Part shown: positions 1 through 32,218 of the stretch, piece after piece | How the letters are laid out: each line of letters opens with the position of its first letter | Position numbering within the stretch: position 1 is the first letter of the stretch | NCBI GenBank assembly: GCA_964555985.1 | Contig: CAZKUP010000001.1 | Location: 12,166-44,383 of the forward strand | Reading direction: 5' to 3' | DNA: 32,218 nt | DNA from: an uncultured Clostridium sp. | GTDB taxonomy: Bacteria; Bacillota_I; Bacilli_A; RF39; UBA660 | Translations under genes and position numbers: made by a program | The notes under the pieces: generated by a model | What the model was told of the DNA's origin: nothing | The model's input: only the letters and a program-made list of their open reading frames with translations | Databases searched by the model: none

Positions 1-13
1 ATACTATAATTTA

Positions 14-400
14 ATGTATACTATTAGTGAACAAGAAATAATTAATTCACTAGGATTAGGAATATTATTTAGTGGTGATACTACATCTATATTATTAAGA
101 ATGATTAATTTACTCTTAATTATATTAATATGTTCAATTATATTCTATAATGATTTAGAAAATACTATTAAAAGTATAAGTACACGTATTACAATAAAAA
201 GGTTATTATTTTATACATTCTTAAGTTTAATAATTATTTCTATAATATTAAATACAATAATATTTATAAACATATATTTATTAATATATAAATATGTTTC
301 AATTAAATATTTATTTGGAATTTATTTAAAAGAAATAGTATTACATTTATTTATAGTATTAATAATGTATTTAATAAAAATGTTATCAACTAAACAATAA
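14..400 (+). CDS. Hypothetical multi-pass membrane protein, possibly 5'-truncated by the window edge
   Basis: 128-aa ORF rich in I/L/F with about 3 hydrophobic segments. The frame stays open upstream to position 2, so the true start may lie outside the window. No recognisable motif. Confidence 0.4.
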   Translation: MYTISEQEIINSLGLGILFSGDTTSILLRMINLLLIILICSIIFYNDLENTIKSISTRITIKRLLFYTFLSLIIISIILNTIIFINIYLLIYKYVSIKYLFGIYLKEIVLHLFIVLIMYLIKMLSTKQ

Positions 401-442
401 AGGTGTATGAACAAATGTTTGTATATTTTTTAATATAAATGA

Positions 443-471
443 TTGACAATATTAAAAAATAATATTATACT
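443..471 (+). promoter_or_regulatory. SigmaA-like promoter for the 490-5408 operon
   Basis: TTGACA (443-448), 17-nt spacer, TATACT (466-471). An AAGGAG RBS lies before the ATG at 490. Confidence 0.45.
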
Positions 472-489
472 GAAAGTAAGGAGAAAACT

Positions 490-1299
490 ATGAAAAAATA
501 TTTATTATTAATTTTAATACTATTATTATTAACGAGCTGCAAAACTAAAGAACTTAAAGAAGAATATCCAAAATTTGTATCTAAGTGTTATGAAACAAGT
601 ATTACACAAGAAGGGTGGTTTGAATTTTTTTGTATTGAAGCGTCAAAGAAAAATGCTGAAATTAAAGATACATTGAATAATTATGAATTAGGTAATAGCA
701 CTACATATACATTTGATGGATATAACTTAAAATATAAAACATTAGATGGTTATTATATACCAATATATGATGAAAATAATATAGAAATATCTAAAGTTGA
801 GCCAATGTATCCATCTTATTCTACTTCAAAAGAAAAAAGAAGTTATATAAAATTAATAAATAATTATTTTAATGAAAAAAAGTTTAAAAATAAAATAGAT
901 ATTTCTGATTTAAAAGATTTAAATATAGATGATTCTTTAAAAGAAAAACTAGTATTATATTTTAATAATGCATTAGATTCTGAACCTAGCAATTTAGGAG
1001 AATATACAGAAATACCAGTAGTTAATATTGTAGATTCACTTATAGAAAATAATTATTATTTTAGAGTAGGTTATTATATAGAATACGGCAATATTAAAAA
1101 AATAAATATTGAAATAATATATAAAGATAAATATCTTGAAAACATTAATGAATCACATCCACTATATTCACTATATAAAAATACTAAAGAAGTTGAAAAA
1201 TGGATAATAGATAATCAAAGTTTTGATATTTCTAAATATGAAAATTATAGTAGTGATTTAGAAATATTAAATGATACTTTAAAAGGAATTATATCATGA
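490..1299 (+). CDS. Lipoprotein of unknown function, first gene of the ABC operon
   Basis: N-terminus MKKYLLLILILLLLTSC has a lipobox (L-T-S-C). The stop overlaps the next start (ATGA at 1296-1299). Confidence 0.75.
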   Translation: MKKYLLLILILLLLTSCKTKELKEEYPKFVSKCYETSITQEGWFEFFCIEASKKNAEIKDTLNNYELGNSTTYTFDGYNLKYKTLDGYYIPIYDENNIEISKVEPMYPSYSTSKEKRSYIKLINNYFNEKKFKNKIDISDLKDLNIDDSLKEKLVLYFNNALDSEPSNLGEYTEIPVVNIVDSLIENNYYFRVGYYIEYGNIKKINIEIIYKDKYLENINESHPLYSLYKNTKEVEKWIIDNQSFDISKYENYSSDLEILNDTLKGIIS

Positions 1300-3179
1300 G
1301 TAATTATATATGTTTAAATAAAATATGTAAAAAATATAATAAAAATTTTGTTATAAACAATTTTTCTTATACGTTTAAGACAAATGGTCTTTATACAATA
1401 TTTGGAGAAAGTGGAAGTGGTAAAACAACTCTTTTAAATATTATTGCAGGATTAATTTCTTTTGATAGTGGAGAAATATTTTTTAATAATAATAAATATA
1501 AAAGTTTAAATTTTGGTAATATGTCAAATTATATTTCTTATTTAACACAAGATGTGTATTTAATTGAATATTTAAATATATATGATAATTTATTACTGTG
1601 TTCATCTGATATAGAGCTAATTAACAGTTTAATAAAAGAATTAGATTTGGAAAAAACATTAAAACAATATCCAAATGAATTATCAGGCGGAGAAAAACAA
1701 AGAATATCTTTAATACAAACTATTCTAAAAAACAAAAAAATAATAATACTAGATGAACCAACTAGTTCATTAGATGAAAAAAGTAAAAATAAAGTTTATA
1801 AATTATTAAATAAATTAAAGAAAGATCACTTAATTATATGCTCGTCTCATGATAAAGATATAAAAAAATATTCTGATGAAATAATATATTTAAATGAAAA
1901 TAAATTTGAAAAAACTAGTAATACTACTATAGAATGTACAAAAGAAAATAATAAATTACAATATAATTTATATGATTTTGTAAAAAAACAAAATAAATAT
2001 TATAAAAATAAGATAAATATTCTTTTATCTATAACTCTTATATTATGTTTTTTAATTATATATTTTTCATCTAATACAGAAGATAAATTACTAACTTCTC
2101 TTCAAAAAAGATATAATATGAATTATTTAACAGTATATTGTCCAATAAATAGTGATGAATGTAATCGCTTATTTGAAAGCAAAGAAATAACCGAGTATTC
2201 TTTTATTTACCATTTAAATATTCCACTTGAAAGAAGTAAAACCGAAGGATCTGTTGGAAATTCTTTAGAATCTAATATATATACACTTCCTTTAAATATA
2301 AATAATTTTAAATTAGCAAGTAATATAAAATACGGTAGATATATTAAATCAAAAAATGAAATTATTCTAGGGATTGATAAAGCATTATCAATTAATAAAA
2401 ATATTGAATTATTATTAAATAAAAGAATTACTATTAATACAGTTGATGGAGAAAATGATTTTATTATAGTAGGCATATTTGATTATTTTGATAATAACGA
2501 ATATTTTAAAATAGGACAAGTAAATGATCCAAATAATTACTATTTTATAAGTAATGAATTTACTAAACAATATATTTATGATGATATACTTGGATATAAT
2601 GAAGTAGATGTAAGAAAAAGTGTTTATTATGTTTATTTTGATAATTTTAATACACTTTATAAATATTATAATAAGTATGTAAATAATGATATATATAGTA
2701 ATAATATTTATATAGATGCAATCCCATCTTATTTTATAGAAATATCAAATCAAATAAGTATTTTTAAAATAATATTAATACCTATATTTATAATATCAAT
2801 AATAGTAAGCATAATTTATTATTTTCAAACTATGAAAATAGATATAAAATATAAGAAACATAACTATGCAACATATTTATATTATGGTTATAATTTAAAA
2901 GATATAAAAAAATCAACAACTAAAAATAATATTATTAATTTATTAAAAATATTTATATTTTCATTTATAATTTCTTTAATATTATCTTTTATAATAAATA
3001 ATATTAATAATTATTTTAACATAGTATCATATCAAATATTTAATATAAATATTATAGCTGTATGTACATTTTTAATATTATTATTAATATGTTCAATAAT
3101 ATTATCAATATTACTTTCTAAAAATATTAAAATAAATGGTTGGTATAATATAGAGAAAGATAATGGCGATTTATTATGA
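1296..3179 (+). CDS. Fused ABC transporter ATP-binding/permease protein, MacB/FtsX-type
   Basis: Walker A GESGSGKTT, signature LSGGEKQR, Walker B IIILDEPTSSLD, H-loop SSHD. These are followed by TM1, a large extracytoplasmic region and a C-terminal cluster of 3 TM helices (FtsX-like topology). Confidence 0.85.
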   Translation: MSNYICLNKICKKYNKNFVINNFSYTFKTNGLYTIFGESGSGKTTLLNIIAGLISFDSGEIFFNNNKYKSLNFGNMSNYISYLTQDVYLIEYLNIYDNLLLCSSDIELINSLIKELDLEKTLKQYPNELSGGEKQRISLIQTILKNKKIIILDEPTSSLDEKSKNKVYKLLNKLKKDHLIICSSHDKDIKKYSDEIIYLNENKFEKTSNTTIECTKENNKLQYNLYDFVKKQNKYYKNKINILLSITLILCFLIIYFSSNTEDKLLTSLQKRYNMNYLTVYCPINSDECNRLFESKEITEYSFIYHLNIPLERSKTEGSVGNSLESNIYTLPLNINNFKLASNIKYGRYIKSKNEIILGIDKALSINKNIELLLNKRITINTVDGENDFIIVGIFDYFDNNEYFKIGQVNDPNNYYFISNEFTKQYIYDDILGYNEVDVRKSVYYVYFDNFNTLYKYYNKYVNNDIYSNNIYIDAIPSYFIEISNQISIFKIILIPIFIISIIVSIIYYFQTMKIDIKYKKHNYATYLYYGYNLKDIKKSTTKNNIINLLKIFIFSFIISLILSFIINNINNYFNIVSYQIFNINIIAVCTFLILLLICSIILSILLSKNIKINGWYNIEKDNGDLL

Positions 3180-4909
3180 TAAAATTAACTAATATTACAA
3201 AAGAATTTAATGATAATATAATACTTAACAATATTAATATAAGTTTATTTGAGAATAAAATATATTTATTGAAAGGAATTAGTGGTAGTGGTAAAACAAC
3301 ACTTTTAAATATTATTGGTTTATTGGATAGAGAATATAGTGGAGATTATTATTTTAATGAAGAAAATATTACTAGTTTAAATAATAAAGAGTTAAATAAA
3401 ATTAGAAATAATATTGGATATATATTTCAAAAAAGTTTACTTATAAAAAGTCTTAATATAAAAGATAATCTATTATTTATAAATAATGACTACGAATATA
3501 TTCTTAAATTATCAAAAGAATTTAATATAGAACATTTATTAAATAAATATCCAAAAGAACTTTCTGGTGGTGAAAGACAGAGAGTAGCGTTAGTAAGAAC
3601 ACTATTAATGGATACAGATATTATTCTATTAGATGAACCAACTAGTTCACTAGATATTAGTAATGCATTAGTTTTAGTAGAATATATTGAAAAATTAAAA
3701 GAAAAAAATAAGATAATTATAATATCTACTCATTCAAATATATTTGATAATATTGTAGATGAAATATTATATATAAAAGATGGAAGTATTAATCAAAAAG
3801 AAAATAATAACAAATATTTAAGTAATAAAAAAATAGTAAGTAAAAGAAATAATAATATAAAAATGAATATTAAATATGCATTATCTAAACAAAACATATT
3901 TAACAAATTATTAACTATATCACTTACTTCAATTGTATTTCTAATAATATTATTACTTATTTCTTTAAAATTAAATTTTAAAAGTGCATATACACAATAT
4001 TTATCCAAACAATACCCAATAAATACTTATGAAATATCTTTAGATAAATTAATGTTTATTGATAATAATGAAATACAAATATATTATAATTATTCAAATA
4101 AAATAGAAGAGGTTTATTATTTACCATTACTTAATAAAGAAGATTCAATATTTTCTAATAATAAATATTTAGATAGTGGATATTTTCCAAATAATGATAA
4201 TGAAGTTTTAGTAAATAATTTATATTTACAAAATAATGATAATGCTGATTACATAGTAATAAATAATATAAAATATAAAATAGTTGGAGTAATATCTTCT
4301 GATAATAAAATAATTAATGATATATATGAATCATGTCCATATTATATAAATGAATCTATACCACAAGTATTTATTCCATATAATAAAATAAAAAATATTT
4401 ATAATAAAATAGATAGTGATAATATAATGATTTCTACTACTAATAAAGAAGTAAAAGATATATTAAATAATTTAGGATTTTATAATAATTTTGATGATAA
4501 TATAAATAATGTAAATTATACAGTTAATCTATTTACCAATATTTTATTTATTGCAATAATATTTTTATTTGTTATTTTAATTTTTTTTATAACAAACAAT
4601 ATATTATTACACTTATATTATAGAAAAAAAGAAATAGGTTATTTACAAATATTTAATGTATCAAAAAAAAGAATAAAACATATTATTCTACTTGAATATT
4701 CTTTAAAATATATATTATCAATTATAATTTCAATAATGTTATATTTTATTACAATATTATTTATAAGACAAATATTTGGTGTTGATGTAGTACTAAATAT
4801 TGTGGAGTTTCTTTTATCAATTATATTATTTCTTATATATATTTATATTGTTATATCTATACCATTAAGTAAATATTTAAAGAAAGAAATAACTCTATTA
4901 ATAAAGTAG
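3176..4909 (+). CDS. Fused ABC transporter ATP-binding/permease protein, MacB/FtsX-type, tandem paralogue
   Basis: Walker A GISGSGKTT, signature LSGGERQR, Walker B IILLDEPTSSLD, H-loop STHS. C-terminal FtsX-like segment RKKEIGYLQIFNVSKKRIKHII plus TM helices. ATGA overlap with the upstream gene. Confidence 0.85.
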   Translation: MIKLTNITKEFNDNIILNNINISLFENKIYLLKGISGSGKTTLLNIIGLLDREYSGDYYFNEENITSLNNKELNKIRNNIGYIFQKSLLIKSLNIKDNLLFINNDYEYILKLSKEFNIEHLLNKYPKELSGGERQRVALVRTLLMDTDIILLDEPTSSLDISNALVLVEYIEKLKEKNKIIIISTHSNIFDNIVDEILYIKDGSINQKENNNKYLSNKKIVSKRNNNIKMNIKYALSKQNIFNKLLTISLTSIVFLIILLLISLKLNFKSAYTQYLSKQYPINTYEISLDKLMFIDNNEIQIYYNYSNKIEEVYYLPLLNKEDSIFSNNKYLDSGYFPNNDNEVLVNNLYLQNNDNADYIVINNIKYKIVGVISSDNKIINDIYESCPYYINESIPQVFIPYNKIKNIYNKIDSDNIMISTTNKEVKDILNNLGFYNNFDDNINNVNYTVNLFTNILFIAIIFLFVILIFFITNNILLHLYYRKKEIGYLQIFNVSKKRIKHIILLEYSLKYILSIIISIMLYFITILFIRQIFGVDVVLNIVEFLLSIILFLIYIYIVISIPLSKYLKKEITLLIK

Positions 4910-4925
4910 AGAGGAGGTGAATGTC

Positions 4926-5408
4926 GTGAAAAAAGGAATAAAATTTATAGTATGTTTGGCTTTGGTTTTAACTGTTACAAATGTCAGTGCAACATGTACA
5001 TCATTAATTAGTGGCCCAAAATTAACTCCTGGTGTAACAAACTATGGAACAAGTTATTCACTTGCAAGTGATTATGCGACAGCAAAAGGTAGCAATGCTA
5101 AGACTTTCTTTTATAATTTAGGAGCATTAACTACCAATTATGCTTCATGGACGGGGAGAGTTATAACTTATAAGTTGATGGATGTAGACGTACTAAATGC
5201 AGATGATTTGATAAAAACATATACAGGCTCATTTATTGGCAGAACACTTGATTCAATTACTCTTACTACAACACACATAAGTGGATATATTGAGTCTGAA
5301 GGTGATCATATAAGTGAATTATATCTAACAGCATATATGACAAAACATGCAGATGATCCTGCCGCAGCAGCTAATTCTACTTATGATTATCAATTATGTC
5401 AAGACTAA
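4926..5408 (+). CDS. Small secreted protein of unknown function, Cys near both mature termini
   Basis: GGAGG (4912-4916) lies 9 nt before GTG 4926; the ORF-track start at 4917 sits inside the RBS. Signal peptide VKKGIKFIVCLALVLTVTNVSA|TCTS. The mature form is about 138 aa, T/S/G/A/Y-rich, and ends ...YQLCQD. Confidence 0.7.
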   Translation: MKKGIKFIVCLALVLTVTNVSATCTSLISGPKLTPGVTNYGTSYSLASDYATAKGSNAKTFFYNLGALTTNYASWTGRVITYKLMDVDVLNADDLIKTYTGSFIGRTLDSITLTTTHISGYIESEGDHISELYLTAYMTKHADDPAAAANSTYDYQLCQD

Positions 5409-5424
5409 AATCTACAAATTTTAT

Positions 5425-5460
5425 GAAAACACTTATGCTTATTGCACGTGTTTTCTTTTG
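5425..5460 (+). terminator. Rho-independent terminator of the 490-5408 operon
   Basis: GAAAACAC (5425-5432) pairs with GTGTTTTC (5448-5455), followed by TTTT. Confidence 0.6.
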
Positions 5461-5615
5461 TTTATTATTAGTGACCATTTATACGATAACAGTTAATGCG
5501 GATTTGATTTACATTTATATATTTATAATGTAAAATCTATATTAGAGAGAAAAAGATAGTGTGAGAATAAAATCAAAATGTGTGTTTTGAACGAAGTGAA
5601 AGGATTGGTGTTACT

Positions 5616-6386
5616 ATGAATAATAAAAATAATTTTAAGTTTAATAACTTTTATTATATAAGTATGGTTTGTTTAATATTATTTATTATATTATTTATCA
5701 TTTACATTTATTTGTTTAACAAAGTAGATATTCAGGATATTAATATAATTCAAAATAATAACAATACTATATCAAAAGTATATGAATCAAATGATTATAA
5801 TATATTTTATTATGGCATAAAATCATTAGATATTTATTCAGAGAATAAGAAATATGATTTTATTACTCTTTTAAAAAGTAAAAAGATAGATATTACTTCA
5901 CTTAATGATTATTTAAACTTAATAAATAATAATAAAATATATTTATATGATGGAGGGACTGTTATATATAATAGTGATGAATATGAAATAATTTTTTGCA
6001 ATACATTAGAAGGAAATAAAGATATTTATATAGGAATTAATGGTATGCGCGAAAATATAGACTATTGTGGTCAGTCTGCAAGTGATTTATGCTCTTTTTC
6101 AAGAACATATTATGTTGTAGATATTAATGAATCGGATGATGAAGAATTTTTTAATGTAAAATTATATGATGATAAGAATTATTTTAATGCTAAAATAAAT
6201 AAAACAGTAGATTTAAAAATAAATGAATATTATGTTTTTAGATTTGGAACACTTTTTGAATTTGTTGATACTAATGAAAATATTTTTAATTATTCATATA
6301 TTGTTGATGTCAATAAATTAAATGGTAAAAAAGTAAACGAACCAATACGTGTTAATAAAGATGGGATGTGTTTAATGAATGATTAA
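5616..6386 (+). CDS. N-terminally membrane-anchored protein of unknown function
   Basis: Likely start is ATG 5616 (MNNKNNFKF...), preceded by GGTG; the ORF-track start is 5580. There is a single N-terminal TM (ISMVCLILFIILFIIYIYLF) and then a soluble domain with 4 Cys. Confidence 0.55.
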   Translation: MNNKNNFKFNNFYYISMVCLILFIILFIIYIYLFNKVDIQDINIIQNNNNTISKVYESNDYNIFYYGIKSLDIYSENKKYDFITLLKSKKIDITSLNDYLNLINNNKIYLYDGGTVIYNSDEYEIIFCNTLEGNKDIYIGINGMRENIDYCGQSASDLCSFSRTYYVVDINESDDEEFFNVKLYDDKNYFNAKINKTVDLKINEYYVFRFGTLFEFVDTNENIFNYSYIVDVNKLNGKKVNEPIRVNKDGMCLMND

Positions 6387-6413
6387 AAAATTATTAAAGG
6401 AAGTGCTATAAGA

Positions 6414-7001
6414 ATGAAAATGATATTAACATCTACTGATTTTCTTACTAAAAATTCAAGAAATAGAATATTAAAAGAATTAAAAGATGTATCAAAGTGT
6501 AAGATATTATTTATACCAAATGAGAATTCTACTACTAAAGATATTTATAGTAATAAGTATTATGATAGATTAGAAAATTACGGTTTTACAAAAGAAAATA
6601 TATTTATATTTGACAAAAATAAATCCGATGAATTTAAGAACTTAAATATAGATGCAATATATATTGGTGGTGGTAATACTTTTTCTATGTTAAAAATATT
6701 AAAAGATACAAACTTTGATAAAGAAATAATAAAATATATAAAAAATGGAGTAATATATATTGGTGGTAGTGCTGGAGTGCATTTAATAACAAAATCTATA
6801 GAGCATGTATCATATTTTGATGAGAATAAAGTTAATTTAAAAGATTTATCTGGTCTTGGCTTGTTTGATGGTATTATAATATGTCATTACACTAAAGAAA
6901 GAGAATTTATATATAAAATGTATAATAATAAATATAATAAGGTACTTAAATTAAAAGATGATGAGTATATAATTATAGAAAAAAAACATTGCTATCATTA
7001 G
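6414..7001 (+). CDS. Peptidase S51 family protein (dipeptidase E-like)
   Basis: Motifs IYIGGGNTF and IGGSAG (nucleophile Ser context), at about 195 aa, are typical of PepE/S51-type peptidases. Confidence 0.65.
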   Translation: MKMILTSTDFLTKNSRNRILKELKDVSKCKILFIPNENSTTKDIYSNKYYDRLENYGFTKENIFIFDKNKSDEFKNLNIDAIYIGGGNTFSMLKILKDTNFDKEIIKYIKNGVIYIGGSAGVHLITKSIEHVSYFDENKVNLKDLSGLGLFDGIIICHYTKEREFIYKMYNNKYNKVLKLKDDEYIIIEKKHCYH

Positions 7002-8062
7002 TAATGTTTCTTTTTATATAAGTATATTATTATAAATAAAATAATAAATGATAAAAGTATATAGAATAATAAATTATTTATTATAAATCTAAGTATTATT
7101 ATATTCTTATATCCGTAACAGGATATATAAATTATTATAGAAAGAATAAGAATATAAATTATAGAAAGATTTCTATTTTTAAGTTTTAATTCATTAATTA
7201 AGTAATATTTTACTATATACATGTATATTAGTATTGTATAGAAATAGTCTATTACAAAGAATAATGATAATATGTTTTCTGCATTAGATAGAAAGCTATA
7301 TTTTATTTTTTTTAGAATAAAATATACTGGGTAGTTAAAAAGAGAGGTATATGCATAGTTAAATACTGTTGTAACAAAAATAAGTATTATAAATATTGAA
7401 ATGGATGAAATAATATATCCAATTAATAAATATTTGTTATATATTTTATATGAGTCATTATTTTTTGGAATAATAGATAGAAGTATTATAGGGGAAATAG
7501 AGTATGTAATAAAGTGGAGTGATGAAGAAATTACATTTGTAAATTCATTAGTAAGAATTGGTTTTAAATTAGTTAAATCAACGTATTTTATCAGTGCAAC
7601 TGAATTTAAAAAGAATAAAATAATACTTATGTAAAACATAAATAATGCACTTCTTCCAATTGTTTCTATTCCTTTATTTACAATATATATTGCAGGTAAT
7701 ATATATAAAAGTGCAATAGCAATATTTGGTGTTTCAAATAGGTATTTAAGGGATGAAAAATTTATAAAGTCATTTAATATTATTGTAAATGAGAATACTA
7801 GAAATAGCATTATTATTAGTTTTAATATTTTTGATTTAATTAGTTCAAATAAATTTTTATTTAATTTATTAAGTTTCATTAGTATAAATATAAAACCTAG
7901 TCCTAGTATAAAACCTATTATAATAGAAATATAAGTATCTATTTTACTAATTTCTAGCATATTTTGAATACCAATACCATTATAAAAACTTCTTGATGCA
8001 AATATAACTAATATCATATATTCTAATGGATTTATTTTATTATTACTATATTCTTTTATCAA
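6998..8062 (-). CDS. Spore germination protein, Ger(x)B-type integral membrane permease subunit
   Basis: 354-aa polytopic protein with about 10 TM. It is the last gene of an A-C-B germinant-receptor operon and shares a 4-nt overlap with the C-subunit gene. Confidence 0.75.
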   Translation of the reverse strand: MIKEYSNNKINPLEYMILVIFASRSFYNGIGIQNMLEISKIDTYISIIIGFILGLGFIFILMKLNKLNKNLFELIKSKILKLIIMLFLVFSFTIILNDFINFSSLKYLFETPNIAIALLYILPAIYIVNKGIETIGRSALFMFYISIILFFLNSVALIKYVDLTNLKPILTNEFTNVISSSLHFITYSISPIILLSIIPKNNDSYKIYNKYLLIGYIISSISIFIILIFVTTVFNYAYTSLFNYPVYFILKKIKYSFLSNAENILSLFFVIDYFYTILIYMYIVKYYLINELKLKNRNLSIIYILILSIIIYISCYGYKNIIILRFIINNLLFYILLSFIILFIIIYLYKKKHY

Positions 8063-9201
8063 TATTTTTCATCTCCTTTTTTTAAAGAGGTTTTTTGAGT
8101 AAAACTAAATGTAACATCATATTCACTATTTATATTTTTAATTAAATTAGGAATAAAATCTTTATTTTTTTTATAATAATTATAATTGTTTTGATATAAA
8201 TATTTACCTATACCTATAAAATCACTATTATTTTTTTTTAGAGCATAAATTGTTTCATTAAGTACTTCTTTAATTCTATTTTCAGTTTTTCTTTCTAATT
8301 CTTTAATTATTTTTTCATTTTTAGTATTCATATTACAATTAAGTTCTGATAATGTTCCTGTTATTTTTAATTTTATTTTAATTTTATTTTCTTTATAATC
8401 ATATGTATATTTTGAAGAAGATGTAAGTAATTCTATACTTGCATAGTTATTATTATCACATTTAAAAGATATTACTGAAGATGAGGTATTATTATTTATT
8501 AAATTAAGTCCAAGTGATGCATCTGAATTTAAGTATCCAATTAATTTATCTTTATTAAATATTGCAGTATTTTTAGATAAAACCAATCTATTTTCTGGGT
8601 TAATGTCTTCATTTTTAGAATCCATTTTCTTAATATAAAGAGTAGGTAAAACAGGGTCTATTCCTTCTATTAGGGTATTAGATACAAATTCATCAAAACT
8701 TACATCTATTACATTACCTTTAAGTTCTTTAGATATTTTAATGCTTGATGATATATTTAAAGAGGGAATAGATACGAGTGGAGTAAGTACATTCATAACT
8801 TCATTTATTGGATCAGTTGTTATAATTAAATTAAAATCTTTTTCCATTTCAGCATCTCTTAATATAAAATCTATAAAATCGTTTATTCCGACTTTTGCAA
8901 TATTTTCTCCAATAATTATTGTATCTACATGTCCAATATATAATTTCTTAGGTGACTCTAATGTAATATTTCTAAATGCTTCGTGTAATGTTTTTCCTGT
9001 ACTATCATATAAAATAACACTTGGGGAGGATTTGTTGTCACTATTTTTTTGTGTAGAATCTAATACTTGTACAATTATTTTAAATTGATCTAGTTCTTTA
9101 TCAATTGATACATTAGATACCATTGCCATATCAGATAATTCTCTATAATCTCTGCAACCAGTTAATAAAAAGATAGTTATTATTAATAATATTTTTTTCA
9201 T
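8059..9201 (-). CDS. Spore germination protein, Ger(x)C-type lipoprotein subunit
   Basis: Lipobox LLTGC at the N-terminus, 380 aa, positioned between the A and B subunit genes with overlapping stop/start codons. Confidence 0.8.
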   Translation of the reverse strand: MKKILLIITIFLLTGCRDYRELSDMAMVSNVSIDKELDQFKIIVQVLDSTQKNSDNKSSPSVILYDSTGKTLHEAFRNITLESPKKLYIGHVDTIIIGENIAKVGINDFIDFILRDAEMEKDFNLIITTDPINEVMNVLTPLVSIPSLNISSSIKISKELKGNVIDVSFDEFVSNTLIEGIDPVLPTLYIKKMDSKNEDINPENRLVLSKNTAIFNKDKLIGYLNSDASLGLNLINNNTSSSVISFKCDNNNYASIELLTSSSKYTYDYKENKIKIKLKITGTLSELNCNMNTKNEKIIKELERKTENRIKEVLNETIYALKKNNSDFIGIGKYLYQNNYNYYKKNKDFIPNLIKNINSEYDVTFSFTQKTSLKKGDEKY

Positions 9202-10616
9202 AAATTCCCCCTAATAATATTTTTCTTTGCTGTAAGTTTATTTCTTCTTGTTAATTTATATTTTTTAGATAAAACTATGTCATTTCCTTGATCTTTTAAA
9301 TCAAGTGGACTTGTAGGGTAAAGAAATGGAGTTTTAAATGATGTAATACTAGAAAGTTCTGAAATAAGTAAAATAAGTGAAATAAATACTCCAAGCATAC
9401 CTCCAATACTTGCAAAAATTATAAATATAATTCTCCATATTTTTATAGCATTAGATACATCATTTAATGAAAAAATAAGTTCACTAATAGCAGTTATTGC
9501 AATAACTATTACCATAATTGGACTAACAAGACCTGCTTCAACAGCAGCGTCCCCTAATACTAATGCTCCTACAATTGAAAGAGCACTTCCTAAAGCAGAA
9601 GGCGCTCTTATATCAGTTTCTCTAAGTATTTCAAATGTTACATTCATAATAAGTGCTTCAAGTACAGTTGGAAAAGGCACTCCTTCTTTCTGCATTGCAA
9701 AATTAATAAGAAGACTAGGTGGAAGCACTTCTTGGTTATAAGTAATAAGTGCAATATAAATACCTGGTAGCATTATTGAAATAATAAATGCAATTATTCT
9801 AATTATTCTCATGTAACTAGCATTTATACCATTTTGAAAATAATCATCCATTGTATGAAAAAATTCAATAAAAAATGCAGGCAAAAGAATTACAAATGGA
9901 GTATTATCTACTACAATAGCAATTTTTCCATTCAATAATTTATAAGATACTAAATCAGGTCTTTCAGTAGAAAGTACATTAGGAAATAAACTTTTATTAT
10001 TAGAAATCATTTCATAAATATAACTACTATCTGGCACAGAGTCAATATCTATACTTTTTATTTTATCTTTTACCTCATTTAAAAGAGATTCATCACAAAT
10101 ATCTTTAATATAAAGAATCCCAACTTTAGTATTACTTCTTCTTCCAACATTCACTTCCTCTAACCATAAATTTTCATTTCTAATTCTTTTTCTTATTAAT
10201 CCAATATTTGTTTGATAATTCTCAGTAAATGCATCTCTTGGTCCTTTAATAGTTTTCTCATTTTCTACCTTACTAATACCACTATCTAAACTTTTTCTAA
10301 ATTCTAAAGCATAATACTTATTATTTATATTAATAATACAAAAGCCATCATATAAATAAGTTATTATCTCATCTATATTATAAACTTCAATTATTTTATA
10401 ATTAGGTAAATACTTTTTAATATAATTATTAATATTTAATATTATTTTTTTATTTATTTTTAAATAACTTATATAAGAAAGTACAAAATCATTGATACTT
10501 TTTGAATCACATAAAGTTTCAAAAAAAATAACATTTATTTTATTATTACATAAATCAATATTTTTAATAACTAAATCTTTGCTATTACCACATTTATTCT
10601 TAATTTTATTTATCAT
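9198..10616 (-). CDS. Spore germination protein, GerA/GerKA-type A subunit
   Basis: Soluble N-terminal domain followed by a C-terminal membrane domain (LPGIYIALITYNQEVLPPSLL..., ...ALSIVGALVLGDAAV...), typical of the GerA family. Preferred start is ATG 10616, with GGTGGA 5 nt upstream; the ORF-track start is 10643. Confidence 0.85.
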   Translation of the reverse strand: MINKIKNKCGNSKDLVIKNIDLCNNKINVIFFETLCDSKSINDFVLSYISYLKINKKIILNINNYIKKYLPNYKIIEVYNIDEIITYLYDGFCIININNKYYALEFRKSLDSGISKVENEKTIKGPRDAFTENYQTNIGLIRKRIRNENLWLEEVNVGRRSNTKVGILYIKDICDESLLNEVKDKIKSIDIDSVPDSSYIYEMISNNKSLFPNVLSTERPDLVSYKLLNGKIAIVVDNTPFVILLPAFFIEFFHTMDDYFQNGINASYMRIIRIIAFIISIMLPGIYIALITYNQEVLPPSLLINFAMQKEGVPFPTVLEALIMNVTFEILRETDIRAPSALGSALSIVGALVLGDAAVEAGLVSPIMVIVIAITAISELIFSLNDVSNAIKIWRIIFIIFASIGGMLGVFISLILLISELSSITSFKTPFLYPTSPLDLKDQGNDIVLSKKYKLTRRNKLTAKKNIIRGNL

Positions 10617-10851
10617 AAGATCCACCATTTTTAGTATTAACAAAAATAATATTTTTATTTGTTTACTTATATAAAATAAATATATTTTATAAATATTGAT
10701 TTAAAAGTAATTAATCTAAAGGATTAACTACTTGTTTTATTTCTCTTTTCATTTTTCTTTTTTTTATTTGTTTACATTATACAATATTATAATAATTATA
10801 AAAATATATTTGCGAAGAAAATTCTATCTTACTGTTATATTTTTGCATTTA

Positions 10852-10880
10852 TTGATAATAGATGTTATAAAGTGTATAAT
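10852..10880 (+). promoter_or_regulatory. Possible sigmaA-like promoter of the methyltransferase gene
   Basis: TTGATA (10852-10857), 17-nt spacer, TATAAT (10875-10880). The leader would be very short. Confidence 0.3.
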
Positions 10881-10898
10881 AATATGTAGGTGAGGAGT

Positions 10899-12107
10899 AT
10901 GTATATTAATAAAGTAATAAAACAAAATAATGAAGGTTCTGGAATTGTTAAAAATAATGATAAAATAGTATTTGTTCCTTATTCTTTAGCAGGTGATGTA
11001 ATAGATTATAAGATAATAAAAGAAAATAAAAAATATGATGAAGGAAGAATTCTAAATATAATTAATGAATCAAATGAAAGAATTAAACCTATATGTAAAT
11101 ATTATTATAAATGCGGTGGTTGTAATTTAATGCATCAAAAATATAATTGTCAATTAGAATTTAAGAAGAATAAGGTAATTAATAATTTAAAACATATTTC
11201 TAATATAAATATAGATAATATAGATATATTGTATGATAATAATTTTAATTATAGAAATCATATTACTTTATCTGTTAATAAAGATTTAATAGGTTTTTAT
11301 AAAAATAATTCTAATGAAATAATTGATATAGATTATTGTTATATTTCAAATGATAAAATAAATAATGCATTAAAAGAAATAAGATTATTTTTAACCAAAT
11401 ATAAAAATAATTATATAGATAAAATAAGTATTAAAGCATTTGAAGAAGTACTTATTAATATTGAATCTAATAATTTTAATCTTATAAATGAATTTAAAAC
11501 ATTTGTTAATTTTGATTCTTTATATATAAATAATAAATATATTTTAGGTAATAAATATATAATTGCAAATTTAAATAATTATAAATATAAGGTATCATCT
11601 AAAGATTTTTTTCAAAAAAATACAAATATGACTATTAAACTATATGATTATATAAAAGAACTAGTTAATAACGATGAAACAGTGCTTGATTTATATTGTG
11701 GTAGTGGTGGTATAGGAATATATATAAGTGATAAAGTAAATAATGTAATAGGTGTTGAAGTAATAAAAGAAAGTATTGATAATGCACTTGAAAATGCTTT
11801 ATTAAATAATATAAATAATATTAAATTTATATGTGGTAAAACAGAAGATAATATAAATAATATTAAAAATATAGATACAATTATAGTAGATCCTCCAAGA
11901 GTAGGGCTTAATAAAAATGCAATAAAAGATATACTTAAAATAAGTAGTAATAAATTAATTTATGTATCATGTAATTCAACTACTTTAGCAAGAGATATTA
12001 ATTTATTAAAAGAAGATTATGTTATAAAAAGTATTAAATTATTCGATCTTTTCCCTAACACTGAGCATGTTGAAACTGTATGTTTGTTTTTAAGAAAAGA
12101 GAAATAA
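10899..12107 (+). CDS. 23S rRNA (uracil-C5)-methyltransferase, RumA/RlmD/RlmCD family
   Basis: N-terminal TRAM-like region, Cys cluster CKYYYKCGGCNLMH, SAM motif VLDLYCGSGGIG, DPPRVGL, and catalytic-Cys context YVSCNSTTLARD. ATG 10899 follows AGGTGAGGAG; the ORF-track start is 10890. Confidence 0.85.
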   Translation: MYINKVIKQNNEGSGIVKNNDKIVFVPYSLAGDVIDYKIIKENKKYDEGRILNIINESNERIKPICKYYYKCGGCNLMHQKYNCQLEFKKNKVINNLKHISNINIDNIDILYDNNFNYRNHITLSVNKDLIGFYKNNSNEIIDIDYCYISNDKINNALKEIRLFLTKYKNNYIDKISIKAFEEVLINIESNNFNLINEFKTFVNFDSLYINNKYILGNKYIIANLNNYKYKVSSKDFFQKNTNMTIKLYDYIKELVNNDETVLDLYCGSGGIGIYISDKVNNVIGVEVIKESIDNALENALLNNINNIKFICGKTEDNINNIKNIDTIIVDPPRVGLNKNAIKDILKISSNKLIYVSCNSTTLARDINLLKEDYVIKSIKLFDLFPNTEHVETVCLFLRKEK

Positions 12108-12453
12108 ATTGATGAAATTCTTATTTAAAGATGCTACAATAAATATGAATTATAGATCTGAATTTTATTTGAGTTTATTATGAAGAAGATAATGAAAGTT
12201 ATGCTGTCATTGCTTATTATTTAAAATTAAAAACAATGGAAATTACAAAGTAAATCAATAAGTATTTTAGCAGTTTAGTTGTTTCTATAAACTATTATTT
12301 AATTCTTCTTGATCTAATAGTTATTTTGCTTTATCATGTTGTGGTGTAAACTTAAGGTGAGATATTTATAATTAAGTATTTTATTTAATGAATATAAAAA
12401 TATAATTGAATTAATATTAATAAAAATATATAATTAAAGTAGGGTGTAATAAT

Positions 12454-13266
12454 ATGAATTTATTTGAAAGAATACTTTATTTTTTACAAGGAAAGATGGT
12501 TAAACCTACTGCATTTGGTTGGTTTCATATTTTATGGTTATTTTTAGTTGTAATAGTTATATTTATTTTATATAAAAGAAAGAAATATTATGGTGAAAAG
12601 CAATTAAAAATAGTATTAGGTACATATGGTATTATAGCTTTAATTTTAGAGCTATTAAAACAATTAATATGGTCATTTAACTATGATTCGATTACAAATA
12701 TTATTAATTGGGATTATAGGTGGTACTCGTTTCCTTTTCAGTTATGTACAACTCCAATATTTGTATGTATAATTTGTTTGTTTTTAAAAAAGTGGAAGGT
12801 AAGAGATTATTTATTATCATATTTATCTTATGTTACTATTTTAGGAAGTATTGCAACTATGCTTTTACCAGATAGTTGTTTTGTTCCTGATATATTAGTA
12901 AATATTCATACAATGTGGTTACATTTAGGCGGTTTTGTAGTGTCTATTTATTTACTTATGTCAAATGAGGTTAAAGTAAATATAAAGAATTTATGTGGTG
13001 CGATTTTTGTATTCTTAATATTTGTATGTATTGCAGATATTATGAATATTGTAATTTATAATTTAAGTGTGCTTAATGGAGAAGTTTTTAATATGTTTTA
13101 TATCAGCCCATATTTTATAAGTACATTACCAGTATTTGATATTATTCAAAAAAATGTGCCTTACATATTATATCTAATAATATATATTTGTGTATTAATA
13201 ATAGGTAGTTTTATTATATATGGTACTTCATTAATTATAAGTAAATTAAAATATAAGATAAAGTAA
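12454..13266 (+). CDS. Integral membrane protein, YwaF/TMEM164-like
   Basis: 270 aa with about 7 TM. The FGWFHILWL and PFQLCTTP motifs resemble the YwaF (TIGR02206-type) family as I remember it. This is not verified. Confidence 0.45.
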   Translation: MNLFERILYFLQGKMVKPTAFGWFHILWLFLVVIVIFILYKRKKYYGEKQLKIVLGTYGIIALILELLKQLIWSFNYDSITNIINWDYRWYSFPFQLCTTPIFVCIICLFLKKWKVRDYLLSYLSYVTILGSIATMLLPDSCFVPDILVNIHTMWLHLGGFVVSIYLLMSNEVKVNIKNLCGAIFVFLIFVCIADIMNIVIYNLSVLNGEVFNMFYISPYFISTLPVFDIIQKNVPYILYLIIYICVLIIGSFIIYGTSLIISKLKYKIK

Positions 13267-13282
13267 TAAAGGAAGTGTATAT

Positions 13283-13612
13283 ATGGAAAGAATATATAAT
13301 AAGTTAGTTAGAGATAATATACCTATTATAATAAAAAATAATGGGGAAATGCCTATTATTAGAGTATTAAATGAAAGTGAATATAAAAAAGAACTTGAAA
13401 AGAAATTGTATGAGGAATATAAAGAAATAATAGATGCGGGTGGTGATAATCGAATTGAAGAACTTGCTGATATGTTAGAAGTAATTAAAGCATTAGCTAG
13501 TTTAGAAAATAAAAATTTAAATGATATTATAGAAGTTGCTGAAAGAAAAAATATAAAGCGTGGCGCTTTTGATGAAAAGATTTTTCTTGAGAAAGTTATA
13601 GAGCCAAAGTAG
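13283..13612 (+). CDS. MazG-like all-alpha NTP pyrophosphohydrolase (house-cleaning type)
   Basis: 109 aa. The N-terminal YNKLVRDNIP and the EELADMLEV...RG.F..KIFL pattern are characteristic of small MazG-superfamily proteins. Confidence 0.7.
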   Translation: MERIYNKLVRDNIPIIIKNNGEMPIIRVLNESEYKKELEKKLYEEYKEIIDAGGDNRIEELADMLEVIKALASLENKNLNDIIEVAERKNIKRGAFDEKIFLEKVIEPK

Positions 13613-13651
13613 TTAAATAAGATGTATTATAGATATATAAATGGAGGAGTT

Positions 13652-14113
13652 ATGAAATTAATTGTTAAAGAAAAACTTTTATCAATGCATGATAGATATT
13701 ATATTTATAATGATAAAGAGGAAATTGCTTATGAAATAGTAAGTAGAATGATTTCTATTGGAGATAAGACTACAATATATGATAAAGATGGTAATATTAT
13801 TGCATATATTGAACAAAAGGTAATGCATTATATGCCATGCTATAATGTTTATATTAAGAATAAATATAAATTTGAAATTAAAAAGAAGTATCATTTATTT
13901 AAAAATAATTATAAGTTAAGTAATGATTATAAAGTAGATGGAAGTATATTTAATTTAAATTTTTCTATCTTAAATAATAAAGATAAAATTATTGCAAAAA
14001 TTAAAAGAAAATTTATAACAATAAGTGATAAATATGAAATAGATATATTAGATACTAAAGATTTAATTACAATATTGACTATTATTGTTGCAATTACTAA
14101 TGATAGGGATTAG
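13652..14113 (+). CDS. YxjI / LURP-one-related (tubby C-terminal-like) protein
   Basis: MKLIVKEKLLSMHDRYYIYNDKEEIAYEI...GDKTTIYDKDGNIIAYIEQKV is typical of the DUF567/YxjI family. GGAGG lies before ATG 13652; the ORF-track start is 13622. Confidence 0.55.
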   Translation: MKLIVKEKLLSMHDRYYIYNDKEEIAYEIVSRMISIGDKTTIYDKDGNIIAYIEQKVMHYMPCYNVYIKNKYKFEIKKKYHLFKNNYKLSNDYKVDGSIFNLNFSILNNKDKIIAKIKRKFITISDKYEIDILDTKDLITILTIIVAITNDRD

Positions 14114-14139
14114 ATAAGTCTAAGAGAGTTATTTCTTTA
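14090..14139 (+). repeat. Direct repeat copy L: last 24 nt of the yxjI-like CDS plus 26 nt downstream
   Basis: GCAATTACTAATGATAGGGATTAGATAAGTCTAAGAGAGTTATTTCTTTA. It matches 15159-15208 at 49 of 50 positions; the single difference turns TAG into TAA. Confidence 0.95.
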
Positions 14140-14144
14140 GAATA

Positions 14145-14174
14145 TTGACAAATCTATTATAATTAATATATATT
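14145..14174 (+). promoter_or_regulatory. SigmaA-like promoter of the cassette gene
   Basis: TTGACA (14145-14150), then an A/T-rich -10 candidate: ATATAT at 17 nt or TATATT at 18 nt. Confidence 0.4.
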
Positions 14175-14198
14175 AATTATAGAGAGGAGGTGACTTTT

Positions 14199-15107
14199 GT
14201 GAGAAAATATTTATTTATGTTTATGTTGTTTTTTCTACCAACAATACGTTCTATAAATGCATTAGAAAATGATATGTATGTTAATAATAATGGTATTATA
14301 ATTTCTAATTTAGAATATAACAATTTAATTAATAGTGGGTATAGTAGCAATGAAATAAGCAATATGACTCAATCTGAATTTAATGAAAATAAAGATTTAA
14401 GTGGTCAAGTTGTTGCACAAACAACTAAGTATTATAGAGTTGAAACTTTTGTTTCAAATAATCAATATTTTACTTTAGCAAATAAAGATAAATCTTATAC
14501 TTCTATTTCCTATGAAATTTCTGAATCTGAATTTAATAATGCAAAAAGTGCACCATTTGAATCAAGTGTTATTAATGCAAGTGCAGTTGTAGAAACCACC
14601 TATAAAAAAATGACAACATCTATTGTGAAATATAATAGTAATTATAGATATAAAAATGTTGTTTTATGGAAGAAATTACCTGCATATAGGGTAAATGACA
14701 TTATAGGAGTTGGATTTGAAGATAAAGTATATGGCGTGTCTTCTTCAAAAAGATTAGTTGCATATTATATATATGATGATAGTTGTGATGTTAATATTAC
14801 AAATACAGGCACATGGAAACTAAGTGCGAATGGATATGCGGTAGCATTTGATTATCCTACTAAATCCAAAAATGCAACCAATGAGAATTTTTATGTAGAA
14901 ATGTATTTTGATGTTGGTAAAAATACTTCATTAACTATAAATACATTAAATGCATACGGAGACTATAAACATTTAATTGGTTCAAAAAGCCATGTTTCTA
15001 CAAGTATAAGTATTGACTTGGGTGGTATCAGCGTTGGAGCTAGTTTTGAATCTTATTATGATAGCATTTCAACCGCTCAAGCAACATTAACAAACATAAA
15101 TTGGTAA
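14199..15107 (+). CDS. Secreted protein of unknown function, about 281 aa mature
   Basis: GGAGG (14186-14190) lies 8 nt before GTG 14199; the ORF-track start at 14190 sits inside the RBS. Signal peptide VRKYLFMFMLFFLPTIRSINA|LEND. There is an internal short repeat (TQSEFNENKD / SESEFNNAKS) and a T/S/N/Y-rich composition. Confidence 0.7.
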   Translation: MRKYLFMFMLFFLPTIRSINALENDMYVNNNGIIISNLEYNNLINSGYSSNEISNMTQSEFNENKDLSGQVVAQTTKYYRVETFVSNNQYFTLANKDKSYTSISYEISESEFNNAKSAPFESSVINASAVVETTYKKMTTSIVKYNSNYRYKNVVLWKKLPAYRVNDIIGVGFEDKVYGVSSSKRLVAYYIYDDSCDVNITNTGTWKLSANGYAVAFDYPTKSKNATNENFYVEMYFDVGKNTSLTINTLNAYGDYKHLIGSKSHVSTSISIDLGGISVGASFESYYDSISTAQATLTNINW

Positions 15108-15118
15108 TTTTTCATATA

Positions 15119-15152
15119 GAACTAGGTGTGTATTTTATATACCTAGTTTTTT
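15119..15152 (+). terminator. Rho-independent terminator of the cassette gene
   Basis: AACTAGGT (15120-15127) pairs with ACCTAGTT (15141-15148), followed by a T-run. Confidence 0.7.
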
Positions 15153-15158
15153 ATTATA

Positions 15159-15208
15159 GCAATTACTAATGATAGGGATTAAATAAGTCTAAGAGAGTTA
15201 TTTCTTTA
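15159..15208 (+). repeat. Direct repeat copy R, with no ORF upstream of it
   Basis: 49/50 identical to 14090-14139. Confidence 0.95.
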
Positions 15209-15236
15209 AAATAATAATACTTTAAAATAATAATCC

Positions 15237-15264
15237 TTGACAAATAATAAATAAAAAGTATAAT
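15237..15264 (+). promoter_or_regulatory. SigmaA-like promoter of the L,D-transpeptidase gene
   Basis: TTGACA (15237-15242), 16-nt spacer, TATAAT (15259-15264). Confidence 0.45.
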
Positions 15265-15286
15265 AAATCCTACTTAAGGGGGATTT

Positions 15287-16033
15287 ATGAATAAAACTAA
15301 AAGAAAATTAATTGCTTATTCTCTTCTTTTAACAAGTTTAATGGGTTGTAAGAATAAAGAAGATGTTATTTTAGAAACTATTCCTATGGAAACTAGTGAG
15401 ATAATTAGTTATAGTGAAACAGAAACAAGCACTATAGAAGAAAAGAAAGAAATACCTATGTATTACTCATATTATTCTTTTGTAAATGAAGATACCTCGT
15501 TTTATAATGAGGATATGGAATACACTAAAGATATAGAAAAATATCAAAGAGTTATAGTGTCAGAGCCTTTGAATTTTGAAAAGGAACAAACTGATTATGC
15601 TTATGTAATATTAGATGATGGAACATTTGGTTATATTGATTATTCTAAATTAACTACTTTACCTGAATCTTTTATTGAAGTAGATATTAGTGAGCAACGT
15701 CTTGTATGTTTTTATGAAAATGATGTTACGCTTATATGTGATGTTGTAACAGGTAATCCTTCTGTTGGTACAATACCGGGTACTAATTTAGGTTATACAC
15801 AAATAAATGGTAAATTAAGAAAGACTCATTTGATGGGGAACGCTTATGTTGAAATTTTTATATCATTTAATTCTCATGGAGAAGGGTTCCATGATGCTTC
15901 TTGGAGAAGTGAATTTGGTGGAGATATTTATTTAAATAATGGTTCTCATGGTTGTGTTAATATGAGATATTCTGATGTTGTTGAGCTTGATAAATATACT
16001 GAAGTTGGAACAAAAGTTTTAATACATAAATAA
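15287..16033 (+). CDS. L,D-transpeptidase (YkuD-domain) lipoprotein
   Basis: Lipobox SLMGC. The C-terminal catalytic signature HGEGFHDASWRSEFGG...NGSHGCVNM matches the YkuD His/Cys motif. Confidence 0.8.
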   Translation: MNKTKRKLIAYSLLLTSLMGCKNKEDVILETIPMETSEIISYSETETSTIEEKKEIPMYYSYYSFVNEDTSFYNEDMEYTKDIEKYQRVIVSEPLNFEKEQTDYAYVILDDGTFGYIDYSKLTTLPESFIEVDISEQRLVCFYENDVTLICDVVTGNPSVGTIPGTNLGYTQINGKLRKTHLMGNAYVEIFISFNSHGEGFHDASWRSEFGGDIYLNNGSHGCVNMRYSDVVELDKYTEVGTKVLIHK

Positions 16034-16055
16034 GCAATATTGCTTATTTTTTTTA
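16030..16055 (+). terminator. Rho-independent terminator
   Basis: Palindrome ATAAGCAATATTGCTTAT (16030-16047) followed by TTTTTTT. It overlaps the stop codon. Confidence 0.7.
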
Positions 16056-16084
16056 TTCTATGGTATAATTAAATGGGTGATGTT

Positions 16085-16798
16085 ATGATATATATAACAG
16101 GAGATAAACATGCGGAATTTGAAAGTGTATTTAGATTCTGCAATAGATTTAATACTACTACTGATGATATATTAATAGTACTAGGAGATGCGGGAATAAA
16201 TTATTTTTCAAATAAAAGAGATAATATTTTGAAAGGTGAATTAAAGAATTATCCAATTACATTTTTTTGTATTCATGGTAATCATGAGGAAAGACTTGAA
16301 AATATAAGTACTTATAAGATGAAATTATTTCACGATGGAATTGTTTATTATGAAGAAGAGTATCCTAATATATTGTTTGCAAAGGATTCTGAGGTTTATA
16401 ATTTTAATGGTAATAAAGTTCTTGTAATAGGTGGTGCTTATAGTGTTGATAAGTATTTTAGACTTATGCATGGATATAATTGGTACTCATCTGAGCAACC
16501 TGATGATATGCTTAAGAAAAAAGTAATTGATAAGTTAAATGAGTTAAATAATAAGATTGATATAATATTATCTCATACATGTCCTTATAAATATATTCCA
16601 AGAGAAATGTTTTTAAGTAGCATTGACCAATCAAAGGTAGATAATTCTATGGAGTACTATCTTGATGAGATAGAAGGAAATAATGAGTATAAGTTGTGGT
16701 ATTGTGGGCATTATCATACTGATAAGAAAATAGATAATATTATATTTATGTTTAATGATATAGAGGAATTAAAGGATGTAAAAAAGAAAGTGAGATAG
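16085..16798 (+). CDS. Metallophosphoesterase (calcineurin-like phosphatase family)
   Basis: Motifs ITGDKH, VLGDAG, IHGNHEE and GHYH. The extended -10 TGGTATAAT at 16061-16069 favours ATG 16085 over the ORF-track start at 16073. Confidence 0.75.
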   Translation: MIYITGDKHAEFESVFRFCNRFNTTTDDILIVLGDAGINYFSNKRDNILKGELKNYPITFFCIHGNHEERLENISTYKMKLFHDGIVYYEEEYPNILFAKDSEVYNFNGNKVLVIGGAYSVDKYFRLMHGYNWYSSEQPDDMLKKKVIDKLNELNNKIDIILSHTCPYKYIPREMFLSSIDQSKVDNSMEYYLDEIEGNNEYKLWYCGHYHTDKKIDNIIFMFNDIEELKDVKKKVR

Positions 16799-16803
16799 GA
16801 AGT

Positions 16804-17151
16804 ATGAAGAAATTATTATTTTTAATATCTTTAGTTTTACTTACTGCATGTACAAGTAATATTAGTTATGATGTGAATTATAATGAAGCAGTTAAGTTAA
16901 TAGATGAAAAAAATGCAATTATACTTGATGTTAGAACAAATGAAGAATATGAAAGTGGTCATATTGAAAATGCTTTAAATATTCCTCTTGATTTAATTAA
17001 TAATATTACTAGTTATATAAGTGATAAAAATACTTATATTATTGTATATTGTAAAAGTGGTAATAGAAGTAAAAGTGCTTTGGAATTACTTAATAAAATG
17101 GGGTATTATAATGTATATAATTTAGGTGCAATGAGTAATTGGAAAATTTAA
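16804..17151 (+). CDS. Rhodanese-domain lipoprotein
   Basis: Lipobox LLTAC. It has VRTNEEYESGHIENALNIP and the active-site loop CKSGNRS. Confidence 0.8.
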   Translation: MKKLLFLISLVLLTACTSNISYDVNYNEAVKLIDEKNAIILDVRTNEEYESGHIENALNIPLDLINNITSYISDKNTYIIVYCKSGNRSKSALELLNKMGYYNVYNLGAMSNWKI

Positions 17152-17199
17152 TCACATAATTTCACATAATTTATTTTTATTTTAACATTAATTATGTGA
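17152..17199. repeat. Tandem plus inverted 10-mer TCACATAATT
   Basis: TCACATAATT occurs at 17152-17161 and 17162-17171. Its reverse complement AATTATGTGA occurs at 17190-17199. The motif begins one base after the rhodanese gene's stop codon (17149-17151). Confidence 0.6.
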
Positions 17200-17247
17200 T
17201 AAATTATTTGATAAAGATTAATTTTTTTTAATATTTATTTAATCTTG

Positions 17248-17256
17248 TGATATAAT
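17248..17256 (+). promoter_or_regulatory. Extended -10 promoter element for the 17273 ABC gene
   Basis: TGATATAAT (TGnTATAAT) lies about 16 nt upstream of the GGGAGGG RBS. Confidence 0.45.
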
Positions 17257-17272
17257 TTTTAGGGAGGGAATT

Positions 17273-19810
17273 ATGTTAGAACTTAAAAAAATTACAAAAG
17301 TTTATGATACTTTATCTTTTAAACAAACTGCTTTAAAAGATTTTAGTATAAAATTTAGACAAAATGAATTTGTATCAATTTTAGGACCAAGTGGTAGTGG
17401 TAAGACAACTCTTTTAAATATTATAGGAGGTCTTGATCATTATACTAGTGGGGATTTAATTATAAATGGAGTAAGCACTAAAGAGTATAGTGATAGAGAT
17501 TGGGATACATATAGAAATCATGAAATTGGGTTTGTATTTCAAAGTTATAATTTAATACCACATCAAACTATTTTATCTAATGTTGAGCTTGCGCTTACTT
17601 TATCTGGTGTATCTAAAAATGAAAGAAGAAAACGTGCAAAAGATGCACTTAAAAAGGTAGGTTTAATTGATCACATAGATAAAAAACCAAATCAATTATC
17701 TGGTGGTCAAATGCAAAGGGTTGCAATAGCAAGAGCACTTGTTAATAATCCATATATTCTTTTAGCAGATGAACCTACGGGTGCACTTGATTCAAAGACA
17801 AGTGAACAAATTATGGATTTATTAAAAGAAGTTGCTAAAGATAAATTAGTTATAATGGTAACTCATAATAAAGATTTAGCAGAAGCATATTCTACTAGAA
17901 TAATAGAACTTAAAGATGGAGTAATTATTAGTGACTCTAATCCTTTAAAAAAAGATGAAAAAGAAAAAGAAGGAAATTTAACTAAAAAAACATCTATGAA
18001 TTTAAAAACAGCGCTTTCTCTTAGTTTAAATAATTTAATGACTAAAAAAGGAAGAACTATTTTAACATCTTTTGCAGGTTCAATAGGTATTATAGGTATC
18101 GCACTTATTTTATCATTATCAACAGGTCTTAATAATTATATAAGTAAAGTAGAAGAAGAAACTTTATCTGTTTATCCATTAACTTTAGAAAAAACTACAA
18201 TGGATTCTGATACATTTATGACTACTTTAATGGATGCTAAAAATAATGTTAATAAAGATAAAACTAAAATATATTCTAATAATATTATGTCAGATATGTT
18301 ATCATCTATGGCAAGTGAACAAAATGTTAATGATTTAAAGAGTTTTAAAAAATATATTGAAAATAACTCTGAAATAAATAATTATGCGAGTGATATAAGA
18401 TATACTTATAATTTAAATTTAAATTTATATAAAGAAACAGATAAGGGATATGTGCAAACAAATCCAAGTACTGTATTTGAAAAAATAGGAATTGGTAGTG
18501 AAATAGCTTCATCACCTATTATGAGTATGATGAGTGAAGTTAATTCATGGACTGAATTATCAAGTAAAAAACATATTTTAGATAGAGAATATACTCTTTT
18601 AGCAGGTTCTATGCCAACAAAATATAATGAAGTAATACTTATACTTGATAAGAATAATCAAATAAGTGATTATGCACTTTATTCACTAGGACTATTAGAT
18701 CAAGAAGAATTAAATAATAGTTTAGAAAAAGTAATGAAGGGCGAAGAAATTGAAGAAAAAGAAATACATATATATGATTATGAAGATATGATAGGCCTTA
18801 CTTATAAACTAGTACTTAATACAGATTATTATAAAAAAGAAAAAGGTATATGGATAGATAAGAGTACTGATGAAAAATATATGAATAATATTTTAAAAAA
18901 TGCAGAAGAAATAAAAGTTGTTGGTGTAGTAAGATTAAGTGATGATTCTCAATCTACAACAACTGGAGTAATTGGTTATACAAATGAATTAACAAAGTAT
19001 ACAATAAATAAAATAAATGAAAGTGATATTGCTAAAGAACAAATATCTAATAAAAATAAAAATATATTTACTGGAATGAATTTTTCAAATAATTCATTTA
19101 ATATAAAAGATTTAACTAAAGAACAGCAAGCTTATTTAAGTACTTTGTCACAAGAAGAACTTGCAAAAGTAATAGCAAGTTATACTGAAAATGCTAGTAG
19201 TACTTATGAATCTAATTTAGAAAAATTAGGAATAGTTGACTTAGATGACCCATATACAATAGAATTATATCCAATAGATTTTGAATCAAAAGATGAAATA
19301 GTAAATATAATAAATGAATATAATGAAGATAAAAAAGAAGAAGATAAAATTACATATACAGATTTAGTTGGAGTAATGATGAAATCAGTTACAACAATTA
19401 TTAATGCAATAAGTTATATCTTAATAGCATTTGTAAGTATTTCCTTAGTAGTGTCATCTATAATGATTGCAATAATTACTTATATTTCAGTAATAGAAAG
19501 AACTAAAGAAATAGGTATATTAAGAGCAATTGGAGCATCTAAAAAAGATGTATCAAGAGTATTTAATGCAGAAACATTTATAGAAGGAGCATTCTCTGGT
19601 ATATTAGGTATATTAGTAACACTTCTATTAAATATACCAATTAATATAATAATTAATAATATTACAGGTATAAATAACTTATCAAAACTACCTATAAATG
19701 GTGCAATAACATTAGTTATTATATCAATAATATTAACACTTATTGCAGGACTTATACCATCTAGAATGGCAAGTAAAAAAGATCCTGTAGAAGCACTTAG
19801 AACAGAATAA
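17273..19810 (+). CDS. Fused ABC transporter ATP-binding/permease protein, MacB/FtsX-type, 845 aa
   Basis: Walker A GPSGSGKTT, Q-loop FVFQSYNLIPHQT, signature LSGGQMQR, Walker B LLADEPTGALD, H-loop VTHN. It has a large extracytoplasmic domain and a C-terminal FtsX segment ERTKEIGILRAIGASKKDVSRVF plus TM helices. Confidence 0.9.
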   Translation: MLELKKITKVYDTLSFKQTALKDFSIKFRQNEFVSILGPSGSGKTTLLNIIGGLDHYTSGDLIINGVSTKEYSDRDWDTYRNHEIGFVFQSYNLIPHQTILSNVELALTLSGVSKNERRKRAKDALKKVGLIDHIDKKPNQLSGGQMQRVAIARALVNNPYILLADEPTGALDSKTSEQIMDLLKEVAKDKLVIMVTHNKDLAEAYSTRIIELKDGVIISDSNPLKKDEKEKEGNLTKKTSMNLKTALSLSLNNLMTKKGRTILTSFAGSIGIIGIALILSLSTGLNNYISKVEEETLSVYPLTLEKTTMDSDTFMTTLMDAKNNVNKDKTKIYSNNIMSDMLSSMASEQNVNDLKSFKKYIENNSEINNYASDIRYTYNLNLNLYKETDKGYVQTNPSTVFEKIGIGSEIASSPIMSMMSEVNSWTELSSKKHILDREYTLLAGSMPTKYNEVILILDKNNQISDYALYSLGLLDQEELNNSLEKVMKGEEIEEKEIHIYDYEDMIGLTYKLVLNTDYYKKEKGIWIDKSTDEKYMNNILKNAEEIKVVGVVRLSDDSQSTTTGVIGYTNELTKYTINKINESDIAKEQISNKNKNIFTGMNFSNNSFNIKDLTKEQQAYLSTLSQEELAKVIASYTENASSTYESNLEKLGIVDLDDPYTIELYPIDFESKDEIVNIINEYNEDKKEEDKITYTDLVGVMMKSVTTIINAISYILIAFVSISLVVSSIMIAIITYISVIERTKEIGILRAIGASKKDVSRVFNAETFIEGAFSGILGILVTLLLNIPINIIINNITGINNLSKLPINGAITLVIISIILTLIAGLIPSRMASKKDPVEALRTE

Positions 19811-19836
19811 TTTATTCTGTTTTAAACTTTAGTGTG

Positions 19837-19864
19837 AAAAGATGATAATTTATCATCTTTTTTA
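19837..19864 (+). terminator. Rho-independent terminator
   Basis: AAAGATGATAA (19838-19848) pairs with TTATCATCTTT (19850-19860), running into a T-tract. Confidence 0.7.
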
Positions 19865-19885
19865 TATATCATTATATAAATAAAA

Positions 19886-19923
19886 TTTTCCAAAAGTTGT
19901 CGAATTATGACAGTTTTGGAAAA
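19886..19923. promoter_or_regulatory. 38-nt near-perfect palindrome upstream of the AAA+ ATPase fragment
   Basis: TTTTCCAAAA (19886-19895) and TTTTGGAAAA (19914-19923) flank an inner TGTC...GACA. Confidence 0.45.
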
Positions 19924-19984
19924 AAATTCTAAAACTTGACTTTTTAAAGAATTTGATATGCACTTATAACAGAGGTGATTAAAC

Positions 19985-20296
19985 ATGAAAACTATGATAG
20001 AAAGAATAGAGTATTTAGAACAATTAAAAAGGTTCAAAGATAAAGATTTAATTAAAGTTGTTACTGGAATAAGAAGATGTGGCAAGTCTACATTATTTGA
20101 ATTATTTATAAATTATTTAAAGGAAACAGGTATTAAAGATGATCAAATAATAAACATAAATCTTGAAGATGCTGATTTTAATTTTTCAGATTACAAAGAA
20201 CTATATGATTATGTAAATAAAAAAATTGAATCAAAAGAACAATATTATGTTTTCCTAGATGAAGTTCAAAATGTACCTAGATTTCAAAAAGTGTAA
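19985..20296 (+). pseudogene. 5' fragment (103 codons) of an AAA+ ATPase gene of the DUF4143-associated type
   Basis: IKVVTGIRRCGKSTLFE (Walker A) and YYVFLDEVQNVP (Walker B) match the N-terminal quarter of this roughly 400-aa family as I remember it. The ORF stops right after Walker B, at a tandem 10-mer. Confidence 0.65.
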
Positions 20297-20305
20297 AAAA
20301 GTGTA
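20286..20305 (+). repeat. Perfect tandem duplication AAAAAGTGTA x2 at the truncation point
   Basis: 20286-20295 is identical to 20296-20305. The stop codon TAA (20294-20296) spans the junction. Confidence 0.9.
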
Positions 20306-20330
20306 ATAATTATTTTTTTATATAAAAATA

Positions 20331-20359
20331 TTGAATATAAATAATTTATATGCTATAAC
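20331..20359 (+). promoter_or_regulatory. SigmaA-like promoter of the 20457 module
   Basis: TTGAAT (20331-20336), 17-nt spacer, TATAAC (20354-20359). Confidence 0.4.
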
Positions 20360-20398
20360 TAAGTCAAGAGAAGGAAGTATATATTTATTATTAAAAAA

Positions 20399-20439
20399 GA
20401 TATATAAAATTAGAAATAATTATTATATAAATATTAAAA
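20399..20439 (+). promoter_or_regulatory. Conserved 41-nt leader element, copy 1
   Basis: GATATATAAAATTAGAAATAATTATTATATAAATATTAAAA. It is 40/41 identical to 25170-25210 and ends 18 nt before ATG 20457. Confidence 0.85.
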
Positions 20440-20456
20440 GATGGGAGGTGAAATTA

Positions 20457-20942
20457 ATGAGTAAAAAGAAATATTTAACATATTGCATGTTCATTTTAGT
20501 GCTTATGTGTATTCCAACTTTTGCTAATGCAAAAGAGGTTATGCATTACTACATTTCATTAGAACCAAGAACATACGTTGAAATGAGATATGTGACAGCT
20601 ACTGAAAATTACAAATATGTTTTAAATAATGTAAATTCTACAGTTGGTGAGCCTAAAGTACATAGTTATTATCAGACTTTGTATAATGGGACTATTGTAA
20701 CTGTTGGTAAAAAGTTGAGTGTTAAAGGTGCGGGAAACGCTTATGATTCTTTATGGAAATCTAAAAATTCTACTTCAAATCCAAGTGGATATTCTATAAA
20801 TGCAAAAGATGTATGTGTAATTGGAAGTAATACAAATGCTGATTGGTGTGCTATTGAAAATAGTAGTTATAGGTTGAAAGTTGCAAACGAAAATTTACTA
20901 TATTCAATATCAATTGATGGAGCATTTACTCTTACAAATTAA
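20457..20942 (+). CDS. Small secreted protein of unknown function, about 136 aa mature
   Basis: GGGAGGTG RBS before ATG 20457; the ORF-track start at 20331 is the promoter -35 TTG. Signal peptide MSKKKYLTYCMFILVLMCIPTFANA|KEV. It has a Cys pair, CVIGSNTNADWC. Confidence 0.7.
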   Translation: MSKKKYLTYCMFILVLMCIPTFANAKEVMHYYISLEPRTYVEMRYVTATENYKYVLNNVNSTVGEPKVHSYYQTLYNGTIVTVGKKLSVKGAGNAYDSLWKSKNSTSNPSGYSINAKDVCVIGSNTNADWCAIENSSYRLKVANENLLYSISIDGAFTLTN

Positions 20943-20954
20943 AAATATTATAAT

Positions 20955-20972
20955 GAGGGAATCAATTCCCTC
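20955..20972 (+). other. Intercistronic hairpin without a T-tract
   Basis: GAGGGAAT-CA-ATTCCCTC, a perfect 8-nt inverted repeat between the secreted-protein gene and the next gene. Confidence 0.6.
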
Positions 20973-20993
20973 GTTATATAAATTGAGGTGTTT

Positions 20994-21899
20994 ATGAAAA
21001 ATAAAATATTTAAATATATAGTTATTATACTCATAATCATAGTTAGTATTTATACAGGCATTAATTTTTATAATAAAGAAAAAGCACAATATGAATTATA
21101 TGAAGAATTTAGTATGGCAAGTGAAATTATGGCATTATCATATAATAAAGATGTAGATATTTTTTATAGTGTATTAAGATTGGCAGAAACAAAAAATACA
21201 GAAACAAAAGATACTATTATCTCTCTTTTATTAGATTTAAAAGAATATGATTTTATTCCCAGTCTTAATTATCTTATCGAATTGAATGATTCTGATTCAT
21301 ATGATGGAATAATAACATTGTTACTTTTTTTGAAAAGATATAATTCTGCTACAATTAATAAAAGAGAAGATATTTTTAATAAAGAAGATACTGACTTAGG
21401 GCACAATTATAAATACACTGATGGTGTATTTAAGTTTAAAGTTACTAAGAAAGTATTAAATAAAGAGTTTTATAATGATAATTATGAGAAGTATTTAAAG
21501 AAAGAAGGTTATAGTAATTTTTTAGATAAGTTAAGTAAACTTTTATCAAAGAAATTAAATAAGTCTTATAATAATATTAAGTTTAGTATTAAGAATAATT
21601 ATGATGAGTTTTATAGTGAAAATAAAGATATAATTAATGATATTGTTTTATCTGATTTTAATGATTTTTCTAATTATTTATATGATACATATATATGTAA
21701 AGAAGAAGGTTTTTTAGCGTATTTAAAGGTTAAAATAGATGATAAATATATTGATGAAATATCTATTAATTATAATTATACTAAAGGGGAAAGAATTTAT
21801 ACTAATGTTATTAGATATTATAAATATTCTTATAATTTAGATGTTAATTATTTATGGGAACAAATGGATGAGTTAAATTATCCTAGAATATATTGTTAG
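20994..21899 (+). CDS. N-terminally membrane-anchored protein of unknown function
   Basis: A GAGG RBS precedes ATG 20994. There is a single TM (IFKYIVIILIIIVSIYTGI), followed by about 270 aa that are K/N/Y/D-rich with no recognisable motif. Confidence 0.6.
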   Translation: MKNKIFKYIVIILIIIVSIYTGINFYNKEKAQYELYEEFSMASEIMALSYNKDVDIFYSVLRLAETKNTETKDTIISLLLDLKEYDFIPSLNYLIELNDSDSYDGIITLLLFLKRYNSATINKREDIFNKEDTDLGHNYKYTDGVFKFKVTKKVLNKEFYNDNYEKYLKKEGYSNFLDKLSKLLSKKLNKSYNNIKFSIKNNYDEFYSENKDIINDIVLSDFNDFSNYLYDTYICKEEGFLAYLKVKIDDKYIDEISINYNYTKGERIYTNVIRYYKYSYNLDVNYLWEQMDELNYPRIYC

Positions 21900-21908
21900 G
21901 TGGTATGT

Positions 21909-22826
21909 ATGAGTAAAATTAAAGATTATTTTAAAAATAAGAATAATTTGATTATTATTATATTTTCTTTTGTTATATTTATTTCTATATTTTTAATATT
22001 AAAGGGAGAATTATATTATAATAATATTAATTATTTTAAAACTTATATTGAGTATTATATTGATAAATATTTAGGGGGTAATATTTCATATTTATTTTCT
22101 GATTATGATAGTAGTTTATTATTTTATGTTGAAAATGATTTACAAAATACATTATCTGCTATTTATATTTATGTATTAACTTTTAGTAATTCTTTGTTTT
22201 GGTTATTAATAATAGCTATACCAATATTAATTTTTAATAAAATACATAATGAATTTTATGATGAATTGTATAATAAATTTAGTATTAATAAAATAGTTAG
22301 AATTGGGAAGAGGAAATATATTTTTAATACAATATTTAAAAGAGGGGTATCTATTGGTTTATTATTACTTATACCTAGATTATTATATTTTCTATTGTTA
22401 TATTTATTTATGCCTAGTGGAGTATCTTATACTCATGTTTTAACTAGTATTGCATCTTTAACTAATGCATTTTTGTTCTTAAATTATAGTGTTAATCCTT
22501 ATTTATTGATTGCAATTGATTTATTAATTTCATTCCTTTATGGATTTATTATTACTGAATTGTCCTTGTTTATCATTTCTTTAATTAGAAATAAACCTCT
22601 TTCTTATCTTATATTTATATTTTCTATATGTTTATTATCTATTATTTTCTATGTATTAGGTCATCCAATAATAATATCTTTTATATCTGTGTTTACTTAT
22701 TACTCTATGTCTAATTATGATATATTTAATATAAAATGTATACTTGTAGATATTGGTGTAATAACTATATTTATGTGTATTTTAAATATATTAGTTCTTA
22801 ATATACAAGTGGGTAAGAACATATGA
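21909..22826 (+). CDS. Polytopic membrane protein, putative ABC-2-type permease component
   Basis: About 6 hydrophobic helices. AGGTGG lies 5 nt before ATG 21909; the ORF-track start is 21900. An ATGA overlap links it to the next gene. Confidence 0.55.
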   Translation: MSKIKDYFKNKNNLIIIIFSFVIFISIFLILKGELYYNNINYFKTYIEYYIDKYLGGNISYLFSDYDSSLLFYVENDLQNTLSAIYIYVLTFSNSLFWLLIIAIPILIFNKIHNEFYDELYNKFSINKIVRIGKRKYIFNTIFKRGVSIGLLLLIPRLLYFLLLYLFMPSGVSYTHVLTSIASLTNAFLFLNYSVNPYLLIAIDLLISFLYGFIITELSLFIISLIRNKPLSYLIFIFSICLLSIIFYVLGHPIIISFISVFTYYSMSNYDIFNIKCILVDIGVITIFMCILNILVLNIQVGKNI

Positions 22827-23518
22827 TTTATTTATTTAAAAAATTTCTAAAAAATAAAATATTTATAATATATATTTCATTATTTTTAGTACTTATTTAT
22901 TTAGTTAATAAATCATATTTACCTATTAAAATAGAATATATGATGGAATCTAATATTACTAATAATAATTATTTACTTTATAGTGTACTTCTTCCAATAG
23001 TATACTATGACAATTCTATATTAGAAAGTATTATATTAGATTTATCTTATTATTGTATAGTATCTTATCTTGTAGTGTCTTATGTTGATTTATTTTTTAA
23101 TGAAATGGTTAACGTAATATTTACTAAAATAAAAAGAGATATATCTATTAAAAATATATTAATATGTAATATTATATTTTCTTTTATAATAGTTCTTGGT
23201 TATATCTTATATTTTTATATTCTTTTTAGTATTAAAAAAATTGATTTTATATTTGATATAAATGTAATTATATTATTAATAATAAAAATACTTATTACTC
23301 TGTTGCTAACTAATTTATATATTAATTTATATATTAATACTAAAAATATACCAATTTCACTTATATTACCATATATGTTATATGTTGTATTTGAATTATT
23401 AATAAGACTTATTTTTAGTAATTTAAATTATATATTTGTTATTATCTTTATACTAATAATATTTAATTATTATATATATTTATCTAATAAAAAAATAATT
23501 TTAAGGAGTGATTTATGA
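22823..23518 (+). CDS. Polytopic membrane protein, putative second permease component
   Basis: 231 aa with about 6 hydrophobic helices. It has ATGA overlaps on both sides (22823, 23515). Confidence 0.55.
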   Translation: MIYLFKKFLKNKIFIIYISLFLVLIYLVNKSYLPIKIEYMMESNITNNNYLLYSVLLPIVYYDNSILESIILDLSYYCIVSYLVVSYVDLFFNEMVNVIFTKIKRDISIKNILICNIIFSFIIVLGYILYFYILFSIKKIDFIFDINVIILLIIKILITLLLTNLYINLYINTKNIPISLILPYMLYVVFELLIRLIFSNLNYIFVIIFILIIFNYYIYLSNKKIILRSDL

Positions 23519-24138
23519 TGAATTTAATAGAAATTAAAAATGTATCTAAAAAATTTAATGAAAATATTGTTGTAAATAATGTTTCATTATCAATAAAAAA
23601 GGGTAGTATAGTAGGTATAATAGGTAGGAATGGGTCAGGAAAAACAGTTCTTTTAAAAATGATATCTTCACTATATTATCCTACTGAAGGAGAGATTATT
23701 TTAAATAATGTTAACATACAAAATGATTTTGGAATACTTATAGATACAGGATTTATGAATAATATTTCTGGATATGAAAATTTAAAAATATTATCTAACT
23801 TAAATAATAAAACAAATGATTCTGATATAATTGAAATAATGAAACTAGTTACTTTAGAGCCATTTTCAAAGAAAAAATATAAAGATTATTCAACAGGTAT
23901 GAAGCAAAAATTAAAGATTGCTCAGGCAATTATGGATAAACCAAAAGTATTAATACTTGATGAACCATTTAATGGGTTAGATAAAGAAAGTGTTAAATAT
24001 TTTAGAGAATTATTTTTAAATATGAATAAAGAAGGTACGACTATAATTATTACTAGTCATTATAAAGAAGATATTGATATTTTATGCAAAGAAGTATATG
24101 AAATGGATAATGGTATTATAAATAAAATAAATATTTAA
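23515..24138 (+). CDS. ABC transporter ATP-binding protein, ABC-2 / immunity-type subfamily
   Basis: Walker A GRNGSGKT, signature variant YSTGMKQKL, Walker B VLILDEPFNGLD, H-loop TSHY. It is 207 aa with no fused permease. Confidence 0.85.
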   Translation: MMNLIEIKNVSKKFNENIVVNNVSLSIKKGSIVGIIGRNGSGKTVLLKMISSLYYPTEGEIILNNVNIQNDFGILIDTGFMNNISGYENLKILSNLNNKTNDSDIIEIMKLVTLEPFSKKKYKDYSTGMKQKLKIAQAIMDKPKVLILDEPFNGLDKESVKYFRELFLNMNKEGTTIIITSHYKEDIDILCKEVYEMDNGIINKINI

Positions 24139-24155
24139 AAATTTACAAAAAAGTA

Positions 24156-24184
24156 TTGACATTTATACTAAAATAAAATATATT
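24156..24184 (+). promoter_or_regulatory. Orphan sigmaA-like promoter
   Basis: TTGACA (24156-24161), 17-nt spacer, TATATT (24179-24184). Confidence 0.4.
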
Positions 24185-24189
24185 CATAT

Positions 24190-24326
24190 TGCTTGCAAAA
24201 ATATAATCATTTGCAAGTATCATTATTTACTTATTTTTTATTTATTTTGTTTTGTTCTATTCTTATCTGTCATGTTACTAAGAATAGATATGTCTAGCCT
24301 CTATTAAAAAAGATAGAGGCTTTTTG
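24190..24326 (+). ncRNA. Candidate small structured RNA or orphan leader: three hairpins, the last a terminator
   Basis: Hairpins: CTTGCAAA/TTTGCAAG (24192-24217); TCTATTCTTA/TAAGAATAGA (24256-24288, a perfect 10 bp); AGCCTCTAT/ATAGAGGCT plus TTTTT (24296-24325). There is no ORF of 60 aa or more on either strand. Confidence 0.3.
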
Positions 24327-24497
24327 TTATATGAAGCAAAGATTGTAATATATGTTTAAATATTAATAAGCTAGTTAATAATAGTTAGATAAAATTATAA
24401 TGTGTATTATTTATAAATATCCCTAGCTCATATGGTATAAGTAATAAACTATTTTGAATGAAAATTTTTACTAACAATACCGAACACGAGTTTGTAG

Positions 24498-25082
24498 ATA
24501 AGCAGATTATATGGAAATAAAACTATAAAAGTTAAAATAAATGAAAGTAATATATATAAATTAGATTGTTTATATGATAATCCACATGTAGAAAAAATAA
24601 TAGAAAATCATTTAAATAATAATGAATTTGAATATAAAATTATTATAAATAAATTTAATAATATGGAATCTGTATTAAATATTTTAGAAGATTTGAATTT
24701 AAATATTATTTTAAAAAGTGATATCAATTATAATCAAAATTTTATAAATTTAATCCCAATATTCAAGTTGTTTATTATAATAATTTATATGTTTTTTATA
24801 TTATATTCAATTATTATTGTAAAAAATGTTATTAAAAAAGAAAAAAACAAAATATTTGTATTAAAAACTATAGGCTATAGTAATAGAAATATAAACAAAA
24901 TAATAAACAGTATCTTATTTTTTATTATTAATAATTGCTTTATTGTGAATATAATAATTGTATTATTAAGTATGATATTTCTACACAATACAATTCCATT
25001 TATTACATGGAACTTAAGTAGAAAAGCTATTATATTATTTACTAACTATATTATTTTTATAGTTTCTTTGATATTAGTGTGA
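24498..25082 (+). pseudogene. 3' remnant of a MacB/FtsX-type permease gene, lacking the ATPase domain and TM1
   Basis: The frame is open from 24498, after TAG at 24495-24497. It encodes the end of an extracytoplasmic domain, then TM-KKEKNKIFVLKTIGYSNRNINKII-TM-TM, which is the FtsX C-terminal architecture. The first in-frame ATG is 24663, with no RBS. Confidence 0.6.
24949..25076 (+). repeat. Direct repeat copy A (permease 3' end)
   Basis: 128 nt with no indels and about 13 mismatches against 26723-26850, by hand alignment. Confidence 0.9.
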
Positions 25083-25105
25083 ATTAAAACTTAGAAAATT
25101 GAATA

Positions 25106-25134
25106 TTGACTACCAAAAAAAATTGTAGTATATT
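25106..25134 (+). promoter_or_regulatory. SigmaA-like promoter of the metzincin cassette
   Basis: TTGACT (25106-25111), 17-nt spacer, TATATT (25129-25134). Confidence 0.45.
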
Positions 25135-25169
25135 TTATTTGAAGATATGATATGAAAGTTTGCTAATGG

Positions 25170-25210
25170 GATATATAAAATTAGAAATAATTTTTATATA
25201 AATATTAAAA
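25170..25210 (+). promoter_or_regulatory. Conserved 41-nt leader element, copy 2
   Basis: GATATATAAAATTAGAAATAATTTTTATATAAATATTAAAA. It ends 23 nt before ATG 25233. Confidence 0.85.
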
Positions 25211-25232
25211 AAGGAAGAGGTGATATAAACTT

Positions 25233-25835
25233 ATGAAAAAAAAATTAAAGAATATTTTGCTTTTCGCTATAGTTTTGCTTGTACCAATAAATTTTGCAAA
25301 AGCAGAAACTGCACCACCATGGATTAATGCAAAATATACAAGAGGAATAGATAGAATTTCTTGGTATATGTCATACGAAGATAATGGCGGTTGGTATGAA
25401 AATTTAATTATTAAAGCACTTAATAATTGGATGCAACCAGGTTGGTATAATCCTATAGTGTTTGTAGCAGCAAGTAGCAATGCGGGTACTATGATGGATA
25501 TATATTCAAAACCAAGTACATTTTGGAGATCGTATGTCCCATCAGCAGAAACAAGACATTATGATGGCTCTGATAATCAGTTGAAACCTAATACAAGTGG
25601 TAAATTATCTCAAGATTATGTATTTACAAGAGTTTTTCTAAATGATGATCAATTGCATAATCTACCTGCTGATTTATTGCAGGGAGTTATTGCTCATGAA
25701 GTAGGGCATACACTTGGATTAGATGAAAATAATACTAATAGATATAGTATTATGTGTCAATATTTAAATGGTACAAGGCTAGTAAATACGGTTCAAAAAA
25801 TTGATAATGACACAGTTGTAAGTATTTATAGTTAG
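25233..25835 (+). CDS. Secreted minimal zinc metalloprotease, metzincin-like
   Basis: Signal peptide MKKKLKNILLFAIVLLVPINFAKA|ETAPP. It has the zinc motif HEVGHTLGLDEN (HExxHxxG) and a downstream Met-turn candidate, RYSIMCQY. The mature form is about 176 aa. Confidence 0.75.
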   Translation: MKKKLKNILLFAIVLLVPINFAKAETAPPWINAKYTRGIDRISWYMSYEDNGGWYENLIIKALNNWMQPGWYNPIVFVAASSNAGTMMDIYSKPSTFWRSYVPSAETRHYDGSDNQLKPNTSGKLSQDYVFTRVFLNDDQLHNLPADLLQGVIAHEVGHTLGLDENNTNRYSIMCQYLNGTRLVNTVQKIDNDTVVSIYS

Positions 25836-25845
25836 GGAGGAACTT

Positions 25846-26556
25846 ATGAAAAAAAGGAATTTATTAATAATATTTGTATTTATATTTGTAATATCTATTT
25901 GTTTGGTTTTGAATAATAAGAAAGATATGAAATTTGATACAAATAATGATAATGCGAATGATGATGTTGTAATTGATATAAATCAATATGCATATGTTGA
26001 GTATCTATATGATTTAAATGATAAGAATGTATTAACTGATTTATTTGATTATATTGCAATAATAAAAATTAAATCTGTTGATGGAGTAGATAACTATGAT
26101 TATGTTTCTAATGATTATGTGAGTCCTTATACTTATGGTAAGGCGGAGGTTTTAAAAGTGATTAAAGGCAATATTTCTAATAAAGAAATAAGTTATAATA
26201 GATTGGGTGGTAAAATATCTTTTACAAAATATATAGAAGGCGAAGAATATAAACCCGTCGACTTTAAGAGAATATATAATATTAGTAATATTGATGATAG
26301 CAAAATAATCATAAATGCAACTTATTCAAAAGATATTGATATAGAACCTGGGAAAATTTATTTAGCATTTTTAGAGTATAAAGAGGGTGTTAATAGAGAA
26401 AACGAATATTGGATAGGTGGTATGGAATATGGACTTAGGGAATTAAGTGATAGTAATATTTCAATAAATAATATAGACACTATAAAAGTAAGAAATAATA
26501 CTACTAAAAAATATGAATCTATTAATGAAGTTATAAATTTAGATATTAAAAAATAA
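25846..26556 (+). CDS. Membrane-anchored or secreted protein of unknown function, co-transcribed with the metalloprotease
   Basis: A GGGAGG RBS precedes it. The N-terminal hydrophobic segment is LLIIFVFIFVISICLVL. It lies 10 nt downstream of the protease stop. Confidence 0.6.
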   Translation: MKKRNLLIIFVFIFVISICLVLNNKKDMKFDTNNDNANDDVVIDINQYAYVEYLYDLNDKNVLTDLFDYIAIIKIKSVDGVDNYDYVSNDYVSPYTYGKAEVLKVIKGNISNKEISYNRLGGKISFTKYIEGEEYKPVDFKRIYNISNIDDSKIIINATYSKDIDIEPGKIYLAFLEYKEGVNRENEYWIGGMEYGLRELSDSNISINNIDTIKVRNNTTKKYESINEVINLDIKK

Positions 26557-26605
26557 AAAATAATTATTGACTATTATTAAAAATTATTTCATTTTACAAT
26601 ATTTT

Positions 26606-26638
26606 AAAAACTTTTATCTTAATGATAAAGTTTTTTTA
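26606..26638 (+). terminator. Rho-independent terminator of the metzincin cassette
   Basis: ACTTTTATC (26610-26618) pairs with GATAAAGT (26624-26631) with one bulge, followed by TTTTTTT. Confidence 0.6.
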
Positions 26639-26712
26639 TTAGCAATATCGAAGATGAGTTTACACAAAAAAATTAATGTAAAATTTTTATTTAAAATGTA
26701 ATAATAAGTTAA

Positions 26713-26895
26713 TCTAAGGAAAATATAATAATTGTATTATTAAGTATGATATTTCTACATAATATAATTCCATTTGTTACATGGAACTTAAGTAGAAAAA
26801 TTATCATTTTATCTGCTAACTATATAGTTTTTATTGTATCTTTGATATTAATTAAAAAAATTATATTAAAAAGATATAGCTATTATATTTTTTAA
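26713..26895 (+). pseudogene. Orphan 3' end fragment of a second FtsX-type permease gene
   Basis: The open frame 26713-26895 encodes ...IIIVLLSMIFLHNIIPFVTWNLSRKIIILSANYIVFIVSLILIKK.... This parallels the last 45 or so codons of 24498-25082. There is no start codon with an RBS. Confidence 0.6.
26723..26850 (+). repeat. Direct repeat copy B (permease 3' end)
   Basis: See 24949-25076. The differences are mostly conservative at the protein level (T/I, I/V, A/I, F/S). Confidence 0.9.
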
Positions 26896-26975
26896 TAAGA
26901 ATTTTATTATTTCATCTTTTATATTTTAAATAAATGTGATATGATATTATTGTATTATATTAGGAGATGATAAAA

Positions 26976-27389
26976 ATGGGTTTTAAGATAAAAGAATTTT
27001 TTGGAACATCTGATGGGGATAATGCTTTGGAGAATAATTATTATTCTTTATCTTCTGATGATGCTTTAAGGGGTGCGGATGCGGAAGGAAGTAAGTTAAT
27101 ACTTTTGGAGCCTAGGGCATATTCTGAATCCCAACAAATTGCTGATCATTTAAAGAATAGGCATACTGTTGTAGTTAATTTAAAAAGGGTTACAACTGAT
27201 CAAGCTAAAAGAATTGTTGACTTTTTAAGTGGTACAATTTATGCAATAGGCGGGGATTTGCAAAAGATAGGTGGAGGTATATTCTTATTAACTCCAAACA
27301 ATATAAATGTACAGGGAAAAATATCAAATGATTCTGAGGATAAAAAAGAGAAGGTTCATGATAATAGTGATATAGATATTGGTTGGTAA
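26976..27389 (+). CDS. sepF: Cell division protein SepF
   Basis: [57 protein letters not shown] is the SepF/DUF552 core. AGGAG (26962-26966) favours ATG 26976 over 26967. Synteny with divIVA and ileS supports the call. Confidence 0.85.
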
Positions 27390-27410
27390 TATTAATTTTG
27401 AGGTGAAATT

Positions 27411-27863
27411 ATGGATAAGTTTAAAAGGAGTTTAAATGGTTATAATGTTGATGAGGTAAATGCTTTTATTGATGATGTTATAAGTAAATTAGAAGCAATT
27501 ATAAAGGAAGAAAAGCAAATTAAGAATGAAATAAAAATGAAGGACATTAAAATAAAGGATTTAGAGAATATCGTTGAACATTATAAAAAAATTGAAAATG
27601 AAATGAACGCCTCAATTAATAATGCTAAAGAAAGTGAAGAATCTTTAAAAAGACTTGCAAAATCTGAAAGAGATGATATAATAAATGAAGCAAGGCAAAA
27701 TGCAAATAGAATTATAAGTGATGCTCTTATGCGTGCTGAGAAAATTGAGTATAAGACTGAACTTTTAAAGAAAAACATAGTGTCTTATAAGAATAGGGTA
27801 AGAATTATGTTGAATCAGCAATTAGATATGATTGATGATTTGGATGAAGAAAATGTAAATTAA
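27411..27863 (+). CDS. divIVA: DivIVA-domain cell division protein
   Basis: The N-terminal FKRSLNGYNVDEVNAFIDDV motif is followed by a coiled-coil region. It is positioned between sepF and ileS, as in other Firmicutes. Confidence 0.8.
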   Translation: MDKFKRSLNGYNVDEVNAFIDDVISKLEAIIKEEKQIKNEIKMKDIKIKDLENIVEHYKKIENEMNASINNAKESEESLKRLAKSERDDIINEARQNANRIISDALMRAEKIEYKTELLKKNIVSYKNRVRIMLNQQLDMIDDLDEENVN

Positions 27864-27876
27864 ATGATGGAGACGG

Positions 27877-28063
27877 TGTATTATGATTCTTTTTAGAGAG
27901 CTTTTGGTTGGTGAGAAAAAAGTAAGATAATAGTATACAAATCACTCTTGATAATTCTTTCTGATGAGGAAAGAACGAGTTATTTCGTTATAAATTAAAA
28001 GTGCATAGAATCTATGAACTAAGGTGGTACCGTTCTTTTGAACCCTTAGATTATAGATTTTTT
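27877..28063 (+). promoter_or_regulatory. T-box leader with Ile (AUC) specifier, including promoter and terminator
   Basis: Extended -10 TGTATTAT (27877-27884). Stem I elements AGAGAG, GGTGAGA and AGTA are present. ATC followed by A lies at 27941-27944. The T-box core is AACTAAGGTGGTACCG (28017-28032). The terminator arms TCTATGAACTAAGG (28011-28024) and CCTTAGATTATAGA (28044-28057) are followed by TTTTTT. Confidence 0.8.
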
Positions 28064-28080
28064 ATTTTAGGGAGGAATAT

Positions 28081-31000
28081 ATGAAAAAATTTAAAGAGTT
28101 ATCAAAAGAAAAAACAAATGTTATAGAGAAGGAAATATTAAATCATTGGAATGATATTAATATTCTTGATAAAACTATAGAGAATAGAAAAAATAATGAA
28201 TCATTTGTATTTTATGATGGCCCTGCTACTGCAAATGGTATGCCTGGAGTGCATCATATGCTTGCTAAATTATTAAAAGATTCTTTTTGTAAATATAAAA
28301 CAATGAAAGGGTATAAAGTTCTTAGAAAAGTAGGTTGGGATACACATGGACTTCCTGTAGAACTTCAAGTAGAGAAGACTCTTGGTTTTAAATCTAAAAA
28401 TGATATTGAGGAATATGGAATAAAAGAATTTAATGAAAAATGTAGAGAGAGTGTTTGGGAAAATGAAAGTGCATTTAAGAAATTAACTCTTGATATGGGA
28501 CAATTTATTGATTTAGAGCATCCTTATGTTACTTATGATAATAATTATATTGAAACTGAATGGTGGATTTTAAAGAAATTCTTTGATGAGGGCTTAATTT
28601 ATGAAGGATATAAAATACTTCCATATTGTCCAAGATGTGGAACAGGACTTGCCTCTCATGAAGTTGCTCAAGGGTATAAAGATATTCAAGTAAATACTGT
28701 AACTGTGCCATTTAAGCTTAAGAATGAAGAAAATACATACTTTTTAGTATGGACAACAACACCATGGACTTTATTATCTAATGTTGCTATATGTGTTAAT
28801 CCATTTGAAGATTATATTAAAGTAAATTCTAAAGGATATAATTTTATAGTAGCAGAAAAGCTTGCAAATAAAGTATTAGGTGATGAATTTGAAATAATAA
28901 AAAGATATAAAGGAACTGACTTAGAATATACTGAATATGAACAATTACTACCATATATAAAAGTAGATAAAAAAGCATTCTTTGTAGTATGTGATGAATA
29001 TGTTACTATGGAAGATGGTACTGGTCTTGTTCATATTGCGCCTGCATTTGGACAAGATGACTATGAAGTTGGTAAAAAATATAATTTACCAGTAATAAAT
29101 CCAGTTGGTGAAGATGGAAAATACATAGAAGGTCCATGGAAGGGTACATTTGTAATGGATTCAGAACTTGAAATTACAATAATTAAACATTTAAAAGAAA
29201 ATGATAAGTTATTTAAAAAAGAAAAATTAAGTCATAATTATCCTCATTGTTGGAGATGTAATACACCACTTCTTTATTATTCAAAACCAAGTATTTATAT
29301 TGAAACAACTAAGTTTAAAGATAAAATTATAGAAAATAATAATAAAATTAATTGGTATCCTTCTTATGTTGGAGAAAAAAGATTTGGTAATTGGCTTGAA
29401 AATATGAATGATTGGGCAATATCAAGAAATAGATATTGGGGAACACCACTTCCATTATGGAAATGTAGTTGTGGTAATAGCGTTATGATTGGTTCAAGAA
29501 GTGAACTTGTAGAAAAATCTATAGAAAATATTGATGAATCAATTGAATTACATAGACCATATGTAGATGATGTACATATTAAGTGTGATAAATGTGGTAA
29601 AGAAATGACAAGAGTTAAAGATGTAATAGATTGTTGGTTTGATTCTGGTAGTATGCCTTTTGCACAATATCATTATCCTTTTGAAAATAAAGAATTATTT
29701 GAAAATCAATTTCCTGCAGATTTTATATCAGAGGGAATAGATCAAACAAGAGGATGGTTCTATGTGCTTCTTGTAATATCAACATTTGTAACAGGAAAAA
29801 GTCCATTTAAAAATGTTCTTGTAAATGATTTATTACTAGATAAATATGGCCAAAAAATGCATAAGAGTAGGGGTAATGCAATTAATCCATTTAACTTAAT
29901 AGAAGAGTATGGTGCGGACACTATAAGATGGTATATGCCTTATGTTTCACCAGTATGGACACCTATTAAATTTGATGTAGAAGGGCTTAAAGAGGTATAT
30001 TCAAAGTTCTTTAATACCTTAAGAAATACTTATAATTTCTTTGCATTATACGCTAATACTGATGAGCTTAATCCAAGAGAATTTAATGTTGAATATGAAA
30101 AAAGAGAAGAAATAGATAAATGGATATTATCTAAATATAATAAATTAATTAGTGAAACTACAGAAGCATATGAATCTTTTGACTTAACAAAAGTTGTAAG
30201 AAAAGTAACTGATTTTGTATCAGAAGATTTATCTAACTGGTATATAAGAAGAAATAGAAGAAGATTTTGGGCTTCTATAGAAGATGATAGTAAAAAAAGT
30301 GTTTATAATACTACATATGAAGTTTTAGAAGGATTATGTAAAATTATCGCACCAATCGCATCATTTACTGCTGAAGAAATATATACTAGTTTAACAGGAA
30401 AAGAATCCGTTCATTTAGAAGATTTTCCAGTGTATGATGAATCTAAAATAAATGAAGAAATAGAAGAGAAAATGGATTTAGTAAGAAGTTTAATCTCACT
30501 AGGAAGAAACGCTAGGGAAGAGGCGAAAATAAAGGTTAGACAACCTATTAAAGAAATAATTCTAGATGGTAAAAATAGAGAAATAATCTTTGATTTAACT
30601 GATTTAATTAAAGAAGAATTAAATGTTAAAGATATAGTATTTACTGATGATTTAACAAAATATATATCTTATGAAATTAAACCTAATTTTAAAGTTTGTG
30701 GACCAATTCTTGGTAAAAATATTAAAGATTTCGCACAAAAACTTACCACATTTACTCAAGATGATTTAACAAAATTAAAAGAGGGTGGTAGTATAGAATT
30801 AAATATTAACACTACCCCTATTATTCTTACACTTGATATGCTTGATATAAGAATTAATTCAAAAGAAGGATTTAACGCTAGCAATGAAAACAATAACTTT
30901 ATTATATTAAATACACATCTTACTGAAGAATTAATTAATGAAGGAGTTGCAAGAGAATTTATAAGTAAAGTACAACAAATAAGAAAAACAAATAATTATG

Positions 31001-31191
31001 AGATGATGGATAGAATATCAATATATTATTCAAATAACTTAGAATTTGATAAAGCAATAACTAATTATATTGATTTTATAAAGAAAGAAACATTAGCAGA
31101 TGAGATAATTTCTTTAAATGAAGAATTTGATAATACATATGATTTAAATGGAATAGAAGTAGGTATAAGATTAGAAAAGAAGAACCAATAA
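28081..31191 (+). CDS. ileS: Isoleucine--tRNA ligase, long (about 1036 aa) type-2-like form
   Basis: Motifs ATANGMPGVHHMLAK (HIGH region), KMHKSRGN (KMSKS), WTTTPWTL (editing domain) and WAISRNRYWGTPLP. An Ile T-box lies upstream. Confidence 0.95.
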   Translation: MKKFKELSKEKTNVIEKEILNHWNDINILDKTIENRKNNESFVFYDGPATANGMPGVHHMLAKLLKDSFCKYKTMKGYKVLRKVGWDTHGLPVELQVEKTLGFKSKNDIEEYGIKEFNEKCRESVWENESAFKKLTLDMGQFIDLEHPYVTYDNNYIETEWWILKKFFDEGLIYEGYKILPYCPRCGTGLASHEVAQGYKDIQVNTVTVPFKLKNEENTYFLVWTTTPWTLLSNVAICVNPFEDYIKVNSKGYNFIVAEKLANKVLGDEFEIIKRYKGTDLEYTEYEQLLPYIKVDKKAFFVVCDEYVTMEDGTGLVHIAPAFGQDDYEVGKKYNLPVINPVGEDGKYIEGPWKGTFVMDSELEITIIKHLKENDKLFKKEKLSHNYPHCWRCNTPLLYYSKPSIYIETTKFKDKIIENNNKINWYPSYVGEKRFGNWLENMNDWAISRNRYWGTPLPLWKCSCGNSVMIGSRSELVEKSIENIDESIELHRPYVDDVHIKCDKCGKEMTRVKDVIDCWFDSGSMPFAQYHYPFENKELFENQFPADFISEGIDQTRGWFYVLLVISTFVTGKSPFKNVLVNDLLLDKYGQKMHKSRGNAINPFNLIEEYGADTIRWYMPYVSPVWTPIKFDVEGLKEVYSKFFNTLRNTYNFFALYANTDELNPREFNVEYEKREEIDKWILSKYNKLISETTEAYESFDLTKVVRKVTDFVSEDLSNWYIRRNRRRFWASIEDDSKKSVYNTTYEVLEGLCKIIAPIASFTAEEIYTSLTGKESVHLEDFPVYDESKINEEIEEKMDLVRSLISLGRNAREEAKIKVRQPIKEIILDGKNREIIFDLTDLIKEELNVKDIVFTDDLTKYISYEIKPNFKVCGPILGKNIKDFAQKLTTFTQDDLTKLKEGGSIELNINTTPIILTLDMLDIRINSKEGFNASNENNNFIILNTHLTEELINEGVAREFISKVQQIRKTNNYEMMDRISIYYSNNLEFDKAITNYIDFIKKETLADEIISLNEEFDNTYDLNGIEVGIRLEKKNQ

Positions 31192-31206
31192 GGTTCTTCT
31201 TTATTA
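31176..31206 (+). terminator. Rho-independent terminator of ileS
   Basis: AAAGAAGAACC (31176-31186) pairs with GGTTCTTCTTT (31192-31202), followed by a T-rich tail. It overlaps the stop codon. Confidence 0.7.
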
Positions 31207-31279
31207 TATTAATAAATAAAATTGTTATAATGAGAAGTCAACATAATATACATTATACGAAATTCTATATATAATATAT

Positions 31280-32050
31280 TTATATCTTTCTAGATTGTAT
31301 TTCAGCAATTCTTTCAAACACTTCAGTAGCATTTTTTTCATTAATCTCAGTATATCCAAGTTCTTTTAAAGCTTGTGATTTAACAGTATATAATTCTTGG
31401 GTTCTAGATAATTTTTCTTCATTTCTTTGTTCAACTTCAGCTTCAAATTTCTTATGAATCTCAGCAACTTTTGTTTTAGAAAAACCACCATTATTAAATA
31501 AAGTAATTGCTTGATACATTATACCTTCAAATACAATTTGTTTCTCTTCATTAAAAGTAAACTCTTTAGTGCTTACAAATCCATTAGATTTAGCAAAATA
31601 TGCAAGTACATATCTTAATTCTTCAACATCATCCATTACTTGTAAAAAATTATATAAATACTTAAAAGTATTATATGCTTTTTCACCCTCATCTTCATCT
31701 AAACTTTCTTTTAATATACTTACTATATTAGATAATAACTTTTGATTTTTCTTATTTAATCCCTTTAAATTAGTAGTTGTATTATCTCTTCCACGAGGCA
31801 TTTCCTCCCCTTCACTAAGTAACTCCTCTACTCTTGCAATAAAATCATTATTTGGCTTAATATTTTTAATCTCATTTTCATGTTCAACATTAAATAAAAG
31901 TAATAATTTTGTCTTTTTATCCTTAGGCCACTCATCAACAGATTTCATTTCCAAATAATTGTATACCATTTGTCTAGATACACCTAAATATTTAGCTAGT
32001 TTTACTTTAGAAACCCCTATTCCTTTTAACAAATTATTTACATCTTTCAT
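31280..32050 (-). CDS. Helix-turn-helix DNA-binding protein with an uncharacterised C-terminal domain
   Basis: The N-terminal VSKVKLAKYLGVSRQMVYNYL is an HTH. GGAGG lies 10 nt upstream of ATG 32050; the ORF-track start at 32113 has no RBS. Confidence 0.65.
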   Translation of the reverse strand: MKDVNNLLKGIGVSKVKLAKYLGVSRQMVYNYLEMKSVDEWPKDKKTKLLLLFNVEHENEIKNIKPNNDFIARVEELLSEGEEMPRGRDNTTTNLKGLNKKNQKLLSNIVSILKESLDEDEGEKAYNTFKYLYNFLQVMDDVEELRYVLAYFAKSNGFVSTKEFTFNEEKQIVFEGIMYQAITLFNNGGFSKTKVAEIHKKFEAEVEQRNEEKLSRTQELYTVKSQALKELGYTEINEKNATEVFERIAEIQSRKI

Positions 32051-32128
32051 AGACTCACTACCTCCATATTTACATTTAAATTGTATCATATACAATAAAT
32101 AAGTGTCAAGCATTTTACTACTTTACAC

Positions 32129-32218
32129 TTTAAAATGACATAGTTCTAAAACATTGTTATTATAGTAAATAATAAGGTAATTGTTTTAATACCATTTAAA
32201 ATGACATAGATCTAAAAC
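32129..32218. repeat. Two 24-nt direct repeats upstream of the HTH gene
   Basis: TTTAAAATGACATAGTTCTAAAAC (32129-32152) and TTTAAAATGACATAGATCTAAAAC (32195-32218) match at 23 of 24 positions and are spaced 66 nt start to start. The second copy abuts the window end. Confidence 0.85.

Follow-up and report, generated by a model that had tools for sequence, protein, structure and literature searches.

A putative laterally exchanged one-gene cassette between yxjI-like and L,D-transpeptidase genes in an uncultured Clostridium sp.

Results

Gene Content of the yxjI–ldt Locus

The window analyzed here is the whole 32-kb stretch of DNA (32,218 nucleotides), and all features of the yxjI–ldt locus given below are on its forward strand. 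The yxjI-like gene (13652–14113) encodes a LURP-one-related (LOR) protein (Pfam: PF04525, E 4e-17), which has 153 aa on the Logan contigs. The ldt gene (15287–16033), encoding an L,D-transpeptidase of the YkuD type (Pfam: PF03734), is preceded by the promoter TTGACA-16-TATAAT (15237–15264), matching the consensus in all 12 positions. Between these two genes lies a cassette with a single gene (14199–15107), an ORF for 302 aa with a GTG start at 14199. The cassette promoter, TTGACA-18-TATATT (14145–14174), agrees with the consensus in 11 of 12 positions. The ribosome-binding site AGGAGG (14185–14190) was read from the sequence 8 nt before the start codon, and an intrinsic terminator follows the gene at 15118–15150 (one found versus 0.1 expected in shuffles). 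Thus, the promoter, strong ribosome-binding site, GTG start, and terminator described for the cassette in the initial annotation were all found, as was the ldt promoter behind the right copy of the flanking repeat. The same annotation regarded the cassette as a self-contained unit, which is true for its −10 box, ribosome-binding site, ORF, and terminator. The −35 box, however, belongs to the duplicated segment, so the unit between the repeats is not fully self-contained.

Upstream of the yxjI-like gene, a 109-aa gene (13283–13612) is missing in the contigs L006, L013, and L014. A flanking repeat around this gene was rejected, the similarity of its junctions being at chance level (score 23, reached by 29% of random window pairs) and limited to a microhomology, AAAGTA.

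Extent and Specificity of the Direct Repeat

The last 24 nt of the LOR-family coding sequence together with 26 nt downstream (14090–14139) are repeated at 15159–15208, as was claimed previously. Recomputation gave the same identity of 49/50, with the sole mismatch, G14113 versus A15182, turning TAG into TAA. Such a match was seen in none of 100 dinucleotide-preserving shuffles. The length of 50 nt describes only the core, and the duplication is in fact longer, about 72 nt with one indel. Ungapped extension covers 14082–14144 and 15151–15213 (63 nt, 94% identity). If one indel is allowed, the repeat runs on through TTGACAAAT (14145–14153 and 15237–15245), and up to 32 nt of the yxjI-like gene fall within the duplicated segment. 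By these alignments, the left, resident copy spans 14082–14153 and the right, cassette-linked copy spans 15151–15245. Both copies align with a single-copy stretch of 72 nt in a contig of a close relative (L013, 2094–2165).

The left copy consists of the yxjI 3′ end, stop codon, 26 nt, the spacer GAATA, and the −35 box TTGACAAAT. In the right copy, a relic of the yxjI 3′ end is followed by a 28-nt spacer and then TTGACAAAT. The spacer region at 15205–15236 contains a 16-nt tandem duplication, CTTTAAAATAATAATA / CTTTAAAATAATAATC. The contig L077 has three copies of a related 12-mer, TTAAAATAATCC, at its left junction. Both promoters have their −35 box within the duplicated segment, by alignment with the empty site. 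In the cassette promoter, an 18-nt spacer separates it from a cassette-specific −10 box, TATATT. The −10 box TATAAT of ldt is resident; the empty allele in L013 has the same ldt −10 box and leader as the window. Since the duplication includes the −35 box, the target site supplies part of the cassette promoter.

A 15-nt block, AATTACTAATGATAG, is invariant in all repeat copies, and TTGACAA likewise. No third copy of the 50-mer was found in the window. The pattern AATTACTAATGATAG N{3,4} TARATA had five matches in the metagenome collection, none of them similar to the window, and a slightly longer pattern had no match in viral contigs. The 50-mer as a generic dispersed repeat, which had been named as an argument against mobility, was therefore rejected for the window, the metagenome collection, and the viral contigs. 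No terminal inverted repeats were found beside the direct repeats, and no inverted core-type sites within the repeated segment. Folding of the repeat did not differ significantly from that of shuffled sequences (z −0.4 to −1.6), which leaves an attC-like or terminator-like structure unsupported.

Cassette Protein and Its Family

The 302-aa product begins with an N-terminus resembling a signal peptide, after which come a short helical region and beta-sandwich domains. It has no match in Pfam or NCBIfam and no sequence match in PDB, in agreement with its first description as a signal-peptide protein of no recognized family. The AlphaFold2 model, which is confident (pLDDT 85, pTM 0.83), gave weak Foldseek matches to ClfA, to C-terminal domains of SpaP/SspB, and to Als (E about 1e-4, TM 0.2–0.3). 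Gram-positive surface adhesins with Ig-like (DEv-IgG / CnaB-type) domains, which would combine such a fold with LPXTG cell-wall anchoring or ligand-binding domains, were considered for the identity of the protein. No LPXTG motif was found in the 302-aa sequence. The product is probably an adhesin-like beta-sandwich protein that is secreted or exposed on the cell surface.

The protein belongs to an unnamed, multi-copy family of predicted secreted beta-sandwich proteins in gut Bacilli. Rabbit, goat, and mouse gut MAGs contain family members, as do MAGs from Hadza human samples, and distantly related proteins are located on megaplasmids of the Bacillus cereus group. At the 56 other family loci, neither comparable flanking repeats nor a neighboring LOR gene was found. 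The repeats were thus rejected as a trait of the protein family, and the repeat is specific to the yxjI–ldt site. A functional link between the LOR protein and the cassette family was also rejected, because an LOR gene is absent from all 56 loci and, in the next relatives, the genes downstream of LOR are unrelated. Phage carriage of the cassette gene was rejected as well: tblastn gave no match in phage genomes, and the single match was at the edge of a 101-kb viral contig. In the genome GCA_965647905.1, two paralogues of this family are located in an 8.4-kb island with an integrase and a duplicated tRNA-Pro 3′ end.

Empty and Filled Alleles in Related Contigs

The relatives are represented only by short Logan contigs derived from a de Bruijn graph, and several of these contigs break exactly at the repeat. 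Their source samples include SRR14160765 for the window lineage and SRR33036523 and SRR25400535 for lineage B. A scan of the genome collection with the YxjI protein gave no match, so the species is not closely enough represented there.

Two contigs of a close relative, L013 and L014, contain yxjI, a single repeat copy, the promoter, and ldt, with the cassette absent; in L013, ldt (2209–2991) lies directly downstream of the single copy. This is the arrangement that had been predicted for an empty site. In total, the empty state was found on three contigs, which span the site without branching, come from at least two samples, and have their own sequence variants. The spacer variant of L013 and L014, AAAGTATA TTGACAATT, is not a chimera of any filled allele. 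The L013 junction has none of the right-copy markers, i.e., neither the G-AATTAC deletion nor the AAAATAATCC or CAGTG... spacers.

The filled structure was assembled independently in more than 10 samples, and all sampled contigs of the window's own lineage carry the cassette. Four lineages have identical insertion boundaries, with TTGACAAAY|CTATTA at the left end and TTATTATA|G(C)AATTAC at the right end. The sequence mosaics between left and right copies vary among lineages. The contigs L077–L079 have flanks 97–99% identical to L013 and contain the cassette, with a left repeat of the local type and a right repeat of a foreign type; the cassette is present in some members of this one lineage and absent in others. 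In most lineages, the left copy and its spacer agree with the local chromosome or with the empty allele of L013. The exception is L077, which has a spacer of the cassette-linked type on the left and a novel spacer, CAGTGAATCTGTGTAC, on the right. The right copies of L012, L077, and L084, representing the sampled non-A lineages, have a common 1-nt deletion, G-AATTAC. Around the stop codon, these copies agree with C-terminal YxjI variants of other strains, for example NDRN and NDRAR.

Three contigs containing only the cassette, L007 and L008 (1099 and 1098 nt) and L012 (1094 nt), were rejected as evidence for excised circles. Their ends overlap by 30, 29, and 23 nt, respectively, and the breaks coincide with stretches common to both repeat copies, so that de Bruijn-graph branching at the repeat explains them equally well; L091 and L012 end at the same base. 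No circular form or excision junction was seen among the assembled contigs.

Evidence for Lateral Exchange

Synonymous divergence (dS) of the cassette gene is 0.081 between the window and L077 and 0.060 between the window and L084, versus 0.24–0.31 for ldt and the two genes after it in the same lineages. Thus, cassette dS is approximately a quarter of that of the flanking genes (Fisher p 6e-7 for L077 and 2e-7 for L084), which indicates that the cassette was exchanged laterally. The right repeat copy travels together with the cassette. Together, the empty allele, the low dS of the cassette, and the joint inheritance of the right copy support the mobility suggested in the initial annotation.

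A Second Unit with Similar Architecture

A second unit with the same architecture was found at 24948–26852. It is flanked by a repeat of 130 nt with 90% identity (24948–25078 and 26722–26852), which is wholly inside coding sequence and unrelated to the yxjI–ldt repeat. The functional gene copy is truncated exactly at the repeat boundary, and the native gene end lies behind the insert. The relic copy continues like the C-terminus of P0179, the sole homologue found.

Search for Recombinases

Among the ORFs of at least 90 aa, no recombinase families were found in the whole window, which extends the earlier statement that none lies inside or beside the cassette. The window also has no transposase and no IntI, and no recombinase was found on the related contigs carrying the cassette. 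Two mechanisms had been offered for the locus, site-specific integration and duplication-mediated insertion. The data do not separate the two, although a classical att/integrase system is the less favored: neither a recombinase nor a visible conserved core structure is present, and the mosaic boundaries vary between lineages.

Discussion

Proposed Insertion Mechanism

In the reading we favor, with slightly more than even confidence, the locus contains a real, laterally exchanged one-gene accessory cassette, inserted in the yxjI–ldt intergenic region by Campbell-type insertion-duplication. The ancestral site consists of the yxjI 3′ end, a short spacer, TTGACAAAT as the −35 box, a −10 box, and ldt. 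The inserted DNA starts right after the −35 box, carries its own −10 box, ribosome-binding site, 302-aa gene, and terminator, and ends with its own diverged copy of the approximately 72 nt preceding the insertion point. With these ends, the cassette gene uses the resident −35 box, and ldt gets a replacement one. The putative donor is a circle composed of the cassette and one copy of the segment, which would have entered by a single crossover with the chromosomal segment. The same direct repeats would permit precise loss of the cassette and circle formation, with a circle junction reading terminator, one repeat copy, TTGACAAAT, and CTATTATAAT. Recombination may have been homology-driven, through host RecA or an equivalent, or mediated by a recombinase encoded elsewhere, rather than by a cassette-encoded enzyme.

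The locus resembles the Campbell single-crossover insertions of suicide plasmids and of integrated circles with a target fragment. As in these, the duplicated segment is one contiguous piece of the target; the upstream DNA runs without a break into the left copy, and the right copy into the downstream DNA. The second unit also follows this scheme, with its truncation at the repeat boundary and the native end behind the insert. The cassette differs in being a natural 1-kb unit without a replicon or selectable backbone, and its circular donor is inferred. The Campbell-type model leaves the origin of the first duplication unexplained. The spacers of L077, cassette-type on the left and novel on the right, misfit one simple crossover. 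Similar patterns would result if the cassette had spread through DNA uptake and ordinary double-crossover replacement and the imported flanks had then eroded.

Alternative Explanations and Known Systems

The alternative that survives best, to which we assign a minor but appreciable probability, is a non-autonomous site-specific element of 1,069 bp, similar to CIMEs or pseudo-SCC elements. The repeats would then be attL and attR, and a recombinase of the tyrosine or serine type, supplied by another part of the genome or by a co-resident element, would excise and integrate the unit in trans at the yxjI 3′ end. As in site-specific integrative elements, direct repeats are present at both junctions, include and regenerate the target-gene 3′ end, and have a core common to the single-copy empty site (L013 and L014). 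The identical insertion boundaries in four lineages and the invariant block AATTACTAATGATAG also speak for this reading, as do the two paralogues in GCA_965647905.1 that are cargo of a classical integrase island. Such elements differ from the cassette, however, in having a recombinase gene: none of the tyrosine or serine type is located inside or adjacent to it, either in the window or next to any allele. The repeat also contains neither inverted core-type sites nor structure, and the lineage-variable mosaics are unexpected for a fixed crossover point. Moreover, one recombinase specificity would be insufficient for both units, because the 130-nt repeat of the second one is unrelated and lies wholly in coding sequence.

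CIMEs are decayed ICEs/IMEs that retain attL and attR after loss of the integrase and transfer genes (PMC5704250). The form of the cassette, with direct repeats, one cargo gene, and no mobility genes, fits this description, but the cassette is only 1.07 kb with one gene and its boundary mosaics vary between lineages. In the fetched loci, covering a limited genome-wide search, no cognate ICE/IME or integrase-bearing element was found at the LOR-gene 3′ end. SCC elements of staphylococci are inserted at the 3′ end of rlmH (orfX), and pseudo-SCC elements have no recombinase genes and depend on Ccr enzymes in trans. The cassette is likewise located at the 3′ end of a conserved gene and bracketed by direct repeats duplicating the gene end. 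Its target gene, host, and repeat sequence are different, its repeat is much longer and reaches into the next promoter, and no ccr-like serine recombinase was found near it. The 8.4-kb tRNA-Pro island (L011) has a duplicated target 3′ end of 51 nt (30 nt exact) and cargo of the same family, but it encodes a tyrosine integrase, an excisionase-sized ORF, and HTH regulators, none of which is present in the cassette of the window.

Integron gene cassettes are similar in size (about 1 kb), in having a single ORF, and in having no internal recombinase. In contrast to them, the cassette has no attC-like imperfect palindrome, IntI, or attI, contains its own −10 box and terminator, and is flanked by repeats that copy the end of the adjacent gene. 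Transposons and IS elements differ by their terminal inverted repeats and transposase, both absent here, and by target-site duplications of 2–15 bp versus about 72 nt.

A second alternative, which we consider quite improbable, is that the cassette is ancestral and not mobile, the repeat being a local duplication and the empty allele of L013 and L014 a secondary deletion between the repeats. Deletions arise readily between direct repeats of 50–70 nt, the cassette is present in all sampled contigs from the lineage of the window itself, and the empty state is known from three contigs only. This history does not explain why cassette dS between lineages is about fourfold lower than that of the flanks or why the right copy of L077 is foreign to its own lineage. 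The L013 junction, having no right-copy markers, would require a deletion crossover inside the 9-nt −35 box, and the protein family adjoins an LOR gene in no other genome carrying the family. Finally, a chance match or assembly artefact has a practically negligible probability: although the relatives are short de Bruijn-graph contigs, several broken exactly at the repeat, the 49/50 match was absent from the shuffles, the same structure was assembled independently in more than 10 samples, and the empty-site contigs run through unbranched in at least two samples with variants of their own.

Implications for Gene Flux in Gut Firmicutes

A broader version of Campbell-type insertion, rather unlikely in our estimation, is that low-GC gut Bacillota have a class of recombinase-less micro-cassettes that spread between lineages in the form of small circles and enter the chromosome where resident genes have their 3′ ends. 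These micro-cassettes would contain one or two genes for secreted proteins with their own −10 box and terminator, and would insert by recombining through a carried target copy of 70–130 nt. Their integration would rewire promoters, providing the resident −35 box to the cassette and a new one to the downstream gene. If this is true, the two units within one 32-kb window are the first examples of the class.

Members of the cassette protein family are candidate factors for adhesion or for the cell surface. The yxjI–ldt locus, known in empty, filled, and laterally transferred forms, is a clean natural example of single-gene gain and loss without an element-encoded recombinase, in the small genomes of uncultured gut Firmicutes. 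If circles of this kind are integrated by homology, ordinary gene-end direct repeats would flag a route of gene flux that is widespread but under-annotated, and the split of the promoter, in which the resident −35 box serves the cassette and the donated one serves ldt, would show how such insertions avoid silencing of the downstream gene.

Organization of the cassette locus

The cassette is located between a yxjI-like gene of the LURP-one-related family (13652-14113; PF04525, E 4e-17) and ldt, a YkuD L,D-transpeptidase gene (15287-16033). GerA-type germination genes and a T-box leader were found in the host, a strongly AT-rich (~22% GC) Firmicute. Two direct copies of a 50-mer (14090-14139 and 15159-15208) bracket the cassette. 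They share 49 of their 50 bases, the sole mismatch (G14113 versus A15182) changing TAG to TAA, and the left copy comprises the final 24 nt of the yxjI-like gene and the next 26 nt. This repeat, described in the initial annotation, was re-found with two copies and no third in the window; none of 100 shuffles gave a match of comparable quality.

The duplication at both junctions was thus confirmed, but its proposed length of 50 nt was too short. Ungapped identity extends over 63 nt (14082-14144 and 15151-15213, 94%) and, beyond copy-specific spacers, both copies resume with TTGACAAAT. The left spacer before this motif is GAATA; the right one has 28 nt, including a 16-nt tandem duplication. Because 72 nt of a single-copy contig from a relative (L013, 2094-2165) align to both copies, the -35 box of the cassette promoter (TTGACA-18-TATATT, 14145-14174) is part of the duplicated target segment, which measures ~72 nt with a spacer difference. 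The unit between the copies had been considered self-contained. This holds for the -10 box, the ribosome-binding site (AGGAGG, between the repeat copies and 5' of the gene), the 302-aa ORF with a GTG start (14199-15107) and the intrinsic terminator (15118-15150), but not for the -35 box. A perfect ldt promoter, TTGACA-16-TATAAT (15237-15264), lies 3' of the right copy.

The spacer that separates the repeat core from the -35 box consists of short tandem repeats (window, 15205-15236; cassette-bearing contig L077, about 180-215). The window has two copies of a 16-mer, and L077 has three of the 12-mer TTAAAATAATCC. Copy number varies among alleles and, with it, how far the promoter lies from the upstream gene.

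Empty and filled alleles

Contigs of the window lineage were located by exact-protein look-ups in Logan, and the cassette-bearing locus was found on several of them (L001-L009, 99.5-100% identity). The nearest YxjI variant (P0047, 154 aa, 93% identical) is encoded on three contigs, two of which were read (L013 and L014), the third being listed as similar to these. Both have the order TMEM164, yxjI, one segment copy (…CTTTAAAAGTATATTGACAATT…TATAAT) and ldt, with the cassette absent; this is the empty site that had been predicted, with a single repeat copy between the yxjI-like gene and the ldt promoter. These contigs cross the insertion site without a graph break and have a spacer variant of their own, and for the latter reason are not collapsed filled alleles. 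Filled alleles were found in L077-L079, which belong to the L013 lineage (flank identity to L013, 98.6% at the yxjI 3' end and 97.4% in ldt) and encode the cassette protein variant P0177, in L084 on a different backbone, and in another lineage (L012 with L091). Since L013/L014 are empty while L077-L079, with near-identical flanks, are filled, presence of the cassette is polymorphic among close relatives.

In L083 (Logan SRR22923244, 1110-1142), a sequence unlike every other allele (GTTAGTATTTACAGCTGATTATAGAAAAAA) begins 3 bases past the yxjI stop, and the contig then ends. This may be a third allele, or the site may hold another insert here.

Comparison of the repeat copies

All left and right segment copies were aligned together. 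A 1-nt deletion (TATAG-AATTAC) is common to the right copies of L012, L077, and L084 and occurs in no left copy; it is tolerable only in a non-coding relic. The stop-codon regions of these right copies correspond to YxjI C-terminal variants of other strains: GAAATTAG in L077 matches the NDRN ending of P0168 and P0170, and GAGCTAGATAA in L012 matches the NDRAR ending of P0172. The left copies and spacers (AAAGCATA, GCATA, GAATA) resemble AAAGTATA of the empty allele, and the right spacers are of a different type, AAAATAAT(AAT)CC. In the simplest reading of these sequences, the unit would have been inserted just 3' of TTGACAAAT, separating the -35 box of the ldt promoter from its -10 box, and would carry at its end a copy of its own of the ~72 nt that precede this point. 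After insertion, the cassette would be transcribed from the resident -35 box and ldt from the donated one.

Two lineages fit a simple insertion poorly. In the window lineage, the 50-mers are near identical while the spacers still differ, a pattern suggestive of gene conversion or of a crossover within the segment. The opposite exception is L077, with a left spacer of the cassette type and a novel right spacer. Thus, more than one recombination event belongs to the history of the locus.

Variable genes in the neighborhood

A 109-aa gene between TMEM164 and yxjI (13283-13612), without a Pfam match and MazG-like by eye, is missing in L006 (about 975-985), which is otherwise 99.5% identical to the window, and in L013/L014. 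A copy with ~83% DNA identity is placed upstream of TMEM164 in L081 (117-446). A second single gene is thus polymorphic here, both in presence and in position. At its junctions there is only AAAGTA microhomology, longer similarity being not significant.

In the next-closest LURP-one-related lineage (YxjI about 68% identical; L015, L016), the gene 3' of the yxjI homologue (L015 6534-7301, 255 aa; L016 1930-2634, 234 aa) is 91% identical over the first 94 residues and then wholly divergent, and the gene sets beyond differ. A large serine recombinase is encoded ~5.7 kb downstream in L015 and L017. This is another variable region that begins just 3' of a LURP-one-related gene.

The cassette protein family

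The 302-aa product has a signal-peptide-like N-terminus with a predicted cleavage site, MRKYLFMFMLFFLPTIRSINA/LE. It was initially assigned to no recognized family; no match was found in Pfam, NCBIfam, or PDB sequences, and none of the 46 homologues in the protein collection is named. MAGs of uncultured gut Bacilli contain 56 loci encoding the family, which often occurs in multiple copies per genome or in tandem pairs. Its records include Candidatus Coprovivens and "Mollicutes"/"Tenericutes" bacteria, and isolate names point to rabbit, goat, mouse, and Hadza human samples. Distant relatives (26-30% identity), annotated as hypothetical, are encoded on Bacillus cereus-group megaplasmids. An AlphaFold2 model built on the family alignment is confident (pLDDT 85, pTM 0.83) and has beta-sandwich domains after a short helical region. 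Foldseek matches are all weak (E about 1e-4, TM 0.2-0.3) and fall on Ig-like domains of adhesins from Gram-positive bacteria (ClfA, SpaP/SspB C-terminal domains, Als, pilins); a viral library gave nothing specific. The protein may plausibly be adhesin-like, either secreted or on the cell surface.

The family is mobile cargo elsewhere too, since two tandem paralogues ride an 8.4-kb island in GCA_965647905.1 (L011, 2518-11071). This island occupies a tRNA-Pro site, where a cluster of 11 tRNA genes ends, encodes a tyrosine integrase (2664-3761, minus strand) and HTH regulators, and is bounded by a 51-nt duplication of the tRNA-Pro 3' end (2578-2628 and 11021-11071). It is a classical island with its own integrase, whereas the cassette has no recombinase.

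A second unit in the window

A direct repeat of ~130 nt (24948-25078 and 26722-26852, 90% identical) encloses a unit (25079-26721) containing a promoter region, genes for a signal-peptide Met-zincin-like protein of 200 aa (25233-25835) and a 236-aa protein (25846-26556), and a terminator-like hairpin. The final 43 codons of a membrane-protein ORF (24663-25082) are supplied by the left copy; this functional gene copy is truncated, its LILV* end coinciding exactly with the repeat boundary. A relic forms the right copy and continues as LILIKKIILKRYSYYIF*; the sole homologue found (P0179, 89% identical) ends …LILFKKIYIKKI*, like the relic. This is insertion-duplication again, with a repeat longer than and unrelated to that of the cassette.

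Between the ABC ATPase gene (23515-24138) and this ORF, a 139-aa FtsX-like tail, no long ORF was found (24139-24662). The frame of the tail stays open farther 5' but has no start codon there, so the permease gene may have decayed or its start may be misassigned. A 41-nt repeat (GATATATAAAATTAGAAATAATTWTTATATAAATATTAAAA; 20399-20439 and 25170-25210, 98% identical) lies just 5' of the ribosome-binding sites of two different signal-peptide genes (starts ~20458 and ~25233) and is probably a shared promoter, operator, or leader.

Mechanism of insertion and lateral exchange

As noted initially, no recombinase lies inside or beside the cassette: no such family was found on any cassette-carrying contig or, among ORFs of 90 aa or longer, in the 32-kb window. 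In the window, no terminal inverted repeats adjoin the direct repeats, and the segment folds no better than shuffled sequence (z -0.4 to -1.6). The 72-nt duplication far exceeds the length of the target-site duplications made by transposases. A contiguous piece of the target is duplicated and each copy is continuous with one flank, which is the signature of Campbell-type integration; such integration, of a cassette without its own enzyme, is considered somewhat probable. A circle carrying a copy of the target segment would integrate by a single crossover, and the repeats could recombine to release the circle and restore the empty site.

Mobilization of a site-specific element in trans, as for a CIME or a pseudo-SCC-like element, is rather unlikely. 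The mosaics vary by lineage, no core structure was seen, and the second unit has an unrelated, longer repeat, which argues for a general homology-based process over one site-specific enzyme. For these reasons, crossover by the homologous recombination system of the host is tentatively favored over a recombinase encoded elsewhere.

Between the window and L077, dS is 0.081 for the cassette versus 0.304 for ldt, 0.314 for the metallophosphoesterase gene, and 0.262 for the rhodanese gene (Fisher p 6e-7, synonymous differences); the corresponding values for L084 are 0.060, 0.236, 0.298, and 0.268 (p 2e-7). Nucleotide identity to L077 is 97.7% in the cassette CDS and 89-92% in the three downstream genes. 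The left flank of L077 is L013-type as far as the repeat end, and its ldt is L013-type starting at the -35 box. As divergence is low in the cassette and high downstream, and the low-divergence island reaches at most a few tens of bases past the cassette on either side, the cassette has been exchanged between lineages since their split. An ancestral gene at the locus, with no mobility and the empty state due to secondary deletion, is improbable, and an artefact is hardly credible.

The cassette is thus a real, small, recombinase-less unit of one gene that is laterally exchanged, and its 72-nt insertion-duplication scar appears to split and restore a promoter. Duplicated gene ends bounding elements are well known from integrase islands, CIMEs, and SCC. 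Unusual here are the minimal size, the lack of an enzyme, the predicted promoter rewiring, and the second example 10 kb away.

Follow-up and report, generated by a model that had tools for sequence, protein, structure and literature searches.

What role does a rare cassette play that joins a small secreted protein to an ABC transporter in uncultured low-GC gut bacteria? The question is raised by positions 20457–24138 of the window (the whole stretch of DNA that was analysed, 32,218 nucleotides), where five co-oriented genes on the + strand encode a secreted protein, an anchored protein, two permeases and an ABC ATPase. The earlier note had proposed a secreted effector with a dedicated immunity or export system. 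Our preferred reading, held with a probability of about 0.45, is a putative Sec-dependent protein bacteriocin with a LanFEG(H)-like immunity transporter, together with orphan cassettes that would carry immunity alone.

Layout and boundaries of the cassette

The left edge of the accessory segment is formed by a truncated AAA_14 ATPase gene (19985–20296, +; 103 aa), whose product matches Pfam AAA_14 at 7e-18 over profile positions 3–79 of 129 and stops after Walker B. Contig L011, which is 99.8% identical, carries the same fragment as the window. On the other side, a 139-aa ORF (24663–25082, +) encodes the C-terminal domain alone of an FtsX-type permease. By itself this ORF gave no match in a Pfam search, and its product is 30% identical to residues 444–564 of the 577-aa ABC-FtsX fusion of the window (E = 3e-9); this remnant belongs to the accessory segment and lies outside the cassette. 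Two ATGA overlaps (22823–22826 and 23515–23518) join the last three genes. The earlier note had described these overlaps, an AAA+ gene cut after Walker B at the module start, a permease remnant next to its end and an accessory module; all four points hold, the last because flanking genes vary among the compared loci.

A 41-nt leader element (20399–20439, +) lies just 5' of the secreted-protein gene, next to its Shine-Dalgarno sequence, and a second copy (25170–25210, +) precedes the gene of a secreted Zn-metalloprotease. The window has no third copy (chance expectation, 0 copies), and the two form a direct repeat in which 40/41 positions are identical. A -35-like TTGAAT occurs at 20332 and TTGACT at the matching relative position 5' of the second copy, and the repeat is possibly a shared operator or leader. 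Promoter-like matches are at chance level in this AT-rich DNA (73 found vs 71 expected), which leaves the single promoter of the earlier note a putative one. The metalloprotease gene (25233–25835) has Peptidase_M10 and Met-zincin matches and an HEVGH motif.

Directly 3' of the secreted-protein stop codon, an intercistronic stem-loop (20949–20978, +) combines a 13-bp stem, including one G.U pair, with a 4-nt loop (dG −16.6 kcal/mol, z = −4.2 against shuffles), and no T-tract (U-tract) follows it. The perfect 8-nt inverted repeat previously noticed at 20955–20972, also described as lacking a T-tract, is real and extends to this longer stem. A stem-loop is present at the same position in five of the six folded loci (the window, L002, L008, L013 and L015) and is weak in L017; those of different loci are unrelated in sequence. 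We infer that it likely serves as a partial terminator or transcript stabiliser. The transcription unit is closed by an intrinsic terminator (24296–24321, +; 10-bp stem and TTTTGTT), the sole terminator-like site within 19700–25300 (0.3 expected).

The transporter core and its linkage to the secreted protein

The signal-anchored protein (20994–21899, +; 301 aa) has one N-terminal transmembrane segment, is predicted to be N-in with an extracytoplasmic domain of about 270 aa, and shows a conserved C-terminal YP(K/R)IY motif in a 9-member alignment. All cassettes that extend far enough contain it, usually as the product of the last gene, and it would be an accessory subunit of the transporter core. 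Permease 1 (21909–22826, +; 305 aa) and permease 2 (22823–23518, +; 231 aa; ATGA overlap with permease 1) each contain about six hydrophobic, presumed transmembrane, segments and share weak local similarity (hhalign probability 55%, E = 1e-4). In permease 1 a loop on the outside (YYIDKYLGGN) is conserved, and a cytoplasmic segment (RIGKRKYI) is basic. A 301-aa single-span protein and two six-helix proteins are what the earlier note had read here, and its failure to assign the four non-ATPase proteins to a known family was borne out: they gave no match in Pfam, NCBIfam, PADLOC, PHROGs or PDB sequences (for the anchored protein, no relative in Pfam or PDB), and none was placed in a housekeeping, nutrient or drug exporter family. 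Permease 2 and the anchored protein had no detectable relatives in database searches and permease 1 showed only a 21-bit link to Clostridium cassette permeases; both points count against the bacteriocin/immunity reading.

The short ABC ATPase (23515–24138, +; 207 aa; Pfam ABC_tran, 3e-30) contains the motifs listed before, GRNGSGKT, YSTGMKQKL and VLILDEPFNGLD, and its Walker A, signature, Walker B and H-loop are all intact. The best NCBIfam models are LanF, DrrA and PmtC, all under their cut-offs; the top match is the lantibiotic-protection ATPase TIGR03740 (8.7e-49; 166 bits vs a cut-off of 310). Among solved structures, ABCA transporters and PmtCD come closest to this ATPase. The ABC-2 label of the earlier note comes from the ATPase only. 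In an alignment to ABCA3, Asp74 (LIDTGF) stands opposite the Q-loop Gln, and Asp at this site is invariant in 10/10 cassettes. An E-loop at the Q-loop position is the hallmark of LanF, where it is needed for immunity and not for ATP hydrolysis (bioRxiv 10.1101/2025.10.09.681468).

All five genes are present in window/L011, L002/L003, L008, L013, L015, L017, L021, L023/L024, L026 and L028, and L025 has the secreted gene and the core up to permease 2, where the contig ends. Thus, nine of the ten further lineages with readable flanks have the whole core beside the secreted gene and the tenth ends after permease 2, across a range in which identity of the secreted protein drops to about 20–30%. The co-occurrence check suggested earlier found the permease/ATPase set after the secreted gene in every lineage with readable flanks. 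The cassette is mobile and occupies different genomic positions, with rbfA, xseB, iPGM or a broken AAA_14 gene as neighbours across genomes and a shuffled gene order in the window's clade. When the window is compared with L002, identity is 61% for the secreted protein and 44–49% for the permeases; an arms race would not predict this greater conservation of the secreted protein, which counts against a toxin.

Three lineages (L012, L014 and L009/L010) have the four-gene core without the secreted gene. In L009/L010, DNA identity to the window is 92.8% from 20975 on, and another gene takes the place of the secreted gene and hairpin. Such core-only cassettes would fit a dispensable helper role of the secreted protein equally well, and their conservation in three lineages is one argument for a resistance module, in which the core would be a LanFEG/CprABC-like pump against foreign antimicrobial peptides or proteins and the jelly-roll protein an optional, LanI-like sequestering binder. 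LanI proteins do work with LanFEG as substrate binders (PMC4239024), and some cassettes have a two-component system and XRE-type membrane regulators as neighbours, comparable to Cpr-/Bce-type resistance loci. However, with its type I signal peptide and neither lipobox nor wall anchor, such a binder would diffuse off as a public good; its gene is promoter-proximal and set off by the hairpin, the position of a main product and not of a helper, and none of the 11 lineages seen (the core is complete in 10) has this gene away from the core. A resistance module is considered unlikely.

The secreted protein

The mechanical ORF 20331–20942 begins at an upstream TTG; the real start of the secreted-protein gene (20457–20942, +) is ATG 20457, 8 nt 3' of GGGAGGTG. 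Translation from this start yields 161 aa, with a hydrophobic stretch at the N-terminus and a cleavage site between FANA and KE, and cleavage there leaves a mature protein of about 136 aa (15 kDa, pI 8.5) with a conserved pair of cysteines, C120-x10-C131 (CVIGSNTNADWC), in agreement with the size and Cys pair reported before. At E<=0.001, 27 matches were obtained among 1.84 billion representatives; one was spurious, leaving 26 credible 50%-identity clusters. The protein is the founding member of a tiny, unannotated family. Exactly two cysteines occur in 24/26 mature members, and the median pI is 8.8.

The AF2 model based on the 26-sequence alignment has a pLDDT of 92.3, and the confidently predicted fold is a jelly-roll/CBM-like beta-sandwich. 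In Foldseek it gave weak matches (E about 1e-4, TM 0.4–0.58) to carbohydrate-binding modules, to Cry domain III, to PirA and to phage fibre tips; the fold is generic and Foldseek gave no close functional relative. The structure prediction and Foldseek search called for earlier thus yielded a jelly-roll sandwich without a housekeeping identity, and no housekeeping family was found in the other searches. As most domains of the kind modelled here, which is common to all four groups, are non-toxic, the fold would count against a toxin.

The best small-domain matches (CBM6, CBM61, the Cel9A CBM and a GH50 agarase domain) and the many conserved Tyr, Trp and Asn of the family alignment would suit a protein that binds a polymer on its own cell surface, with the core exporting or flipping that lipid-linked glycan or another envelope component, for example during spore-surface assembly, adhesion or remodelling of the wall. 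Glycopolymers are common substrates of ABC-2-type exporters. This envelope-building role appears less probable again, as no cassette contains glycosyltransferase, polymerase or wall-synthesis genes, the cassette is rare and patchy, with differing insertion sites, and the short ATPase has the LanF-like acidic loop instead of the C-terminal substrate-binding domain of Wzt/TagH-type proteins. A toxin directed at host or protozoan cells, in which a PirA/Cry-domain-III-like receptor binder would be co-transcribed with an ABC system for self-protection or as an export aid, is very improbable: the matches include PirA (7fcn and 3x0t; TM 0.54–0.58 on target) and Cry5B/Cry4Ba domains, and at least some cassette hosts are animal-gut bacteria (a rabbit-gut MAG and a human-gut CAG genome), but such matches are common to many non-toxic jelly-rolls, no PirB-like or pore-forming partner is encoded, and a toxin not acting on bacteria would need no membrane ABC protection.

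Proposed mechanism and comparison with known systems

The preferred reading, a probable new protein toxin accompanied by its own immunity system, is drawn from the resemblance of the four-part transporter to bacteriocin self-protection pumps. It is further favoured by the linkage, the core-only cassettes, the mobility, the ATPase features, the plasmid sister cassettes, the recurrent stem-loop, the two cysteines and basic pI of the family, and the precedents of lactococcin 972, dysgalacticin and LanFEG(H)-type systems described below. The first-gene protein would leave the cell via the Sec pathway and form a disulfide-stapled, mildly basic jelly-roll sandwich rich in conserved aromatics, and the stem-loop would hold the toxin transcript at a far higher level than the message that follows it. 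We infer both its toxicity and its target: its site of action would be the envelope of related bacteria, where it would most likely bind a glycan-bearing component. The other four products may assemble into a heteromeric ABC machine of two ATPase copies, two different 6-TM permeases and the signal-anchored ectodomain protein, which would shield the producer in the LanFEG(H) manner. Specifically, capture of the secreted protein at the cell surface would fall to the anchored protein, and the permeases, powered through the acidic "D-loop" of the ATPase, would dislodge the captured protein from the membrane or target. Strains with the four-gene core alone would be immune non-producers. Known LanFEG substrates are ~3-kDa peptides and not folded 15-kDa proteins, which counts against this reading. 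The effector/immunity hypothesis of the earlier note is partly supported, by the linkage, the accessory nature, the lack of family assignment and a LanFEG resemblance closer than the note could show; strict membership in the LanFEG and lactococcin 972 systems, described below, failed.

Dysgalacticin is a Sec-dependent 21.5-kDa protein bacteriocin (PMC8308785). This and streptococcin A-M57, class III non-lytic bacteriocins, are unmodified, heat-labile proteins of 17–21 kDa with a Sec signal peptide and an adjacent immunity determinant. They have no sequence relationship to the window protein, their immunity relies on a single small membrane protein (DysI) and not on an ABC machine, and to our knowledge their fold is unlike the predicted jelly-roll.

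Lactococcin 972 export is Sec-dependent. Its system likewise lacks processing and modification genes, and its small operon begins with the gene of an unmodified beta-sandwich product, followed by a dedicated ABC transporter thought to confer immunity. Strict membership was rejected: the window protein is twice as large and has no Lactococcin_972 domain match, the permease is not of the DUF1430/7-TM FtsX-like type, and the ATPase lies outside the TIGR03608 class (100 bits vs a cut-off of 255). PMC4055356 describes lactococcin 972 as an unmodified bacteriocin whose ABC immunity system is putative.

Uncharacterised sister cassettes occur on Clostridium plasmids (C. perfringens NZ_CP102304, C. tyrobutyricum NZ_CP047468 and C. 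tetani pE88), one of them adjoining cpb2. They share a terminal short ATPase, 46–49% identical to that of the window, preceded by several unannotated permeases, the first distantly related to permease 1 (E = 1e-7, 21 bits), and in two cases by a small head protein that is Sec-secreted and about 110 aa long when mature. A C. tetani cassette permease gave a sub-threshold match to ABC2_membrane_4 (E = 0.003) and no detectable match to permease 1 (E = 0.31). Unlike the window, they have three permeases in place of two and an anchored protein, head proteins from another family, the LanF-type Glu at the loop site instead of Asp and, in one case, a dedicated signal peptidase I.

A review (PMC4239024) covers LanFEG(H) and As-48EFG(H) as well as the orphan LanFEG systems of non-producers. 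Strict membership in LanFEG failed on the ATPase score and on the permeases, which have no match to LanE/LanG models. The loop residue is also Asp where LanF has Glu, no lanthipeptide precursor or modification genes are present, and the product is a folded, Sec-exported 15-kDa protein where the partner of LanFEG(H) is a modified peptide of about 3 kDa. The LanFEG resemblance proposed earlier is strengthened by the acidic Q-loop residue, the Glu-bearing plasmid relatives and the core-only cassettes. As in NisFEG, NukFEGH, EpiFEGH, As-48EFGH and the orphan CprABC, a short ATPase with an acidic residue instead of the Q-loop Gln, and with LanF as its best NCBIfam match, is combined with two different 6-TM permeases and an extra membrane-anchored accessory protein (cf. 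NukH or As-48F), the transporter adjoins the gene for an exported product, and transporter-only copies occur in non-producers.

Organization of the five-gene module and its surroundings

The five genes proposed in the earlier note were all recovered by checks of open reading frames, ribosome-binding sites, and membrane topology. The first gene, sec (20457–20942, +), encodes a Sec-exported protein of 161 aa with a signal peptide ending at FANA|KE, and is preceded by the ribosome-binding site GGGAGGTG. It is followed by anch (20994–21899, +), encoding a 301-aa protein with a single N-terminal transmembrane (TM) segment and an extracellular remainder, by the permease genes perm1 (21909–22826, +; 305 aa) and perm2 (22823–23518, +; 231 aa), and by the ATPase gene (23515–24138, +; 207 aa). 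ATGA overlaps join perm1, perm2, and the ATPase gene, as had been proposed. The 8-nt inverted repeat previously noted after sec is also present and constitutes the core of a larger 13-bp stem-loop at 20949–20978 (dG −16.6, z −4.2). The sole intrinsic terminator 3′ of the five-gene unit is located at 24296–24321 (+). A promoter had been assigned to the cassette, but consensus matches in the window DNA occur at chance level; the promoter is therefore not verifiable, and this assignment was dropped as unsupported. An Rfam scan of the cassette leader and the whole module gave no RNA family, and a search of the window for further copies of the module proteins gave no second copy of any of them.

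The truncated genes flanking the module are real remnants, namely an AAA_14 fragment (Pfam) and an FtsX C-terminal remnant. The window has a G+C content of ~20% and a chromosomal setting, with a gerA-type germination operon, ileS behind a T-box leader, sepF, and divIVA. The base composition and these genes indicate that the host is a very AT-rich spore-forming Firmicute. The T-box leader at 27855–28050, 5′ of ileS, is an ordinary one (Rfam RF00230, 97.8 bits).

The stretches 20399–20439 and 25170–25210 are two copies of a 41-nt direct repeat, identical at 40/41 positions, where chance would give 0. The copies sit just 5′ of the Shine–Dalgarno sequences of sec and of a gene for a secreted Zn-metalloprotease, with −35-like matches to ATATTGA(A/C)T ~65 nt further upstream of each. 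The element could be a shared operator or leader by which the two secreted proteins are co-regulated; alternatively, the copies could be the ends of a 4771-bp (4.8-kb) segment containing the cassette and the FtsX remnant that originated from an insertion or duplication. The metalloprotease (200 aa; HEVGH; weak M10/Met-zincin matches) and a subsequent 236-aa membrane-anchored protein with no family are encoded at 25233–26556, between the cassette and sepF, and may belong to the same accessory island. Elsewhere in the window, a second secreted-protein and ABC set at 490–5408 is headed by a 269-aa lipoprotein and continues with tandem ABC-ATPase/FtsX fusions (627 and 577 aa) and a 163-aa protein that has a signal peptide and falls in no family. 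The third such fusion, which is MacB-like and 845 aa long, is encoded at 17273–19810.

Linkage of the secreted protein to the ABC core

Related loci were annotated by BLASTP and by searches with a profile of each of the five families, and the relatives of the cassette belong to ‘Clostridium sp. CAG:609’ and uncultured Bacilli MAGs. Five-gene cassettes are present in the window and its 99.8%-identical contig (L011) and at loci L002/L003, L008, L013 (Clostridium sp. CAG:609), L015, L017, L021, L023/L024, L026, and L028, while L025 is a partial cassette whose contig stops after perm2. The core of anch, perm1, perm2, and ATPase is found without the secreted gene in L012, L014, and L009/L010. The co-occurrence of the secreted gene with this permease and ATPase set extends to other genomes: the core follows every secreted-family gene with readable downstream DNA, even at 20–30% identity. 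This comparative evidence is the strongest result of the analysis. The common gene order is sec-perm1-perm2-ATPase-anch, and in the clade formed by the window, L002, and L009, anch is shifted to the second place. The neighbors of the cassette vary among the compared loci (rbfA, xseB, iPGM, and the broken AAA_14 gene). A stem-loop stands right after the secreted gene in five of six loci, with unrelated sequences.

The core-only contigs L009/L010 share 92.8% DNA identity with the window from 20975 onward. In L009 (1–860, compared with window 20300–20993), the secreted gene and the hairpin are swapped for an unrelated gene encoding a 215-aa lipoprotein with no family. The protein identities to the window are 78% for the anchored protein and 94%, 97%, and 98.5% for perm1, perm2, and ATPase, respectively, and the lower value of the anchored protein compared with the rest of the core suggests that the replaced tract reaches into the start of anch.

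Regulators are often encoded near the cassettes (L012, 6729–7808 and 11282–12652; L013, 4061–6948; L015, 1826–2266 and 6507–7812; L023, 8645–9010), and they comprise XRE-type HTH proteins, one ECF sigma factor, and one two-component system. The XRE-type proteins in L012 and L013 combine a TM segment with a large C-terminal domain, and those in L015 and L023 are small. The response regulator and histidine kinase are located in L013, and the ECF sigma factor is located in L015, followed by an adjoining uncharacterised membrane protein. L015 also encodes two more secreted proteins near its cassette (1061–1795 and 7885–8757; 244 and 290 aa), which have no assigned family and have the motif Y-x-F-S-[NS]-N-G-x-G-G-V in common in their C-terminal parts.

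When 1.84 billion representatives were scanned in full with HMMER, 27 clusters related to the secreted protein reached E ≤ 0.001, of which 26 are credible; a profile of the full-family alignment retrieved 5 proteins only from a word-indexed database. The remaining match among the representatives, P0034 (1292 aa), consists of low-complexity repeats and was set aside as spurious. The members are 154–170 aa long except for one 62-aa fragment, and the representative of the window’s own cluster is annotated from an upstream TTG, resulting in 203 aa. The alignment shows a signal peptide, near-invariant C120 and C131, and conserved Y138, N144, and many aromatic residues. The mature proteins are mostly basic (median pI 8.8). 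Pattern scans found no secreted-family member in GTDB species genomes or in IMG/VR viral contigs, and plasmids gave no match by tblastn with the secreted family or by megablast with the whole module.

Protein families and predicted fold

Among the five products, only the ATPase falls in a known family (Pfam ABC_tran, 3e-30). Its top NCBIfam model is the lantibiotic-protection ATPase TIGR03740 (8.7e-49), with a score of 166.2 bits compared with a cut-off of 309.75, and the DrrA and PmtC models rank next. Among solved structures, the best matches are to ABCA3 and ABCA1 (1e-39 to 1e-35) and to PmtCD (6xjh; 2e-31, full length). These matches place the protein in the ABCA/ABCG/DrrA/PmtC-like subfamily, in agreement with its previous description as an ABC-2-type ATPase. 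Sequence alignment puts Asp74 (LIDTGF) opposite the Q-loop Gln of ABCA3, and Asp at this position is invariant (10/10 cassettes). LanF has Glu76 at the Q-loop position, which is likewise acidic but a different residue. This “E-loop” of LanF is required for immunity and dispensable for ATP hydrolysis (bioRxiv 10.1101/2025.10.09.681468).

The other four products could not be assigned to a known family in the earlier note, and Pfam, NCBIfam, PADLOC, PHROGs, and PDB sequences gave no match to any of them. When profiles of these four families were run against PDB sequences, they gave chance-level matches only. Specifically, the secreted protein had no Pfam or NCBIfam match at E < 0.1 beyond a chance-level DUF7908, perm1 and perm2 had none at the same threshold with MutE/MutG-type models included, and Pfam searches with nine anchored-protein homologues gave no family in common. 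PADLOC and PHROGs returned nothing specific, indicating that the cassette is not a phage-defence or phage module. According to hydropathy, perm1 and perm2 are two different permeases with ~6 TM segments, and their hydropathy and positive-inside patterns fit a 6-TM, N-in topology with a large first outside loop. Between the two, faint similarity was detected only locally, around a basic cytoplasmic segment.

The closest annotated ATPase relatives are plasmid-borne (46–49% identity) in Clostridium perfringens, C. tetani, C. botulinum, C. novyi, C. tyrobutyricum, and Priestia. Three of their cassettes, all uncharacterised, were inspected: L018 (C. perfringens NZ_CP102304), L097 (C. tyrobutyricum NZ_CP047468), and L020 (C. 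tetani pE88). They have three permeases and an E-loop ATPase, with Glu at the Q-loop position in 3/3 (MIEKPGF, IIESPGF, and LIEHPGF). A small Sec-secreted protein heads two of them and is absent from pE88. A dedicated signal peptidase I is the last gene of one cassette, and one is adjacent to cpb2 and to a DUF1430 bacteriocin-type permease. The perm1 profile matches the first permease of the plasmid cassettes that have a head protein (E about 1e-7, 21 bits), and no link to the plasmid permeases was detected for perm2 or the anchored protein. The first permease of C. tetani has a sub-threshold match to ABC2_membrane_4 (E 0.003), and perm1 gives no detectable match to that permease (E 0.31). The plasmid head proteins were considered as secreted-family members and rejected as a different family after homology tests failed. 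These plasmid cassettes look like a sister class of the window’s cassette.

AlphaFold prediction of the secreted protein with a 3-sequence alignment was unusable (pLDDT 39), and the 26-sequence alignment gave an all-beta model with a pLDDT of 92.3 and a pTM of 0.81. Its Foldseek neighbors are jelly-roll/galactose-binding-like sandwiches. All of these are weak matches (E between about 1e-4 and 1e-2, TM 0.4–0.58); the fold class is clear, yet without an identified functional relative. The cassette thus contains four families without prior annotation, one of which now has a confidently predicted fold.

Proposed function and comparison with known systems

We read the cassette as a possible bacteriocin with ABC immunity, accompanied by orphan immunity copies, at a probability of about 0.45. 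This reading is based on a pattern of five elements. The exported protein is promoter-proximal and set apart by a hairpin, and its gene is strictly linked to the core. The four-part ABC core is constant and has a LanF-like acidic loop, close relatives have copies of the core alone, and the distribution is patchy and movable. What we infer in this reading is the toxicity, its target, and the function of the anchored protein. A more tentative proposal makes the secreted protein the founder of a putative new class of protein toxins in uncultured gut Firmicutes, jelly-rolls with a disulfide staple that leave the cell by the Sec route. Each would be tied to a four-component “D-loop” ABC machine that would protect the producer by detaching a folded 15-kDa protein from the envelope target of that protein. 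On this proposal, the LanFEG principle would extend from peptides to proteins, and the natural core-only strains would be immune cheaters. Against the bacteriocin/immunity reading, the jelly-roll is a generic fold, LanFEG transporters act on small peptides, and the window and L002 differ less in the secreted protein than in the permeases.

A resistance pump whose secreted helper sequesters the agent is an unlikely explanation of the cassette. An envelope or glycan role is less likely still, although the Foldseek matches include GH50 agarase accessory domains, CBM6, CBM61, and the Ruminococcus Cel9A CBM. The likeness to these CBMs is one of fold only (E 1e-3 to 1e-2, TM 0.4–0.55), and the secreted protein has no sequence match to CBM6/35-like modules. 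A host-directed PirA/Cry-like component is very improbable, although PirA and domains of Cry5B and Cry4Ba are also among the matches, together with the furin P domain and phage tail-tip/fibre domains.

If the bacteriocin/immunity reading is true, four families lacking Pfam, NCBIfam, or solved-structure relatives would gain a function together. The repertoire of Gram-positive bacteriocins would be widened by jelly-roll proteins, a class invisible to standard genome-mining tools because these seek peptides, modification enzymes, or known domains. LanFEG-like transporters could then pair with a folded protein substrate, with consequences for the question whether such pumps expel the substrate or shield its target. 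Producer-type and core-only strains with 93% DNA identity and few other differences could serve as a natural experiment on toxin/immunity ecology in gut communities. Should the reading be wrong, what is left is a mobile unit of five genes, tightly conserved, in poorly studied bacteria. A literature search found no paper describing the cassette.

Lactococcin 972 is a Sec-exported protein with a beta-sandwich fold. The likeness of the cassette to its system lies in an unmodified product with an AxA-site Sec signal peptide, encoded first in an operon with ABC genes. As a precedent for the bacteriocin/immunity reading, lactococcin 972 has been described as a bacteriocin that carries no modification and has ABC genes as its putative immunity system (PMC4055356). 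That system has a DUF1430/7-TM permease and a TIGR03608 ATPase, whereas the permeases and ATPase of the cassette match neither (99.8 bits against TIGR03608, cut-off 254.85). A Lactococcin_972 domain was found in the secreted protein neither by Pfam and NCBIfam nor among the 50 Foldseek PDB matches listed. The cassette is thus not a lactococcin 972 system, because the domain, permease type, and ATPase class all differ. Dysgalacticin, a Sec-dependent protein bacteriocin (PMC8308785), is a further precedent for the reading.

The remaining precedents are LanFEG transporters that have accessory proteins (NukH, As-48 EFGH) and the LanFEG homologues known in non-producers, e.g. CprABC (PMC4239024). 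The LanFEG-type layout suggested in the earlier note holds in part: the two permeases and TIGR03740 as the best model agree with it, the loop residue is acidic like the Glu of LanF but is Asp, and the sub-cut-off score and the lack of LanE or LanG matches do not agree. Neither the window nor any of the related loci has a lanthipeptide precursor or modification genes. The cassette lies outside LanFEG because its ATPase scores below the model cut-off and has Asp instead of Glu, its permeases are unmatched to LanE/G, and lanthipeptide genes are missing. We therefore assign it as a system that would work like LanFEG(H) and is not a member of it.
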